IMG/VR virus record: IMGVR_UViG_3300048851_000095
Location: 1 to 58,717 of that record
Direction: 5' to 3' (one strand)
Length of the DNA stretch: 58,717 nt
DNA from: a virus
Lineage: Duplodnaviria > Caudoviricetes
The notes beneath the pieces are model-generated. The model saw only the letters and a list, made by a program, of their open reading frames with translations. It was not told the DNA's origin and did no database searches. Made by a program: the position numbers and the translations under genes. How positions within the stretch are numbered: position 1 is the first letter of the stretch; each line of letters begins with the position of its first letter. Below, in pieces: positions 1 through 58,717 of the stretch.

Positions 1-11
1 CTCCTTCACTG

Positions 12-224
12 TTAGCGGAAGTACACCCTCTCAATCTCGCGAGTCTTCTCGTTGCGCAGCAGAATTGACTTACCGTCTTTCTGAGCTTCTTCGAGAAAGA
101 CTTGTGTAGAAATCGCCCGCCTCAGGACCTCGGTCAGCGTCACGTGACTCTGCTCGGCAAGGTCTCGCGCAGCGCGAAGCACCTCGTCGGGCAGATTGAC
201 AGAGATTTTACTGACACCGGACAA
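12..224 (-). CDS. Ribbon-helix-helix (CopG-like) DNA-binding protein
   Basis: KISVNLPDEVLRAARDLAEQSHVTLTEVLRRAI fits RHH; TTG start at 224 preceded by AGGAGG. Confidence 0.75.
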   Translation of the reverse strand: MSGVSKISVNLPDEVLRAARDLAEQSHVTLTEVLRRAISTQVFLEEAQKDGKSILLRNEKTREIERVYFR

Positions 225-622
225 CTGATTCGCACCTCCTACGCGACCATCGCGTATATACAGAGTATTCCTCTGGTGCATACTTTGCAACGTATTCCGG
301 CCGCGGGCGCGGTCGGTCCCACCCGGCGGTACCCACCTGATCCCGACGAGGAACAGGCCGGTCTCGTTGAACTCGCAGACGGTCGCTACGGCTAGCACTA
401 CGCCGACAGCGACGACGTCACCATCCTGAAACGCGGCCCCGAAGCTGAATCGCAGACACCGTTCAACGGGAACCTGGTAGCGCCACCCCCCGTCTGATCA
501 TCCGTGGATGAGTTCGAGTACGTCGAAAACGGTGGCCTACTGCCGATCGAGGTGGCGGTAGTCGACCAGCTCCGCGCCCACGTCGCCGAGCTCCGGGCAT
601 CTGGTGTCCTGCCGGCGGATGA

Positions 623-832
623 TCAGTCGGACTTCGGCACGTAGTGCAGGCCGTCGAGGTGGATCGTCGGGAACCAGCGCATCGTGTGGGCGTAGATCAC
701 CGCGTCGCACCGCCGGCACGTCCACGTCCGGCACGGCGGATCATGGAGGTTGTCCCAGCCGACCAGCACCCGGCGCGGGCCGAGCTGGTGACCGTTCGGG
801 CACCGCTTCGGCGGATTCGTATCGGAGAACAC
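623..832 (-). CDS. Small Cys/His zinc-ribbon-like hypothetical protein
   Basis: CPNGH...C.TWTCRRC motif. Confidence 0.6.
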   Translation of the reverse strand: MFSDTNPPKRCPNGHQLGPRRVLVGWDNLHDPPCRTWTCRRCDAVIYAHTMRWFPTIHLDGLHYVPKSD

Positions 833-893
833 AGAGACCTCTCTTGAGGCTCAATCTCCGCCCGCTAAGCATATTGCCACCGCGCGACAGAAC

Positions 894-936
894 AAGACCG
901 CCCGAGCCATGACTTAGATGGCTCGGGCGGTCTTTC
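894..936 (+). terminator. Intrinsic terminator-like hairpin
   Basis: Perfect 17-bp stem AAGACCGCCCGAGCCAT/ATGGCTCGGGCGGTCTT with 7-nt loop. Confidence 0.7.
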
Positions 937-1068
937 GTCGTTGGGTCGAACCCTTCCCGATCAAACCCAACGGCGACACCGTAGAACTGGGCACCGACAA
1001 ACCGCCGTTCACGGACGGAGAGCCGAGGATTTGCGGCGATGACGGTCTATCCTGACCAGTAGGTAATT

Positions 1069-1119
1069 GCTGCTGGCCTTGGGCCGGGCGTGAAAGATTC
1101 ACACCCGGAAGGTCGCAGC
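1069..1119 (+). promoter_or_regulatory. Conserved late-gene leader hairpin, copy 1 (major tail)
   Basis: GCTGGCCTTGGGCCG at 1072-1086; 5' arm pairs with AAGGTCGCAGC over the SD; TATCCT (-10-like) at 1048. Confidence 0.8.
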
Positions 1120-1121
1120 TG

Positions 1122-1814
1122 ATGCCGAACACCACCTGGCCCTCGATCCGCGCGAAGCGTTTCCGTCTCACCAAACTGGATGAGTGCGGGATCCCCGTCA
1201 TCGGACCCAAGTCGACGATGTCGATCAAGTCATTCGTCAAAGCCGGGCTGTCGCCCGAGTACGAAGACGGCGAGGACACGTTCCTGAAGGACGGCAACGG
1301 CGACCCCGACGTCCGCGACACCGGCAAACCGGTCCTCAAGAACGTGGGCGTCGAGATCGAGTTCATCCGGATCAGCCCGGAAGCGTGGAACCTCATCACC
1401 GGCATGCCGCTGGCCGTCGACTACGCAGGCAACGCAGTCGGTGTCACCCTCGGTCAGATCATCGAAACGAACTTCGCTCTCGAGGTGTGGTCGGACGTAC
1501 CCGGGACCGCCTGCACCGGCGGCGCGAAGCCGTACGGCTACTTCCTGCTGCCGTTCGTGTCGTCGGGCAAGCTCGGTGAGGTGTCGATCGAGGAGGCCGC
1601 CGCGACGTTCACCCTGTCGGCGACCACAAAGGACGGCGCGGGCTGGGGTGCCGGACCGTACGACGTCGACCTGAACGAGGCTGCCGACGAAGAGGATCCG
1701 CCTGTGCCGGGCCCGCTGGTCACCCCGCTCACTGGAACGGACCACTTCCGGATCCAGCAGGTGCTGCTGCCGCCCCCGGCCGTGACTGCGGGTGCGGTTC
1801 CGCTGGCTGCCTGA
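1122..1814 (+). CDS. Major tail protein
   Basis: 230 aa; RLTKLDECG, NFALEVWSD, YGYFLLPF motifs resemble actinophage major tail proteins; first gene of tail operon. Confidence 0.8.
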   Translation: MPNTTWPSIRAKRFRLTKLDECGIPVIGPKSTMSIKSFVKAGLSPEYEDGEDTFLKDGNGDPDVRDTGKPVLKNVGVEIEFIRISPEAWNLITGMPLAVDYAGNAVGVTLGQIIETNFALEVWSDVPGTACTGGAKPYGYFLLPFVSSGKLGEVSIEEAAATFTLSATTKDGAGWGAGPYDVDLNEAADEEDPPVPGPLVTPLTGTDHFRIQQVLLPPPAVTAGAVPLAA

Positions 1815-2599
1815 TGGAGTGGCCGATCATCATTCCGCCGAAGTCGCAGTCTGTTTGGGATGCTGCCGAGGCGGATGACCAGGCGCGGGCCGAGGCGATG
1901 GCCGTGTCGTTGCTCCATTCGTTGACCGGACGGGTGTTCGGTTTGCGGGAGCAGACGGTGCGGCCGTGTTTCGGCCCGCCGCCTGGCTACTCCACCTACG
2001 CCGGATATTCCGGTGACGGTGGCCGAGCGGGCGCCGTGTTTTGGCCCGGCATCGCTTTAGGTGGCGTGAATGTGGTTGGTGCGTGCGGGTGTTCGTCGTC
2101 GTGCAGTTGCGTCGGCAAGTCGGAGGTAGCGCTGCCCGGACCGGTGCATTCGATCATCTCGGTGATGGTCGACGGTGTCGCGCTCACATCTGCCGCATAC
2201 AAGGTGAAGAACCGGCGCTGGCTCCTCCGGACCGACGGCCGTGAGTGGCCCCAGGTGCAGAACCTCGACGTCGACGACGACGAGGTGGGGGCCTTCACCG
2301 TCACCTACCTGCAGGGTGTCGCGGTCCCTGTGGCGGGTCAGGTCGGCGCCGGCGCGCTGGCGGTCGACATTCTGAAGTCGTTGACGGGTAAGGGCGGGGT
2401 GTGCAAACTCCCGCCGAACGTCACCTCAGTCAACCGTGAGGGTGTGTCGATGGACTTCGACCCCGCCGCCTACATCGAGGCTGGCCTGACGGGTGTTGAA
2501 GAGGCCGACTCGTGGATTCGGACGGTCAACCCGGGTGGGTTGCGACGGCGGCCGAGGGTGCTGATTCCTGGCCAGCGGGGTGCGGTGAAGCTGCGGTGA
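1814..2599 (+). CDS. Head-to-tail adaptor
   Basis: LHSLTGRVFG..VRPC, WPQVQNL, CKLP..VTSVNREGVS motifs; synteny. Confidence 0.7.
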   Translation: MEWPIIIPPKSQSVWDAAEADDQARAEAMAVSLLHSLTGRVFGLREQTVRPCFGPPPGYSTYAGYSGDGGRAGAVFWPGIALGGVNVVGACGCSSSCSCVGKSEVALPGPVHSIISVMVDGVALTSAAYKVKNRRWLLRTDGREWPQVQNLDVDDDEVGAFTVTYLQGVAVPVAGQVGAGALAVDILKSLTGKGGVCKLPPNVTSVNREGVSMDFDPAAYIEAGLTGVEEADSWIRTVNPGGLRRRPRVLIPGQRGAVKLR

Positions 2600-3144
2600 T
2601 CGACTGCAACGAGTACGGGTTGGCGGCGCAGCTCCTCGCTGTGCTCGGCGCTGAGGTCGGCGTGACCCGCGGAGGTGCCGACGACCTGATCCAGATGGTT
2701 CATCCGGGTGGTCAGCCACCGATGTACGGGTGCGGTCTGATGTGGACGAGGGTTGTTGGTACGGCGGCTGATTCGGGTGCAGGTGCGTTGCAGCGACCGG
2801 TGCGGGATGGTGTGGTGCCGACGTGGCGGGTCGAGCTGGAGATGGGTGTGTACCGCTGCTATCCGGTCCCCGAGGGCCGGGACGTGATGCCTGAACCGGT
2901 GGTGCTGGACAGCGCCGCCCGAGATGCGTTCGACGATGCGGCAGCGATGCGCCGCGCGGCCGTGGCTGCGTTCCTCGACGAGGACGGTGACCCGGACCTG
3001 TCGGTGACGCCGATGGCGTGGCGGCCGGTATCCCCGATGGGCGGTGTCCATGGCGGTTTGATGACGGTGCGGGTGATGGCTGATTTATCGGGTCAGGGCC
3101 CGGATGATGGGTGGCCGATGTTGCCGGGTGACCCGCGCGCCTGA
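2596..3144 (+). CDS. Virion structural protein (head-tail connector/tail terminator-like)
   Basis: GTGA overlap with upstream gene; ELEMGVYRC and W.P..P.GG..GG motifs; synteny. Confidence 0.55.
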   Translation: MIDCNEYGLAAQLLAVLGAEVGVTRGGADDLIQMVHPGGQPPMYGCGLMWTRVVGTAADSGAGALQRPVRDGVVPTWRVELEMGVYRCYPVPEGRDVMPEPVVLDSAARDAFDDAAAMRRAAVAAFLDEDGDPDLSVTPMAWRPVSPMGGVHGGLMTVRVMADLSGQGPDDGWPMLPGDPRA

Positions 3145-3185
3145 CTTCATATGTCGGGGTAACGGTGGACTGTACCCTCGGTGTC

Positions 3186-3623
3186 ATGAGTGATGAAGAA
3201 GTGACAGTTCGTGCGACTCAGTCGATCGCCGGGTTCGTGGAGGGCGAGACGGTGACGCTCGTCCGGTCTCGGTTCGTGGACCGGCTGATCGCGCAGGAGA
3301 GTCTGGTCGTGGTCACGGACGGCCCGGTCGGGACGGTCGAGTCCGGGCTGATCAAGGTCGTCGAGGGCGACCCCAAGGACCCGGCTTACACAAACACCAG
3401 CCACCTCGGAGTCGAGGCCGATCATCCGTGGGTGGTTGACGGCAAAGTTGTTGTGCCGCCTCGCAACGGATCCCGCGAGCTGTGGGCCAACTTCCTGACC
3501 GCGGTGAAGTGGGCGTTTCCCGGAGAAGCAACACGCGACGCGCTGATCGCGATCTGGGACGAGCACGCCGACGACATCGACCTCGCCTACACAGCAACCA
3601 GCGAGACTCTCGATGGCGAGTAA
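3186..3623 (+). CDS. Hypothetical protein with C-terminal PxRNxSxExWAxF helical domain
   Basis: ORF in tail operon; domain shared with 55235..55615. Confidence 0.6.
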   Translation: MSDEEVTVRATQSIAGFVEGETVTLVRSRFVDRLIAQESLVVVTDGPVGTVESGLIKVVEGDPKDPAYTNTSHLGVEADHPWVVDGKVVVPPRNGSRELWANFLTAVKWAFPGEATRDALIAIWDEHADDIDLAYTATSETLDGE

Positions 3624-3894
3624 GCCGCAGCGGTTCCGCAAGCTGCCTGCCGAGATCGACGCGCTGCAGCTCACCCGCGACAACGTCGCCGAGGTCGAAG
3701 CCTTTATCAACGGCAAGGCCAAGGACGCAACACTCCCTGGGCCGGGCCGCGGCATCACTCATGGCGTCAAGATTCACACGCTCGAAGGCGACATGCTTGC
3801 CGCGTGGGGTGACTGGATCATCAAGGGCGTCGCGGGGGAGTTCTACCCGTGCAAGCCGGACATCTTCGCTGCGACCTACGAGGCGGTGACCTGA
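3613..3894 (+). CDS. Small conserved phage protein (PGDYG-like family)
   Basis: FRKLP.EIDA..IHTLEGDM.A..GDWIIKGV.GEFYPCKPDIF..TYE signature. Confidence 0.8.
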   Translation: MASKPQRFRKLPAEIDALQLTRDNVAEVEAFINGKAKDATLPGPGRGITHGVKIHTLEGDMLAAWGDWIIKGVAGEFYPCKPDIFAATYEAVT

Positions 3895-4343
3895 TGCCTG
3901 TCGAGATGCATCGCGACGTCATCGAGCGGGAGCTGGACCAGGCGGCAGAGAAGTGGGCACACAGAGTCGGCCGCCGAGTCACCACCGCAGCGAAGAAGAT
4001 CGTCTCCGCTGACGGACACGTCGACAGCGGCAGGATGCGCGCTGCCATCGACTACGCCGTTGATCGCACCGGACCCACCACCAAGCGAGTCATTGTCGGC
4101 TGCAGCGTCGACTACGCCAAGTACTTCCACACCGGCACCGGTATCCACGGCCCCGCCGGGCGGCCCATCGTCCCGCTGCGGCCACTCAACCCGGCCGGGC
4201 GGCCGTCGGCCCTGAAGTTCACACCGAAGGGCAGCAAAGACGCAATCTTCCGGCGCAGCGTGGCCGGTATGAAACCAGATCCGTTCCTCACCAAAGCGCT
4301 CGTCGAAGTCCTCGGCGACACCGGCACCATCCGCGAACTCTAG
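3894..4343 (+). CDS. HK97 gp10-like neck/tail completion protein
   Basis: VDSGRMRAAI, YAKYFHTGTG, PDPFLTKAL motifs. Confidence 0.7.
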   Translation: MPVEMHRDVIERELDQAAEKWAHRVGRRVTTAAKKIVSADGHVDSGRMRAAIDYAVDRTGPTTKRVIVGCSVDYAKYFHTGTGIHGPAGRPIVPLRPLNPAGRPSALKFTPKGSKDAIFRRSVAGMKPDPFLTKALVEVLGDTGTIREL

Positions 4344-4357
4344 GAGACCGACAACAC

Positions 4358-5038
4358 ATGGCAACCTCCCGCACGACTGCAGCGAAGAAGGCCCCCGCGA
4401 AGAAGGCGGCACCCCGCAAGGCCGCCGCCAAACCCGCCGCGGTCGACGCGGTCGACGCGCAGCTCGAGTCCATCCAAGCAACCGACGACCCGGAGCTGCT
4501 CCGCGAGGAGGCGGCGAAACTCCGGAAGCTGGCCGCCGAACTCGGCGGCGACGCGGACCTGACCGCGATGGCCGAGGAGAAAGAGGCCGCGGCGAAAGCG
4601 ATCGACGGCCTCGACGCCACCACCGACATCGATGCCGACGACGACGAAGACGACTTCAGCGACATCCCCGAAGAGTTCCGATTCACCACCCGCAAAAAGG
4701 AAGGCGACGAACGGGAACCCGAGGTCATCCCGATCGTCATCGACGGCCGCCGCTGGGAGCTGACCCAGCCGTCCGAGTCCGCACTGTTCATTCTCGCCGC
4801 CAAAATCACCAGCGAAACAGCCACCAACCAGGACCGCACCCTGTCGATGATCGACCTCGTCCGTCTGTGCATCGGCCCGGTCGCCTGGTCGCACCTGTAC
4901 CAGCTCATGATGGATCCCCGTTCAGACTTCGACGACGACGGAGTCGGCGAGATCGCGATGCGGATTGTCGAACGCTGGGGTTCCGCCACACCGAAGAACC
5001 GCGCCGAGAAGCGTCGGGCCGCACGCGCAAGGAAGTAG
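4358..5038 (+). CDS. Tail assembly chaperone (N-terminal, G-like)
   Basis: Position before tape measure; ends PKNRAEKRRAAR. Confidence 0.65.
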   Translation: MATSRTTAAKKAPAKKAAPRKAAAKPAAVDAVDAQLESIQATDDPELLREEAAKLRKLAAELGGDADLTAMAEEKEAAAKAIDGLDATTDIDADDDEDDFSDIPEEFRFTTRKKEGDEREPEVIPIVIDGRRWELTQPSESALFILAAKITSETATNQDRTLSMIDLVRLCIGPVAWSHLYQLMMDPRSDFDDDGVGEIAMRIVERWGSATPKNRAEKRRAARARK

Positions 5039-5659
5039 ATGGCGGGACCGCCCTGGCTTGACGTCCCGAAACAGTGGGTGTTCGACGGCCACCGCATAGG
5101 GGTAATCGTCCCGCCCACAACGGATCTCGTGCAGGCCCTGTTGATCGACAACGAAGCATGCGGGATGTGGATCCTCACCGCCACGATGGACCGTTTCGAC
5201 GCGATGTGGATGTACTCCCGCATCTTCGAACCCGAACTGCCGCTGGTGCAGTTCGATCTGCTCGACGAGATCGCCGACACCCTCGTCGCCCGGATTGTCG
5301 GGATACCGCGGTGGACCGCGACCGCGATCTGGAAGGAAACGTTGGGGGCATGGCCCCTGGTCGACGGCGAACTCCAAGCCCGAGGAATCAACGTCACCGA
5401 CCTCCCGCCGCATCGCGCGACGAACGCTGTCATCGGTGTGTGGCGTGGTTTCTATTCCGGCGGTGACGGATTCTCGAAGTGGTGGGACAAGATGAACCGC
5501 GAACCCACCCGGGTCCTGATCCGGGAACTCGAACGTGAGGACGACGAGTCGGCAGCGAACGATTTCGCCGCGGTGATGGCGTTGTCGCAGGGTGTGCAGG
5601 CCGCACCACGCGTCGAAGATAGTCAGGTTGTCGACCAGATACCCGATACCCTGCAGTAA
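5039..5659 (+). CDS. Tail assembly chaperone (T-like)
   Basis: Immediately upstream of tape measure; in frame with previous ORF. Confidence 0.6.
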   Translation: MAGPPWLDVPKQWVFDGHRIGVIVPPTTDLVQALLIDNEACGMWILTATMDRFDAMWMYSRIFEPELPLVQFDLLDEIADTLVARIVGIPRWTATAIWKETLGAWPLVDGELQARGINVTDLPPHRATNAVIGVWRGFYSGGDGFSKWWDKMNREPTRVLIRELEREDDESAANDFAAVMALSQGVQAAPRVEDSQVVDQIPDTLQ

Positions 5660-5667
5660 GGAAGTTT

Positions 5668-5717
5668 GACGCCGCTGGCCTTGGGCCGGGCACGTTGCCT
5701 GGGAGGCCGCGGCGTTG
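5668..5717 (+). promoter_or_regulatory. Conserved late-gene leader hairpin, copy 2 (tape measure)
   Basis: GCTGGCCTTGGGCCG at 5674-5688; CGCCGC-T-GGCCTT pairs with GAGGCC-GCGGCG; TACCCT at 5647. Confidence 0.8.
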
Positions 5718-8700
5718 TCTAGTCCATGGGCTGATGCTCGCGTTGAAGCGTCGCTGGACTACGGCAACATCGACGAGGAACTCCAACAACGTTTGGTGCG
5801 GTCCACTGAGATCGCGTCGAAGGCGTGTCAGAAGCATTTCCGTGCGATCGAGCGGGCTGCCCGGACTTCGGCCACCAACACGGGGCAGAACTGGGAACGC
5901 GCCGCGCTGCGGGTATCGCGGGCGATGGAGACGGCTGAGACCCGCGGGGGGAAAGCCCTTGCGGCGCTGGCGTTGCACGGCCAGAAGGCGGCAGCGAAAC
6001 TCCGGGATTCGTTCGACGACGCCTTTGACCGGATCCTCGCGAAAGCGACATCGGTCCTCGCCTCCGTACGCGCGGAGCTGAGATCTCTGCCGAACGCGAC
6101 CGTCAAATTGACTGTCGAGTTCAGCAAGACACAGGCCGAAGTGGCGGCACGGGCGATCCATACACACCTGCGCAACTTTGTGCGTTTGGTTCTCGGGCCG
6201 ATCGAGTTCGGGGTGAGCCTGAACGACACCGCAGCTCGCGCCCGGCTCACTGAACTCACTCGCACACGGACTGTCCGTATCAACACAGTCACGGGTAGCG
6301 ACCGCGGCAGCAGTGGTGGTGGTGACGTAGACCGGATTGGCCGGTCCGGACGTGCGCTGTCGGGGATCACGTCGATGCTCGGTTCGATCGCGTCCGGCGC
6401 CGGCACCGCGGCGAAATACCTCGGGATCGCCGGTTCGGCGGTCGTCGCGCTCGGCGCCGCGACCCCTGCTGTCGCCGCTCTCGCGGCTGTCCTCGCATCT
6501 GTGGGTGTGGCCGCCGGTGGCGCTGCTATCGCCGGTGTGTCGGCCCTGGCCCTCGCAGTGGGCACCCTGAAGGTCGGCATGTCCGGAGTCGGGGACGCGT
6601 TCACCGCGCTCGGTGCCGAAGCGACCGGTGGGGGTGGCGCCGCGGTCGACGTCGCCAAACAGATGGCGGACGCGCAACGCACGCTCACCCGGGCGGTCCG
6701 CGACGAGAAAGACGCACAGAAAGATGTCTCCGACGCCCGCAAGGATGCACTCGAACGTCTCGAGGACTACAACCTCGAAGCCAAGGGCGCCGCGCTGTCG
6801 GAGAAGGATGCGGTCCTTTCACTGAAAGAGGCCCGCGAAGACCTCGCCAAAGGCGGGTTCGACAACGGCACCGAACGAGAACGCGCCGCTCTCCGCGTCG
6901 AGCAGGCCGAACAGCGACTGGCCGAAACCCGAGAGTCCAACGGTGACCTCGAATCCGAGATCGCCGACGCCCGGAAGAAGGGGGTCAACGGTGCCGACGA
7001 GGTGGTCGACGCGAACCGCCGCCTCGAGGACGCGACCTATGCCGTCAGGGACGCCCAGTACGCCCTGAACCAGGTCGGGAAAGACAGCGGCAGCGGAATC
7101 GACAAGGCCGCAGAAGCTCTCGCGAAACTGTCCCCCCACGCCCGTGACTTCGTCCTCGCGATCCGGGGGGTCAAACCCGCCTGGGACGAGATGAAGAGCG
7201 GCGTACAGGATTCGCTGTTCGCTGGTCTCGCTGACCGGATCCAACCCCTCGCGAACACCTACCTCCCAATCCTCGGCGCCGCGATGACGACCGTCGCCGA
7301 CGGCTTCAACGAAGGCGCAATCTCAGCCCTCAACTTCGCCCAATCCGGCACCGGCATCTCCGTCATGTCGACACTGCTGGGCGAGTCGGCGAACATGGCC
7401 GGCAACCTCGGATCGACACTTGGGAACCTCGTGCCCGGACTCGCAGCAATCGCAGCCGGTGCAGGACAGGCCTTCTCGCCACTGACGGACGGGATGGCTG
7501 GCGTCGTCCGCGGCTGGTCCGACCGCATGGTCGAACTGCAGCAGAACGGCGGGATGCAGGCGTTCTTCGAAAAGGCGATGGACGTCGCATCCCAGTTCGG
7601 TGCCGTCCTCAGCGACATCGGCGGAATCATCTCCGGCGTTTTCAACGCCGCGAACTCCGCCGGGTCCGGCCTGATGGGAACCCTCGGTCAGGTCCTCGAC
7701 CAGGTCAACACGTTCGTCAACAGCGTGCAGGGCCAAGAGGCACTCACCACATTCTTCTCGTCGATGATGACCGCCGTCGGCGCAGTCCTGCCCGTGTTCA
7801 TGGAACTCGCGAGCATCGTCGGAACCGTTGTCGCGCCGGTCATCGCGCAACTGGCGACCACCCTCGGTCCCGTACTGATGCAGGTCGCGAGCGCGCTCGG
7901 CGACAGACTGCGGGCACTGGCTCCTGCCTTCGGTCCGGTCGGCGACGCCATCGCCGCGATCGGCACCGCGCTGGTCCCGATCCTCCCGATCCTCGGAAGG
8001 CTGATCGGGTCATTCCTTGAACTCGCGGGCCCGATCATCGGGTCCCTCGCGACCGCGCTGGGCCCGATTCTGGAAGTCATTGGCAACGGGCTGATCGCAG
8101 CGTTCGAGGCACTGCAACCGGCGATCGGCCCCGTCACCGACGTCCTAATGATCCTGTCCGAGGTTCTTTCGGAGTACTTCACTCAGTACGCAAGCGTCCT
8201 GGTCGAGATCATCAACGGTCTGGTGCCGGTGATCACCACTCTGGCAACAGGATTCGGTGAGCTCCTCACGGCGCTGTTGCCCGTTCTCCCGATCCTTGGT
8301 GACGCGTTAATTCAGATCATCACCGCGGTCGCGCCGATGATCCAGGAGATGGCGGGGGTGTGGCTCGAGGTCGTCCAGGCGATCCTGCCGCTGCTACCGC
8401 CTCTGATCCAGATCGTGGCCAACCTCCTGCCGCCGCTGATCGAGCTGATCACCGCGCTGCTCCCGGTGACGATGATGGCGGCCCAAGTGTTTGCGCAGCT
8501 GATCGTGGCGATCGCACCGATCCTGACCGTGTTGGCGCAGGTGATCGCCAAGTTTTCCGAGGTGATCGCCGCGGTGGTGTCGTTCTCGGCGCAGGTGATC
8601 GGAACGGTTGTCGACTTCGTCGGGAAGGTCGTCGGGTTCTTCGGTGGGCTAGTCACCCAGGTGACCGACAAAGTTGGTGGCGTCAAGGACGCGGTAGTCA

Positions 8701-10676
8701 CCGGATTCAACGGCATTGTCGAGTTCTTCAGAGGACTGCCTGAAACCATAAAGAGCTTCGCAGGCAACATCTTTTCGCCGATCTTCGACGCAGCAAAGGC
8801 TGTGTTCAACGGGATCGCTGATCTGTGGAACAACACCGCCGGCAAGCTGTCGTTCAAGGCACCGAAGTGGGTGCCCGGCATCGGCGGCAAGGGCTTCGAT
8901 ATGCCCGACATTCCGAAGATGCGCACAGGCGGTCTGGCCCGCGGGCCGGGGGGACCGACTGGCGACAAGATTCTGTCGTGGCTGTCGAACCGCGAGTTCG
9001 TCACCCGCGCGAAAGTTGTTGCCCAACGCGGTGCTCTGCCATTCCTGCAGGCGTTCAACTCCGGCCGCATCACCATGGACGACATCCGCCGCGGCCTTCC
9101 CGGCTTCGCTGCTGGCGGCCTCGCCGGCCGCGAACCGTACGGCCTACCGGCGGGCAGCAGCGGCAGCGACGTCTTCCCGCAGTGGGTGTACGACGTCGCC
9201 AGCCAGTTCAACCTCACCCCGTCGACGTATGCCGGGCATCAGGAGCGGGACGGCCAGAACAAGGGGATCGACTGGTCGGGGTCCGTCCCGGATATGCAGC
9301 GGTTCGCCGAGCACCTCGCGGGAATCTCGGGCGAGTTGGAGCAAGTCATCTGGATGAACCCGGAGACAGGTCAACAGATCGGTGTTGCGGACGGGCAGAT
9401 GGTCGGGCCGGGTACCGATCAGCCAGGCTACTACCGCGACGACTGGGCGGGTCACCAAGACCACGTCCACACCCGGCAGTCGTATGCGTTCGGTGGCGCG
9501 GCGAGCGACCCGAATAGCCCTGTCGAGGATCCGACCGGCGGTAGCTCGGCAAGCGCGCTCACAGCGAGTTCATCGAGCACACCGATCGGTTCAGGTATCG
9601 GTTCCGGCACGACCGGCGGGTCAGCGTCGTGGGGCAACTCCGGGGGCAGCAGCAAGTTCAACACCGCGGCGGATGCGAAAGCGAATGGCATCACACCGGT
9701 GTGGGTGGAGAACTGGCCGTCGACGATGGGCGGCGGGTCGAGCGACTCGGGAAGCTACACCAGCTCGGATACTGGCGGCGCCCTCACCGCGGATACGGGC
9801 GCACCGGCGTCGACGACGGACACGATCGCGCTCGTGCAGAATCCCGACGGCACGTACTCGGCTGTGGACCCTGAGTGGGACAAGCTGATCAAACGTGAGT
9901 CGGGCGGCCGCGCTGACATTGTGCAGGGCGTGCAAGACGCCAACTCTGGCGGGAACGAAGCGAGCGGACTATTCCAGATCGCAAAGGGAACGTGGGCGTC
10001 AAACGGCGGCACGAACTTCGCGCCGACCGCCGGCGAGGCGACGGCCGAGCAGCAGGCCGAGATCGCAGCGAAGATCTTCAACGCGCAGGGAGGCAGCCCG
10101 TGGGGCTCGGGTGCTGGGCAGAACCTTGGCCGCGAGAACGAGGAACTGCTACGCGCCGGTGTGCAGCGGGCGGGCAGTGTTCCTGTCACACCTGAGGGCA
10201 CGGTGCCCGTCACCATCACGGGCGCTGAGCTGCCCGCGAACAGTGACCCGAACGCGGCACCGCAGCTCGACTACACGCCGACCACGACAACCAATTCGGC
10301 ATCGATGCCGGACCCCAGCACCGCCACGACTCCGACCTCACCATCGTCGACGGACATGCCGTTCGGTCCCGATCGGGCCAACACGTGGCTGGGGGAGCAG
10401 GACTTCGCCGCGCAGGCCGGGACCTGGGCGACGGACGCGTCGAAGGAAATCCTCGGCCAGTTCGCCGAACCATTCGGCCTGTCCGGCTACGTCGACAAGG
10501 GAATCGACCAAGTCGTCGAATACCTCCGGCAGATGCTCGAGCAGCAGAGGAACCAGGCGCCCGGCGAGGTGAAGTTCGCCGACAGCGTGATCTTCAACGG
10601 CATGGACCCGCAGAAGACGAAGCAAGAGGCCATGTCGGGGATGACGCAGGTCACCGAAACCTTCAGGAGCGGATAG
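5715..10676 (+). CDS. Tape measure protein with C-terminal peptidoglycan hydrolase domains
   Basis: 1653 aa, Ala/Gly-rich amphipathic repeats; STYAGH..IDW..HQDHVH motif; Rpf/transglycosylase-like RESGG..GLFQI..TW..EQQ. Confidence 0.95.
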   Translation: MSSPWADARVEASLDYGNIDEELQQRLVRSTEIASKACQKHFRAIERAARTSATNTGQNWERAALRVSRAMETAETRGGKALAALALHGQKAAAKLRDSFDDAFDRILAKATSVLASVRAELRSLPNATVKLTVEFSKTQAEVAARAIHTHLRNFVRLVLGPIEFGVSLNDTAARARLTELTRTRTVRINTVTGSDRGSSGGGDVDRIGRSGRALSGITSMLGSIASGAGTAAKYLGIAGSAVVALGAATPAVAALAAVLASVGVAAGGAAIAGVSALALAVGTLKVGMSGVGDAFTALGAEATGGGGAAVDVAKQMADAQRTLTRAVRDEKDAQKDVSDARKDALERLEDYNLEAKGAALSEKDAVLSLKEAREDLAKGGFDNGTERERAALRVEQAEQRLAETRESNGDLESEIADARKKGVNGADEVVDANRRLEDATYAVRDAQYALNQVGKDSGSGIDKAAEALAKLSPHARDFVLAIRGVKPAWDEMKSGVQDSLFAGLADRIQPLANTYLPILGAAMTTVADGFNEGAISALNFAQSGTGISVMSTLLGESANMAGNLGSTLGNLVPGLAAIAAGAGQAFSPLTDGMAGVVRGWSDRMVELQQNGGMQAFFEKAMDVASQFGAVLSDIGGIISGVFNAANSAGSGLMGTLGQVLDQVNTFVNSVQGQEALTTFFSSMMTAVGAVLPVFMELASIVGTVVAPVIAQLATTLGPVLMQVASALGDRLRALAPAFGPVGDAIAAIGTALVPILPILGRLIGSFLELAGPIIGSLATALGPILEVIGNGLIAAFEALQPAIGPVTDVLMILSEVLSEYFTQYASVLVEIINGLVPVITTLATGFGELLTALLPVLPILGDALIQIITAVAPMIQEMAGVWLEVVQAILPLLPPLIQIVANLLPPLIELITALLPVTMMAAQVFAQLIVAIAPILTVLAQVIAKFSEVIAAVVSFSAQVIGTVVDFVGKVVGFFGGLVTQVTDKVGGVKDAVVTGFNGIVEFFRGLPETIKSFAGNIFSPIFDAAKAVFNGIADLWNNTAGKLSFKAPKWVPGIGGKGFDMPDIPKMRTGGLARGPGGPTGDKILSWLSNREFVTRAKVVAQRGALPFLQAFNSGRITMDDIRRGLPGFAAGGLAGREPYGLPAGSSGSDVFPQWVYDVASQFNLTPSTYAGHQERDGQNKGIDWSGSVPDMQRFAEHLAGISGELEQVIWMNPETGQQIGVADGQMVGPGTDQPGYYRDDWAGHQDHVHTRQSYAFGGAASDPNSPVEDPTGGSSASALTASSSSTPIGSGIGSGTTGGSASWGNSGGSSKFNTAADAKANGITPVWVENWPSTMGGGSSDSGSYTSSDTGGALTADTGAPASTTDTIALVQNPDGTYSAVDPEWDKLIKRESGGRADIVQGVQDANSGGNEASGLFQIAKGTWASNGGTNFAPTAGEATAEQQAEIAAKIFNAQGGSPWGSGAGQNLGRENEELLRAGVQRAGSVPVTPEGTVPVTITGAELPANSDPNAAPQLDYTPTTTTNSASMPDPSTATTPTSPSSTDMPFGPDRANTWLGEQDFAAQAGTWATDASKEILGQFAEPFGLSGYVDKGIDQVVEYLRQMLEQQRNQAPGEVKFADSVIFNGMDPQKTKQEAMSGMTQVTETFRSG

Positions 10677-10679
10677 CCG

Positions 10680-11615
10680 ATGGCGTGCGGAATTGTGAAC
10701 CCGAACCGGAAAGCGCAGCTGATCCTGCGTGACTCCGACGGTGTCGACGTGGTCGTCCTGGACCTCTTGGACTACGACAGTGGGCAGCGGGCGTCGACGG
10801 CCATCACCCTCGGCGAGGACATGGAGAACCTGTACCACACGCCGATCACGCAGGTCCGCAAAAACTATGCGTATCAGGAGGGTTCGACGTTGTCGGACTA
10901 TCCGCGTACGGAGGAACGCGTACCGAAGATCACAATCATCACGAAGGCGAAAGACACAGCCACGTGGGAGCGGATCGAGTCGCTGTTGTGGCGGGTTCTG
11001 TCTACGAGGTACGACTGCTTTCTCCGGCTGTACTCGACGCGCGGTTGGCGAGAGCTGAAGGTCCGCCGACTCGGCAGCCCGAGCGACAAGACGAAACTCA
11101 TCCTCGGCCGCAAACCTTTCCGCGAGTGGAAGGTCGAGCTCCTCGCGTGCGACCCGTTCTGGTATTCCGAGGAGATCGCCGGCCCGGTGCTCAAGCGCTC
11201 TGATATGACGCTCGCCTCGGGCGCCTACACCGGCATGTATCCGCTGGCCAACCCCTGCGACCAGCGCTGCTACCTGCAGTGGGCGTCCGGCCAGATCACG
11301 ACAACCGAGACATGGACACTGCCCGACGCCGACGCGGTCGACGACGAGGGCGACCCGATAGTGCACCAGCTGCCCTCACTGGGTGCCGGGAAAGAGTTCC
11401 TGGTCGACACCTATCCAGACCGTCCCACTCTGTGGACGCGGGACCTCGGCCAAGACTGGGCGCGGATGAACGGCGAAGACTTCGACTACTGGCTTGAGCC
11501 CTCAACACCTGAAGAGCGGATGGTTCCGGTCAAGTTGGTTGGCGGTACGGCAGATTCGCAGATCCAGGCATTCTTCGTGCAGCGGTGGGATCGCTGGTTC
11601 GGCGGTGAGATCTGA
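10680..11615 (+). CDS. Minor tail protein (distal tail, Dit-like)
   Basis: Follows TMP; LLACDPFWY, NPCDQ..Y.QW motifs. Confidence 0.8.
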   Translation: MACGIVNPNRKAQLILRDSDGVDVVVLDLLDYDSGQRASTAITLGEDMENLYHTPITQVRKNYAYQEGSTLSDYPRTEERVPKITIITKAKDTATWERIESLLWRVLSTRYDCFLRLYSTRGWRELKVRRLGSPSDKTKLILGRKPFREWKVELLACDPFWYSEEIAGPVLKRSDMTLASGAYTGMYPLANPCDQRCYLQWASGQITTTETWTLPDADAVDDEGDPIVHQLPSLGAGKEFLVDTYPDRPTLWTRDLGQDWARMNGEDFDYWLEPSTPEERMVPVKLVGGTADSQIQAFFVQRWDRWFGGEI

Positions 11616-13240
11616 TGCCCCCGTTGCTCGCGCCCGCAGAGGTGCGTTCACAGGTGCGGATGCAGCAGGCCGAGTTCCTGCAGCGCGCGAACTCCCGCCC
11701 GATCATCGACCTGTACGACAAGAACTGGGACAAGCACTATCCCTTGATCGGGGAAACTCAAGCCAAATTCCTTGAGAAGCTGAACGACACCGGCGAGGGC
11801 AACCTTGTCATCTTCGGCACCAACAAACTGCGTGACTTCATCGTCGACGAGCTCGGCGAGTGGGAAGACCTCCACATCCGTGTCCGCACCGGTGTGAAGG
11901 AGTGGACCGGCAAGGCCGCCGAGATCCTCGACGAGTCCGACGAAGAGGGCTTCGAGTTCATCTCGATCAAGTTCCTCCACGAGTACGAGCACATCAAAAA
12001 GATCATTTGTGCGTCGAACCCGCTGTTCCCGATGGAGCTTCAATTCCCGAAGATCTGGGCGTACGCCGGCCCGGCGGTGTTCGGGATCACCGCCACCATC
12101 TTCATGAACCTCCTCCGGCGGTTCGCGTTGCCGTGGACGTTCTCCGACAACCTGTTTGACCCAGCGTCGTGGCTGTCCAACTTCAATCCGGAGAACTGGC
12201 CGATCGTCGTTGTCCCGAAACCGTTCCTGACGGATACGTCGATGTGGTCGATCATCGCGACCCGCTTCGGCAACGCACACGATGTGTTCGGGCCCACGCT
12301 GAAAGACGCGGGCATACAGATCAAGGTGTACCGCTGGTTCCCGGGTATGCCACAGCCGGCGCCGGATCACTACACCCTGACGAAGCCCACCCTGGTCATC
12401 GATGTCATCGACAAGTCGGGATACAAGGGCCCGTCCGGGACGCTGCTCGATGGTCTCGCGCACCTTGTCACCGAGGTGGCCGACGACCTGATCAACGAGG
12501 TCGTCTCGGAGACAACGTTTATCGAATCACCCGAGTACTCGATCGGCGGGTTCCTGGGCACCACCCGCGAAAACCCGTGGGTCGTGTTCAAAAACGCCCA
12601 GCGATCGGGCGGTATCTCGGGTGTCCAGTCGTGGAAGATGATCCGCCACAAAGCGACCGCGTCGGCGATCATGACCGGCGGCCGCTCACCCGACTGGGTG
12701 AACTCCGGCATCAAACTGCTGATGAACGCCGCTCTCGGCTACCTCGGCGCGCTGATCGGCAACCCCGGTCTTGCGCTCGGGGTGTTCGACGGCATGGTCG
12801 AAGACGTCGTTCTCGCGTTCCATCGGATACCGAACCCCATCCGCGTCGAAAGGATGGGCGCCCGAGGCCCGGCGTACGGCGAATACTGGGAGTCATCGGG
12901 TGGCACCGGTGCGAGCCTCCACGCGCTCGAGGCGATCCGGACCGGCTTCCACCGCACCCGCGCGTACACCACGTTCCAAATCAAGTGCCGGGCCGGCGGA
13001 CCGTACTGGCCGGGTGCCCACTTCGACACCGGCGACCGGATCGCGGGAGAGATCGGGAAGTCGGGGAAGCTGTATGTCGACCACGTGTACTCGCTGGGCT
13101 TCGGCTGGGACCGGGCAGCGGATGTGGATTGGGACATCGCGTTCGGTGACAACCAGATCGACGATGAGCCGGGCGCAGTCTTATCGCGGCAGGTCGCGAT
13201 GATCAAGCATGTGATCCAGGAGCTCGGTGTTTCGGCCTGA
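11615..13240 (+). CDS. Minor tail protein (baseplate hub-like)
   Basis: IDLYDKNW, FLHEYEH.K..IC.SNP..P...QFPK, GGRSP.WVN, HFDTGDR motifs. Confidence 0.85.
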   Translation: MPPLLAPAEVRSQVRMQQAEFLQRANSRPIIDLYDKNWDKHYPLIGETQAKFLEKLNDTGEGNLVIFGTNKLRDFIVDELGEWEDLHIRVRTGVKEWTGKAAEILDESDEEGFEFISIKFLHEYEHIKKIICASNPLFPMELQFPKIWAYAGPAVFGITATIFMNLLRRFALPWTFSDNLFDPASWLSNFNPENWPIVVVPKPFLTDTSMWSIIATRFGNAHDVFGPTLKDAGIQIKVYRWFPGMPQPAPDHYTLTKPTLVIDVIDKSGYKGPSGTLLDGLAHLVTEVADDLINEVVSETTFIESPEYSIGGFLGTTRENPWVVFKNAQRSGGISGVQSWKMIRHKATASAIMTGGRSPDWVNSGIKLLMNAALGYLGALIGNPGLALGVFDGMVEDVVLAFHRIPNPIRVERMGARGPAYGEYWESSGGTGASLHALEAIRTGFHRTRAYTTFQIKCRAGGPYWPGAHFDTGDRIAGEIGKSGKLYVDHVYSLGFGWDRAADVDWDIAFGDNQIDDEPGAVLSRQVAMIKHVIQELGVSA

Positions 13241-13273
13241 CCTCGGTTGCCAGGGGACGGTTAGACTCTGACC

Positions 13274-13840
13274 ATGTCGAGACGTGGAAACCAGCAGCGT
13301 AACCGCGGTTTGGTACGAGACCCCAAGACCGGTGTCGTCCTCGCGCGGAAGCACGAGCACCCGTTGCGGCATGTCTTCGAAGCTGTCCCGAACGGCACCG
13401 CGATCCCGTTCAACATGCCGCCGGAGATGCAGCAGGTGTTGGCGATCCATGTGTTCGACAACCTGAAGTGCGGGCCGCCGTCGGATGACGCGGTGTACCG
13501 GCTGGTGCGGGCTAAGTCGAATCCGGATGCACCGTTGGGGACGGGCGGGGTGATGTGGGTTCCGAAGACGGTCCCTGACTCGGCATTCGATGTGCCGGGT
13601 GTGCAGGTCGGTGCGGTCGCGGTCGAAGGTGTTCCGGATATCGAGGACCTCGATGACGCCCAATTGGATGTGTTGGAAGCGAGGATCGCTGACCGGAAGA
13701 TCGCGCAGACCCAGGCCCAGAATCTGGATGTGCCCGTGGAAACTGAGGCACCGGAATGGCGACAGTGGCGTGAACAGTATTTGGCCGAGAAGGCCGAAGA
13801 GTTGAAACGGCAGGCTGCGTCTGACGAAAGCGGCGCCTAG
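13274..13840 (+). CDS. Minor tail-associated protein (DUF2744/gp29-like)
   Basis: Synteny and size; weak motif resemblance. Confidence 0.55.
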   Translation: MSRRGNQQRNRGLVRDPKTGVVLARKHEHPLRHVFEAVPNGTAIPFNMPPEMQQVLAIHVFDNLKCGPPSDDAVYRLVRAKSNPDAPLGTGGVMWVPKTVPDSAFDVPGVQVGAVAVEGVPDIEDLDDAQLDVLEARIADRKIAQTQAQNLDVPVETEAPEWRQWREQYLAEKAEELKRQAASDESGA

Positions 13841-14910
13841 TGGGTACGTCACCAGATGGGTTCTCCCCGGCGGGCGCGTTTGGTGCCGGTATCGGGCCGG
13901 GCTACCAGAACGCGGACCCGGAAGCGGGTGGGGTACAGCAAAATCTGTGGCTGACTGAGGCGCTCGAAGAGGTCCGCAATCAGCTACTGAACAATCTGCT
14001 CGGCGGGTTTCTCAACGTGCCTGCCGCCATCAGCGATGGCATTGTGTCGATCGTCGTCGCCATCACCGGTGCTCTCGGCGACCTCGCGGACCTCGCTGGG
14101 TGGGCGCTCGGCGTTCAGACAGCGATCACCACGAACACTGAAGCGATCGCAGCGTTGCAAGACATCGCTCCCGCCTCTCCGGTGACGCCGGCGTATGTCG
14201 CGGATATCGACGACATGGCGTCATGCGGCCGTGGGGAGTTGATCCGGTGGGCTGTCGATGTTGACGCAAACCAGTTGCAACACCGTCACTCGATTCCCTC
14301 ATCGGGATCGAACACCGGTTACGAAAACCCGAACATCACGACTTCGGTGACGGTCTCTCCGGTCACCCCTCTGTTCACGCCGGAGGTGCAAAAGGATCCG
14401 GTAGGGATCGGTGGGAAGGTCTACTACTGGCCTGTCGTCGCCGACCGGAAGGGCCACGCGAGTCTGTTGCACTGGAATGTCGGAGAGGACACTTCACTGT
14501 TCGACATCGTCGAATACAACATGGCGTTGTGCGCGTACAACCCGAGCAACGGGAACATCGAAAAGGTGTGGGACTCGGGCAATATTGCATCGACGTTGGC
14601 AGCGACGACGACACCACAAGAGGCTGAGATCAATATGGCATTGACCGAGGAGCAGGGTGCTGTAACACCCGGGCAAATCTTGTTCGTCGCTCACCGCCAA
14701 CGCGCGCAAGGTCTCCTGATGACACCCCGATCCATCGCGTACGCGCCCCGGACAACACGGCAGCGGCCGGCGTCGATGATCCTTCGTGCCCCTTCGTATG
14801 TGACTTCCGCGTTCTACACGGGGATTCCGTCGTCGATCGCTCTCACATCGCTCACTCATGTGTTGACTCGGCTGCCGTGGTCGGGCATCAAGGTGGAGGC
14901 GGCAGCGTGA
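13840..14910 (+). CDS. Minor tail protein / putative receptor-binding protein
   Basis: N-terminal S-P-D-G motif and beta-rich C-terminus; end of tail module. Confidence 0.65.
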   Translation: MGTSPDGFSPAGAFGAGIGPGYQNADPEAGGVQQNLWLTEALEEVRNQLLNNLLGGFLNVPAAISDGIVSIVVAITGALGDLADLAGWALGVQTAITTNTEAIAALQDIAPASPVTPAYVADIDDMASCGRGELIRWAVDVDANQLQHRHSIPSSGSNTGYENPNITTSVTVSPVTPLFTPEVQKDPVGIGGKVYYWPVVADRKGHASLLHWNVGEDTSLFDIVEYNMALCAYNPSNGNIEKVWDSGNIASTLAATTTPQEAEINMALTEEQGAVTPGQILFVAHRQRAQGLLMTPRSIAYAPRTTRQRPASMILRAPSYVTSAFYTGIPSSIALTSLTHVLTRLPWSGIKVEAAA

Positions 14911-15170
14911 AAGACCAGGACGGGTTCCATGTGACCGCCGCCGAGCTCGCAGCGTTCCGCGCCAGCGGCAAGCAGCACTGGTGGCTGAACTACGACGGCA
15001 CCACGAACGTCTACACCGATGAGTACGAGCTGTCTCCAGGGTGGCCGGTGTATCTCGGATCGGTTGGTGTGTTCGCACAGCTGCAGGATGACGATCTGCA
15101 GCGCGCGTGCGATGAGCAACTAAACCCTGCGTTGCGGGCGAACGCACACCTCCTGCCGCCGGCGCCGTAG
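14907..15170 (+). CDS. Hypothetical protein
   Basis: GTGA-coupled to upstream gene. Confidence 0.6.
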   Translation: MKDQDGFHVTAAELAAFRASGKQHWWLNYDGTTNVYTDEYELSPGWPVYLGSVGVFAQLQDDDLQRACDEQLNPALRANAHLLPPAP

Positions 15171-15235
15171 AACGATTCGCCGAGGCGGGTTGCAGACCAG
15201 GGAACTGTTCGACAGTTACCCTAGAGCCAACCGCA

Positions 15236-15287
15236 CTGCTGGCCTTGGGCCGAGTGAAAGATCATCACACTCACCCGGAGGCGGCTC
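15236..15287 (+). promoter_or_regulatory. Conserved late-gene leader hairpin, copy 3 (endolysin)
   Basis: GCTGGCCTTGGGCCG at 15238-15252; GCCT pairs with AGGC of the SD; TACCCT at 15217. Confidence 0.75.
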
Positions 15288-16790
15288 GTGGCACCACGCG
15301 TGTACCCCCTCGCCGCCGGACACATCATCACCTCCCCTTACGGACCCCGCTCCGGTGGCTTCCACTACGGAACAGACTTCGGGTGGCCCGGTGGCTCAGC
15401 CGGACTCCCCGTCTACGCAGTCCAAGCCGGAACCGTCATCTATGCCGGAGCCGCCAGCGGGTACGGCGGCCCCGACCCCGCCGGATGGCTCGTCATCGAC
15501 TCGAGCGATGAGCAGGGCGGCGGGTGCGTCGAGTACGGGCACATCATCCGTGAAGTAGCTGTCGGCGCGGTTGTGTCTGCCGGGCAACGCATCGCACGGA
15601 TCAATCCGAACTCCAACACGAACGGCGGCGTAGCACCGCACCTGCACCTCGCGGTCCACGCGTACGACTACACCTCCGACTACCTCGATCCCGCCGGATG
15701 GCTGGAAGCCGCTGGCGCACAAACACAGGAGACAGTTATGGGCGATCCCGTATGGCTCGCAGACGTAATCAGGGCCGAGGGGGTGGCCGTCGTCGAGTAC
15801 CCCGGCTGGCTCGACCGGGGACACGGCGACTTCGGTCAGATCACTCACGTTATGGCCCACCACACCGGCGGGAACGCATCGCCGCGGTCGATCGCCGAAC
15901 ATCCCGAACTCGGGTTGTGTTCGCAGATCCACCTCGCAAGGAACGGTGTCGCGACGGTCGTCGGCGCGGGCGAAGCGTGGCACGCTGGCCCGGGCTCGTA
16001 TCCAGGCATCCCGACGGACGACGCAAACCGTGTGTCGATCGGTATCGAGGCTGAGAACAACGGCACCGAAGGCTGGTCCGCTGCCCAGTATTGGGCGTAC
16101 GTCAAGGTCTGCGCGGCGATCTGCCGGCGGCTCGGGGTCGGCGCCGATCGCGTCATCGGCCACAAGGAATGGGCCGGACGCGCGCAAGGCAAGTGGGATC
16201 CAGGCGGCATCGACATGAACGCGTTCCGCCGCGACATCCAGAACCAGATCAACGCCGGACCTCGACCTGCACCTGTCATCCCCCCGAACCAGATCGACGA
16301 GATGCAGCGCATCATCGAGAAGTCCACCAACTGGCTCGGTGCGCGCGTCGGGAAGATGGGCGCCGAACGCACCTGCGGCGTCGACGGCAAGGGTCGATAC
16401 GCCCAGTTCGAACGCGGCTACATCTACTGGCACGAGAAGTTCGGTGCCCGCGCCGTCCCGATGCGCATCTTCCAGTACTGGGCCGGATTGAACTGGGAGA
16501 ACGGACCTCTCGGCTACCCAGTAAAGAATCACACCTACATCCAGGACGTCGGCGACATTCAGGCGTTCGAGCGTGGCGTCGTCTTCCGCAAACTCGGCGA
16601 CGACCCCGGCCACCACGTCACAGGCGTGATCGGCGACTCCTACTACAAGCGTGGCGCTGAAACAGGTGCCCTCGGCTGGCCGACCTCGAACGAGTACGAC
16701 TTCGACGGCGGCAAAGCGCAGGACTTCGACACCAACACCCTCGCCTGGAATCCCACAGGCGCAGTACGCATCACCACAAAGGAGAAATGA
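15288..16790 (+). CDS. Endolysin (lysin A): M23 peptidase + amidase + LGFP repeats
   Basis: HYGTDF..YGH..PHLH (M23); HHTG..AWHAG..IGIE..GHKEW..KWDPG (amidase_2); LGYP/LGWP repeats. Confidence 0.95.
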   Translation: MAPRVYPLAAGHIITSPYGPRSGGFHYGTDFGWPGGSAGLPVYAVQAGTVIYAGAASGYGGPDPAGWLVIDSSDEQGGGCVEYGHIIREVAVGAVVSAGQRIARINPNSNTNGGVAPHLHLAVHAYDYTSDYLDPAGWLEAAGAQTQETVMGDPVWLADVIRAEGVAVVEYPGWLDRGHGDFGQITHVMAHHTGGNASPRSIAEHPELGLCSQIHLARNGVATVVGAGEAWHAGPGSYPGIPTDDANRVSIGIEAENNGTEGWSAAQYWAYVKVCAAICRRLGVGADRVIGHKEWAGRAQGKWDPGGIDMNAFRRDIQNQINAGPRPAPVIPPNQIDEMQRIIEKSTNWLGARVGKMGAERTCGVDGKGRYAQFERGYIYWHEKFGARAVPMRIFQYWAGLNWENGPLGYPVKNHTYIQDVGDIQAFERGVVFRKLGDDPGHHVTGVIGDSYYKRGAETGALGWPTSNEYDFDGGKAQDFDTNTLAWNPTGAVRITTKEK

Positions 16791-17200
16791 TGACCATTCA
16801 AAACCCGCCCGCCCGCCTCGTCTTCGGCCGTGAGCCCGCCGCATGGTCCGGCGCCGTCATGGCCGCGGTCGCGCTTGTCGTCGCGTTCGGCATCAACGTG
16901 TCGACCGAAACCCAGGGCATCATCCAGGCTTTCGTGAACGGCATCCTGACCCTGATCGTCGTGATCACGGTGAAGGAGAATGTGCTGCCCGCGATCGTCG
17001 GCGTCATCCAGACCGGGCTGCCGCTGCTCGTCGCGTTCGGTTTCCACATCACGTCCGAACAACAGGGCGCTCTCCTCGCCGCGGTGTCGCTGTTCCTGAC
17101 CCTCGCTGTCACCCGCCCGCAGGTCACCCCGAAGGCGACTCTCGTGGCCGTGCAGACCGGGCCCGACACCTTCGACGCAACCCGGTCCGCTGGCGAATGA
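16787..17200 (+). CDS. Holin
   Basis: About 4 hydrophobic segments, FGREP and TRPQVTP motifs, coupled to lysin A. Confidence 0.8.
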   Translation: MMTIQNPPARLVFGREPAAWSGAVMAAVALVVAFGINVSTETQGIIQAFVNGILTLIVVITVKENVLPAIVGVIQTGLPLLVAFGFHITSEQQGALLAAVSLFLTLAVTRPQVTPKATLVAVQTGPDTFDATRSAGE

Positions 17201-17565
17201 TCAACGCCAGCTCGGCGACAGACCTACTCGCCGATGTACCAATCGGCGACATCGGTCTCGCCGGGCTGGTCACGTTGTTCGTCTTCCTCATCTTCACCGG
17301 TCGGCTCATCCCTCGATCGACCTACGACCAACAGCGAGCAGACCTCCTCGCACAGGTCGATGCGGAACGCCAAGCCAAGGAAGCCGCAAGGGATGTCGTG
17401 ATGAAACTGATGGGAGCCAACGGTGATCAGGCAGCCACTATCCGTGACCTCGTCCCCGCTGCTCGTGTCGGAGTCCGTGTCGGAGAGGAAGTCCAGCGTC
17501 TCGCATCGACGAACGGCGGCGTCGATGTATCGACCGGTGGAGGCGACCATGTTCCGCCGCCGTAA
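17197..17565 (+). CDS. Lysis-cassette membrane protein
   Basis: TM segment followed by TGRLIPRS and a coiled coil. Confidence 0.7.
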   Translation: MINASSATDLLADVPIGDIGLAGLVTLFVFLIFTGRLIPRSTYDQQRADLLAQVDAERQAKEAARDVVMKLMGANGDQAATIRDLVPAARVGVRVGEEVQRLASTNGGVDVSTGGGDHVPPP

Positions 17566-17785
17566 CAAAAACCAGGGGACCTGCTCACCCGGAGTGGAGC
17601 AGGCAATTGCCGAGCGCGACTCCTTCGAACGGCTCGCTGCTGAGATCGATGCGCAGGCACCAGAACGCCTCGCCCAGCGCGCGGAAGCCCGGCACCTACG
17701 CGAACGCGGGGAGGCGTCGTACAAGCAGAACCATTTCGGTCAGACGATCGAGTTGGCGATGCGGAACAAGAGGGCTGCACATTGA
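17549..17785 (+). CDS. Hypothetical lysis-cassette protein
   Basis: GGAGG RBS; QNHFG..I..AM motif. Confidence 0.6.
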   Translation: MFRRRNKNQGTCSPGVEQAIAERDSFERLAAEIDAQAPERLAQRAEARHLRERGEASYKQNHFGQTIELAMRNKRAAH

Positions 17786-18159
17786 TTCGGCGGGTGATGA
17801 TCTCGGTGGGCTCCGTCACCGTGGCGGCTATGACGGTCCTTCCGGGTGTCCCAGAACGCGTGATGGGCGATTCGTTCATCCTCGTCGCGACGATCATCGC
17901 GTGGGTGTTCTCGGCAGGCTATTGGAAGTGGTCTCAGTGGCGGATCTACCCTGCGGGCCGCGCAATCCTGTACCTGCTGTTGTCGTTTGCCGTGTTCGGT
18001 ACCCAAGTATCGATGTCGAACTGGATCGGTACCGACTACTGGGGCTGGGCCCAGATCCGCATGTGTGTGTACGCGGGCATCATGTTCACCTCGTTCAACC
18101 TGCTGTGGACGTGGAACCAGGAACGCACCCGCAACGACGACTTGCCACCCCATCTGTGA
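17782..18159 (+). CDS. Membrane protein (putative second holin)
   Basis: About 4 hydrophobic segments in lysis cassette. Confidence 0.65.
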   Translation: MIRRVMISVGSVTVAAMTVLPGVPERVMGDSFILVATIIAWVFSAGYWKWSQWRIYPAGRAILYLLLSFAVFGTQVSMSNWIGTDYWGWAQIRMCVYAGIMFTSFNLLWTWNQERTRNDDLPPHL

Positions 18160-18169
18160 GGACTTCGAA

Positions 18170-18817
18170 ATGCTGATCGTTTGTGTCCGCGGCGCCGGCG
18201 AGCCGGTCACTGGCAACATGTGTTCCGGTGTCGTCCGTGGTTTCGACAACGTCGTCGAGTTGGTCTACCGCCCGGAGATCCGCCCCATCGGGATGCTCAG
18301 CTATGCCGAGTCGGTCGCCGGGTGCCGGGCAGCGTTGCGGCGCATCGACGAACAGGGCGAGGACTACATCATCGTGTGCTTCTCCCTCGGCGCCGCGGCG
18401 GCCGGCGACTTCGTCATGCTCGACCGCCCGAAACACTGCAAAGGGATCATCCTGCTCGCCGACCCACTCCGGGACCGCAAGCAGTGCTCGAACAAGGGCG
18501 TCCCAGCGAACCACTATGGTGTCGGCGGGGAGAGACTCATCACCGGTATTCCGGTGTTCTCGTTCGCGATTCCCGATGATCCGATCACCTCCTGCCCGGC
18601 CGACAACGGGCTCCGGGTGGTGTCGAGTGCTGTGACCGGCCGCAACCAGCCGCTCGCTGCGCGCTGCTACTGGGATGCGGTGTATACGTTCACGTGGCTA
18701 TGGAAGTACGCGGCCGCGGGCCGTCATGTTGCCTACGGCGCAGAACGGATGCCGGGCGATGGCCGTACCTACGTGCAGGCGGCGGCCGACGCGCTCCGGG
18801 CACTGGTGAAGTCCTAA
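18170..18817 (+). CDS. Lysin B-like cutinase-fold esterase
   Basis: VRGAGE, CFSLGA nucleophile elbow, LLADPLR, DPIT, terminal H-V-A-Y. Confidence 0.8.
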   Translation: MLIVCVRGAGEPVTGNMCSGVVRGFDNVVELVYRPEIRPIGMLSYAESVAGCRAALRRIDEQGEDYIIVCFSLGAAAAGDFVMLDRPKHCKGIILLADPLRDRKQCSNKGVPANHYGVGGERLITGIPVFSFAIPDDPITSCPADNGLRVVSSAVTGRNQPLAARCYWDAVYTFTWLWKYAAAGRHVAYGAERMPGDGRTYVQAAADALRALVKS

Positions 18818-18880
18818 GCGCAGACTCAGCATCCCACGCTAGGGTTACAGTGTGACCACATGTAACAGTGCAGGCGTGAA

Positions 18881-19783
18881 GTGAGCCGCGCATACGGCTG
18901 GACCTCCGACGGCGACATCATCGACACCGAAGCCGTCGAACTCCGGACCATGGCAGACCACATCGCCGACGGCGGATCCATGCGGAGCCTCGTCCAAGAC
19001 CTCGAAACCCGGGGCGTCGCAACAGTCACCGGAAAGCCGTGGGCGCCGATCACCGTTCGCCGCGCACTCACCAACCCCCGCATCATCGGAATGAAACTCG
19101 ACAAGGCCGGCGACCTCATCCCCGCGGACATCCCCCCGATCCTCGGGAAGCGAATCTACAACAAGGTCAACAAGATCCTCACCGACCCGGCCCGCGCGAA
19201 GTTCGCACCCCACGGCGGACGCTCGGACACCCTGATGCCTACCGGCATGGTCATCTGCGGCACCTGCGGATCCACGATGCACGCCTCCACCCGCGAAGGC
19301 CGGGCACCGGACTACGCCTGCTCATCGCGGGCCGGTGGATGTGGTGGTGTCGCGATCGCCGCGCACCTGCTGGACACCGAGGTGACTGAACGTGTGTTGG
19401 CGCGGCTGGCCAACAAGAGGAGCCGCGAGAAGTTGGCCCGCACCGCGACCCGCCCGGCGTCCGAGTACCAGCGGCAGATCGACCAAGCCCACGAACGGAT
19501 GGTCGTCCTCGCTGAAACGTTCGGTGGCGCCGACGGATACAAGCCCGCTCTCGACGCTGGGGTGGCAGCAGCCCGGAAGGTCATCGCCCAGGCCGAACGG
19601 GACCTACAGATCGTTCAGGCCGAGGGAATGCTGCCTCCGCCGTCGATCGACGAGATCGTCGACTGGTGGGAAGAAACACCGCGCGCGATCCGGCAGGAAG
19701 TGTTGACCCTGCTCGTCGACAAGGTGCAGGTGTTCTCCACCAAGGTCAACCCCGACGAACGGCTCAAGCTCCACTGGAAGTGA
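18881..19783 (+). CDS. Large serine recombinase C-terminal-only protein (recombinase + Zn ribbon + coiled coil; no catalytic domain)
   Basis: Begins at AYGW; W....VRRALTNPR..G; CGTCG..YACS...GC. Confidence 0.85.
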   Translation: MSRAYGWTSDGDIIDTEAVELRTMADHIADGGSMRSLVQDLETRGVATVTGKPWAPITVRRALTNPRIIGMKLDKAGDLIPADIPPILGKRIYNKVNKILTDPARAKFAPHGGRSDTLMPTGMVICGTCGSTMHASTREGRAPDYACSSRAGGCGGVAIAAHLLDTEVTERVLARLANKRSREKLARTATRPASEYQRQIDQAHERMVVLAETFGGADGYKPALDAGVAAARKVIAQAERDLQIVQAEGMLPPPSIDEIVDWWEETPRAIRQEVLTLLVDKVQVFSTKVNPDERLKLHWK

Positions 19784-19837
19784 CGCCGACGGGGGTGTCC
19801 CGGTTTTGAGCGGAGCCTTGAGGCGTTGACCTGCGGA

Positions 19838-19876
19838 AGTGACATTCCCCCGAAACGGTTTACTGCGAATGTCACT
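19838..19876. repeat. 10-bp inverted repeat; candidate att or recombinase-binding site
   Basis: AGTGACATTC-N19-GAATGTCACT in non-coding gap. Confidence 0.55.
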
Positions 19877-19970
19877 GGTTATATTTCGGCGATCCCGACC
19901 CAGTCGGTAAAAATTTCACCGCAGATGTAACACCTGCTTGTAAGTGGCGGGCGAACCGAAATCCCTGAAA

Positions 19971-20249
19971 CTAGTTTTCCCAAGGCGGCCGCGGCGGTAA
20001 AACCTCACCGTTCCGGTACGCCGCGTCGGCAGCTGCGCGGAGCCGGGCGTACTCCTGCTCCCGGTACCGGCGCCGGAACCACCACACCAGTCCGCCACCA
20101 ATGACAAGCACGAGCGGGATCGCGACGTACCAATAGGCACCGAAGAACCCGACGACGAACACCCCGGCCGCAAACAACGCCCACGGGTTCTTCCACCACA
20201 CCCGCTTCGGCGCCGACGGCAACAACCACGCTGGCTCGGTGGTAGTCAT
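19971..20249 (-). CDS. Small membrane protein
   Basis: Two hydrophobic segments; TGATG-coupled to lipoprotein gene. Confidence 0.7.
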   Translation of the reverse strand: MTTTEPAWLLPSAPKRVWWKNPWALFAAGVFVVGFFGAYWYVAIPLVLVIGGGLVWWFRRRYREQEYARLRAAADAAYRNGEVLPPRPPWEN

Positions 20250-20683
20250 CAGCATTCGCCCTGGGCGGCCATCCGCGCGCCCGTCGTGAACCGCTGCTGC
20301 TGGGCGGGCGACATCTGATCCCACTCGGGGCTGCTGCCGTCGGACGGTGCCTGAACGTCTTTCATGAAGTCCTCGAACTCGGCGTCAGCGTCATAGCTCT
20401 CAGTCTCGCGGGCAGGATCGAACAGCGGCTTGAGGCCGGCGCAAATCTCTTCGGCGGTGCCGGGTAGTTCGTCCGACCCAGCTTCCTCCGGAGTCGGTTC
20501 GACGGTCGCTGCAGCGGTCGTCGTGGTCGCGGGGAGAGAAGACGTCGTCGGTAGCGCGGTCGTCGTCGCGCTGGTTGCTGACGTGCTCGTCGTTGACGTG
20601 GCGTCCTCGGAGTCCGAGCAGGCTGTCCCAATCATCAATGCTCCAACTGTAATAGCGGTAAGGGCCAAGGACTTTGCCTGCAT
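20249..20683 (-). CDS. Lipoprotein
   Basis: Signal peptide ending IGTAC, Thr-rich linker, small Cys-containing domain. Confidence 0.8.
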   Translation of the reverse strand: MQAKSLALTAITVGALMIGTACSDSEDATSTTSTSATSATTTALPTTSSLPATTTTAAATVEPTPEEAGSDELPGTAEEICAGLKPLFDPARETESYDADAEFEDFMKDVQAPSDGSSPEWDQMSPAQQQRFTTGARMAAQGEC

Positions 20684-20808
20684 AATGTCTCCATCATCGG
20701 GTGCGGTTCCTCAGCATTCTGGTCGATTGGATGTGGCTTGGAAAGCCATGACAATCTGTTTTGAACTTTGTCGGGGACATTGTCGTATTCCGATAGTACT
20801 GTACGACC

Positions 20809-22200
20809 ATGCGAGCGATCATCTACTGCCGTGTTTCAAGCGACCCGAAGCAGCGCAGTAAGTCCGTCACCGAGCAGGAGACCGAGTGCCGGGCATTCGC
20901 AGCGGACCAGGGATGGGACATCGGCGAAGTCCTTATCGACAACGATCGCGGCGCCTCGAGGTACAGCCGCAAAGACCGACCCGCGTACCGGCGTCTCATG
21001 GAACTCCTCACCTCTGGTGATGTGCTCATCACGTGGGAGGCGTCCCGCGCGCAGCGCGACCTGAAGGCATATACCGAACTCCGCGATCTCTGCGCACAGC
21101 GCGGGGTGCTGTGGTGCTACTCAGGGCGCGTGTACGACCTGGAGCGTGGCGACGATCGGTTCACGACCGGGCTCGACGCGCTCCTCTCGGAGAAGGAAGT
21201 CGACCAAACCCGCGAACGAATTCTCCGCTCAGTCCGCGCGAACGCCGCCGCCGGAAGACCACACGGAAAGCTGCCGTACGGATACATGATTGTCCGCGAC
21301 CCCGACACCGGCGAAGCGATCGACCGCACACCCAACCCCACAACGGCACCGATATTCCGGGAGATCGTGACCCGCATCCTCGCCGGCGACGCAATCTACG
21401 GAATCGCGCAAGACTTGAACCGGCGTGGCGTGCCCGGGCCCAGACCGCGACGCGACGGCAGCCCAACGCCGTGGATACCGATGACGATCAAGAAGATGAT
21501 CGAATCACCGACCTACGCTGGCCTGCGTACACACAAAGGCGAGGTGATCGGTAAGGCGACGTGGGAGCCGCTGATCTCCCGCGACGATCACGAGCGGATC
21601 CTGGCCATCCTCGCTGATCCAACGCGGCGAACCCAACGCGGTTCCGAACCAACCTGGCTGCTGACCGGCATAGCAGTCTGCGGGGAATGCGGCGCCACAG
21701 TGCGCCGGATCAAGAACCGCGGCTACCAGACGTATTCGTGCTCGAAAGGATTTTGCGTCGCACGAGTAGTGCGAGCCGTCGACCCCTACGTCACCGAGCA
21801 TGTGCTCCGGCGCCTCGAAGGGCAGGACCTGCTGATCAACCTCGGTGGGGAGGACGCTGACCTGTCGGCGGCTCTCAGTGAGTTGACTGCCCTTCGCCAG
21901 CGACTCGACGCGTTCACGGACTCCGCCGCCGAGGGCGAGACGTCACCGGCCGCCTTGGCTCGGATCGAGGCTCGGTTGCGGCCACAGATCGCAGCAGCGG
22001 AAGCGAAGGTGCGACAACACCAGAAGTCACCGTTGATCGCCCGGATCGCCGGCCCTCAAGCGCGTGAGCACTGGGACGCGTTGCCGATGCGGGAGCGCCG
22101 GGACGTTGTACGGGAGTTCGTGACGGTGCGGATCTTGAAGATCCCGAAACGGCAACGCACCGTGCCGGGGCCGGAGTCTATTGAGTTCGTGTGGAAATGA
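20809..22200 (+). CDS. int: Large serine integrase
   Basis: YCRVS catalytic motif, SRAQR, PYGY, recombinase domain, CGECG Zn ribbon. Confidence 0.95.
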   Translation: MRAIIYCRVSSDPKQRSKSVTEQETECRAFAADQGWDIGEVLIDNDRGASRYSRKDRPAYRRLMELLTSGDVLITWEASRAQRDLKAYTELRDLCAQRGVLWCYSGRVYDLERGDDRFTTGLDALLSEKEVDQTRERILRSVRANAAAGRPHGKLPYGYMIVRDPDTGEAIDRTPNPTTAPIFREIVTRILAGDAIYGIAQDLNRRGVPGPRPRRDGSPTPWIPMTIKKMIESPTYAGLRTHKGEVIGKATWEPLISRDDHERILAILADPTRRTQRGSEPTWLLTGIAVCGECGATVRRIKNRGYQTYSCSKGFCVARVVRAVDPYVTEHVLRRLEGQDLLINLGGEDADLSAALSELTALRQRLDAFTDSAAEGETSPAALARIEARLRPQIAAAEAKVRQHQKSPLIARIAGPQAREHWDALPMRERRDVVREFVTVRILKIPKRQRTVPGPESIEFVWK

Positions 22201-22423
22201 CCGTCGTGCGTTGACGAGCTTGCGCGCGGCGCGCCCGCATCCGGCGTAACCGCTTCACCGTCATCGGGTCGATCGCCATCGCCTCGGGCAGGTCGATGAT
22301 CTGGTTGAGCCGCTGGTAGTAGCGGACCACCGACACCTCGAACCGGCGAACGATCTCGGCTTCTTTGTTCCCGCGGTGCTGCCACCACGACCGCTCGAAA
22401 TCGAGTACCTCAGTGAGTTCCAT
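22178..22423 (-). CDS. DUF3263-family protein
   Basis: LDFERSWW...GNKE..I...F..S..RYYQRLN.IID.P.A...DP..V.RLRR. Confidence 0.85.
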   Translation of the reverse strand: MELTEVLDFERSWWQHRGNKEAEIVRRFEVSVVRYYQRLNQIIDLPEAMAIDPMTVKRLRRMRARRAQARQRTTVISTRTQ

Positions 22424-22883
22424 GGATGTGCCTTTCGGGGTAGATCCAGTCGCCATCGAGCTGGTGCTCGAGCTCGGCCACCTCGATTGGGTTGAGGTTG
22501 TTGATACGTGTCGCGAGGACGTCAACGGTGACCCACAGGTCTTCGGCCAACTCGTCGGGATCGGGGTGACGGTTCCACCGGAGCGCGTGCAGCAGCTCAT
22601 CGAATGGGATCAGCTGCAGGGCGGTGCACTTTTCAACGACCGCCTCCTCCGAGAGATCGATCGGAAATATGCCACGCACGTAGTGGATGAGCTCGTGAGT
22701 CAACGCGCACCGGCGTTGCACCTGGTTCAGGCTGCAACAGATCCAGATCGTCGTGCCTGCCAACAGGCCGTGGATGCCATTCGGCAGACGGTGCGTGGTG
22801 ATGACCTGAACCTCGGGGTAGTGCTCACGCAAGATGCGCCAAGGGTGCCACCGGCGGCGGCTTGGCAAGAGTTCCGTATCCAT
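22410..22883 (-). CDS. ImmA/IrrE-family metallopeptidase (anti-repressor)
   Basis: RRCALTHELIH (HExxH), downstream E, LAEDLWV; start uncertain. Confidence 0.85.
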   Translation of the reverse strand: MDTELLPSRRRWHPWRILREHYPEVQVITTHRLPNGIHGLLAGTTIWICCSLNQVQRRCALTHELIHYVRGIFPIDLSEEAVVEKCTALQLIPFDELLHALRWNRHPDPDELAEDLWVTVDVLATRINNLNPIEVAELEHQLDGDWIYPERHIHGTH

Positions 22884-22943
22884 GCCGAGAGTTGTATCGG
22901 CAAGGACTGACAAGCCCATGTGCGGCAATGAATTACATGATTG

Positions 22944-23363
22944 TCATTTATCCATTAGCTCTAGCAGGGTGTTGTCGCCGAGGCGGAAGTTCTCGAGCAG
23001 GGTTGAACGTGCCTCAAGACCGTAAAACGGGACGTCGGCGCCGATGATCCCGGCCGCATCAACGAGTATTGCTGAGGCACAGTTCAGCACCTGAGGAATC
23101 CCGGTCTCTTCTACGAATGCGTCGAGGTCATCACCTTCCTCGATCCTCCGATCCCAGAAGTACAGGACAGCAACATCGACTACCAACGAGCCGTCGCGCG
23201 TCTCCTCCTCGATCCGAATTCGGACGCCGAGTTTGTCAGGTTGCACATTGAACGACAGCTGAAAGTCTGTCTCCGGCAGCTCTTCTTCGGTGTTTTCATG
23301 GTGGTGCCGCCCATGTTTTTCGAAGATCGTCAACAGCGTGTCATCGACCTCGGGGATACTCAT
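22944..23363 (-). CDS. SecB-like chaperone (TAC system)
   Basis: 139 aa acidic protein, beta strands then DAFVEETG helix; TGATG-coupled to antitoxin. Confidence 0.6.
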   Translation of the reverse strand: MSIPEVDDTLLTIFEKHGRHHHENTEEELPETDFQLSFNVQPDKLGVRIRIEEETRDGSLVVDVAVLYFWDRRIEEGDDLDAFVEETGIPQVLNCASAILVDAAGIIGADVPFYGLEARSTLLENFRLGDNTLLELMDK

Positions 23364-23752
23364 CAGACGGTTGACCAATACCCAATCGGACCAATTACCT
23401 TCGCTGATGCGTTGGTTGACGGCCGCTTTCGATACGAGACCGTGATTGTGACCGGGCCTTCGTCGGGCCACTGATCGTAGTCAGTCACCTTTGTCTCGAT
23501 CCACGCTCCCACGGCAGCTGCGTAACGACGAATTGTGGACAGGTGCGGATCGGATCCTAGATTCTCAAAATTCGACACGGCGGTCTTGGAGCGATTCATA
23601 CGAACCGCAACTTCTTCCTGCTTTAACCTTTTGCTCTTGCGCATGGCGACAAGGTCTTCCAGCAACCGGTCGTCGTTTGCTGCAAGGTGTTCGCGAAGTT
23701 CGCCATACGGATCCGCCGCTAGGTCGGCCTCCAACGCTTCGATGGGGTTCAT
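23363..23752 (-). CDS. HigA-like XRE antitoxin with C-terminal extension
   Basis: LKQEEVAVRMNRSKTAVSNFE...DPHLSTIRRYAAAVG HTH plus ~40-aa tail. Confidence 0.8.
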   Translation of the reverse strand: MNPIEALEADLAADPYGELREHLAANDDRLLEDLVAMRKSKRLKQEEVAVRMNRSKTAVSNFENLGSDPHLSTIRRYAAAVGAWIETKVTDYDQWPDEGPVTITVSYRKRPSTNASAKVIGPIGYWSTV

Positions 23753-23789
23753 GGGTTCAGGTTAACCGTAACTGGACACGGAGCAAGAG

Positions 23790-24263
23790 TTATGGGTCAA
23801 ATGTGAGAAGTTCGTTGCCGTTCGCCGAGCACGCGTAAGTGCGCCCAACGGCAACCGCGATGTCCGCTTGCTGATCCGTCCCGACGTACTCTGGATGCTC
23901 GCACTTTGCGCCGGCCCCCATGGCCCACAGTTCCTCTGGGCACAGTGTCGGCTCGTTGAAGTAGATGCGGTAGTGAATGGTCACCTCGTCAATTACCTTC
24001 TGCCCCTCTGCCACATACGACACCTCATCAGCCTCGTAAAGTTTCAGCTCCCCAAGCGATCCGGAGCTGGTCGCGCACGGAAACTCCCATTCGTTCTCGC
24101 GAACTGTTCCGCGCGCGGCGCGCCTCATCAGCGATTTCATCGCCGCCCATGTATCTCGATCAATGCCCAGCCGCCCAACGTCACCACCAAACTCTGCGTG
24201 ACGCCTCCAAGTGCAGATCAGAATTCCGATGCGGTCAGTTTCATGCCGCGGCTCGCGGCTCAC
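23790..24263 (-). CDS. RelE/HigB-like toxin
   Basis: LGELK...YRIYF...K...Q..DI..A..R pattern; upstream of XRE gene. Confidence 0.6.
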   Translation of the reverse strand: MSREPRHETDRIGILICTWRRHAEFGGDVGRLGIDRDTWAAMKSLMRRAARGTVRENEWEFPCATSSGSLGELKLYEADEVSYVAEGQKVIDEVTIHYRIYFNEPTLCPEELWAMGAGAKCEHPEYVGTDQQADIAVAVGRTYACSANGNELLTFDP

Positions 24264-24889
24264 GCCCCCGCCTCCGGCCCTTCCGGGTCCGGACGGTCTG
24301 CGAGCTCGTCCTGTTCGCGCGCCTCGCGCGACCCTTTTTCGCCGAGCTTCGGTTTGTACGCCGCCAGCTGCTCGTCCTCCAGCGGAGGGGGCGGGTCGCT
24401 GTTGCCGAACAGTTCGGTCACGGCGCGGCCCTTCGCCTCGACGCTGACTTCGTCGTCGTACGACCCCACGCGGAGACCGGTAGGGCCCGCGAGTTTGTCA
24501 CGCGCATCCTGGACAGCGTTCTCGAACTCCTCGCGGAACCCGGTCAGCATTCTCAAAAGTGTGCGGCGGTGAAAATCGCTGAGGGATGGATCAGCTCGGA
24601 TAGCGAACTCAGCGTCGTCGTTGCTCGATTCGTTGATCGCAATTCCCATATCAGTCAGGACCGCGACCGCGACTGTTCGGGGCGTAACACCGAGGCCAGC
24701 GGCAAGCCCGAAGATTGTGGCCTTCGTAATCGATGGGTTGTCCTGGGCGCGGACCCTGCTGAGATTCGACTTGCCGAGTTTCTGCCCGCGGGCACGGGCG
24801 CGCTCGACGATCTTGTCGTCGGACAGGTTGTTGGCGCGCTTCTGTGTCTCGATCAGCGTTGCGAGCGCCCGGGGCGTGGTCATGGCCAT
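24260..24889 (-). CDS. Immunity repressor (ImmR-like HTH)
   Basis: N-terminal HTH (LGKSNLSRV..TIFGLAAGLGV); divergent from cro; same operon as ImmA. Confidence 0.75.
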   Translation of the reverse strand: MAMTTPRALATLIETQKRANNLSDDKIVERARARGQKLGKSNLSRVRAQDNPSITKATIFGLAAGLGVTPRTVAVAVLTDMGIAINESSNDDAEFAIRADPSLSDFHRRTLLRMLTGFREEFENAVQDARDKLAGPTGLRVGSYDDEVSVEAKGRAVTELFGNSDPPPPLEDEQLAAYKPKLGEKGSREAREQDELADRPDPEGPEAGA

Positions 24890-24969
24890 GAGCGTGCGTG
24901 CACCTTCCTGTCGTGGCAATCCGCGCGGACACCAGCAAAAACGAACACAGCAATCGGGCTGGTCGTTCT

Positions 24970-25105
24970 TCGGACACTAATCCAGTTCGGCCGAGACCAG
25001 TGTATCGGTCCAGTTCAGCCCCTATCTGCAGAACGACATCGCTGTAATTTGTTGACAGCATGGACACCGGCGTGGTCAGCTTTGTTCGGAATTACTGGAC
25101 ACAAC
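24970..25105. promoter_or_regulatory. Divergent repressor/cro control region
   Basis: TTGACA at 25052; GGACAC repeated at ~24972, 25062, 25097. Confidence 0.5.
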
Positions 25106-25126
25106 GACCACTAGGGAGATAGAGTC

Positions 25127-25432
25127 ATGGAACGTTCCGAGCGACGGATCGGGGAGGTGTACATGATCCTCAGGGATCGCAAGAAGCTCGCCAGGCTCAT
25201 GGTGATTCAGGAAGTCTCGCAGCGGCAACTGGCAGAGGTCGCTGGCTATCGCGCCCACTCATACATTGGGAGATTGTTGCGCGGCGAAGTCAAAACACTC
25301 GGCACCGACGCAGCGCTGCGAATTGCCCACCACCTGATGACCCCGGTCGACGATCTTTTTTTGATCAAGGTGACCAGTAATTCCGAACAAGATCTCCGGG
25401 AAATGCGGAGTGACGCGAAGGTGAGTGTGTGA
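25127..25432 (+). CDS. Cro-like XRE HTH protein
   Basis: SQRQLAEVAGY..HSYIGRLLRG..IA..L..PVDDLF. Confidence 0.85.
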   Translation: MERSERRIGEVYMILRDRKKLARLMVIQEVSQRQLAEVAGYRAHSYIGRLLRGEVKTLGTDAALRIAHHLMTPVDDLFLIKVTSNSEQDLREMRSDAKVSV

Positions 25433-25611
25433 TGGCTGCGCTGAAGTTCGATCCGGAGAAGTGGCCGTATGCGCCGGGCAACGCGTCGCCTGAGATGGAA
25501 GCGGTATTCGCAGCGGAAGAAGCCCGGTGGCCGGAACCAACTCCCGAACTACAGCAACGAATCTCAGCGATCTTCCGCCGCTCAGCACTCAGGAACCGGG
25601 AGTCCGCATGA
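25429..25611 (+). CDS. Hypothetical protein
   Basis: Overlap-coupled in early operon. Confidence 0.55.
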   Translation: MMAALKFDPEKWPYAPGNASPEMEAVFAAEEARWPEPTPELQQRISAIFRRSALRNRESA

Positions 25612-25787
25612 CCACCGCGTTCGTCCAGGTGTGGCCGAAGCCGACTGCGTCGCTGCGTGAACGGGTCCAGGCCCGCGTCGCAGCCGACGAGCTCGCTGGC
25701 ACCGAGTACCCGCCGCTCTCGAACCACCAAGCGGCCCGGCTGACATTCCTCATGTCGACCCCAGCAAACCAAAGGGCCGGACGGTAA
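25608..25787 (+). CDS. Hypothetical protein
   Basis: ATGA coupling. Confidence 0.55.
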   Translation: MTTAFVQVWPKPTASLRERVQARVAADELAGTEYPPLSNHQAARLTFLMSTPANQRAGR

Positions 25788-25847
25788 TTCGTCCCGGGAA
25801 CCACCCCGCGACCCCGTCCGGCCCAGTCACCAACGTTGGAGAACATC

Positions 25848-26018
25848 GTGACAAACACAGAGTACAACCCGGAACGCTTCGACCCCACTGTCCTCGACCT
25901 GCCGTTGCGGCGGGAATGGGAGCACTTCGCCGGATTCGGTTGGTCGGACCAGCGGATCGCCGACCGCCTCGGGCTGAAGACTAACACACTGCAGAAGTTG
26001 AAGGAGCGCGCATCGTGA
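25848..26018 (+). CDS. Small HTH-like protein
   Basis: GWSDQRIADRLGLKTNTL. Confidence 0.6.
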   Translation: MTNTEYNPERFDPTVLDLPLRREWEHFAGFGWSDQRIADRLGLKTNTLQKLKERAS

Positions 26019-26320
26019 GCCTGACCGCAGCAGTGCAAGCCATGTGCCCCCACATCGACATCGACATCACATGGGACGAGAAACGGTGGCGTCCAATAGA
26101 TCCCGAAGGGGAAGGTGTCCCGATCGCCTGGTCCGCCACCTGGTTCGAAGACAACCCACTGCACGACGGACCCGAGCCGATGGGCGACGAAGGCGCACTC
26201 GACACCCTCCTCCCGCGGGTCGCTGAAATCCTCGGCTATCCCGGACTGATCCCGACCGCCGGCATCCACATCGACATCTCCGGATGGGCGCTGCACTACC
26301 TCCCGACGGACACCCGATGA
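26015..26320 (+). CDS. Hypothetical protein
   Basis: AAGGAG RBS, GTGA coupling. Confidence 0.6.
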   Translation: MSLTAAVQAMCPHIDIDITWDEKRWRPIDPEGEGVPIAWSATWFEDNPLHDGPEPMGDEGALDTLLPRVAEILGYPGLIPTAGIHIDISGWALHYLPTDTR

Positions 26321-26478
26321 GATCGCACCGCCCACGGTGGGCTCCCGAGGACTGCACGTGCGACTGGTCGCCACCGGTCTACCCGGTCCGCGACTGGGAA
26401 TGCGACGACCCCGACGATCATTGCCCCCACCACGGCGAAGCACCAGCACCTGAACAACGAAACGAGGTCGCATCGTGA
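26317..26478 (+). CDS. Small Cys/His-rich protein
   Basis: CTC..C..CPHHG; coupled at both ends. Confidence 0.5.
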   Translation: MRSHRPRWAPEDCTCDWSPPVYPVRDWECDDPDDHCPHHGEAPAPEQRNEVAS

Positions 26479-27326
26479 CGTTCGCACCCGGTGTCTACGC
26501 CGGCATACCCGACGATGTCTATCACGCCGACCGCGAGTCGCTGTCATCATCCGGCGCCCGGAAATTGTTGCCCCCGTCCACTCCTGCCGAGTACCGGTAC
26601 GAGCAGGACAACGTCCGGCCGGCCAAGAAGGAATTCGACTTCGGGCACGCCGCGCATCGACTGGTCCTCGGCGAAGGTTCCGAACTTCGGCCGCTTCCCG
26701 AATCGATCCTGGCTTCCAACGGGGCAGCGAGCACGAAGGAAGCGAAGGCATTCATCGCGCAGGCCCGTGCCGACGGCGCAGTTCCGCTGAAGGAGAGCGA
26801 ATATCAGCAGGCCTCCGACATGGCCGCCCAGGTCCGCCGCCACGCGCGAGCTGCCGAGCTCCTCGAGGACGGCAACGCCGAGCGCTCCATCTACTGGACG
26901 GACCCCGACACCGGGATCACCAGACGAGCGCGGCCCGACTGGATTTCAGCGAAGACCATCGACGGACGTCTCGTCCTCGTCGACTACAAGACATCCACTA
27001 CCGCCAATCCAGACCTGTTCGCGAAGAAGGCCGCCGACTACGGCTATTACCAGCAGGCACCGTGGTACATCGACGGCGCGGTCGCCGCCGGCATCGGTGA
27101 CGAGCCCGTGTTCCTGTTCATCGTGCAGGACAAGAACCCCCCGTATCTCGTGTCCGTTGTGGAGCTCGACGCCGAAGCCGTCCGCGAAGGCGCGCGCCTC
27201 AATCGGAGAGCGATCCGCACCTACGCGCGCTGCGTCGAGGACGATCACTGGCCCGGGTACGGCGACGACATCATCCCGATTTACCTGCCCCACTGGATTT
27301 ACAACAAACAAGGAGCGCTCGAATGA
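26475..27326 (+). CDS. RecE-like PD-(D/E)xK exonuclease (DUF3799-like)
   Basis: LSSSG, FG.AAH, RARPD, DYKT, Y.QQA.WY motifs; upstream of RecT. Confidence 0.9.
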   Translation: MTFAPGVYAGIPDDVYHADRESLSSSGARKLLPPSTPAEYRYEQDNVRPAKKEFDFGHAAHRLVLGEGSELRPLPESILASNGAASTKEAKAFIAQARADGAVPLKESEYQQASDMAAQVRRHARAAELLEDGNAERSIYWTDPDTGITRRARPDWISAKTIDGRLVLVDYKTSTTANPDLFAKKAADYGYYQQAPWYIDGAVAAGIGDEPVFLFIVQDKNPPYLVSVVELDAEAVREGARLNRRAIRTYARCVEDDHWPGYGDDIIPIYLPHWIYNKQGALE

Positions 27327-28327
27327 CAACCACCGATTACCGGCCCGTCGCCCAGGACAGCAAGCCGACGCTCACCCAGCTGATCAACAACATGAAGCCG
27401 GAGATCGCGCGGGCCCTGCCCAAGCACATGAACCCAGACCGTATGGCACGCATCGCCACCACGGTCCTCCGGCAGACACCCGCCCTCGGACGATGCACAC
27501 CAGAATCGTTCCTCGGCGCCCTGATGACCGCCAGCCAGCTCGGCCTCGAACCCGGCCCGCTTGGTGAGGCCTACCTGGTGCCATACGGCACGACCGCCAC
27601 GTTCATCCCCGGATACCGCGGCCTCGTGAAGTTGGCCTACCAGTCCGGGCAGGTCGCGAAGGTCGGAGCCCACGTCGTCCACGAGCAGGACGAGTTCGAC
27701 TACGCACTGGGTCTCGACCCGTTCCTCACTCACAAACCATCGCTCGCCGCTGACCCCGGCAAGGTCGTCGCGGTCTACGCGATGGTGAAGTTCAAGGACG
27801 GCGCCAGCAACTTCGAGGTCATGTCCGTCGCCCAGGTCGAAGCGATCCGCGCCCGGTCCAGGAGCGGCAACAACGGCCCATGGAAGACCGACTGGGAAGC
27901 GATGGCCCGCAAGACAGTATTCAAGCGGCTGTCGAAGTGGATGCCCCTGTCGAGTGAGTTCGCCCTGGCATCGACGATGGATGAGTCCGTCCGGACCGAC
28001 GCCACCGCTGACCTCGTCGATGTCCGCCCTGACTACATCGACGCCGATGACGCCGAGCAGGTCAGCATCAGCCAGGGGACAGATGAACAGTCACCGCAAC
28101 CCGGCGAAGTGGAGTCGCTGACAAGCGCACCCGCCGGCGCGAAGAAGCCCACCAAGGCGGACCTCGACGCCCTCGACGCCGCGTTCACTGCGGGCGGCTA
28201 TGCCGCCAGCGACGGCAGTCGTGAGGACTGGCTGGGCAACACCATCCGTGAGGTCAAGTCCGTCCGCGACCTCACGAAAGACGAAGTCCTCGACGCCACC
28301 GCAGTACTCACCGGCGCCAAGAAGTAA
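27323..28327 (+). CDS. recT: RecT ssDNA-annealing recombinase
   Basis: LGLEPG.LGEAYLVPY, GYRGL, PW.TDW.AMARKT. Confidence 0.95.
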   Translation: MTTTDYRPVAQDSKPTLTQLINNMKPEIARALPKHMNPDRMARIATTVLRQTPALGRCTPESFLGALMTASQLGLEPGPLGEAYLVPYGTTATFIPGYRGLVKLAYQSGQVAKVGAHVVHEQDEFDYALGLDPFLTHKPSLAADPGKVVAVYAMVKFKDGASNFEVMSVAQVEAIRARSRSGNNGPWKTDWEAMARKTVFKRLSKWMPLSSEFALASTMDESVRTDATADLVDVRPDYIDADDAEQVSISQGTDEQSPQPGEVESLTSAPAGAKKPTKADLDALDAAFTAGGYAASDGSREDWLGNTIREVKSVRDLTKDEVLDATAVLTGAKK

Positions 28328-28357
28328 CCCACCCAAAATAGAAGGAGCACAACTGCA

Positions 28358-28750
28358 ATGGCACTCGTCAAAGAGAACGGCAACGGCACTGAACCCGGCA
28401 CCGACGGCAGCATGGTCACCTACAGCTTCCAGGGCAGCCCTGCCGGGCAACTATTCGAGCACAGCCCACAGGTCAACGAGGTCCGTGTCATGTCGGTCCA
28501 AGTGGAGTGCGTCGAGTCTGGCCACAAGTCGACCAAGGACGGATCCAAACCGATCGCGAAGTGGAAGATCACGAACGCGCAGCTGGGCCGCGAGGTCATC
28601 CCCGAACCGGAACCAGAGAAGACCGACGACGACGGCGACCCGAACCAGACGACCATCGACGACGCCATGAAACCGGACGCCGACTACGGAGACGTCGACG
28701 CCGACCCCGCCCCTGAGAAGGCCAACGACAACCCGACATTCAGCGGATAA
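28358..28750 (+). CDS. Hypothetical protein (beta-rich core, acidic tail)
   Basis: GAAGGAG RBS; follows RecT. Confidence 0.65.
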   Translation: MALVKENGNGTEPGTDGSMVTYSFQGSPAGQLFEHSPQVNEVRVMSVQVECVESGHKSTKDGSKPIAKWKITNAQLGREVIPEPEPEKTDDDGDPNQTTIDDAMKPDADYGDVDADPAPEKANDNPTFSG

Positions 28751-28752
28751 CG

Positions 28753-29124
28753 GTGCGGTACTTCCCACCCACCCAGGCCGGCCACCTCACCCACCAGGTC
28801 GAAACACCGTGGGGTGTATTCGTCGCCGACACCCGGGTACTCATCACCGTCATCTCCGACGACAACGTCCGGATCGACTTCACCCCACCGTCACTCGACC
28901 GAGCAGGCGGCATGGTGATGGCGCTGCCCCGCGACAGTGTCCGTGTCGAAGTGCAAGCGCCCCGCAGGGGAGTGGCACCAGTCCCAGCGGTCGCGTTGGC
29001 TGACCTATATCTGTCAGCGGATTCAGCTGCCCAGGACCGTGCGGAGCGGGTCATCGGGACCGACCGCATTCGCGGTGCACTCAGCTACCGTCGGAAGGTG
29101 CTCGCTCGAGCTGGTTTGACGTGA
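28753..29124 (+). CDS. Hypothetical protein
   Basis: ORF in operon. Confidence 0.55.
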   Translation: MRYFPPTQAGHLTHQVETPWGVFVADTRVLITVISDDNVRIDFTPPSLDRAGGMVMALPRDSVRVEVQAPRRGVAPVPAVALADLYLSADSAAQDRAERVIGTDRIRGALSYRRKVLARAGLT

Positions 29125-29222
29125 CGCAAGATGACGTGGTGACGGTGAACAGTGACAGTGTCAATGTGTTGTACCGCCTCGGATCGATCCGATCTGAGTC
29201 AAGAAAGGGTGAGTAAAACACC

Positions 29223-29564
29223 GTGGGATTGCCCTGGATTCGACTCGACACTGCGTTCCCCGACCACCCGAAAGTGCTCGAACTGGTCGCCGACAAAGCC
29301 TTCCAAGCCGCGTTCGCCCACACCTGCGCCATGAGTTACAGCGGGAAACACGGCACCAACGGATACATCCCCAAGTCCGCTCTGCCATTCATCCACGCCC
29401 GAAAAGTAGACGCCGACCGACTCGTCAACGTCGGCCTCTGGGACCCGGCGGTCGGCGGATGGCAGATCCACGGATGGGACGAGAAGCAGGTCAGCGACGA
29501 CGAAGCCAAAGCGCGAAGCGAGAAAGCACGTAAGGCAGCCCAGAAACGATGGGGGACAGCATGA
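29223..29564 (+). CDS. Putative replication initiator N-terminal-like protein
   Basis: WIRLD..FPDHPK..L..VGLW...W.IH.W...Q..KAA..RW; followed by direct repeats. Confidence 0.6.
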   Translation: MGLPWIRLDTAFPDHPKVLELVADKAFQAAFAHTCAMSYSGKHGTNGYIPKSALPFIHARKVDADRLVNVGLWDPAVGGWQIHGWDEKQVSDDEAKARSEKARKAAQKRWGTA

Positions 29565-29565
29565 A

Positions 29566-29648
29566 AATGCTCGAGCATGCAAACGAGCAATGCCCACAAG
29601 CAATGCGACCGAGCAATGCATCGAGCATATGCACGGACGTAACGGACG
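29566..29648 (+). repeat. Iteron-like direct repeats (putative origin)
   Basis: AGCA(A)TGC units at 29573, 29585, 29598, 29611, 29623 (12-13 bp period), then ACGGACG x2. Confidence 0.7.
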
Positions 29649-29765
29649 GTACTAACGAAGAACTACTCACCTTGGGAGCATCTGCTTACGAACTGCAACG
29701 CGCGCAGGGGGGTACACCAAACCGAGCTCCATCCGAAGGTGTTTCAACCACAGGCGGAACCCGCC

Positions 29766-30062
29766 ATGCCTAACGACAACCAACTCGAACGGTTCGCCGA
29801 AGACGCCGAACGCCGCGCCTGCCGCCACTGCGACCACCACGGCTGGCGCACCCTCCACACCGAAGACGGCTACGAACGCGTCGGAAAGTGCCTCCACGCA
29901 GCACCCGAAATCCAGGACGTCGGTTACGAAACGGTCAAACGGAACCCCAACGACCCAGTCCAACTCGGCCAGATCGCAGGCTACGAAAAGATCGGCGCCC
30001 GCTTCCCAGTCCAACCGAGACTCACCACTCAAACAACAACCACCACGGAGAACACACCATGA
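29766..30062 (+). CDS. Hypothetical Zn-binding protein
   Basis: CRHCD..GW..KCLH. Confidence 0.55.
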   Translation: MPNDNQLERFAEDAERRACRHCDHHGWRTLHTEDGYERVGKCLHAAPEIQDVGYETVKRNPNDPVQLGQIAGYEKIGARFPVQPRLTTQTTTTTENTP

Positions 30063-30601
30063 CCAGCAACAACTACCTACAGGCAATGGCAACCGCATAC
30101 GACCAGGCGAAGGATGACGCCTGCATCACCGACCCCGCCAACCCGTACCAAGAGCAGCTCGACAACCGCCGCGAGTTCGTGCACCAGCAGGTGACCGACG
30201 CGTACGGTCCCGTCATCGACGGCGACGGCGACGACCTGCTGAACGCCGACGTACTCGACACCATCCTCGACGCACACGACGAATGGCTGACGACCCACGA
30301 CCGAACCCCGACCAGGGTCCCCGACCCAGCCATCCGTCGCGAGGACGCCCTCGCAATGACGTTGCGCCACCATCGTCCGACCGACGCGTTCGACGGCGCA
30401 ACTGCGGTCACGCACGCCGCATACCTCGAGCGGTACCTGTCGGCCGGCATCGTCCCCACCGACGAAGACGAACTCGTCGACGCGCTGTACCTCGTCGCAT
30501 CCGAGCTTGACCGCCGCGACCGGCAGCGCGGGCCGGCCGCCGTCCCTGATGCGTGGACAGCAACGCAACTGCGTGACCTGGCGAAGGAAATCGACGCATG
30601 A
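30059..30601 (+). CDS. Hypothetical protein
   Basis: GGAG RBS, ATGA coupling. Confidence 0.6.
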   Translation: MTSNNYLQAMATAYDQAKDDACITDPANPYQEQLDNRREFVHQQVTDAYGPVIDGDGDDLLNADVLDTILDAHDEWLTTHDRTPTRVPDPAIRREDALAMTLRHHRPTDAFDGATAVTHAAYLERYLSAGIVPTDEDELVDALYLVASELDRRDRQRGPAAVPDAWTATQLRDLAKEIDA

Positions 30602-30921
30602 GCGGCATCGTGCGCCCCGAAGCCCACAACCAACTCGCGCGGATGGCCGAAACCCTCGAGGCCGACGGACACACCCAGCTGGCTGCCCAGTACCAAGCGC
30701 GCGCAGACCGGGCACAGAAAGCGTTCTCACACCTGAGGATGCTCGGCGACGAAGCCCGCCGACAGGTCGTAATCCACACTCCCGCTCCCGTACGCGGCGA
30801 CGGCCCGAACCCGGAAATCAACAGGCCGGAAATTAACAGGAGCGGGATCGGTCTCGACGTCGCTGACTGGCTCATCCGTCAGGGCTGGACACCACCCGAG
30901 TTCATCGGAGTTGACCAGTGA
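30598..30921 (+). CDS. Hypothetical protein
   Basis: Coupled; ends GWTPP. Confidence 0.6.
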   Translation: MSGIVRPEAHNQLARMAETLEADGHTQLAAQYQARADRAQKAFSHLRMLGDEARRQVVIHTPAPVRGDGPNPEINRPEINRSGIGLDVADWLIRQGWTPPEFIGVDQ

Positions 30922-31127
30922 CCCGACAGATCGGCGGGCACGCTGAAACTCTCGCCGCGGTCGACGCACTGCATCAGCCGGTGTCACGCAGCCTCGGGAC
31001 TGTCTCGCTGGGCACCACGTGCGCCGAATGCACTCAGGCGTGGCCCTGCGCCACACACCGGCTCATCGGCTCGCACAGCCGCCACAACCGTGGTCCGCGG
31101 ACCGTCAGCCCGGTGGCCAGCTCATGA
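30918..31127 (+). CDS. Small Zn-finger-like phage protein
   Basis: LH.P..CAEC..WPCAT. Confidence 0.65.
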   Translation: MTRQIGGHAETLAAVDALHQPVSRSLGTVSLGTTCAECTQAWPCATHRLIGSHSRHNRGPRTVSPVASS

Positions 31128-31753
31128 CCCGCATCGTTGGAGTGGACCCGTCCCTCACCTCGACTGGCGTGTGTGTCGTGAACGTCACCGACGAACGTTG
31201 CACCGTCGCATTCGAATCCGTGACCAGCTCGGCACCGAAACGGCCGGCGGACCGTAAGCAACCTCGCACGATCCAGCGGGTCCGCCGGATCCGGGCGTTG
31301 CGGAACGCGATCGTCGACCTATGTCGCGGCGCTGACCTGGTGGTGATCGAAGCGCCGACGTACAGTCCGTCGACGTCCGGCGCCCAGCATGATCGGTCTG
31401 GGCTGTGGTGGACAACTGTCATGTCATTGGACCACCTCGACATCCCGCTGGTGGAGGTGTCACCCACCACGGTGAAGAAGTTCGCGACCGGGAAAGGCAA
31501 CGCCGACAAAACGTCTGTCGCCGCAGCGCTCACCCGGTGGTGGCCGTCGGATCTGCCGGGGATCGATCAGCCTTACGGTGACGACCAGTTCGATGCCCTC
31601 GCGCTGGCCAGCATCGGCGCGGTGAAACTCGTCGGTCGACTCCTCCCGATCAGCATCCTGGAACGCCACCGGATGGCGATCGGCGACCTCGATTGGCCCG
31701 ACGTTTACGTCAGTATGCCGGGGTACAGTGCGACAGTAACCCCAATACGCTGA
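31124..31753 (+). CDS. RuvC-like Holliday junction resolvase
   Basis: VGVDPSLTSTG, VVIE, KKFATGKGNADK, D..DA. Confidence 0.9.
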   Translation: MTRIVGVDPSLTSTGVCVVNVTDERCTVAFESVTSSAPKRPADRKQPRTIQRVRRIRALRNAIVDLCRGADLVVIEAPTYSPSTSGAQHDRSGLWWTTVMSLDHLDIPLVEVSPTTVKKFATGKGNADKTSVAAALTRWWPSDLPGIDQPYGDDQFDALALASIGAVKLVGRLLPISILERHRMAIGDLDWPDVYVSMPGYSATVTPIR

Positions 31754-31780
31754 CCACGTAACCCACTACGGAGAACACAC

Positions 31781-31948
31781 ATGACCCACAACGCAGACCC
31801 CGCCACCGTGCTCGACTACGGCACCTCAGAGGCGTTCCGGTTCGCAGCTGAAGTCGTCCGCCGACACTGCACCGAAAGGCAGATCAACCACCTCGACGCC
31901 GGCGACCTGGAACGCCGCGCCGACGAACTCCAGGCAGGTGAACGATGA
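31781..31948 (+). CDS. Hypothetical 55-aa protein
   Basis: GGAG RBS; similar to part of 40312..40785. Confidence 0.55.
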   Translation: MTHNADPATVLDYGTSEAFRFAAEVVRRHCTERQINHLDAGDLERRADELQAGER

Positions 31949-32157
31949 CCTCGCAATGCTGCCGACGCCAGCCGGGCGAGTGGTGTTACGACTGCCCGAG
32001 CGGCCCTCGTCAGCTGTCTGTGGCACCCTCAGCCGGCGTGTGCTGCGGCACCACAGACCCACCCTGGGAGCCGTCACCCACCAACCCGGCGAACTGTGCT
32101 GGATGCCCCGGGCGTCAAACCGCCGCCCCTGCAAGCACTCTGCGGGTGCCCGCATGA
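31945..32157 (+). CDS. Small Cys-rich protein
   Basis: CC..C..C pattern twice; ATGA coupling at both ends. Confidence 0.55.
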   Translation: MTSQCCRRQPGEWCYDCPSGPRQLSVAPSAGVCCGTTDPPWEPSPTNPANCAGCPGRQTAAPASTLRVPA

Positions 32158-32417
32158 GCGACCCAGCCGTCGAAGCGGCACAACGGGCTTGGCGCAAGAA
32201 GCTTGTCGTCAGCGAGCCCATACCTGAAGCTGTGAAACCGCCGATGGGTTTTGTCGATGCGGCCCGTGAGGCTCTGGCACCACTGCGAGCGAAGCACCAG
32301 CGACGCGCCCGCCAATACGGCCCCGACGTGTGCACCAGCTGCCGCGACGCATACGGCGACCACGCGGACTGGCCCACCGGCACCGACCGCCTCATCTATC
32401 CGAGCGAGGAACTGTGA
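32154..32417 (+). CDS. Hypothetical phage protein
   Basis: MSDPAVEAAQRAW..AAREAL.P.R..H motif. Confidence 0.7.
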   Translation: MSDPAVEAAQRAWRKKLVVSEPIPEAVKPPMGFVDAAREALAPLRAKHQRRARQYGPDVCTSCRDAYGDHADWPTGTDRLIYPSEEL

Positions 32418-32611
32418 GCGACTACGAGAACCCGTACCACCCGGAACCCACATCCCACCGGTCAACGTGGGTCGCTGTCATCGTCGCGCTGGTGGTGATG
32501 TCCGCCGCCGTCAGCGTCATCGCTATCGCCCCCGAACCCGCCACCGTGTCCGACAAGCCCGCTGTCCTGCAATACACACCCACCGCACCCGAAGGCTGGT
32601 GCAGCAGATGA
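32414..32611 (+). CDS. Small membrane protein
   Basis: One TM; coupled. Confidence 0.55.
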   Translation: MSDYENPYHPEPTSHRSTWVAVIVALVVMSAAVSVIAIAPEPATVSDKPAVLQYTPTAPEGWCSR

Positions 32612-34251
32612 CACTCACCCTCACCGACCACTTCTGCGGCGCCGGCGGATCGTCCTCCGGAGCGAAGCAGATCCCCGGCGTCACAGTGAAAGTCGCCGCA
32701 AACCACTGGCAGCTGGCCGTCGACACCCACGCCGAGAATCACCCGGCGACTGACCATCGGTGCGCGGACCTGTCGAACGTCGACCCCCGCTGGTTCCCGT
32801 ACACCACGCTCGCCTGGTTCTCACCCGAGTGCACCAACCACAGCATTGCCAAGGGCCGCCGGAAACTCGACGCCCAGCCGGATCTGTTCGACGAAGTGCT
32901 TCCCGACGAGGCGGCCGAACGATCTCGCGCGACGATGTGGGACGTCGTCCGGTTCACCGAGCACCACCTGTACGAGGCGGTGATCGTCGAGAACGTTGTC
33001 GACGCCTACAACTGGCTGCCGTTCCAGGCGTGGCTGCAGGCGATGGACTCCCTCGGCTATGCGCACCACATCGTGATGCTCAACAGCATGCATGCGCAGG
33101 CGTTCGGGCCCGGGGCGCCGCAGTCCCGCGATCGGATGTATGTCGTGTTCTGGCGCAAGGGAAACCGGCGCCCGGACTTCGAGCGTGTGACGTCACCCGA
33201 CGCGCTGTGCGCGACGTGCGGGCCGGTCAAAGCCCGGCAGGTGTTCAAACGCGACGGCGCCCGGTGGGGCCGGTACCGCGCCCAGTACGTCTATCGCTGC
33301 CCACGCGCTGCGTGCCAGTACTCGATCGTCGAACCGCTGTATCGGCCGGCGGCCGACATCATCGACTGGTCACTCGAAGGCACCCGGATCGGCGATCGTT
33401 CGAAGCCTTTGGCTGTCAAGACCATGGCCCGCATCCAGGCTGGCATCGACAAGTACTGGAAGCCGCTCCTCGTCCCCGTCGAGGGCCGCGACGGGAAGCA
33501 GGCCGCGCCGGTCGACGCACCCGCCCGCACCATGACGACCCGCAACGAAACGGGGTTGCTCGTGCCCTGCGGTGGGACGTGGCGCGAGAACGCTGCGCCG
33601 ACTGAGGAGCCGATCTCGACCCGGACCACGAGCGACCCGGACGGTGTCGCGATGCCGCCGTTCCTGTCGGTGATGCGCGGTCAGTCAGGCAATCACGATG
33701 TGGATGCACCGATCTCGACCGTGTCCGCAGGCGGGATCCATCACGCGCTCGTCGAACCGTTCATCGCGGAGCTGCGCGGCGGCGGGAGCAAAGCCCGGTC
33801 GACGGGTGACCCGCTGTCCACCGTGACTGCGTCGGGCAATCACCACGGCCTGGTGACGAGCTACTACGGCAAGGGCACGGCGCAGCCGACCGACGAGGCG
33901 CTGCCGACGATCACCACGGTGGAGAAGCACGCGCTGATCATGCGCAATAACACCCCGCGCAGCGGCAACGGATCCGAGATGACCACGCCTGTCTCGGAAC
34001 CAGTACGGACGGTTACCACGTCAGGTCACCAGTCTCTGCTCGACGCCGACCGCCCGACCATCGACATCGATGACGTCCGGTTCCGGATGCTCGAGCCCCG
34101 CGAGATCGTCGCCGCGATGGACTTCCCCGGCGGATACGTCGTCCTCGGCAACCGACGCGAGCAAGTCCGCATGGCCGGCAACGCCGTCACCCCACCGGCC
34201 GCACGAGATCTCGTCGGCATCGTGGCTGAGAGCCTTGGGGTGGTCGCGTGA
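32608..34251 (+). CDS. DNA cytosine-5 methyltransferase
   Basis: FCGAGG, SPEC, ENV, QSRDR, GNAV motifs; repeated P..T.T segments. Confidence 0.95.
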   Translation: MTLTLTDHFCGAGGSSSGAKQIPGVTVKVAANHWQLAVDTHAENHPATDHRCADLSNVDPRWFPYTTLAWFSPECTNHSIAKGRRKLDAQPDLFDEVLPDEAAERSRATMWDVVRFTEHHLYEAVIVENVVDAYNWLPFQAWLQAMDSLGYAHHIVMLNSMHAQAFGPGAPQSRDRMYVVFWRKGNRRPDFERVTSPDALCATCGPVKARQVFKRDGARWGRYRAQYVYRCPRAACQYSIVEPLYRPAADIIDWSLEGTRIGDRSKPLAVKTMARIQAGIDKYWKPLLVPVEGRDGKQAAPVDAPARTMTTRNETGLLVPCGGTWRENAAPTEEPISTRTTSDPDGVAMPPFLSVMRGQSGNHDVDAPISTVSAGGIHHALVEPFIAELRGGGSKARSTGDPLSTVTASGNHHGLVTSYYGKGTAQPTDEALPTITTVEKHALIMRNNTPRSGNGSEMTTPVSEPVRTVTTSGHQSLLDADRPTIDIDDVRFRMLEPREIVAAMDFPGGYVVLGNRREQVRMAGNAVTPPAARDLVGIVAESLGVVA

Positions 34252-34793
34252 CGCGCGCTCTTGGAGTCGGAGGCCACCAGTCGTCGGCGATGGGCACCGA
34301 CGTCTGGCTCACACCGCGGTACATCCTCGACGCACTTGGCCCGTTTGACCTCGACCCTTGTGCCGCGCCCGCCCCCGAGCAATGGCCGACAGCCGACCGC
34401 CACATCACCTTGCCCACCGACGGACTCACCGCACCGTGGTCTGGCCGGGTCTGGTGCAACCCCCCGTACGGCAACCAAACATGGCTGTGGCTCGACAAGC
34501 TCGCCGAGCACGGCCAAGGGACAGCACTGATCTTTGCTCGCACCGAGACGGCTGGTTTCGCGCGGCAGGTGTGGCAGATGGCCGACGCGATCCTGTTCCT
34601 GCAGGGCCGGATTCGTTTCCATCGGGCTGACGGACAGGCAGGCGTCTACACCTCGGGTGCGCCCTCCTGTCTCGTCGCGTACGGGGAGCGTGATGCGACC
34701 AAGCTGCGGCGTTGCGGCCTTCCCGGCGCATTCATTCGGTTGACGCCGACCGCTGTCACCACTCCAACTCTCGACTTTGGGACCGGTGCCTGA
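34248..34793 (+). CDS. Phage N6-adenine DNA methyltransferase (Dam-like)
   Basis: WLTP, DLDPCA, WCNPPY, ARTET, GRIRF. Confidence 0.9.
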   Translation: MTRALGVGGHQSSAMGTDVWLTPRYILDALGPFDLDPCAAPAPEQWPTADRHITLPTDGLTAPWSGRVWCNPPYGNQTWLWLDKLAEHGQGTALIFARTETAGFARQVWQMADAILFLQGRIRFHRADGQAGVYTSGAPSCLVAYGERDATKLRRCGLPGAFIRLTPTAVTTPTLDFGTGA

Positions 34794-35026
34794 TGTCCGC
34801 GCTCTCTTCGTGTTTCCGGTGCGGTCAGTCGTATGCCGAGTGCACACGCCTCGGAAACTGCCGCGGCTACAAGGGGATGGTCGAACCGTGGGTGATCCGG
34901 CCGTCGGGCCGTGGGTGGGTCGTCGTGCACGCCGAGACAGACACCGAGACCGAATGGTTCGCCGACCGCGCCGACGCCCAACTCCACGCCAACCAGAACA
35001 TCATCGACGAACGGACACCAGCATGA
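34793..35026 (+). CDS. Hypothetical protein
   Basis: TGATG coupling; CxxC. Confidence 0.5.
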   Translation: MSALSSCFRCGQSYAECTRLGNCRGYKGMVEPWVIRPSGRGWVVVHAETDTETEWFADRADAQLHANQNIIDERTPA

Positions 35027-35235
35027 GCAACGTCAGCGTCACCCTCCCGTCCTCGGATCTGTTGTTCCGCATGTTCTTCGGATTCTGGGTCGTCTACCGA
35101 TCACCCCAGACTGGCCGCGTCCAGGTCCGGCTGAACAACCGGAAGGTGTGGACCGAGCACCCCGACAAGGGCGCACTCCGCACGTTCGACACCCACGAGA
35201 AGGCACTCCACTTCGCACACGAGGTCGCGGCATGA
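35023..35235 (+). CDS. Hypothetical protein
   Basis: ATGA coupling; F.TH..AL.FA. Confidence 0.55.
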   Translation: MSNVSVTLPSSDLLFRMFFGFWVVYRSPQTGRVQVRLNNRKVWTEHPDKGALRTFDTHEKALHFAHEVAA

Positions 35236-36005
35236 CGAAACACAACAACACCACCGGCGCCCACATCGCCGAAAACGGTCTGATCCTCAAAGGGCAAGTC
35301 GGGTCCGGTCTCCACGGCGTCACCACCGGCGACGACGACCGCGACGAAATGGGTGTGTGCATCGAACCACCCGAGTACGTCATCGGGCTCGACACGTTCG
35401 AGCAATTCGAGTACCGCACCCAACCCGACCACCACCGGTCCGGGAAAGGTGACCTCGACCTCGTCGTCTACTCGCTCCGCAAATGGGTGAAGCTCGCGGC
35501 GGCCGGCAACCCCACCATCCTGTTGCTGCTGTTCATCCCTGACGAGGAGATTGTGTTCCGCAACGCGTTCGGCGCCGAGCTCCAGGCGTCGTCGGAACTG
35601 TTCGTCACCCGGCAGGTTGCAGCGAAGTTCGGTGGCTACCTCGTGTCGCAGAAGGAACGGATGCTGGGTCTGCGGTCGCAGCGCACGAACCGGCCCGAGC
35701 TGATCGACGAGTACGGCTTCGACACCAAGTTCGCGTATCACATGGTGCGCCTTGGCCTTCAAGGCGTGGAACTCCTCACGACCGGGCGGATCACCCTCCC
35801 GATCCCGGAACCAGACCGCGCCTGGCTCACCGAGTTGCGCGCCGGCCAGCACACGAAAGAAGACGCGCTCGCCCGCGCGGACGAACTCCTCGAGCAGCTG
35901 AACCATTTGCGGCACAACGCCGACCTACCCGAACGAGCCGACATGGGCGCGGTCAACCGGAAACTCTTGGACTGGTACGGCCGACACTGGGCGGGGATCG
36001 CGTGA
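35232..36005 (+). CDS. Pol-beta superfamily nucleotidyltransferase
   Basis: GS.LHG..DDRDEMGV, GNP..L.LL, DTKFAYHMVRL. Confidence 0.85.
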   Translation: MTKHNNTTGAHIAENGLILKGQVGSGLHGVTTGDDDRDEMGVCIEPPEYVIGLDTFEQFEYRTQPDHHRSGKGDLDLVVYSLRKWVKLAAAGNPTILLLLFIPDEEIVFRNAFGAELQASSELFVTRQVAAKFGGYLVSQKERMLGLRSQRTNRPELIDEYGFDTKFAYHMVRLGLQGVELLTTGRITLPIPEPDRAWLTELRAGQHTKEDALARADELLEQLNHLRHNADLPERADMGAVNRKLLDWYGRHWAGIA

Positions 36006-36141
36006 TGTGGTGGATTCTTCGGCATCCCTGCCAGGCGTTTCAGGCGTTGCTGCTGGGTGTCGCTGAGCAACGTCACCTCGATTGCCAGATGCGGGCCGCC
36101 GGCATCCGCGACCAGCTCGCCGACGACATCGGACGCGACCA

Positions 36142-36753
36142 GTGAGCCGCATCCGATTATGGGATCAGGGCTGGAACTGTCTGTACGACAGCCACACCAG
36201 CGACCTCACACCCGAACAGTTCATGGCCGACCACGACTGGCTGAACTTCTCCGAGGATCTGGACATCGGCACCCGCACCACCGGCCGCATGACCAACGTC
36301 GACGGCAAGATTGTCCGGGAGACCGACTTCGCGCACCTCCGCAAAATACTCACGTATCCGAACCCGCTGTTCGCCGAGCACTGGACGCTTGAGGACGATC
36401 CGTTCGACCCGTCTGCGTGGGGCCTGAGCGCTGCGCCTGAACCGTTTCCGCACCTGACGGGTACGCCCAAGGTCGACGCGATCAACCGGGACATCGCGCT
36501 GCAGTTCCAGGCACAGAGCCGTGAGGCGTGGGATCGCTTCGAGCGCGCATTGGTCGACGGTCTCACCCCGCACTTCAAGGCGCTGGCTGAGGCGATCGCA
36601 AAGGCCAAGCCGCAGCTCGACGCCCTGGCCCTCGTGCTCGACGACGACCAGCCACCACCGCCCCGCGCAGACGGGAAACCCCACCCACCCAAGCCCTCAC
36701 GGAAACCCCCGATGTGGGCACACGACCCCACACGATCAAGGAGGAAACGATGA
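36142..36753 (+). CDS. Hypothetical protein
   Basis: Begins RIRLWDQGW; ends PPMWA. Confidence 0.6.
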   Translation: MSRIRLWDQGWNCLYDSHTSDLTPEQFMADHDWLNFSEDLDIGTRTTGRMTNVDGKIVRETDFAHLRKILTYPNPLFAEHWTLEDDPFDPSAWGLSAAPEPFPHLTGTPKVDAINRDIALQFQAQSREAWDRFERALVDGLTPHFKALAEAIAKAKPQLDALALVLDDDQPPPPRADGKPHPPKPSRKPPMWAHDPTRSRRKR

Positions 36754-37034
36754 CCCAGCAACCCACGGTTGGACGAGTGGTCCACTACCAGTCGTATGGC
36801 ACCCCGGGTGGTGAGTTCACGCCCGAACCGCGGGCCGCGATCATCACCGAGGTCGACGCCTGTGACGACTCCGCGGTCCCAGGCATCTGCGACACCGGCC
36901 ATATCGGCTGCCCCCGTGTCGGCCTGTGCGTCCTGAACCCGACGGGCCAGTACTTCAACCGTGACGTGCCGTACGCGCCGGAACCTACTCCCGGGCATTG
37001 GAACTGGCCGCCGCGTGTGGGGCCGGCGTCGTGA
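36750..37034 (+). CDS. Conserved small phage protein
   Basis: PTVGRVVHY..RAAIIT..L.V.NP.G..W.WPPRV. Confidence 0.8.
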   Translation: MTQQPTVGRVVHYQSYGTPGGEFTPEPRAAIITEVDACDDSAVPGICDTGHIGCPRVGLCVLNPTGQYFNRDVPYAPEPTPGHWNWPPRVGPAS

Positions 37035-37347
37035 TTGTCGCCATCCGTGCCTGGTGGCATCGCGCCGTGTGGCTCCATGACCAGGACCCACTGATGAACG
37101 ACGGCCTCGGCCCGGCCCGGATCGTCTGCTGGTGCAAAGGCCGCGACCACCAACCCACCGTCTGGGAGGCCTGACATGGACGAGTTCATTCCCGAAGGAT
37201 CGACACCACTCACGACAGTCACGGTCGTCCACTACTACCGCATGTACGAGACCAACAACGAACTCGGGTACCTCGGGGTGTGGCCAGACTAGTCATCCGA
37301 ACGACTGACACGCGGGCCGCGATGCGGCCGCCAGCTACAGTTCGCGA

Positions 37348-37998
37348 GTGGACTGGATGGAGTTTGTCTCGAGCATCGTGTCGTCTCTGGCATGGCCGGC
37401 AGTTGCGGCCGTCGCCATCGTCGTGCTCAGAAAGAACTTGCGAAACCTCGTAGAGAAGGTCGTCGAGCGAGTGCCAGACCTCGCCGAGATATCGGCGTTG
37501 GGCGCACATTTGAAGTTTGAGAAGAGCCTTACCGAACTCGAAAAGGATGCTCAGGTTATCGCGGTCGAGGCAGAAGGTTCAGCTACCGCCCAGACTCCCG
37601 AAGTAACGGCCGACGCAGAGGGTGCGCTGGGTGCTAACGGTACAATCTCGGCGACCGCCGAAGTGAAGTCGGCGATAGACGACGAGTTTCAGGCCAACGT
37701 TCTGCCCCGCAATCCCCGTGGCACCGTGATGAGTGCCTACCGGCAAGTGCAGAAGGCAGCGGCCGACGCCCTCGGTCGGCATACGGGTATCAGGCCAGCG
37801 GTGTACAGGGTCTCGCCACGGACGGTGGCATTGCAACTCACTGAAGGCGAGCTGGATCCTCAGCTCGAAAAAGTGTTGTTAGACCTCCGAAAAACTCGAA
37901 ATCTTGCGTCACACGAAGAGAGTGCTGTGACGCCCGAAGCTGCGGACCGCTACGCAAGAGTGGCAGAACGGGCCGTGGAGTACTTCGCCCAGCTGTAG
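37348..37998 (+). CDS. TM-anchored HEPN-like protein
   Basis: N-terminal SLAWP TM; LRKTRNLASH (RxxxxH). Confidence 0.6.
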   Translation: MDWMEFVSSIVSSLAWPAVAAVAIVVLRKNLRNLVEKVVERVPDLAEISALGAHLKFEKSLTELEKDAQVIAVEAEGSATAQTPEVTADAEGALGANGTISATAEVKSAIDDEFQANVLPRNPRGTVMSAYRQVQKAAADALGRHTGIRPAVYRVSPRTVALQLTEGELDPQLEKVLLDLRKTRNLASHEESAVTPEAADRYARVAERAVEYFAQL

Positions 37999-38048
37999 GT
38001 CATGTGGGGGGACAATGAAACAGTCACCCCTACGCACCGGAGGCTGCC

Positions 38049-38570
38049 ATGACGATCGGAAACAAGCACACCAACCCCCGCACCCAGGCCGAGCGGGCGG
38101 AACGAGAAATCAAGGCCTTCGACATGCTCCTCGCCGGCGCCACATACGAACAGATCTCAAACGAGCTTGGGTACGGCGACAAGAGCAACGCCCACAAGGC
38201 CATGAAGATCGTCCTGCAACGCCGCATGCGTGAACGCGACGACGTCGCCGACCTCGCCCTTACCATGATGATCGAGCGCATCGAGGGGATGCTCCGCGTC
38301 TACTACCCCAAGGCCCTCGACGGCGACCTCAAAGCAGCCGAGTTTGTGCTGAAAACCTTGGACCGCGAAGCGAAACTCATGGGCCTCGACGCCCCGACCC
38401 GCGTCGACGCGACTGTCGTCACCGTCACCGAGACGGACCTGGAGATCCAGCACCTCACACAGCGTCTGCTGTCCGGCGCGGCCGAACGCGGCATCGAGAT
38501 CGACCCGGCGAAACTCCCAACGCTGACCGCGCTCGCGAACCCAGAGCAGCCGACCGCCGATGAGGACTGA
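38049..38570 (+). CDS. Terminase small subunit
   Basis: HTH (GATYEQIS.ELGY), AKLMGLDAP; overlaps terL. Confidence 0.8.
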   Translation: MTIGNKHTNPRTQAERAEREIKAFDMLLAGATYEQISNELGYGDKSNAHKAMKIVLQRRMRERDDVADLALTMMIERIEGMLRVYYPKALDGDLKAAEFVLKTLDREAKLMGLDAPTRVDATVVTVTETDLEIQHLTQRLLSGAAERGIEIDPAKLPTLTALANPEQPTADED

Positions 38571-40116
38571 AGCCGAAAAACGGGAGATCAAACTCCGCCT
38601 CGCCGAAGCATGCCTCAAAGTCGGCATCCCCATCACCGACGTCATGGGCTCACCCCTACAGGTCGCGATCGGCAACGACCCCACTCGCACAACCCGAGAA
38701 CACCTCGAGGTCATCGACAACGCCCTGTCGGAGACGATCGCGACACCCAACGCGAAGCTCATGGTGTTCGCCCCACCCCAGTCGGGGAAGAGCGAACTGG
38801 TGTCCCGATGGTTCCCGTTCTGGTGGCTCACCCAAAAACCACAAGACCGCATCATCCTCGCCTCGTACGCAAAGACACTCGCGATGGGCCACTCCGCCGC
38901 CTGCCGCGACTTCATCATGCAACACGGCGCCGCGTACGGCCTGCGGCTCCGACCCGACGAAGCGAGCAAAAGCGACTGGACCATCACCCTCGGCGGCGGT
39001 ATCCGATCCCGCGGCGTCCGAGCAGGATCCACCGGCTTCCCCTCCGACCTCACGATCGTCGACGACCCCTACCGAGATCGCGCCGAGGCGGACTCCCCGA
39101 AGATCCGAAACGGCGTATGGGACTGGTACTCGAGTGCTGTCGTCACCCGTCTCGCACCCGAAGCCCGGACTGTCATCACCCTGACCCGTTGGCACCAGGA
39201 CGATCTCGCCGGTGAGCTGCTCAAGCGGGAGGGGCGGATCGAGGAAGGCGGCGAGTGGCGAGTCATCACCCTGCCGGCCATCGCGCAGACACCGAACCTC
39301 GAGAAGAAGATCTACCCCGACAGCCTCGGCCGCGAACCGGGCGAACCGCTGTCCCACCCCCGCATCCCAGCCGATGACCGCGACGCGCTCCTCAAGCACT
39401 GGGAAGGCCGCCGGCGGGCGCTGACGAACCGAGACTGGAACGCCCTGTGCCAGTGCGCGCCCGTCGATTCTGAAGGTGCATTGCTCACGTCGACGGCGAT
39501 CTTCGACGCGACAGCCGAACCACCGGAGAAGTGGAAACGCCGCGGCGTCGGTGTTGACCCGGGCGGCGGCGGCCGTGACAGCGTCGGCATCATCGGCGGC
39601 GGCCTTGACTACGACGGCCGCAGCTGGTGGACGCACGACCGGACCGCGAAACTCCGATCCGACAAATGGCCGCAGACCGCATGCAAATTGGCGTTCGAGA
39701 TCGACGCCACGGAGATCGTGGTGGAAAAGAACTTCGGTGGCGACATGGGGCGGAACCTCATCTCGCAGGCGTGGCAGCAGCTGCAGCGCGACAACGTGAT
39801 CCCGCAGACCTTGTTGTGTCCGCTGGTCCGTGAGGTCGTGGCCCGCAAGTCCAAAATCCTTCGCGCCGAACCGATCGCGCAGGCGGTCCTCACCGGCCGG
39901 CAGTGGTTCGCGCCGGGCCTGACGACACTCGAAACGGAGTGGCAGCAGTGGGAGCCGGGTTCGGAGTGGTCACCGGGTGCGCTCGACGCGGGCGTTCACC
40001 TCGCGACCGAACTGTTGCCGACGATTCCGCGTGGTGCGCGGACGACGAACCCAGCGAAGAAACGGAAGTCGGAGGCCCGCGCGACGGGCATAGCGGCGCG
40101 TCGCCGTACCGCATAA
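38560..40116 (+). CDS. Terminase large subunit
   Basis: PPQSGKS Walker A, IVDDP Walker B, TRWH.DDL, GVDP nuclease. Confidence 0.95.
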   Translation: MRTEAEKREIKLRLAEACLKVGIPITDVMGSPLQVAIGNDPTRTTREHLEVIDNALSETIATPNAKLMVFAPPQSGKSELVSRWFPFWWLTQKPQDRIILASYAKTLAMGHSAACRDFIMQHGAAYGLRLRPDEASKSDWTITLGGGIRSRGVRAGSTGFPSDLTIVDDPYRDRAEADSPKIRNGVWDWYSSAVVTRLAPEARTVITLTRWHQDDLAGELLKREGRIEEGGEWRVITLPAIAQTPNLEKKIYPDSLGREPGEPLSHPRIPADDRDALLKHWEGRRRALTNRDWNALCQCAPVDSEGALLTSTAIFDATAEPPEKWKRRGVGVDPGGGGRDSVGIIGGGLDYDGRSWWTHDRTAKLRSDKWPQTACKLAFEIDATEIVVEKNFGGDMGRNLISQAWQQLQRDNVIPQTLLCPLVREVVARKSKILRAEPIAQAVLTGRQWFAPGLTTLETEWQQWEPGSEWSPGALDAGVHLATELLPTIPRGARTTNPAKKRKSEARATGIAARRRTA

Positions 40117-40186
40117 TGACAGGTAACAGTTGCGACAGTAACCCCGCATAAGTAGTGTCCGAGTCAACCAAACCTTGGAGGACACA

Positions 40187-40315
40187 ATGCACACCGACGA
40201 CGACCTGACCTTGGTCGACTGGCTGAAACTCATTGCAATAGCAGCGATCGCGCTTGCCGGCGCGTACGGACTGTTCTTCGCGTCCGCGCTCATCACCCTG
40301 GCGGTACTCGGATGA
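40187..40315 (+). CDS. Small membrane protein
   Basis: GGAGG RBS; hydrophobic 42 aa; ATGA coupling. Confidence 0.55.
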   Translation: MHTDDDLTLVDWLKLIAIAAIALAGAYGLFFASALITLAVLG

Positions 40316-40785
40316 GCGTCAACGAAACCGGGCCGTGGCTGCGGCCGAACGGCATCCTTGTTCGAAAGGTCCGAGATGCGTTCCTCGCATACATTCCGGG
40401 CAACGAAGACTGGTACTGGCGTGGCGCCACGCTCCCAACGGACGCTGCGCCGCTCGTACCCCAGGTCGGTGACCCTGACGCGAACAAGCCCAGAGATCTA
40501 CGGTTCGCGGCGTCCATCGTTCGCGACTACTGCGAAACCCGGCGTGTGAACTACTGCGATGCCGACGACCTGCATCGCGAGGCCGACCAACTCGAACGTG
40601 AACGTGAAAGCGAGGAGCAGCAACAAGTGGAGGCGCAGTTGGTCGCGCATCTGGCTGGCCTCTTGGAGCAGGCGACGAAGCAGCTTGGCACCACCCTCGG
40701 TGTGAAGTTGGACGTCGGCAGCTGGGAGGGGACCGCCCGCGCTGTGATAGCCCAGTTCGACATCACCCCGAAAGCTGGTGCGTGA
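40312..40785 (+). CDS. Hypothetical protein
   Basis: Coupled ORF. Confidence 0.65.
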   Translation: MSVNETGPWLRPNGILVRKVRDAFLAYIPGNEDWYWRGATLPTDAAPLVPQVGDPDANKPRDLRFAASIVRDYCETRRVNYCDADDLHREADQLERERESEEQQQVEAQLVAHLAGLLEQATKQLGTTLGVKLDVGSWEGTARAVIAQFDITPKAGA

Positions 40786-41120
40786 TGAGTGAGCTATCGG
40801 ACATCATCGCCGGACACGGCCACAGAGAACGCGAACCAGGTATCGCGAGATGTGAATGCGGCTGGTCGCAAACGGCCGACGACATCGTTCGCGCGCACGC
40901 CGAACACGTTGCGCTGACCATAGAAGCCGAAGGCATGAGCGTCGTCGAGCTGCGCGTCCCGTTGTCGCAGCTCGACATGTCAATTGTCCAGGGCGACGCT
41001 GAAGCAGCGAACCGCCTCGCGAAGCTGATCCAGGACAACCACTCCGAGTTCGTCACGTTCTCGAACCGGTACCGGATCGCAGGCGCAATCCTCGAAGACG
41101 GGTGGACCCGCGATGAGTGA
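40782..41120 (+). CDS. Hypothetical protein
   Basis: H..CECG..HAEHVA motif. Confidence 0.6.
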   Translation: MMSELSDIIAGHGHREREPGIARCECGWSQTADDIVRAHAEHVALTIEAEGMSVVELRVPLSQLDMSIVQGDAEAANRLAKLIQDNHSEFVTFSNRYRIAGAILEDGWTRDE

Positions 41121-41754
41121 CTACCCAGCCGGTATGACGTTGCGGCCGATCGAGCAGTGGCCCGGCCGGCTCACCGCGAACCGGGTGTCGTCTCAGTTTT
41201 CGGCTCCCTGGCGGTCGACGCTGCAGCTGTTGGACCGGGAGCTGTGGAACCTTGGCCGCGGGAACCGCAACGCACCCGCCGTCCTGCAGATCGCGATGCG
41301 GGAACAGGACTTCCGGAACGACGGCATGCCCCGCGCCAATGCGAAGCCTGACCACCCGGGTGTGATTCTGGCGATCGAGTCCACGAAGGGCCCGTTGTCG
41401 TTTCCGTGCGACAAGTTCACCACGTGGCAGGACAACCTCCGGGCGATCGCACTGGCACTCGAGGCGCTCCGGAAAATCGACCGCTACGGCATCACACCAG
41501 GGGATGAGCAGTACACCGGGTGGAAGCAGCTCGGGGCCGCGCCAGCCGGACCGCAGATTACCGTGGTGGAGGCGGAAGCAACACTGCGCCGGATCGCAGC
41601 TGCCTTCGACGACTCCCTCTCACTCGGCACGCTCGCCCAGGTGTACCGGAGGGCCCGCGCGCATGCCCACCCAGACCGGCACAACGACGACCGAACAGAC
41701 TGGGACGCAGTAGAAGCGGCCGCGGACGTTCTGAAAGCAGTGGGGCGGCTGTGA
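41113..41754 (+). CDS. Phage protein with C-terminal J-domain-like HPD motif
   Basis: DNLRAIAL.LEALR..DRYG; YRRA...AHPD. Confidence 0.8.
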   Translation: MSDYPAGMTLRPIEQWPGRLTANRVSSQFSAPWRSTLQLLDRELWNLGRGNRNAPAVLQIAMREQDFRNDGMPRANAKPDHPGVILAIESTKGPLSFPCDKFTTWQDNLRAIALALEALRKIDRYGITPGDEQYTGWKQLGAAPAGPQITVVEAEATLRRIAAAFDDSLSLGTLAQVYRRARAHAHPDRHNDDRTDWDAVEAAADVLKAVGRL

Positions 41755-41774
41755 TCAACATGCGGACACCTCGA

Positions 41775-42455
41775 TCACTTGGTAGTCGTCTCGCCCTCGG
41801 AATGTTTCGGCGGAGCTTCCGGCGTCTGCTTGTCATACACCGCCTCGGCGGCACCCGTCGACGCTTGGGTCTCTTTAGACTTTCCCTCTGCGTCGCCAGC
41901 GTTCTTCGTCGTGAAACACGCGGTCCGCTTACGGTCATACTCCGCAATGCCGCTGCGAAGGACCGCGATCTCATCAGCGTTCGCTGCCGCCTTCCACGGA
42001 AACTTCAACTTGCGCCAGCGAGTTTGCAACACATCGGGGGTTGGATCGGATTGAGCAAGTGCGCCTGCGACCAGACCGACGAGAACTGGAATCAGGATGT
42101 GCCATCCCCCGGCCTCCTCGGTCCAGGCTCTGTAAGCGGGAATAGCCAGCAAGCCTACGAGAAAGACCGAGGTTCCGAGCAGAGCGAGCAGAGCGGCGCC
42201 TGGGCGGAACGCGCGGTACCTCACTTCCTCTTTCGCGTATCTCCGAAGACGAAGGTCTGCGTAGGACGTAAGCCAAAACCGCATCTCGTCACCCGGCGGG
42301 AGCATTTCTGCGATCTCGAGGTCGGTCTTGATCGACTCCCAGTTGCCCCGTCGCCTCGATCTATGGCCGACCCGCCAGCCCAACGCGACGAACGTTGCGC
42401 CAATAACAGCCCCGATGATGGGTGCCGCGACCTTTCCCCACTCCATCCAGTCCAT
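41775..42455 (-). CDS. Membrane protein (3 TM), moron-like
   Basis: Three hydrophobic segments; antisense to flanking genes. Confidence 0.65.
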   Translation of the reverse strand: MDWMEWGKVAAPIIGAVIGATFVALGWRVGHRSRRRGNWESIKTDLEIAEMLPPGDEMRFWLTSYADLRLRRYAKEEVRYRAFRPGAALLALLGTSVFLVGLLAIPAYRAWTEEAGGWHILIPVLVGLVAGALAQSDPTPDVLQTRWRKLKFPWKAAANADEIAVLRSGIAEYDRKRTACFTTKNAGDAEGKSKETQASTGAAEAVYDKQTPEAPPKHSEGETTTK

Positions 42456-42488
42456 CGCGCCATTGTCGCAGCCTGACAGCGTACTGCG

Positions 42489-42749
42489 GTGACCTTGCGC
42501 CTGACTGACGCCGACCGGTTCTGGGTGTTGACCCCGACCGGTCGACGTCTGCATGCCCCCGACCCTTCGGGCCAGTTCGCACGCACCCTCTGCGGCCGCC
42601 CAGTCCGCCGCACCGGCCGCAACCACAATTCCACACCACGCTGCCTCTACTGCTGTCATCTGACCGGACTACCCGCCGGCAACGGACCGCCGATCAAGGA
42701 CCCGAGAGCAAGACAGAAACTCGGGCAGGGTGCGAAGATCGCTCGGTGA
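42489..42749 (+). CDS. Small Cys/His protein
   Basis: RLH..TLCG..CLYC. Confidence 0.55.
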   Translation: MTLRLTDADRFWVLTPTGRRLHAPDPSGQFARTLCGRPVRRTGRNHNSTPRCLYCCHLTGLPAGNGPPIKDPRARQKLGQGAKIAR

Positions 42750-44023
42750 GTGAAGAGAAGACGCCTGAGGACCAGCCTTCCAAGGAAGCTGCTCGGGTAC
42801 CTGAGTCGGCCGAGACTACGACACCATCAGCTCAAGTCCAGGCGGCCCAGGACGGCGTCGATGCAAAGCGCATGTCGCTCGTGAAACTCGTAGTCGCGGG
42901 CACTGTCGGCGTCACCGCAGTCGGTGCCTTGATCTTTCTCTGGTTCGCATTCCTGCTGTCTGATGTCGAGTGGTCCGTCACCTTCGATTGGATAGCCAGC
43001 GTAGAAGGCGATGATTGGTTCAATGCGGCGCGCACGACCGCAACGCTTCTCGCGATTATCGGTATCGGCGGCGCGGCACTGGTCGCCTACCGTCGGCAAG
43101 ACACCACCGAATTGACTCATCGACTTGCGCAGAAACAGCATGCGGTTGCAATCGAAGCGCAGCAGACCGGTGTGGCCGCACAGAAGGTTGCGGCAGCCCA
43201 GGCATCCACCGCCGCCGAGCAGCTAAAACTTGATTCTCGCAAGTACGAACTCGACCGGGAGCGACACGATCTCGAAAAGTCTCGCCGAGCCGATGATCAG
43301 GGGCGCATATTACGCGAGCGATTTTCGACCGTCGCAGAACAACTGGGATCTGACCGCCCAATGCTCAGAGTTGCCAGTGTCCATGCCTTCGCGGCATTGG
43401 CGGACGACTGGCACCGCTTCGGAAAAGACGAAGAACGTCAGGTTTGCATTGATCTCTTATGTGGCCAGCTGCAAAATCCGGACACCGACGAAGACGTGCG
43501 CAAAGCGATTATTGGTGTGCTTAAAAGTCATCGGGCGCCGGTGTCGGCGCAGACTGATTTTGATCGCGACTGGAATGAGTGTGCGGTCGATCTCAACGGT
43601 TCAAATCTCAGGGGTGCCAATCTAAGCAGGGCCAAATTGACCAACGTGACATTTGACAGTTGCGATATGACTGCCGTGAACCTGAGTTGGGCTAACTGTC
43701 GCGGGGCGAGTTTTGCTCGCGCAACGCTAACCGACGCCGATTTAATCCACGCCGATATGTCTGTCGCGAACCTTACTGCTGCTGTACTGGACAACGTTCC
43801 GATGGTGCGAACTCAACTCGTTGGAGCGTCAGCGACTTATGCGTCATTCGTCGGATCCGTTTTGCGCGGAGCTAATTTCTCATCTGCTTCCCTCGGCGGT
43901 GCCGATTTCACTAACGCCGACATCGATGATGAATGCAGATGGGAAGGAATTTTCTGGGACAGCGCAACAAAGTGGCCAGATAATTTTGATCCACCGGCTT
44001 CTCGATTGGAGGGGGAGTGGTGA
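42746..44023 (+). CDS. Membrane-anchored pentapeptide-repeat protein
   Basis: 2 TM, coiled coil, ERF..EQLGS..LADDW, A(N/D)Lxx repeats. Confidence 0.9.
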   Translation: MSEEKTPEDQPSKEAARVPESAETTTPSAQVQAAQDGVDAKRMSLVKLVVAGTVGVTAVGALIFLWFAFLLSDVEWSVTFDWIASVEGDDWFNAARTTATLLAIIGIGGAALVAYRRQDTTELTHRLAQKQHAVAIEAQQTGVAAQKVAAAQASTAAEQLKLDSRKYELDRERHDLEKSRRADDQGRILRERFSTVAEQLGSDRPMLRVASVHAFAALADDWHRFGKDEERQVCIDLLCGQLQNPDTDEDVRKAIIGVLKSHRAPVSAQTDFDRDWNECAVDLNGSNLRGANLSRAKLTNVTFDSCDMTAVNLSWANCRGASFARATLTDADLIHADMSVANLTAAVLDNVPMVRTQLVGASATYASFVGSVLRGANFSSASLGGADFTNADIDDECRWEGIFWDSATKWPDNFDPPASRLEGEW

Positions 44024-44107
44024 AGTTTACTGTCGACGTGGGCGCATCGTCCGGTTCGCGAGCGCAACGGGGCTTAGAATACACAGCGACTATGGGAAGC
44101 TGTTGCG

Positions 44108-45046
44108 ATGAATGACCAGCAGCAGCCGGCGCGCACGATGCAACCACCCACGTCGGAAGAGGTCATTGGGGCGCTTCAATCTGCTGGCTGGCTGTTAGAG
44201 CAAGAGGCTGAGTCCGCGTTCGAGCTGCGTGGTTTTCACACTCAAATCAACTCGGCGTTTACAGATCCCGACGACAAATCGAAATCGCGCGAGATTGACG
44301 TGATGGCTTACAAACAGGTCTATCGAAACGAAGACCTCCGATATTCGATCGGGGTGCGTTGCCTGGTCGAATGTAAACAGTCGTCGAAGCCGTATGCTCT
44401 GGTCGGCAAAGAGCCGAACAACGTCGACAAAGCGCAGGCTCGGAAGGAGCAGGTGTTCCGGTTCCCGCATGTGGTGGTCGGAACAACCGAGCTTCCGGAT
44501 GGACGAAGTGTCCCGAAAACTGTTACTGCACGCGAACACACTGGCCTGCAGCGCCTGACGGAGGCCCCGTGGAATCAGCCTATCGTGGCCACGCAGATGA
44601 CCCGTCTCGACTTTAAGAAACCGAAATGGTCAGCTGAGAATGAGGGGATTTTCAACGGTCTTGTAATCCCCCTAGCGAAGGCCACTCAGCATTATCGCGC
44701 TCAAGCTCTTAACTATGGCTCGTCGAGTCACGATCCCACACGAGGGGACTGGGCAAGCATCGTCTTTATGTACCCGATGGTTGTGACGTCAGCTGATCTT
44801 TATCTGGTCGACGCGAACCGGCGCCCGTATGCCGCCGAAAAGGTTCAGTGGGCTCCTCTCGTACGTGAGCTCAAAGCGGGAAAGCTTGACGGTAAGTACT
44901 ACATCGACATCGTCAACGGCGATGCGCTAGACGGCTACATCGACAAGCACGTACTGCCATTCGCTTTAGCGGCCCAGGCGCGAGCAGAAGCCGACCCGAT
45001 GCTCTTCATTACTTCCGGCAACCGGGTCCAGCACCCCAACCTGTAG
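44108..45046 (+). CDS. PD-(D/E)xK nuclease-fold protein
   Basis: GWLLE..REIDVMA..LVECK. Confidence 0.7.
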   Translation: MNDQQQPARTMQPPTSEEVIGALQSAGWLLEQEAESAFELRGFHTQINSAFTDPDDKSKSREIDVMAYKQVYRNEDLRYSIGVRCLVECKQSSKPYALVGKEPNNVDKAQARKEQVFRFPHVVVGTTELPDGRSVPKTVTAREHTGLQRLTEAPWNQPIVATQMTRLDFKKPKWSAENEGIFNGLVIPLAKATQHYRAQALNYGSSSHDPTRGDWASIVFMYPMVVTSADLYLVDANRRPYAAEKVQWAPLVRELKAGKLDGKYYIDIVNGDALDGYIDKHVLPFALAAQARAEADPMLFITSGNRVQHPNL

Positions 45047-45093
45047 ATCAGAGACACCACGCCAGGTTGCAGACGGCACCGACTTCCTAAGCG

Positions 45094-45117
45094 GTGGTTA
45101 CAGTAATCAGTAACCAC
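45094..45117. promoter_or_regulatory. Palindromic operator-like site before head genes
   Basis: GTGGTTAC-AGTAATCA-GTAACCAC. Confidence 0.6.
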
Positions 45118-45137
45118 AGCAAACTGGAAGGTGCTCC

Positions 45138-45440
45138 GTGTCGGTCTCCGTTTTCTTCATCACGCTCGGCCTCGTCGCCCGCGTCACCCGACTGGTGAAC
45201 CGCGACTACATCACCCGCCACTTCCGCGCCTTCATCTACCGCCACACCAAACCCGACAGCGACCTCGACTACGGCATCTCCTGCCCTTGGTGTGCATCGA
45301 TTTGGATTGCCGGCGGACTGTTCAGCGTCGCCTACTTCTACGGCCACACCGCCGCATACGTGATCGTCGCGTCCGCGTTCACCGCATCCCATCTCGTCGG
45401 TCTCGCCGCCACCTGGCTCGACCCCATCGACGAGAGCTGA
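45138..45440 (+). CDS. DUF1360-like membrane protein
   Basis: RVTRLV..D.I..CPWC.SIW. Confidence 0.8.
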   Translation: MSVSVFFITLGLVARVTRLVNRDYITRHFRAFIYRHTKPDSDLDYGISCPWCASIWIAGGLFSVAYFYGHTAAYVIVASAFTASHLVGLAATWLDPIDES

Positions 45441-45444
45441 CCCG

Positions 45445-47076
45445 ATGAGACCAGCACCCGAATCCACCTCCCGCACAGAACGCCGCGCCACCCAGAAACC
45501 ACGCGGCCGCCTGGCACGCCGCATCCGTGCCCGCGCATCCTCAGAACCATCGACCGTCTCCATCCCCATCGACGCCCGCCCGGCAGGTGTCGCCACCTTC
45601 AGTGGGTCAGGCCGCACCGCCGTCACTGCAGCCGCCCAAGTTCTCAACACCCCATCCATTGCCCGCAAAAAAATCCGGCCCGGCCGCCAACCCTGGCAGC
45701 AAGAAGCCTGGCAACTCCGTCGCGTCACCGGTGAGATGCGATTCGCGGGTGACCGACAGGCCCGCGCTGTCGCGCAAACCCGTCTGTTCATCGCCGAACG
45801 CACCGAACCCGGCGCCGACCCCACCCCCGTCACCGACGACCCCACCATCGTCGCGCTATCTGAGGCCATGTTCGGCGACGCGGCTGCCGTCCAGCAGTCA
45901 CTGAAACGCGCTGCGCAGCACATCATCCACAACGGCGAAACCACCATCATCGTCAAACAAGACGGCGAACGATTCACCTGGTCCGCCCACTCTGTGTCCG
46001 AAGTGAGCGGCCAGGCCGGCAGCTGGAAAATCAACGACGGCATCACCACCCGCAACGTCGACGACAGCGAAATCCTCATCCGCTGCTGGACCCCCGACCC
46101 CGAGTTCGAACAACTCGCCGACTCACCCGTCCGCGCGATCCTGCCGCACGCCCGAGAACTCGAAGGCCTCGGCAAATACGTGTCCGCTCAGATTGATTCA
46201 CGCCTCGCCGGTGCTGGCCTGTTGGCGATCCCGGAAGGGCTCTCGGTAGTTCGGCCTGCAAGTACCGGTGGGGATGACGAAGACGACGACAAGCCGGACG
46301 ACGACTACACACTCGCTGACGAGCTCGCCGACGCGATGATCACCCCACTGACCGATCGTGAATCAGCGGCGTCGGTCGTGCCATTCATCATCGAGGGGCC
46401 CGCCGACCAGCTGGAGAAAATTCAGCACATCACCTTCGACTCACCACTCGACGAGAACGCACCGAAGCTCCGCGAAGAACTGATCCGCCGCATCGCCCTC
46501 GGCATGGATTCCGACCCGTCTGTCGTCCTCGGCATGGCCACATCGAATCACTGGACCGGATGGCTGATCTCCGAAGACGAAGTGCGTCTCGGTGTCGCAC
46601 CCATCGACGGAACCCTGTGCCACGCCTTCACCGTCGGCTGGCTCCGCCCCATGTTCGAAGAACTCGGCCTCGACACCAACCGCTACCAGGTGTGGTACGA
46701 CACCACACCTCTCGAACTGCGGCCGGACCGGTCGAAGGACGCGCAGTCATTGCACGAGAAGGGCGCGGTGTCCGACGAGACACTGCGCCGCGAGAACGGA
46801 TTCGGCGACGACGACGCTCCGTCGAAGGAAGAGCAGGAGCGGAACCTGTTGATCCAGCTGTTGATCGGCGCCCCGACACTCGCACCGATCCTGCTGCCGA
46901 AGCTGGGAATCGAGATCGCCCAGCCTGTTCTCGACGAAGCGAAGGACATCAAGGACGTCGTCGACGGCACCGACACCGCCCCGGCCGCGGACACCACACC
47001 GCCCGCACCCGTGACCGACAACACCCCACCGGGCACGAAAGACACTCCACCACCAGCAGCGGAGAGCGGAGCATGA
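45445..47076 (+). CDS. Portal protein
   Basis: WQ.EAW, GEMRF, ADSPVRA, SRLAGAG.L, R.ALGMD, NHW; synteny. Confidence 0.85.
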   Translation: MRPAPESTSRTERRATQKPRGRLARRIRARASSEPSTVSIPIDARPAGVATFSGSGRTAVTAAAQVLNTPSIARKKIRPGRQPWQQEAWQLRRVTGEMRFAGDRQARAVAQTRLFIAERTEPGADPTPVTDDPTIVALSEAMFGDAAAVQQSLKRAAQHIIHNGETTIIVKQDGERFTWSAHSVSEVSGQAGSWKINDGITTRNVDDSEILIRCWTPDPEFEQLADSPVRAILPHARELEGLGKYVSAQIDSRLAGAGLLAIPEGLSVVRPASTGGDDEDDDKPDDDYTLADELADAMITPLTDRESAASVVPFIIEGPADQLEKIQHITFDSPLDENAPKLREELIRRIALGMDSDPSVVLGMATSNHWTGWLISEDEVRLGVAPIDGTLCHAFTVGWLRPMFEELGLDTNRYQVWYDTTPLELRPDRSKDAQSLHEKGAVSDETLRRENGFGDDDAPSKEEQERNLLIQLLIGAPTLAPILLPKLGIEIAQPVLDEAKDIKDVVDGTDTAPAADTTPPAPVTDNTPPGTKDTPPPAAESGA

Positions 47077-47423
47077 CCGAACCGTGCGTCGACCTGCTCT
47101 GCGAATACGCCGTCATCCGCGGCCTCGACCTCGCCGCCCGCCGGAGCCCAGCCACCGGCCGACACAACGGCGCCCGGAAGCTTGGCACCGCGACCGCCTA
47201 CCTCACCCACACCCGAATCCGACTCGCCGCCAACGACTCAGACTGCGACAAACTACTGCGCGGCGCCTGGGACCTCCTCATCCCCGTGCTGCCTGAACAC
47301 CTCGCCGGCCGCATCGTCACCGCCATCGACACCTACACCCGACAGTTGATCCTCACCCAATCCCCACCCACCGCAGACACCTTGCGCCCGTATATCGAGG
47401 TCGCCTGTGAGCCCGCGACCTGA
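47073..47423 (+). CDS. Hypothetical head-module protein
   Basis: ATGA-coupled to portal; LL.GAWD motif. Confidence 0.65.
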   Translation: MTEPCVDLLCEYAVIRGLDLAARRSPATGRHNGARKLGTATAYLTHTRIRLAANDSDCDKLLRGAWDLLIPVLPEHLAGRIVTAIDTYTRQLILTQSPPTADTLRPYIEVACEPAT

Positions 47424-49548
47424 CAAACACATCGCTGCACGGCTCAACTCCGCCCGTCTGCACACCAAACACGAACGGGCCACCGAAACGGTTGTCCTCA
47501 AAGCCATGTCGGAGTGGCTCGACGCCGCCCGCTACCTCCTACTCCGCGAAGTCCGAAACACCCTGCCCGGCCTGACCGCCGCCTCCTACCCACCACCCAT
47601 GGCGGCGATCGACTCAGTCGTCGCGTCGTACAACACATGGCGGCAGCAAACCAACGCAAACGTCCTCCCAGCCATCGGTGTCGCGTTCGGTGAAGCCTTC
47701 CAACAGGTCCGCCGCGGCGCTGAATACAGCTCCTACCGGTGGGAACAGGCCTACCTCGCCGAGGTATCCGACCGCCTGAAGATCTGGCCCGAAGGCGCAT
47801 TCGAAGAACTCCGCCCAGAACTGTTGGAAGCGCTGTCCGAAGCGGAGGACTACCGACAAATCACCGAACGGGTCGGCCGGATCCTCAACATCGACGCAGC
47901 GACCCGCGCGATCCGCGCCGACATCAACGACGTCGACAACCAGCTGATGGACCCCGACCTCGACCCAGCACGCAAACCACTCCTCGAGGCCCGCCGCCGC
48001 CGGCTGTGGGAAGAGCACGACGAAAGCCTGGGGGAATGGCAGTGGAAAGCCCGACGCATCGCCCGCACCGAAATCCACGGCGCGATCCTCGGTGGACGTC
48101 TGGCTGCAGCCCGCGCGGCGGAGATCGCGACCGGCGACTCGTTGTGGAAGCGGTGGCTGTCGACGGACGACTCCCGAGTCCGCCTGTCCCACAGAGTTGC
48201 TGACGGGCAGGTAGTGAAACTCGCTGAGCCGTTCCGCGTCGGGGGATACCTGCTGCTGTTCCCGGGCGATCCGATAACGATTGCACCTCACGAGACGATC
48301 AACTGCCGCTGCGACCTGAACTTCCTCGACTACGACGAACTGCAAGACGAGTTGCAGGGCCCCGACGGATCGATGGGGGAGATCCGGCCCGGCGGGATCC
48401 GTATCGGGCCGGACGATCCCGACGATGCGGACGCCGCGATCGATGCACTGGCCGATGAGACTCGGCGCCCTCGAACACCCAGGGCTCGCGGCGAAGACCA
48501 CGGCCAGCAACTGCTGGCACGCTCGGACCCGGTGGCGGTGGATCCCGACCACAAGCCAGAACGCCCTCTTCCTGACCTTTCGGGGTTGACCGACGAGCAA
48601 CTTACCCAGGCGATGTTCGACGCCGAGGATGACGAGCTGTACGAATACCTTGCCGCCGAGGCGGATCGGCGGGCGGACATGTTTGACGACGAACCCGAGC
48701 TCGACGGCGACGACACTGAGCTGGATGACGAGCCGCTCGAGGATGAGTACCCCGTCGAACAGATTGAGGCGTGGCTGGCAGCGGAGGACGAATACACCGC
48801 CGACGTCGAGGACTGGCTGGTCGCCGAGCAGCAATACCGCGCCGAGGTTGATCAGTGGTTGGTCGCCGAGACGAAGTGGAAGCAGGACGTGGCAGCCTGG
48901 CTCACCGCCGAACAGGCCTGGATTGACGACCCACTCCCGGCCCTGCCACACAAGGACCTGACCCACTACGACCTCACCGACGACCTCGACTCCAGGCTCG
49001 ACTTCAACAACGACATCGGCCGAGCAAACCCGAACTATGCACACGGCACCGAGTGGCAAGTCAACTGCCAACGCGTAGTCCAAGCCTTGGAGCTGCGCCG
49101 CCGCGGCTACGACGTCACCGCCGAACCCGCCCACAAAGGCAGCCCAGGGTTCACGGCAACGACATACACCTACAGCGACTACCTCGCGACGGGAAAGCTC
49201 TACAACCTGGACCACTACGGCCGCCTGTGGCGCGAACGTGACGGCACTGTCCGAGAATTTATGAGCAGCGGCGGGAAAGCCGCGACGCTCAAAGCGATCG
49301 GCAAACTATCGGCCGGCGCCCGCGGATGGATCAGTGTCATCTGGAAGGGCGGCGCGGGTGCCCACATCTTCTCGTGGGAAGTCCGGATGGAAAAGGGTGT
49401 CAAGGTTGTGCGGCTGGTCGACGGTCAAACGACGGACTTCGATGTCATCAGCTATCTCGACGACGCCGAGCGGGGGTCGATTAAATGGATGCGCGTCGAC
49501 GATCTGATGCCCACCGAGGACGCTACTTCGATGGTGCGCGTCCCGTAG
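47407..49548 (+). CDS. MuF-like minor head protein fused to papain-fold (Tox-PL/glutamine deamidase-like) toxin domain
   Basis: IARTE, KRW..T.D.RVR.SH..ADGQ, INCRC (MuF); NC..V.A.ELRRRGYDV, AHIF, DGQ (Cys-His-Asp). Confidence 0.85.
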   Translation: MSPRPDKHIAARLNSARLHTKHERATETVVLKAMSEWLDAARYLLLREVRNTLPGLTAASYPPPMAAIDSVVASYNTWRQQTNANVLPAIGVAFGEAFQQVRRGAEYSSYRWEQAYLAEVSDRLKIWPEGAFEELRPELLEALSEAEDYRQITERVGRILNIDAATRAIRADINDVDNQLMDPDLDPARKPLLEARRRRLWEEHDESLGEWQWKARRIARTEIHGAILGGRLAAARAAEIATGDSLWKRWLSTDDSRVRLSHRVADGQVVKLAEPFRVGGYLLLFPGDPITIAPHETINCRCDLNFLDYDELQDELQGPDGSMGEIRPGGIRIGPDDPDDADAAIDALADETRRPRTPRARGEDHGQQLLARSDPVAVDPDHKPERPLPDLSGLTDEQLTQAMFDAEDDELYEYLAAEADRRADMFDDEPELDGDDTELDDEPLEDEYPVEQIEAWLAAEDEYTADVEDWLVAEQQYRAEVDQWLVAETKWKQDVAAWLTAEQAWIDDPLPALPHKDLTHYDLTDDLDSRLDFNNDIGRANPNYAHGTEWQVNCQRVVQALELRRRGYDVTAEPAHKGSPGFTATTYTYSDYLATGKLYNLDHYGRLWRERDGTVREFMSSGGKAATLKAIGKLSAGARGWISVIWKGGAGAHIFSWEVRMEKGVKVVRLVDGQTTDFDVISYLDDAERGSIKWMRVDDLMPTEDATSMVRVP

Positions 49549-49582
49549 ACGTGCGACTATGGGGAATTGAAAGGATGAATTG

Positions 49583-49840
49583 ATGACTGCAACGACCAGT
49601 TCCATTGCCGACGCTGTCCAGCGGGCGGCTGCCGCGTACCCAGATCGTGATGTGCGTGGCTCCGGGTGGGACAGCGGCGATGCGTTCATCCTCGTCACGG
49701 ACAACCCCGCCCTACCGCCCGCGATGCGCGACGCGGAAGAGGACAAACTCCTTGTGCGAGTAGCGAAGTCGACCGGCGAGGTGACCGCGGGTACGTACGT
49801 GATGTTCCGCCGGGAGATCGCGTCGGCATCTGAGGTTTAG
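49583..49840 (+). CDS. Putative immunity protein of the MuF toxin
   Basis: Small ORF right after toxin domain; AAAGGA RBS; function by position only. Confidence 0.5.
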   Translation: MTATTSSIADAVQRAAAAYPDRDVRGSGWDSGDAFILVTDNPALPPAMRDAEEDKLLVRVAKSTGEVTAGTYVMFRREIASASEV

Positions 49841-50015
49841 GCAGACAGCCTAACCGCGCAGGTACAACTCGGGTCACGTGAGAGTCCGTCGTGGCTGTCC
49901 TTTGGCCTGATCTCAAGAGGCTTTGACGCGGCCAGGCTGTCGTGCGCTACCCACGATAGCGGTATGCGCTGGATACTGTGGAGGGTATCCACAGCATCTG
50001 CCGCCGGGAGTTATC

Positions 50016-52232
50016 GTGACCGCACCAGCCGAAGTCGACCAGTCGATCGTCGATGCCCCTGTGCCCCAGGACGGACCACCGACGGGCTGGCGTGGCCTGC
50101 TGCTACCACTGAACACAGAGTCCGGTGACGGCCGGATCTTCGAGCTCGCCGACGGCGCCGAACCCGACGTCCGGCCGCTGCCCCTCCCTCTGTGTGCGCA
50201 AGCCGAGATCGGCGACGGACACGACGGCGGCGTCGTCGTCGGGCTGATCGAACGAGTGTGGGTCAAGAACGGTGCCATCCACGGCGAAGGCACCTTCGAC
50301 CTCGCCGACCCCGTCGCAGCGGACTGGGCCCGGAAACTCGGCGACGGATATGCCGGTTGGGTGTCGGCCGACATGGACCGCATCCGCTACACCCAGGTGC
50401 CGTTCGACGATGCAGGTGTCGAAATCCCCGCGGAGCAGATAGCCGAGATCGAAGCACCCGCCGACGTCAAGTATGTGGTGTCGCAGCACCGTCTGATGGG
50501 CGCCACGATGGTGTCGGGGCCAGCGTTCGCTGAGGCGAAAATCGAACCCGTCTGGGGCACCGAGCCTTCCGACCACGAGCTGGTCGCCGCAGCAAACGAG
50601 CAGGTAGACGACGGTAATAATAAAAAAGTGCCGGAAGTTGCATCCGACGACGAGGCCGAGCCCGAGCACAAGGGCGGCATGGTCGCGCTGATCCCCGCGG
50701 CCGACGATGCGAAACGCCTCGCAGTTGACGGCGGCGAACCAGCCGAGGAACTCCACACCACCCTCGCGTACCTCGGCGACGACGTCCGCGGCTGGACCCC
50801 CGAGCAGCAGGCCGCCACCATCGAAGCGGTCCAGCAGGTTCGGCCCGCACCGGTCGAAGGCAAGGTCTTCGCGCACGCACGGTTCAACCCCGGCCCCGAC
50901 GGACCCGACGAATGCGCCGTCTACCTCACCGAAGCCCAAGGCCTCAACGACCTCCGGAGCCGCGTCGTCGCCGCACTCAAAGGCCACCCCGACGTCCCAG
51001 TCGACGACGAAACCGACACCTACGACAACTACATCCCCCACGTCACAGCCGGATACGGACTCGACGTGTCCACCCTCTCCGACGTCGGCCCCATCCGATA
51101 CGACCGACTCCGCATCGCCCTCGCTGGTGTGCACCATGACATTCCGCTCGAGCCCGTCACCGCCGCCCTCGTCGCCGCCGCGATCGTCTACCCACTCGCC
51201 GACTTCGCCGACCCACACCTCGACCAACCCACCGCGATCACCGTCACCGCAGACGGCCACGTATTCGGGCACGTAGCAGACTGGCAAACCTGCCACATCG
51301 GTTTGCCTGGCTGCACCACAGCACCATCCTCAGCATCGAACTACCGCTACTTCCACCAAGGGATCGTCGACACCGACGCCGGCCCCTTACCCGTCGGGAA
51401 ACTGACCCTCGGGACGGGGCACGCAGGACTGAACAAGTCCGCCGCAGCAGCTGCCGCCCACTACGACAACACCGGCAGCGCCGTCGCGATCGTCCGTTGC
51501 GGCGAAGACGCACACGGTATTTGGATGGCCGGCCGAATCCTCCCCGGCACATCCGATGAGGACATCGCCGCGCTGCGCCGGTCAGGGATCTCAGGGGACT
51601 GGCGTGGCATCAACGGCACCCTCGAGATGATCGCGGCGCTGGCAGTGAATGTGCCTGGCTTCCCGATCCCGCGCACCGAAACGTTGGCGGCATCAGCGAA
51701 CCTGACGCTCGTCGCCGCCGGTGTCGTCGCGAACCGGCCGCCGAAGCGCAAGGCACCGAAGGGTGTCGACCCGGCCGAACTCGACGCAGTGTTCGCTGCT
51801 GCTGGACAGCAGGCGCAGGAGGCGTTCGTCCGGACGAGTATCGCGGCCGCCAGGGTGAACAAGGTGCGGGCGCAGGTCGCGGCGGGACGGGTGCAGCAAT
51901 ATCACGAGAGGCGCCGTGACCGACGGTTGTGGTCGGCGGCTGCCGCGGTCGCGCGGGTACGGGTCGATGCCGCTGCCCGCCGGGTTGCGCGCGCTGCCGA
52001 GGGGGTCGACGCTCCGGGTGGCCGGATGCCGCCACAACTCAAGCGGTACTGGCTGTCCGGGCCGGGGCTCGCACGGTGGGCGACCACACCCACCCCGTAC
52101 CGCTCGCTCGTCAAAGCGCTGACCGAAGAGATCCACGACATGACACCCGAACAAATCAACGGTCTGGCCGCGAACCTGTACTTCGCCCACTTCGGGAAAC
52201 ACCCGGGCCAACACGGAAAGGACGACAACTGA
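50016..52232 (+). CDS. Capsid maturation protease with inserted 2H phosphoesterase domain
   Basis: SGDGR, H.G..VG, GWVS.D, AT.V..PAF; HTTL and HVTA 2H motifs; SGDWR, VNVPGFP. Confidence 0.85.
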   Translation: MTAPAEVDQSIVDAPVPQDGPPTGWRGLLLPLNTESGDGRIFELADGAEPDVRPLPLPLCAQAEIGDGHDGGVVVGLIERVWVKNGAIHGEGTFDLADPVAADWARKLGDGYAGWVSADMDRIRYTQVPFDDAGVEIPAEQIAEIEAPADVKYVVSQHRLMGATMVSGPAFAEAKIEPVWGTEPSDHELVAAANEQVDDGNNKKVPEVASDDEAEPEHKGGMVALIPAADDAKRLAVDGGEPAEELHTTLAYLGDDVRGWTPEQQAATIEAVQQVRPAPVEGKVFAHARFNPGPDGPDECAVYLTEAQGLNDLRSRVVAALKGHPDVPVDDETDTYDNYIPHVTAGYGLDVSTLSDVGPIRYDRLRIALAGVHHDIPLEPVTAALVAAAIVYPLADFADPHLDQPTAITVTADGHVFGHVADWQTCHIGLPGCTTAPSSASNYRYFHQGIVDTDAGPLPVGKLTLGTGHAGLNKSAAAAAAHYDNTGSAVAIVRCGEDAHGIWMAGRILPGTSDEDIAALRRSGISGDWRGINGTLEMIAALAVNVPGFPIPRTETLAASANLTLVAAGVVANRPPKRKAPKGVDPAELDAVFAAAGQQAQEAFVRTSIAAARVNKVRAQVAAGRVQQYHERRRDRRLWSAAAAVARVRVDAAARRVARAAEGVDAPGGRMPPQLKRYWLSGPGLARWATTPTPYRSLVKALTEEIHDMTPEQINGLAANLYFAHFGKHPGQHGKDDN

Positions 52233-52375
52233 TGCCGTGCAACTGCGGACGTGGAAACTCCGTCGCTCATCGGGTGATCCGGCCCGACGGAACGATCAAA
52301 CGGTATGCCACCGAACAGGAAGCCAAAGCCGCCGCTGAGGCGTCAGGCGGAACATACAGGCCAGTTAGCCGCTGA
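52232..52375 (+). CDS. Small CxC protein
   Basis: MPCNCG; GAAAGGA RBS; TGATG coupling. Confidence 0.65.
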   Translation: MPCNCGRGNSVAHRVIRPDGTIKRYATEQEAKAAAEASGGTYRPVSR

Positions 52376-52411
52376 ACCGCTGGTGGCGGGTTACAGTGGT
52401 TCACGAGTAGA

Positions 52412-52459
52412 GCTGCTGGCCTTGGGCCGGGCGTGAACGTTTCACACCCGACAGGAGCA
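52412..52459 (+). promoter_or_regulatory. Conserved late-gene leader hairpin, copy 4 (major capsid)
   Basis: GCTGGCCTTGGGCCG at 52415-52429; inner stem CGGGCGTGAA/TTCACACCCG; TACAGT at 52392. Confidence 0.8.
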
Positions 52460-52464
52460 CCCCG

Positions 52465-54303
52465 GTGGCTATCGAACTCCAGGAACTCATCGAACGCGCC
52501 GCATCTGCGGGCGACGACACCACACCAGCTGACGCGGTAGCAGCCGCCCTCGCCGAAGCGGGCCTCACCCGCCCCGAGGTCGAAGCTCTGCAGAACGAGG
52601 CACTCGAAAAGTTCAGTGCCCTCAAGGCGAAGAACGACACCGAAGGCCTCAGCCCCGCTGAGGTCGACGGCTTCGAACAGCTCGCCGCCGCGATCGAAGG
52701 CACCGCCGCCGAACAGACTCGCCTTGCGGACGTCGACGCCGAGCACCAGGCGCGCCTGGCTGCGATCGCTGACCGCGTGAACAAGTTCGCTACCCCCGCT
52801 GACCCTGAGGGTGACGAGCCCGCCGGCGATGAGCCTGTCGAGCCTGAAGCCGCCACCGAGACACCGGCCGCCGATACCCCGGAGAGCGCCGCCGAGCCCA
52901 CCGATGCCCCTGCCGCCGAGCCTGTCGCGCAGCCGGAAGCCGTTGCCGCGTCGGCGAAAAAGTCGACGAAGCCGTTCAACATCGCGACGATCCGGAACAA
53001 GGCACCCGCCCCGCTCCCGACCAACCCCGGTGGCCTGTCGATCGTCGCCGCCGCCGAGGTGCGTGGCTTCTCCACCGGCCAGGAACTCCACGGAGCGACC
53101 GATCTCGCGAAGGCATTCGCAGCGAAGTTCGCCGGCATGCCGCAGGGCAAAGCCCGTCTCGCCGCCCCCATCCGGTCGGCCGTCGCGAGTTTGCAGACCG
53201 AGTACCCGCCGGAGCTGACTGCCGAATTCCAGGACGACACGAACGTCGTCGAACACGCAGCGTCGCTGTCCCGGATCGAAAAGGCCTCCGGCAAAAAGGG
53301 ACTCGACGCCCTCGCCGCTGCCGGCGGCTGGTGCTCGGTGTCGGAGGTGTCCTACGACCTGGCCGAGGACCTCACCAGCGATTCCGCCGGCCTGATCGAC
53401 GTCCCCGACGTCGCGACCCCCCGTGGCGGTATCCGCACCCCGATCACCCCGGACTACTCGAACGTGTTCGCCGAGGACGTCGGCATCATCCGCACCGAGG
53501 CCGAAGAGGACCCGATCGACCCGGAGGATTACGTCGAGAAGCCGTTCTACGAGGTGCCCTGCACCACGTGGGTGGAGTCCCGCGCCGGGATCGTGTTCAC
53601 CGGTGTCGAATCCGGCATCCTGCAGGACAACGCCTACCCGGAGCTTGGCGCCCGCCACGTCAGCCTCGCGACGTCGGTGCATCGTCACCGCTACAACCAG
53701 AAGTCCATCGCGCTGATGGAAGCGGGGTCGACCGCGTGGTCCGGCCTCGGGTTCGGCCCGTCGGCCACGAGCGGCATCCTCAACGGTGTCGGGTTCCTGT
53801 CCAAGCACCTGCAGTACAAGTACCGGGCCGAGCCGAACATGCTGCTGGAGTGGGTGTTCCCCGAGTACGTCAAGGAAATCATCCGCGCCGACTACAGCCT
53901 CCGCGCTGGCATCGCGCTCGAGCACGTCACCGACGCCGACATCGACCGGTGGTTCGCTGAGCGCAACGCCCGCGTCCAGTGGGTGTACGACTGGCAGGAC
54001 GCGTACGCCACCGGCGGCAACTTCGGTGCCAGCACGGCTCCGACGGCTTACCCCACCACGGTGAAGGCGCTGGCATACCCGGCCGGCACCTGGGTTCGTG
54101 GCCGCGGTGACGTGATCAACCTCGACGCCATCTACGACACCGCCGGGCTGAAGCGGAACCAGTTCCTCAAGATGTTCTTCGAGGAGAAGCTGCTGGTCCA
54201 CAAGCGTGCGTACGTCTCGTACGTCGCGACGCTGAACCTCGGTGTCTCCGGCACCACGGGTACCGGCCGTGTCCTCGACGCGCAGGGCAAAGTCGCAGCC
54301 TGA
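52465..54303 (+). CDS. Major capsid protein with N-terminal scaffold-like region
   Basis: AAGGWC..SE..YDL, RGGI, GILQ..AYPE, QWVYDWQ resemble cluster-B-type mycobacteriophage capsids. Confidence 0.9.
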   Translation: MAIELQELIERAASAGDDTTPADAVAAALAEAGLTRPEVEALQNEALEKFSALKAKNDTEGLSPAEVDGFEQLAAAIEGTAAEQTRLADVDAEHQARLAAIADRVNKFATPADPEGDEPAGDEPVEPEAATETPAADTPESAAEPTDAPAAEPVAQPEAVAASAKKSTKPFNIATIRNKAPAPLPTNPGGLSIVAAAEVRGFSTGQELHGATDLAKAFAAKFAGMPQGKARLAAPIRSAVASLQTEYPPELTAEFQDDTNVVEHAASLSRIEKASGKKGLDALAAAGGWCSVSEVSYDLAEDLTSDSAGLIDVPDVATPRGGIRTPITPDYSNVFAEDVGIIRTEAEEDPIDPEDYVEKPFYEVPCTTWVESRAGIVFTGVESGILQDNAYPELGARHVSLATSVHRHRYNQKSIALMEAGSTAWSGLGFGPSATSGILNGVGFLSKHLQYKYRAEPNMLLEWVFPEYVKEIIRADYSLRAGIALEHVTDADIDRWFAERNARVQWVYDWQDAYATGGNFGASTAPTAYPTTVKALAYPAGTWVRGRGDVINLDAIYDTAGLKRNQFLKMFFEEKLLVHKRAYVSYVATLNLGVSGTTGTGRVLDAQGKVAA

Positions 54304-54310
54304 GTTGACT

Positions 54311-54353
54311 CCGCCCCGCACCAGCTGACTACCCAGACACTGGTGCGGGGCGG
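54311..54353 (+). terminator. Strong hairpin after capsid gene (terminator or mRNA stabiliser)
   Basis: 14-bp stem CCGCCCCGCACCAG/CTGGTGCGGGGCGG; no U tract. Confidence 0.6.
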
Positions 54354-54386
54354 CATCATCTACCCGCACAACAGAATCGGACAGCG

Positions 54387-55223
54387 ATGACGACCCCGAT
54401 AGACACCCCGACTGGAGCGCCGCCCCTGTATGTGGAGGCCGTTCCCGCTCTCGTACCACCGCGTTATGGGTTGCTGTCTGCCGCCGAGGTAATCCCTGCG
54501 AACGACCCGCACTTCAAACACGGCATCGAGCAGCTCCCGAACCCGACCGGCGAGGTGAAGTACACCGGCTTCGACTGTGGAGAGCCGGCCGATCCGCTCG
54601 AATTCGACTCCGATCTGGCGACGGTCACCTCAGGCCCGATCAACATGTACTGGGGCTTCTCCTGCAAATCCGTCGGCATGGAATCCCTCGACCTCGAAGG
54701 CCGCGTCCTCGCCGGTCTGACCGCGGGGGAGTCCGCCGGCCTTGAGTCGGCGATCTGGCAGGGCTCGGACACCGGTGCCCTGATGGACCTCGATACTGAA
54801 ATCGTATCCGGCACAGCGGTGTCGCTGTCCCGGGGTATCGGGTTGCTGGAGAAGTACTTCTGGCGCAACTACGGTGGCACCCCCGTCATCCACGCGCCCC
54901 GCGAGCTCGGCGCCGCAGCAGCCGAAAAGCATCTGATCGAGTCCGCTGGCGGGAAACTCACCACCCCACTCGGGTCGGTCTGGTCGTTCGGCAACTACCC
55001 CGGCACCACCATCGCCGGTGCCGCACCGGCCGCCGGCACTGTGTGGATCGCCGCGTCCGGTCAGGTGCAGGTTCACCGCGGTGACATCGAATCCTATGGG
55101 GTGCAGTGGTCCACGCGCGGTGACGGTTTCGACCCGCGGAACAACATGATCTTCATGCTCGCCCAGCGGACGGACGTCGTCTCGTGGGACGGCATCACCG
55201 CCGCAGTCCTCGTCAATCTGTAA
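54387..55223 (+). CDS. Minor capsid/head-associated protein
   Basis: YGLLSAA, GE...LE..IW, PVIHA, TPLG; follows capsid. Confidence 0.65.
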   Translation: MTTPIDTPTGAPPLYVEAVPALVPPRYGLLSAAEVIPANDPHFKHGIEQLPNPTGEVKYTGFDCGEPADPLEFDSDLATVTSGPINMYWGFSCKSVGMESLDLEGRVLAGLTAGESAGLESAIWQGSDTGALMDLDTEIVSGTAVSLSRGIGLLEKYFWRNYGGTPVIHAPRELGAAAAEKHLIESAGGKLTTPLGSVWSFGNYPGTTIAGAAPAAGTVWIAASGQVQVHRGDIESYGVQWSTRGDGFDPRNNMIFMLAQRTDVVSWDGITAAVLVNL

Positions 55224-55234
55224 GGGAGACAACA

Positions 55235-55615
55235 ATGCCAACCATCGTGCCCAAGGACGCCGCGGACCGTGAACGTCTGCGGGTCGCGCTCCTCGAAGCA
55301 GCGGGGGATCAGCCGGAACGCGTGCAGTACGACACCAGCGGCCCGGCGCTGGCGTTCAACGTCGACGACGAGCTCGTCGCCGCGATCTCGGGCGATGATT
55401 CCGCCGATGACGACCATCAGGGCGGAAGCGCGCCTGCCACGGTGACCATCGGAGACGTCACCTTCGATACCTCCGAGCAGGATCCACCGGACCGCAATGC
55501 GACCACCGAGGAGTGGGCCGAGTTCATGGCCAAAGTTTCCGGCGCGGACCCGGTCGAGGGAAAGACCCGTACGCAGCTGATCGCCAACTGGGACCAGCTC
55601 AACATCACCGAGTAG
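55235..55615 (+). CDS. Hypothetical protein with PxRNAxxEEWAEF helical domain
   Basis: GGGAG RBS; domain shared with 3186..3623. Confidence 0.65.
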   Translation: MPTIVPKDAADRERLRVALLEAAGDQPERVQYDTSGPALAFNVDDELVAAISGDDSADDDHQGGSAPATVTIGDVTFDTSEQDPPDRNATTEEWAEFMAKVSGADPVEGKTRTQLIANWDQLNITE

Positions 55616-55627
55616 GACGCGTATCTG

Positions 55628-56185
55628 ATGGGGATCATCACCGAGGACTTGTTCGATCTGGCGGGGGTCTCCACCACCAAGCCGGTGCAGTTTGTGCTGG
55701 AGGTGCCGAGGCCGTCTGGCGCGGGGCCGACGGGCATGGTGATGCCGAGGACGGTGACGGTTCACCCGGCGGCTGGGGCGATCACGACGGACGATTTGGA
55801 TCCGGGGCGAGCGACGGTCTATCTCGACGGGCACCACTTCGGGATCGAGATTCCGGCGGTCGGGGTATCAGCGCGGCTTCGGGATCTGATCTTGGACGGG
55901 CTGGCTACGCCGCCGTCTGGGCCGTCGTGGCAGTCGATCGTGGCCGGGATGCTCGAGTCCCTCAATGAGGAACTCGCGGGCACTTATGCCCCGGCTTTCG
56001 CCGGGTCCACGAGCATCGTCACCGACCCGATCACCGGCCGCGTCACCTCGGTGACCGAAGACGGCATCGTCACCACGTTCACCTACAACTCGGACGGCAC
56101 CGTGGCCACCGACACCCGCAACGGCATCACCCGCACCTACACCTACGACGGTGCCGGAAACCTCACAGAGATCGAGGCAGCATGA
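55628..56185 (+). CDS. Putative virion protein with YD-like repeats
   Basis: TTFTYNSDG..TRTYTYDGAGNLT. Confidence 0.6.
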   Translation: MGIITEDLFDLAGVSTTKPVQFVLEVPRPSGAGPTGMVMPRTVTVHPAAGAITTDDLDPGRATVYLDGHHFGIEIPAVGVSARLRDLILDGLATPPSGPSWQSIVAGMLESLNEELAGTYAPAFAGSTSIVTDPITGRVTSVTEDGIVTTFTYNSDGTVATDTRNGITRTYTYDGAGNLTEIEAA

Positions 56186-57639
56186 GCGCGTCCGACGCGA
56201 TCCTGGCCAGTGCGCTGGTCCGCAAGTTCGTCAAAGAATTCCGGCCACCGACCGCCACCCCGACGCTCGCGACCCCGGCGATCACCGAACCGTTCAAGAC
56301 AGTCTCCGGTTCGCCGGTGCCCATCAAGGTCATTGGCATCACCCGCGACCGCACACAGCTGATCGGCGCATCGACCGCGTCCCCGTTCCAGCTGTTCTAC
56401 TCACCTGACGACGGCGAAACCTGGTCAGCGCCGCTGCTGTCGACCGGCGACGTGAACCAGATCGCGGGCGCGGTGCAGCTGCCGTCCGAGGAGTTGCTCC
56501 TGGTCTACGAGGGCTCTCGATTCATGTCGAAGACGGGCAGTTTCAAGAACCGCACGATGGCTGGCGGAGGTGTGTCCTCGACCGGTGTCATCTCGCTGCG
56601 CGCCTCCGGCGTGTACGCCCGTCCACAATGGGGTCTGACCGTGCCCGGTGAGATCGCGCTGGCAGTCGAGTACGGCGCCAAGACCAACAGCCCACTCACC
56701 AACAACGCCCGCTACGGCTTCCTCTCGAAGGACGACGGCACCACCTGGGTGAAGATCTTCGACCTCCAGGCCAACACCGACGGCATCCCGGGTCTCTCGA
56801 TCAACCCCGTCTCCGGCGCCTATCACTGCCACGCCATCGAATACGACAAGTGGTCCAACCGCGTCTGGATCACCGGCGGCGACAACAACGACTGGATCGT
56901 CTACTCCGACGACGTGGCCGACATCAACGTGCTCTCCGACATCGCCACCACCAGCGGCCAAACCGGAATCACTTCGGCCTCGTCGGTTCGGACTGCATTC
57001 CTGCCGCAGCACCAGGGCATGCAGATCCGCGGCCCGGGTATCCCGGCCGGAGCAACCCTCGCCGCCATCGGTTCCGACGGCCGGTCGGCAACGCTGTCGA
57101 TCGCGGCCACAGCGACAGCCAGCGGCGTCACCGCCTACTGGGGCAACATCACCTGGAATGTCTTCCACTACGGCCAGTCCGGCCGATTCCAAGTCGTCAG
57201 CATCATCCCCGCACCCGAGGGCGTCTACTTCGGCGCCGATGGCTACCCGACCGGATTCCACTTCTCAGCCCGCGTCCCCGGCGGCAATCCCGGCAAGCTG
57301 GAGAACGTCATATCGACCGGCCCATACAAAACCGGCGTCGGGCAACACCTTGTCTACGGCAGCTTCCGCGCCGGCAACACACCCGATGCGCCCGTGCTGA
57401 TTTCGGCCTGCTCGAACGACACCGACATGGGCGGCTACCTCGCGCTTGTGCACCCATCCGGCCGCAAAGCTTGGAAGCTGTGGGACGACCCGCGCCTGGT
57501 CGCCTACGAATCGATCCAGCAGATCTATCACACGGCGCAGGGCAACATCATCGGCCAGATCAAGTCCGGCCGCACCGCATCGGGCTACCAGATGTTCAAG
57601 GTGCCCATGCCGGCGCTGCCGTCCGCGAGTGCGCTGTAG
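56182..57639 (+). CDS. Asp-box/BNR beta-propeller (sialidase-like) protein
   Basis: YSPDDGETW, SKDDGTTW, YSDD Asp-boxes; HCH motif. Confidence 0.7.
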   Translation: MSASDAILASALVRKFVKEFRPPTATPTLATPAITEPFKTVSGSPVPIKVIGITRDRTQLIGASTASPFQLFYSPDDGETWSAPLLSTGDVNQIAGAVQLPSEELLLVYEGSRFMSKTGSFKNRTMAGGGVSSTGVISLRASGVYARPQWGLTVPGEIALAVEYGAKTNSPLTNNARYGFLSKDDGTTWVKIFDLQANTDGIPGLSINPVSGAYHCHAIEYDKWSNRVWITGGDNNDWIVYSDDVADINVLSDIATTSGQTGITSASSVRTAFLPQHQGMQIRGPGIPAGATLAAIGSDGRSATLSIAATATASGVTAYWGNITWNVFHYGQSGRFQVVSIIPAPEGVYFGADGYPTGFHFSARVPGGNPGKLENVISTGPYKTGVGQHLVYGSFRAGNTPDAPVLISACSNDTDMGGYLALVHPSGRKAWKLWDDPRLVAYESIQQIYHTAQGNIIGQIKSGRTASGYQMFKVPMPALPSASAL

Positions 57640-57643
57640 TTGC

Positions 57644-58477
57644 TCAGCCGTTCCCTGGGGCAGTTAAGTTCCCGATCGCGTCCACGGCCGTATGAGCGAT
57701 CTGCAGAATGCTTTCAAACAGGGCAACTGGCACTGCACCCCGGGCGCCCGCGACGGCAAAGCCGATGGCAGGGAACTCGATCTCTTCGAGAATCATCCGG
57801 CCGGGATCATCTGCAGCAACGTATTCGGCGAACGTATCGTCGGTCCACGTGCCGATGCCGATCAGTTCGTTGTAGACGCCTTTTTCGAGCGGTGGCCACA
57901 CTGTCGGCCACCTCATCGCCCAGCAATACGGCGGCCGCGCATGTGAGATTGGCGTCACCTCGATCTGTTGAAGAGCCATCGCCGTCAATGGGAGCACTCG
58001 ATGCTTGTCGCCATTGCTCGCGTCGACCAACTGCCACAGCCACTGGCGTCTCGGGTCTTCGGTGGCGTAGGACAGAGGCTGAGTGGATCGCACCGCGGCG
58101 ACCGCCTGTTCCCAGGCCCACGGCATCGTTCGTGCGAGCTCGACGTCTAAATCCTTCCCGTCAGGAATTGCCGGGTAGTACCCTCCCTTTGCGGCCTTCC
58201 CGTCTGGGTCCCCACCGTTTGCCATGAACACGGCGAACGCAGCCACATCCAAGGCCGACCGCACATTGTGCATGAAATCCCCAGCGATCGTGCCCAGCAT
58301 CGCTGGCGGCTCCTTGTGACAAAAAACCCCAAACGACAGTCGGGCTTCATTCTCAAACTCAACACGCTGTCGCTCGATCGGGTCGGTATTCATCCACTCG
58401 ATCAGGAGGCCGAGCATCTCGTCGAGGTGCTTTTGCGCACGAGCCAACTTAAGTCGAGACCCACTGACATCCACCAC
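57644..58477 (-). CDS. Hypothetical protein, possibly HEPN-like
   Basis: KL.RA..HL, GD..HN.RSALD, SN.DKHR motifs. Confidence 0.65.
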   Translation of the reverse strand: MVDVSGSRLKLARAQKHLDEMLGLLIEWMNTDPIERQRVEFENEARLSFGVFCHKEPPAMLGTIAGDFMHNVRSALDVAAFAVFMANGGDPDGKAAKGGYYPAIPDGKDLDVELARTMPWAWEQAVAAVRSTQPLSYATEDPRRQWLWQLVDASNGDKHRVLPLTAMALQQIEVTPISHARPPYCWAMRWPTVWPPLEKGVYNELIGIGTWTDDTFAEYVAADDPGRMILEEIEFPAIGFAVAGARGAVPVALFESILQIAHTAVDAIGNLTAPGNG

Positions 58478-58569
58478 GGACCGATTGTCCTACCAACCCC
58501 GCCCACAACGTCCGGCGAACCGCCCATAACGCTGAGTCAATTCCCCCATTCCTCGGACAAAACCGGGCC

Positions 58570-58610
58570 AAAAAACAAGGAAGAGCCGCCCCCGCAATCG
58601 GGGGCGGCTC
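58570..58610 (-). terminator. Intrinsic terminator
   Basis: 12-bp stem GAGCCGCCCCCG/CGGGGGCGGCTC followed on the minus strand by TTCCTTGTTTTTT. Confidence 0.75.
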
Positions 58611-58623
58611 CTCGCTCTGCCGT

Positions 58624-58717
58624 CTAACTTTCCTTGCGGGTCGGAGTGAATCTCAGCCCGATGAGCATCCCCACGATCACGAGGAGCTCGGTCGCCGCCA
58701 TCCAGCAGTACGACGCA
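58624..58717 (-). CDS. 3' end of a membrane protein (partial)
   Basis: ...ASYCWMAATELLVIVGMLIGLRFTPTRKES* directly upstream of terminator. Confidence 0.45.
   Translation of the reverse strand, partial: ASYCWMAATELLVIVGMLIGLRFTPTRKES

Follow-up and report, generated by a model that had tools for sequence, protein, structure and literature searches.

A conserved hairpin-bearing leader element ahead of four late genes in a temperate actinophage

Why does one short sequence stand, always in the same orientation, in front of four late genes of a single phage? The window analyzed here, the whole stretch of 58,717 nucleotides of IMG/VR record IMGVR_UViG_3300048851_000095, is a whole temperate actinophage. 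Thousands of actinobacteriophage genomes have been sequenced and, to our knowledge, control of their late genes is largely unexplained. A previous sequence-only reading of the window proposed that the repeat belongs to a leader hairpin acting as a translational switch. We examined the repeat, its predicted folding, its distribution in related phages and the proteins that might read it.

Four copies of a 15-mer before late genes

The repeated 15-mer, GCTGGCCTTGGGCCG, had been placed at 1072, 5674, 15238 and 52415 with no further copy, and an exact search of both strands returned the same four sites, all on the + strand and none on the - strand. With up to one mismatch, the whole record again gave four forward and no reverse matches, and a backwards control gave none. 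With up to three mismatches, eight matches were found in the window; the four that were not exact all carried three mismatches, were located within ORFs (13093, 49894 and 54735) or in a gap of the gene map (34511, - strand), and were at chance level (shuffle mean 3.71). A repeat finder independently reported a four-copy family of 21 nt with 86-100% identity. In addition, a covariance model (CM) of the hairpin described below detected these four alone in the window (E 1.4e-5 to 5.5e-4), the next-best match (E 0.89) lying within the tape measure gene. At least 117 single-copy matches to the exact 15-mer were present among those listed for IMG/VR; they were judged chance occurrences and set aside.

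In all four copies, the distance from the 15-mer to the start codon is 41-50 nt. PHROGs agreed with the earlier assignment of the downstream genes, and the TANNNT hexamers previously noted 15-21 nt ahead of each 15-mer were confirmed at the following positions:

1048-1053, + strand: -10-like hexamer TATCCT of copy 1 (major tail leader), ending 18 nt before the 15-mer
1122-1814: major tail protein (PHROGs, E 1e-68), downstream of copy 1
5647-5652, + strand: -10-like hexamer TACCCT of copy 2 (tape measure leader), ending 21 nt before the 15-mer
5715-10676: tape measure protein (PHROGs), downstream of copy 2
15217-15222, + strand: -10-like hexamer TACCCT of copy 3 (endolysin leader), ending 15 nt before the 15-mer
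15288-16790: endolysin (PHROGs), downstream of copy 3
52392-52397, + strand: -10-like hexamer TACAGT of copy 4 (major capsid leader), ending 17 nt before the 15-mer
52465-54303: major head protein (PHROGs, E 2e-140), downstream of copy 4

Sigma-A-type promoters have a TANNNT -10 element with the start site about 7 nt downstream, and a -35 element is optional in actinobacteria. The hexamer seen here is -10-like in this sense and probably marks a promoter. It was found upstream of 39 of 45 copies of the family, including all four in the window, vs 2.5% of random positions; the remaining six copies lack it. Its spacing to the hairpin varies from 7 to 32 nt across the family, which fits a promoter separate from the hairpin. 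The hexamer of copy 2 sits in the 3' end of an upstream ORF (5039-5659). The tail copy of the window comes after reverse-strand ORFs, and the major tail gene therefore needs a promoter of its own. Related loci contain similar hexamers: CTATCCTGA is kept in the tail-gene copies of relatives at the position of the copy 1 hexamer, TACCCT is also present in the lysin copies of records G001 and G003, and six related loci (L123 and L125-L129) have GGGTTACAGT ahead of the capsid gene, with CTACAGT in L131.

Other identities for the site were considered. No two-hexamer sigma-70 match was found, and a sigma-54 or extracytoplasmic function (ECF) promoter was ruled out on spacing and on the absence of sigma-54 from actinobacteria, as far as we know. 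No terminator-like site was detected at the three copies within 1-17000, and no T-run, as expected of an intrinsic terminator or attenuator, follows the hairpins at any of the four copies. An immunity operator or stoperator was rejected because there are only four copies and none in the integrase/repressor region (18.9-25.4 kb). Mycobacterium phage Qyrzula carries the motif, and the 50 kb of its record that was examined has no annotated integrase.

Predicted folding of the four leaders

The leaders and their parts are located as follows:

1069-1124, + strand: copy 1 leader (MFE -36.7 kcal/mol, z -4.79; CM 35.0 bits, E 2.4e-5)
1072-1089, + strand: hairpin 1 core of copy 1, GCUGGCC-UUG-GGCC(G)GGC
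1084-1108: hairpin 2 of copy 1, with an outer helix in which 1069-1080 pairs with 1109-1119
1107-1112: SD of copy 1 (GGAAGG), with ATG at 1122
5666-5717, + strand: copy 2 leader (MFE -40.5 kcal/mol, z -3.49; CM E 3.1e-5)
5674-5691: core of copy 2, with SD GGGAGG at 5701-5706 and a TTG start at 5715
15231-15290, + strand: copy 3 leader (CM E 5.5e-4)
15238-15255: core of copy 3, with SD GGAGG at 15277-15281 and GTG at 15288
52411-52467, + strand: copy 4 leader (CM 36.1 bits, E 1.4e-5; fold z -0.91)
52415-52432: core of copy 4, with hairpin 2 at 52428-52447 and SD AGGAG at 52453-52457

The fold proposed earlier for copy 1 is its predicted MFE structure. The outer helix of copies 1 and 2 is predicted to stack on the inner one as a long imperfect duplex, that of copy 2 being formed by the 5' flank GACGCCGC plus GGCCUU paired with GAGGCC plus GCGGCGUU. 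In copy 4, the flank AGCUGCUGG is able to pair with CCGGUGGCU, covering the GTG start at 52465. The core of copy 3 has GCCGAGU vs GCCGGGC in the other copies, and its fold alone is not significant (z -1.01). The predicted unpaired probability of the start region is 0.16 in copy 1, the second lowest of 51 genes, 0.03 in copy 2, the lowest, and 0.28 in copy 3 (rank 5); the capsid start region, at rank 20, is not unusually occluded.

In the window phage, each 5' flank, together with the 5' arm of the motif, is complementary to the SD/start region of its own copy, and the window copies rank 1, 1, 1 and 3 of 33 for their cognate pairings. Among the family leaders, flanks pair better with the start region of their own copy than with those of others (-11.4 vs -10.2 kcal/mol, permutation p 0.002); this flank-only test superseded a first cognate test with motif-rich arms, which gave a weak result (p 0.016). 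Only 11 of 33 leaders have a long-range helix specific to their own copy; the lysin copies of G001, G003 and Gordonia phage Phinally have a weak helix or none. Energy tests excluded identical duplicate leaders (L126-L130, L134, L139, L156 and L166), and two rows were dropped, L172 as a coding-strand chance match in G005 and G006_c4 for having no assignable start codon. As modeled, sequestration of the SD, as claimed earlier, and of the start holds in the window phage; it is not universal among relatives.

The claim that the 15-mer can instead form a local hairpin freeing the SD was borne out only in part. Forcing hairpin 1 raised predicted start-region accessibility from 0.32 to 0.45 on average, at a cost of 6.8 kcal/mol, and in the window copies from 0.20, 0.06, 0.21 and 0.36 to 0.47, 0.24, 0.29 and 0.51. 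In equilibrium models of the full leader, the probability of hairpin 1 was at most 0.13 in 19 of 19 leaders. The modeled leaders are stable, at -26 to -40 kcal/mol.

The element in related phages

The hairpin 1 stem, GCUGGC(C/U)-loop-GGCC(G)GGC, is near-invariant across copies and includes a conserved U.G pair. Its pairing is present in 96-97% of cells over 34 copies, vs 14-71% for slid registers, and C-to-U and G-to-A changes retain it via wobble. Pairing kept by wobble, together with the conserved U.G pair, suits RNA better than a DNA palindrome. Three pairs of the stem never vary and three vary one-sidedly; only 1 of 238 cells was changed on both sides. The covariation that the earlier reading had proposed as a check was not found in this stem, and conservation was observed instead, so that the evidence for an RNA falls short of proof. 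When 17 leaders were aligned with MAFFT, RNAalifold recovered hairpin 1 alone, hairpin 2 being misaligned. Hairpin 2 differs in sequence between leaders; its predicted stability is significant in 15 of 32 of them (mean z -1.27, p 8e-4), and it is missing in about half.

The loop has a different pattern. It is the same in all copies within 14 of the 15 records with at least two copies, and about 14 loop types occur between records; the anti-SD portion (CCUU) is in this variable loop. The half-sites are invariant, the spacer is 5 to 7 long depending on the phage, and the loops are G-rich on the 3' side. Between G001 and G002, the same two loop positions differ in all four copies, with just 3 and 4 differences at 63 other positions in the capsid and tail leaders. 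Within the window, copies 1 and 4 share 44 nt at 91% identity, and copies 1, 3 and 4 have hairpin 2 in common, which implies that gene conversion between leaders occurs; judged from these sequences, the identity among the three copies looks partly like recent gene conversion. Such conversion could account for loop uniformity without any factor.

Gordonia phage Clown has CM matches at 14462, 17746, 21928 and 35484, with gp23 (capsid), gp26 (tail), gp33 (tape measure) and gp44 (lysin A) as targets. In Phinally the module lies ahead of the capsid, tail and lysin A genes. Streptomyces phage YDN12 has it before the capsid and tail genes and a variant before a relocated tape measure gene, and in Qyrzula only the capsid gene copy was detected. 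The element also occurs in prophages or MAG contigs of Rhodococcus, Micromonospora, Actinoplanes and Micropruina. Records G001-G006 contain 4, 4, 3, 3, 2 and 5 copies, every one on the gene strand. The module precedes the same genes despite protein identities of 36-50% (major tail 50%, major capsid 36-42%), and the stem stays invariant in phages whose hosts span at least seven genera. These comparisons indicate that the element is a real, conserved cis-element under selection and associated with four late genes.

In three whole host genomes, with 150 candidates scored per genome out of thousands at first look, good CM matches were confined to prophages, and the four best non-prophage matches read like coding sequence without an upstream TANNNT. 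The phage collection gave no nucleotide match to 3 kb of the window or to the 86-nt capsid leader, and a search of viral contigs with the major tail protein gave one distant locus, in which the motif was absent. The loose pattern CTGGCN{3,7}GCCG was as common as its backwards control, and only repeated identical strings were retained. A different capsid-leader family, containing GTGCTGCCACGGTCCGGC, was observed at 13 of 48 capsid loci and was single-copy in 5 of 5 whole records, suggesting that the multi-copy design is specific to the present family.

Rfam gave no matches for the whole window at gathering thresholds, in line with the earlier view that this is not a named RNA family; at E values up to 5, the four loci gave two unrelated weak matches, neither overlapping the element. 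No description of the element was found in the published literature searched, including by motif strings; the portion of PMC5559632 available mentions no promoter, stem-loop or motif. This conserved late-gene leader is apparently undescribed so far.

Candidate readers and known systems

Taken together, the 15-mer may be the core of a conserved phage-borne control module standing before the first gene of four late expression units. The module would consist of a probable promoter with a sigma-A-type -10-like hexamer, a 5' leader RNA that opens with a small near-invariant hairpin and, in the window phage, a second hairpin with a long-range helix burying the SD and start codon. The invariant hairpin would be the RNA site recognized by a trans-acting factor, most likely encoded by the phage, whose binding shifts the leader from occluded to open and sets translation, and perhaps stability, of the four late mRNAs jointly. 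The analysis establishes the repeat, the genes it precedes, its conservation, the accompanying -10-like hexamer and the occlusion of start regions in the window phage; we infer the action at the RNA level, the existence of the factor and the direction of the switch, and the translational-switch reading is plausible but unproven. That the hairpin is an RNA site through which a phage factor switches the four late leaders together is a tentative proposal, to which we give somewhat less than an even chance. A more specific version, in which the loop is a private address code read by a fast-evolving phage factor that fires capsid, tail, tape measure and lysis genes together, with relatives re-coding all copies in step, is speculative and rather unlikely. 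If it held, late regulons would be orthogonal, and a superinfecting relative or prophage could not fire the lysis and virion genes of another phage.

Two small Cys proteins had been suggested as activators, and Pfam, homologue and fold tests supported neither. One is encoded directly before the capsid leader:

52232-52375, + strand: small CNC-motif protein, DUF7196-like, 47 aa

Its Pfam match (PF23826, E 1.7e-5) is under the curated cut-off. Homologues occupy the same place in relatives; of 14 records checked, 5 have none ahead of the capsid leader. A word-index search found two proteins, and the atlas only DUF7196 clusters. The AF2 model (pLDDT 78) has a strand-strand-helix-strand order, and Foldseek against PDB gave no match at E 0.001 or below (best E 0.49) and no RNA-binding protein. 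Patchy presence and lack of resemblance to an RNA-binding fold leave this candidate unsupported. The other, ORF 623-832 on the - strand, has no Pfam match, no PADLOC family and no homologue in four relatives. The only conserved non-structural protein common to the window, Clown, Phinally and YDN12 is a RuvC-like resolvase, and neither PHROGs nor Pfam named an RNA polymerase or N-like protein among the submitted ORFs. The ORF at 38049-38570, ahead of the terminase large subunit, carries the PHROG label 'RNase E'; with only a weak DUF5681 match in Pfam and the terminase neighbor, it was rejected as an RNase and is probably a small terminase or DNA-binding protein.

The lack of an identified factor suits an alternative, which we consider unlikely, in which a promoter is followed by a processing or stability hairpin with no dedicated regulator, and host RNases cut or protect the leader to give uniform stable 5' ends to four late messages in heavy use. 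The succession of a -10-like hexamer and a stable leader, the long stacked duplex of copies 1 and 2, and the copies without TANNNT, which may act inside polycistronic RNA, point the same way. However, this leaves unexplained both the stem invariance from Mycobacterium to Actinoplanes, over which the long duplex is not conserved, and the uniformity of loops within a genome, and such hairpins were not seen outside prophages in host genomes. A DNA-level site in the initially transcribed region is likewise improbable: a late regulator would bind the imperfect inverted repeat CTGGC-N5-7-GCCGG, or its non-template-strand hairpin, and either block RNA polymerase or load an antitermination factor, for which Q/qut and RfaH/ops are precedents. 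Invariant half-sites around a variable spacer are the usual protein-DNA pattern, central bases are genome-specific and the site lies 7-32 nt past the -10-like hexamer; DNA binding was also favored for the comparable extended SAS (ESAS) repeats of Cluster K in the available part of PMC3203893. Against it are the change of spacer from 5 to 7 between phages, the conserved T vs C asymmetry with wobble-preserving changes, the lack of U-tract terminators after the element and the six copies without TANNNT; in addition, early promoters and the neighborhood of the repressor gene carry no copies, unlike what is expected of an immunity operator.

We regard as quite improbable that a host component common to Actinomycetota (ribosome standby or enhancer, RNA polymerase or RNA-binding protein) reads the hairpin, the loop being neutral and kept uniform by gene conversion. 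Stem invariance over so many host genera and the 3' G-richness of the loops would fit, and conversion is visible in the window, which encodes RecE/RecT-like proteins; but good matches in host genomes were limited to prophages, among the candidates scored, and the loop switch between G001 and G002 in every copy, with neighboring positions conserved, is hard to obtain by drift and conversion. Gene conversion between leaders is also what a functionless repeat spread by recombination would display. The same position before the same four genes in diverged phages, and an invariant stem with diverged flanks, make that explanation highly improbable.

The element is a concrete conserved handle on late-gene control for phages that infect Gordonia, Rhodococcus, Mycobacterium, Streptomyces and other hosts, and several carriers are in culture (Clown and Phinally grow on the laboratory host Gordonia terrae 3612), which makes it experimentally accessible. 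If a loop-reading factor exists, it would represent a new class of late activator and provide a ready set of orthogonal expression switches for actinobacteria.

Among known systems, the start-associated sequence (SAS) and extended SAS of Cluster K phages are similar in being short oriented actinophage repeats before starts, conserved with downstream gene families, and in having a companion inverted repeat whose consensus differs by subgroup and a suspected phage or host factor; as given in the available part of PMC3203893, the SAS (5'-GGGATAGGAGCCC) is a 13 bp sequence with 11-19 copies, located 3-7 bp from the start, which contains the SD and is confined to non-structural genes, and DNA binding was the authors' preference for ESAS. 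In contrast, the window element has four copies, lies 41-50 nt from the start and apart from the SD, and is restricted to virion and lysis genes, with a -10-like hexamer ahead of every copy. The window had one chance-level match to GGGATAGGAGCCC, with two mismatches, on the - strand in the lysin gene (shuffle mean 1.13).

In phage Mu, a hairpin upstream of a structure that sequesters the mom start is opened by binding of Com, a small four-Cys zinc-finger protein that is encoded adjacent and has one target gene. The same logic is proposed for the window leaders, although these have four targets; Pfam named no Com-like protein at either small Cys ORF, giving only the below-cut-off DUF7196 match at 52232-52375 and no match at 623-832. 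T7 internal promoters followed by RNase III sites, read by the phage's own polymerase, also place a promoter (putative here) and structured RNA before major structural genes in the late region. However, T7 sites are long duplexes cut by RNase III, and the conserved portion here is a hairpin of 6-7 bp. RNase III sites have about two turns of duplex RNA; the long imperfect duplex predicted for copies 1 and 2 is not conserved in relatives. Finally, boxB of the lambdoid N/nut system, whose stems vary and which serves antitermination at early operons, and T7-type promoters, read by phage RNA polymerase, are cis elements identical within a phage and different between relatives, each matched to a phage-specific reader. 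The window element has the same distribution, but its stem is invariant, its loop alone varies and its targets are late genes.

Late-gene leaders of a temperate actinophage

The window has exactly four copies of the 15-mer GCTGGCCTTGGGCCG, always on the + strand. The search of the record with at most one mismatch yielded four forward and no reverse matches; with up to three mismatches, four extra matches appeared, all with three mismatches and at chance level (three inside ORFs, one in a gap of the gene map). A repeat finder independently recovered all four leader copies (family D16), and a covariance model of the hairpin matched only these four in the window. The sequence-only reading had listed the same four copies, each preceded by a TANNNT hexamer and followed by a late gene; the hexamers lie where it placed them, and PHROGs assignments agree with its gene names.

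Copies of the 15-mer in the window, with the downstream gene (PHROGs)
1072, + strand: copy 1, hexamer ending 18 nt 5′; major tail protein, 1122-1814
5674, + strand: copy 2, hexamer ending 21 nt 5′; tape measure protein, 5715-10676
15238, + strand: copy 3, hexamer ending 15 nt 5′; endolysin, 15288-16790
52415, + strand: copy 4, hexamer ending 17 nt 5′; major head protein, 52465-54303

The record is a complete IMG/VR virus record (58,717 bp, 99% complete) of a temperate actinophage, with two serine-integrase-like genes, one Cro/CI-type HTH protein and RecE/RecT-like genes. The integrase-like genes lie close together (18881-19783 and 20809-22200), the former being shorter (300 aa), with a match confined to the profile's C-terminal part. 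The virion proteins share 36-50% identity with their counterparts in Gordonia phages Clown, Bakery, Twister6 and Phinally (major tail ~50%, major capsid 36-42%), with more distant kin among Cluster-B-type Mycobacterium, Microbacterium and Streptomyces phages. Pope et al. 2017 (PMC5559632) assign Twister6 to cluster DC and Phinally to cluster DE. In the window, an ORF before the terminase large subunit (38049-38570) matched a PHROG labelled 'RNase E', a name also borne by Phinally gp01. This label is doubtful because Pfam gave only a weak DUF5681 match, and the ORF more likely encodes a small terminase or a DNA-binding protein.

Approximately 5.5 kb (55628-58717 and 1-1121) separate the head genes from the major tail gene; Clown, Phinally, YDN12 and Qyrzula lack a counterpart of this stretch. 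This insert contains an ORF with an RHS-repeat match (55628-56185), a 485-aa ORF and three reverse-strand ORFs with no family or PADLOC match. A weak match to the Streptomyces sRNA Scr3920 of Rfam just upstream of copy 1 (832-936; 25.7 bits, below the gathering score of 88; E 0.16) is probably due to chance.

Distribution of the element and its promoter-like hexamer

The same motif was detected before capsid and tail genes of related IMG/VR capsid loci, and at least 20 of 48 such loci contained the element. Whole related records had two to five copies each, every copy on the gene strand: four in G001 and G002, three in G003 and G004, two in G005 and five in the G006 fragment, whose fifth hairpin copy (C1:1668) precedes a further gene.

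Occurrence of the element in named relatives
Clown: before gp23 capsid, gp26 tail, gp33 tape measure and gp44 lysin A
Phinally: before capsid, tail and lysin A; degenerate copy before the tape measure gene
Streptomyces phage YDN12: before capsid and tail; variant before the relocated tape measure gene; remnant before the lysin gene
Mycobacterium phage Qyrzula: before capsid only
Newman: capsid leader without the element

The degenerate or variant YDN12 copies are at ~4150-4250 and ~25450-25515 of L225, before the relocated tape measure and lysin genes. In Phinally (L226, ~15150-15258), the leader of the tape measure gene kept TACCCT and the second hairpin and lost the 5′ arm of the first. Further hairpin copies upstream of the capsid module were observed in L233 (3229) and L234 (1994), likewise before a further gene. 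A different conserved capsid leader, TATGAT followed by a CCGUG-CUGC-CACGG hairpin ~80 nt before the capsid start, was present in 13 of the 48 loci (L138, L148, L149, L151, L153, L154, L157-L160 and L167-L169); it was single-copy in all five whole records.

The element was also found in prophage or MAG contigs labelled Rhodococcus, Micromonospora, Actinoplanes, Micropruina and Gordonia, and in one labelled Anaerolineae. In three whole host genomes (150 first-look candidates scored per genome), good matches were prophage copies only; the four best matches outside prophages, among many others at lower scores, were coding-like and had no TANNNT upstream.

A TANNNT hexamer was located 7-32 nt upstream of 39 of 45 element copies, many of which are orthologous and therefore not independent, compared with 2.5% of random positions taken from those loci. 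Mostly TACNNT or TATCCT, it is position-specific and kept between phages (TACAGT before capsid, TATCCT before tail genes). Because its spacing to the element varies, a putative promoter and the downstream element are argued to be two separate parts; in six copies no hexamer was present, so the hairpin can occur alone. The tail copy of the window lies downstream of the insert with reverse-strand ORFs, which means that a separate promoter is required for the major tail gene.

Hairpins, loops and predicted occlusion of start regions

The small hairpin at the 15-mer (hairpin 1) fits two registers equally well: CUGGC(C/U)-loop-GGCCGG (six pairs, 97.1% of cells paired) and GCUGGC(C/U)-loop-GGCC[G]GGC, with a bulged G (seven pairs, 96.2%), the latter being the choice of RNAalifold. 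Slid registers paired only 14-71%. Three stem pairs are invariant and the rest vary one-sidedly, with pairing saved by wobble; one of 238 cells changed on both sides. The stem displays conservation, not covariation. The loop (3-7 nt) has ~14 types between records, yet was the same in all copies in 14 of 15 records with two or more copies, the exception being one base in L234 (G005 and G018 have the same leaders and are not independent). Between G001 and G002, the same two loop bases differ in all four copies, while outside the loop the capsid and tail leaders differ at 3 and 4 of 63 positions.

A second, downstream hairpin (hairpin 2) shares a few bases with the 3′ arm of hairpin 1. Its stability was significant in 15 of 32 distinct leaders (mean z -1.27, t-test p 8e-4), whose stem sequences differed; it was absent in others, including the tail and lysin leaders of Phinally and G003 and two G006 copies. 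In addition, the variable 5′ flank plus GCUGG may form a closing helix, pairing better with its own SD/start region than with others (-11.38 vs -10.20 kcal/mol; permutation p 0.002, n=33). This signal is bimodal: 11 of 33 leaders, the four window copies among them, reach rank 3 or better, and several copies before lysin and tail genes fall near the bottom. Window copies 1, 3 and 4 (1069-1112, 15235-15278, 52412-52455) have hairpin 2 in common, copies 1 and 4 being 91% identical over 44 nt, whereas orthologous Clown leaders differ from one another; this similarity indicates gene conversion between leaders in the window lineage.

The sequence-only reading had proposed a two-state switch sequestering the SD. 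Its copy 1 fold is the MFE structure (z -4.79), and copy 2 folds likewise (z -3.49); copies 3 and 4, taken singly, were not significant. Window start regions are predicted to be occluded (unpaired probability over -15..+3: tape measure 0.03, tail 0.16, lysin 0.28, capsid 0.37; ranks 1, 2, 5 and 20 among 51 window genes). Such occlusion is unexpected for a protein as abundant as the major tail protein, suggesting that its start may be subject to regulated opening or processing. However, a simple model with two states is borne out only in part: the anti-SD bases CCUU sit in the variable loop and are therefore not conserved, and the equilibrium probability of hairpin 1 was at most 0.13 in all 19 leaders folded. 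Enforcing it cost 0.3-13 kcal/mol (mean 6.8) and raised mean start-region accessibility only from 0.32 to 0.45, since the flank helix can stay in place and form a three-way junction. The SD-sequestering switch is predicted to hold for the window phage, but the family does not conserve it as its core.

Possible modes of action and comparison with known systems

The element is genuine: a strongly conserved leader module of late genes across a broad lineage of actinophages. The comparative data support the idea of a late-gene regulon. Strict strand bias, a conserved U.G pair with wobble-preserving changes, the range of loop lengths and the adjoining hairpin 2 with its differing sequences are points for RNA. 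Invariant half-sites around a variable center and the position just after a promoter-like hexamer are points for DNA. An immunity operator is unlikely: the surroundings of the integrase/repressor region hold no copy, and Qyrzula has the motif, yet no integrase is annotated in the 50 kb examined. No U-tract terminator was found after the element. Ranked first, if tentatively, is an RNA hairpin read by a phage factor that would tune translation or stability. A DNA-level site and a processing or stability element follow with equal, low probability. A hairpin read by the host is less likely still, and a functionless repeat is very improbable. Uniform loops within genomes suggest a phage-specific reader; however, gene conversion could also produce them.

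Regarding a possible phage factor, when 68 window ORFs were compared by tblastn with Clown, Phinally, YDN12 and 50 kb of Qyrzula, a RuvC-like resolvase was the sole non-structural protein common to all. Small Cys proteins had been suggested as activators. One of them, the ORF at 623-832 (- strand), had no homologue in these four relatives and no Pfam family. The other is a candidate by position only:

52232-52375: small DUF7196-like protein with M-x-C-N-C, just before the capsid leader

This position is kept in the window, G001-G004, G006, Phinally, YDN12 and L231-L235, and Qyrzula has an unannotated 57-aa DUF7196-like ORF between gp13 and gp14 (L224, 12154-12327). The protein was not found before the capsid leader in G005, G007, G010, L150 or L152, and Newman has a counterpart without the Cys pair, and no hairpin. 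Its AF2 model (pLDDT 78) had no significant neighbor in PDB (best E 0.49, next a copper-chaperone domain).

The module is apparently undescribed so far. The sequence-only reading did not recognise it as a named RNA family. No Rfam family passed its gathering threshold in the window, and none overlapped the element when the four loci were screened up to E 5; in the library searched, literature searches by motif strings and topic found no description. Functional analogies include Mu Com/mom, lambda N/boxB, T7 promoter and RNase III modules, and RfaH/ops; none of these is proposed as a family to which the element belongs. The nearest described actinophage system is SAS/ESAS of Cluster K (PMC3203893). 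The SAS consensus given there is absent from the window beyond chance, and SAS/ESAS, as described there, differ from the element in sequence, in copy number, in how far they sit from the start and in the class of genes that they precede.

Follow-up and report, generated by a model that had tools for sequence, protein, structure and literature searches.

In large serine recombinases (LSRs), the C-terminal part consists of a recombinase domain (RD) and a zinc-ribbon domain (ZD), which bind one att half-site, and of a coiled coil that pairs the subunits. Reduced versions of mobile-element enzymes also occur: DNA-binding-only derivatives of transposases, such as InsA of IS1, regulate or inhibit their parent enzyme. 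The known recombination directionality factors (RDFs) of serine integrases –Bxb1 gp47, PhiC31 gp3, and SPbeta SprB– are unrelated small proteins and are not known to derive from recombinases.

The closest described relatives of the gene studied here are gp44 of phage Wizard and gp47 of phage Twister6. In the passages of Pope et al. (2017; PMC5559632) that deal with these phages, both copies are judged likely defective and predicted to be non-functional, and Wizard-type phages are described as carrying a tyrosine integrase. Full-text literature searches outside supplementary files, and passages of a 2026 survey of Rhodococcus phages (PMC13313380), yielded no functional study of such proteins. 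The existence of the gene is already known; what is new here is its conservation, the selection acting on it, the breadth of its family, and its independence from serine integrases. Genes of this kind are routinely annotated as 'serine integrase' or 'integrase', which can mislead calls of integrase type and the hunt for att sites.

We analysed a 58,717-nt stretch of DNA from a virus of the Caudoviricetes (IMG/VR record IMGVR_UViG_3300048851_000095), called the window below. A lysB-like ORF (PHROG 102 'endolysin', E 5.6e-33) ends at 18817 and, after a gap of 63 bp, a gene at 18881-19783 (+) runs from a GTG start to a TGA stop and encodes 300 aa. An in-frame TAA at 18863-18865, 18 nt before the GTG, closes the frame upstream. 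The ORF list, the Pfam matches and a family of homologues of ~300 aa all support this gene, which encodes the C-terminal domains of an LSR with no catalytic domain (CTD-only gene). Its product begins with MSRAYGW. The original prediction had given the feature as 18842-19783; the 300-aa ORF starting at the boundary motif stands, while coding begins at 18881 and the 18842 side belongs to an upstream repeat.

Pfam detected two domains in the 300-aa protein: PF07508 (Recombinase) over residues 17-101 (E 1.1e-11, 45.3 bits with a threshold of 21.1) and PF13408 (Zn_ribbon_recom) over residues 121-172 (E 1.6e-08, 35.3 bits with a threshold of 25.3). Together with the invariant columns of an alignment of 19 sequences (A1) and the helices of the structural model (15-29, 34-43, 56-69, and 90-106), the first match places the RD at residues 1-105 (18881-19195, +); it starts with the invariant R3, Y5, and G6 and holds the helix motif W54..R61.L63..P66 R67..G70. 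The ZD follows at residues 121-178 (19241-19414, +), with cysteines at 126, 129, 147, and 154. Residues 179-250 (19415-19630, +) form a predicted coiled-coil arm, delimited from the model helices, from the retention of the segment in 42 clade members, and from fold matches to LSR structures. The tail, residues 251-300 (19631-19780, +), has the A1-invariant W262, R294, and W299 and ends in ..HWK.

The AlphaFold2 model, built with 19 homologues in the alignment, reached a mean pLDDT of 81. In it, the RD is helical and the ZD a beta-ribbon; residues 179-247 form a long hairpin of helices (predicted coiled-coil helices 179-190, 193-214, and 221-247), and a small C-terminal unit follows. Foldseek against the PDB gave 26 matches at E<=0.001, and all the matches listed, down to E 6.4e-03, are LSRs; they include PhiC31, Bxb1, an RDF-bound serine integrase, and the C-terminal domain of the LI integrase (4KIS). 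The TM-scores against these structures are low, at 0.3, since the domains are oriented differently to each other. The domain order of RD, four-Cys zinc ribbon, coiled coil, and ..WK end that had been read from the sequence is in agreement with Pfam, the cysteine positions, and the AlphaFold2 prediction. Other collections added little on the protein: NCBIfam returned sub-threshold XisF and CcrB matches only, PHROGs gave phrog_95 'integrase' only, and no family of PADLOC-DB matched at E<=0.01.

PF00239, the N-terminal resolvase catalytic domain that bears the nucleophilic serine and defines the serine integrase class, is absent from the 300-aa protein in Pfam. When all six frames of the entire 58.7-kb record were searched for PF00239, there was a single match, at 20815-21258, in the integrase gene downstream. 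This leaves neither a catalytic remnant nor a separately encoded catalytic domain in the record, and the earlier claim that no remnant lies in the 63 bp after lysB holds for the whole record. We also considered, and ruled out, that the gene is split or that the phage provides a catalytic domain in trans: the window has no other PF00239, and five provirus or virus records that carry the gene have none. Going by its domain content, the protein is not expected to be able to recombine attP with attB.

The closest homologues of the protein match at E 1e-60 to 1e-150, which excludes a chance match. Its identity is 40-45% with a group of ~300-aa proteins and 76% with a single metagenomic protein. Among the 30 proteins at E<=1e-10, 26 are 269-326 aa long with no PF00239 in their precomputed Pfam annotation, and they come from Gordonia Wizardvirus phages and from genomes of Prescottella equi, Rhodococcus, and Rhodococcoides; the other four are full-length (473-503 aa) and only 28-32% identical. 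Members of the clade have ~300 aa and an N terminus of the form M(S)R(A/P)(Y/F)G(W/Y/F). All 19 sequences of A1 have R-x-Y-G at the same N-terminal boundary, their M(S)RAYGW start hardly varies, and R3, Y5, G6, W54, R61, L63, P66, R67, G70, C126, C129, C154, W262, R294, and W299 are invariant among them. Two A1 members lack the third cysteine, and PF13408 falls below detection in the precomputed Pfam annotation of Wizard-type members. Searched against genome contigs, the single protein found no relative and a narrower alignment (A2) found four loci. A search of sequencing runs listed one DNA data set that contains it and no RNA data set.

A profile search covered 1.84 billion representatives, and its best 150 matches are a mix of ~300-aa proteins, aligned from profile position 1-3, and 450-500-aa enzymes, aligned from about residue 160. 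After nine fragments were excluded, 171 usable sequences were classed as 75 short, 81 full-length, and 15 ambiguous. The short class was defined by a length of ~280-330 aa and a start at most 8 residues from R-x-(Y/F)-G-(W/Y/F), and the window protein belongs to it. On a FastTree phylogeny of the common region, the window protein falls in a clade of 55 rows (53 short ones and two whose starts were mis-called upstream) with a support of 96. Among the full-length enzymes there are a further clade of short proteins only (15 rows, support 98) and a few isolated short sequences. In an IQ-TREE analysis of an 82-row subsample, a branch with SH-aLRT 95 sets 33 of 33 main-clade rows apart, and the window integrase lies outside this group. 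The main clade is deep, with terminal branches of ~0.5-1 substitutions per site. Both trees are unrooted; the short clade can be read as derived only on the assumption of a loss, rather than a gain, of the catalytic domain.

The comparator within the window is a full-length large serine integrase of 463 aa at 20809-22200 (+), with PF00239, PF07508, and PF13408. It resembles the 300-aa protein in its RD, its ZD, its four-Cys pattern, and its ending (..LHWK and ..FVWK, with WK common to both), and its own boundary motif is PYGY at residue 156. It differs in having a catalytic domain, in an identity of only 29% over 180 aa, and in its place among the full-length enzymes in both trees, apart from the 300-aa protein. 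The original prediction had taken the CTD-only gene for a paralog of this integrase; with such an identity and different tree regions, it is no copy of its neighbour. Of the 75 short relatives 65, and of the 81 full-length ones 66, have a tryptophan among their last four residues, and the ..W(K) end appears from these counts to be an ancestral trait of the recombinase subfamily. Being that common in full-length enzymes, the shared tail is no sign of pairing between the two proteins.

The position of the gene is constant. In every locus examined (the window, Halo3, Clown, and the IMG/VR loci L004-L023) it comes behind the lysis cassette as the final rightward gene, and leftward genes follow. 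In Halo3 and Clown, these are a hypothetical gene, a tyrosine integrase, and an immunity repressor. Four of the ten neighbouring proteins scanned were adjoining tyrosine integrases (L004, L005, L021, and L023) and the other six were no integrases. PF00239 was found in none of the five provirus or virus records carrying the gene, and all five have one PF00589 integrase each, at the opposite end. The window phage is therefore the exception with its full serine integrase, since wherever the other carriers were checked the integrase is a tyrosine one.

In a tblastn comparison of the window with four other carriers, the ORFs that match in all four are those of the virion and lysis blocks and, outside them, only the CTD-only gene and the integrase, whose matches fall on the CTD-only genes of the other carriers. 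JKSyngboy, a related 58-kb Gordonia phage of lytic type, has no integrase, no repressor, and no CTD-only gene, and its lysB leads directly to RecE. Its lack of the gene, together with the tyrosine integrases of the carriers, indicates that the gene goes with a temperate life style and not with serine integrases. At a locus of Rhodococcoides trifolii (L049), a tRNA-Met lies ~770 bp downstream of the gene and is followed by ORFs of 764 and 727 aa; these would be host genes, which would place the gene near the end of a prophage.

Among the loci fetched with a profile of the second catalytic-domain-less clade, three hold a recombinase-like gene directly upstream of a ParB-like gene (L054, 8001-8960 with 9532-10647; L056, 8001-8966 with 9497-10621; L051, 1573-2505 with 2820-4178), a setting unlike that of the main clade. 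No resolvase domain was detected in the recombinase-like genes of L054 and L051, and the ParB-like genes of the three loci are either ParB_N with HTH_ParB or ParB_N with a DNA methylase. Two further loci from the same search (L052 and L053) encode full-length enzymes.

These contexts bear on what the 300-aa protein might do for the integrase next to it. A role as RDF or heteromeric partner, proposed from the window, fails as the general function of the family: a family that is kept with tyrosine integrases only, and with no PF00239 in the five proviruses, cannot generally serve a resident serine integrase. In the window phage alone, the protein could still work with the adjacent enzyme as a dead heteromeric or coiled-coil partner, as a competitor for att sites, or as a directionality factor that alters coiled-coil pairing on attL and attR. 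The two genes lie ~1 kb apart in the lysogeny region, both products have RD, ZD, coiled coil, and ..WK tail, and an att-like palindrome of 39 bp lies between them. Against this, the proteins are distant in identity and in the trees, the ..W tail is ancestral, and selection keeps the gene where there is no serine integrase at all (the five proviruses, Halo3, Clown, L004, L005, L021, and L023). We regard such a local partnership as unlikely.

The palindrome itself, at 19838-19876, was found by a repeat search as two 19-nt arms, 79% complementary and 1 nt apart, with outer arms AGTGACATTC...GAATGTCACT. It is imperfect and lies 55 bp after the stop codon of the CTD-only gene, before the leftward genes. 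Its size and symmetry resemble those of a serine-integrase attP such as the sites of PhiC31 and Bxb1. It may be the attP site of the adjacent serine integrase or, equally, a hairpin at the junction of convergent genes. A strong RNA hairpin was considered and rejected, because the fold of 19784-19900 is no better than that of shuffled sequences (z 0.28). Palindromes downstream of the gene in other loci have no sequence in common with this one and mostly look like GC-rich terminator hairpins.

Two leftward genes, 19971-20324 (-) and 20249-20683 (-), sit in a moron-like position between the CTD-only gene and the integrase. They encode a small membrane-like protein and a protein with a Thr/Ala-rich region and a lipoprotein-like signal (..GTACSDS..), and neither has a family match in PHROGs or PADLOC. 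Beyond the integrase, a metalloprotease-like gene at 22410-22928 (-; phrog_87, HELIH motif) lies close to a gene for an XRE-type HTH regulator at 23363-23752 (-; phrog_1373). The two look like a protease-repressor immunity pair of the ImmA/ImmR style.

Upstream of the CTD-only gene there is a promoter- or operator-like element at 18844-18870 (+), recognised from its sequence, its enrichment, and its equivalents upstream of homologues. It holds the dyad GTTACA-N11-TGTAAC, with arms at 18844-18849 and 18861-18866, a TACAGT hexamer at 18846-18851, and a second copy, AACAGTG, at 18864-18870. TWACAGTK occurs seven times in the window against 0.97 expected, and none of 100 shuffles reached seven. 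Intergenic (G)GT(T/A)ACAGT elements on the + strand, at 18846, 31724, 40125, 45099, and 52392, often come with a GGTTAC...GTAACC dyad and lie upstream of rightward gene blocks; they are likely the promoters or operators of the window phage. Upstream of the gene, equivalents with two or three (T/A/G)ACAGT cores are present in the cluster-DC phages and in three Rhodococcus-type groups, and these elements are far better conserved than synonymous positions in the neighbouring coding sequence.

An element of this type also follows the terminase gene closely in the window, in Halo3, and in four further genomes (G001, G003, G004, and G006). JKSyngboy, which lacks the CTD-only gene and likewise has a similar site behind its terminase gene, carries the element as GGCTACAGT-N6-ATG, with the geometry of a leaderless -10 promoter of actinobacteria. 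A scan for consensus sigma-70 promoters over 18400-20900 found none; it needs a -35 hexamer, which the TACAGT elements lack.

The original prediction had seen in this inverted repeat the gene's own; the repeat is real, and it is not private to the gene. We rejected the dyad as the protein's own operator on the grounds that the element recurs elsewhere in the window and in JKSyngboy. Its presence at other sites and in a phage that lacks the gene points to a promoter element of a generic -10 type, which may include an operator; it is no evidence for autoregulation. No DNA site specific to the 300-aa protein was found, as the conserved upstream element also stands where the gene is absent. We conclude that the CTD-only gene has its own promoter-like element, of a type that these phages use generally and that may include an operator.

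Two arrangements around this element differ between groups. In Halo3 (L001, 3700-3960) and Clown (L057, 4519-4995), a small hypothetical gene lies between the post-lysB element and the CTD-only gene and would be co-transcribed with it. In the Rhodococcus-type proviruses L014-L020, a GC-rich hairpin, gaggggcgggacc...ggtctcgcccc then tttc, lies ~40-95 nt upstream of the gene, between the lysis cassette and the gene's promoter-like element. This hairpin suggests that the CTD-only gene is a separate transcription unit there.

Constraint can also be compared between the parts of the protein. Mean pairwise identities were computed for 42 main-clade short rows and 81 full-length rows, and they were 42.7 versus 39.7% for the RD, 36.7 versus 35.5% for the ZD, 26.8 versus 23.5% for the coiled coil, and 35.3 versus 31.8% for the tail. 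The coiled-coil segment is hardly ever deleted (0.9% gaps in the 42 clade members). With domain identities near those of full-length enzymes, all parts of the C-terminal module appear to be constrained about as they are in active enzymes.

Such constraint would suit a second role, in which the protein is a decoy that gives immunity against integration: it would occupy attB or attP, or trap the coiled coil of rival serine integrases, and so block their establishment. Phages that themselves lack a serine integrase retain the gene, it lies at the boundary between lysis cassette and lysogeny module, and action against rival elements would explain its distribution in phages with tyrosine integrases. 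The PADLOC search gave no match in its favour, though, the promoter-like element resembles those before the early and virion blocks and bears no lysogen-specific sign, and neither a target site nor a target integrase was identified. We hold this role to be distinctly improbable.

Conservation and selection decide the last alternative. The ORF is intact in 21 of 21 DNA loci (20 from IMG/VR and Halo3), with 298-317 codons and a start at the boundary motif, and a purine-rich ribosome-binding stretch precedes it in the IMG/VR loci L004-L008 and L010-L023. By the Nei-Gojobori method, dN/dS is 0.01-0.2 for most pairs: 0.012-0.052 among L015-L020 (dS 0.15-0.28), with the lowest value, 0.012, at a dS of 0.25; 0.04-0.19 among L010-L013 (dS 0.63-0.77); and 0.06-0.12 for close cluster-DC pairs. 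Some pairs show relaxed constraint, with 0.26-0.39 for L004 versus other DC phages and 0.51-0.52 for L021 versus L022 and L023. The ORF maps gave no suggestion of an overlapping gene in another frame or strand behind the low values. A check of truncation and dN/dS in homologs, called for by the original prediction, thus came out in favour of a maintained gene, and its 'domesticated DNA-binding module' is borne out by the conserved truncation and the purifying selection, with DNA binding itself being what we infer from the domains. That the protein is a non-functional serine integrase remnant, as predicted for Wizard gp44 and Twister6 gp47 in the passages of Pope et al. (2017; PMC5559632) on these phages, accords with the lack of a catalytic domain and hence of DNA recombination, yet it is very improbable in view of the intact frames with one start, the dN/dS down to 0.012, the deep all-short clade with its long terminal branches, and the conserved zinc ligands and RD motifs. 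The selection data contradict the defective-remnant view as those passages give it.

Judged on these sequences, the CTD-only protein is a working, non-catalytic protein under purifying selection and not in decay, and it probably has a DNA-binding task of its own. The gene is no debris: it belongs to a family of the Wizard gp44 type that is old, widespread, and maintained by selection.

We lean, at a little better than an even chance, towards a functional, non-catalytic descendant of an LSR that binds a specific site, pairs through its coiled coil, and acts as a blocker or regulator linked to lysogeny. On this reading of a functional descendant, the resolvase domain would have been lost long ago while RD, zinc ribbon, and coiled coil were kept. 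Temperate phages of Gordonia, Rhodococcus, and their relatives carry the family behind the lysis genes, where these border on the lysogeny module, whichever type of integrase the phage has. The protein would be unable to cut DNA and would bind a specific site of ~20-25 bp in the manner of an LSR C-terminal domain. Its coiled coil would join it to another DNA-bound copy of itself or to a different protein with a coiled coil, and the protein would thereby block or regulate a specific site in connection with temperate growth.

More speculatively, free-standing proteins of RD, zinc ribbon, and coiled coil might be an unrecognised class of site-specific DNA-binding phage 'integrase decoys', which temperate phages would keep to act against rival serine integrases by occupying att sites or trapping coiled coils or, in phages like the window phage, to tune their own integrase; with all-short clades of 55 and 15 rows, such a class would have arisen at least twice. 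We offer this as a long shot. The analysis defines a sizeable natural family of stand-alone LSR DNA-binding modules. Should its target and coiled-coil partner be found, the family could bring to light a further level of lysogeny control or competition, and it could supply natural, compact, sequence-specific DNA-binding scaffolds that are kin of genome-engineering enzymes.

Compared with known systems, the nearest are Wizard gp44, Twister6 gp47, and the ~298-aa products annotated as 'serine integrase' in Gordonia phages of Wizardvirus and Clownvirus, which are 40-43% identical to the window protein over residues 3-299, start at the same N-terminal boundary, follow lysB in the same way, and belong to the all-short clade. 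The difference lies in the resident enzyme, since these phages have a tyrosine integrase and the window phage a full serine integrase. The RDFs of serine integrases would be alike in their target, the coiled-coil and ZD region of the integrase, if the partnership with the adjacent integrase were true; however, the CTD-only family does not co-occur with serine integrases in the five proviruses. InsA-type derivatives of IS1 offer a parallel as mobile-element enzymes reduced to their DNA-binding part, but they act on an adjacent cognate enzyme, which is missing from most phages that host the CTD-only gene. Finally, the closest structural counterparts are the C-terminal domains of LSRs –the Listeria LI integrase bound to an attP half-site (4KIS) and the PhiC31, Bxb1, and SPbeta cryo-EM structures–, which have the same succession of RD, ZD, and coiled coil by Pfam and by fold. 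There they are parts of enzymes with an N-terminal resolvase domain, whereas here the module is a free-standing product with its own start codon.
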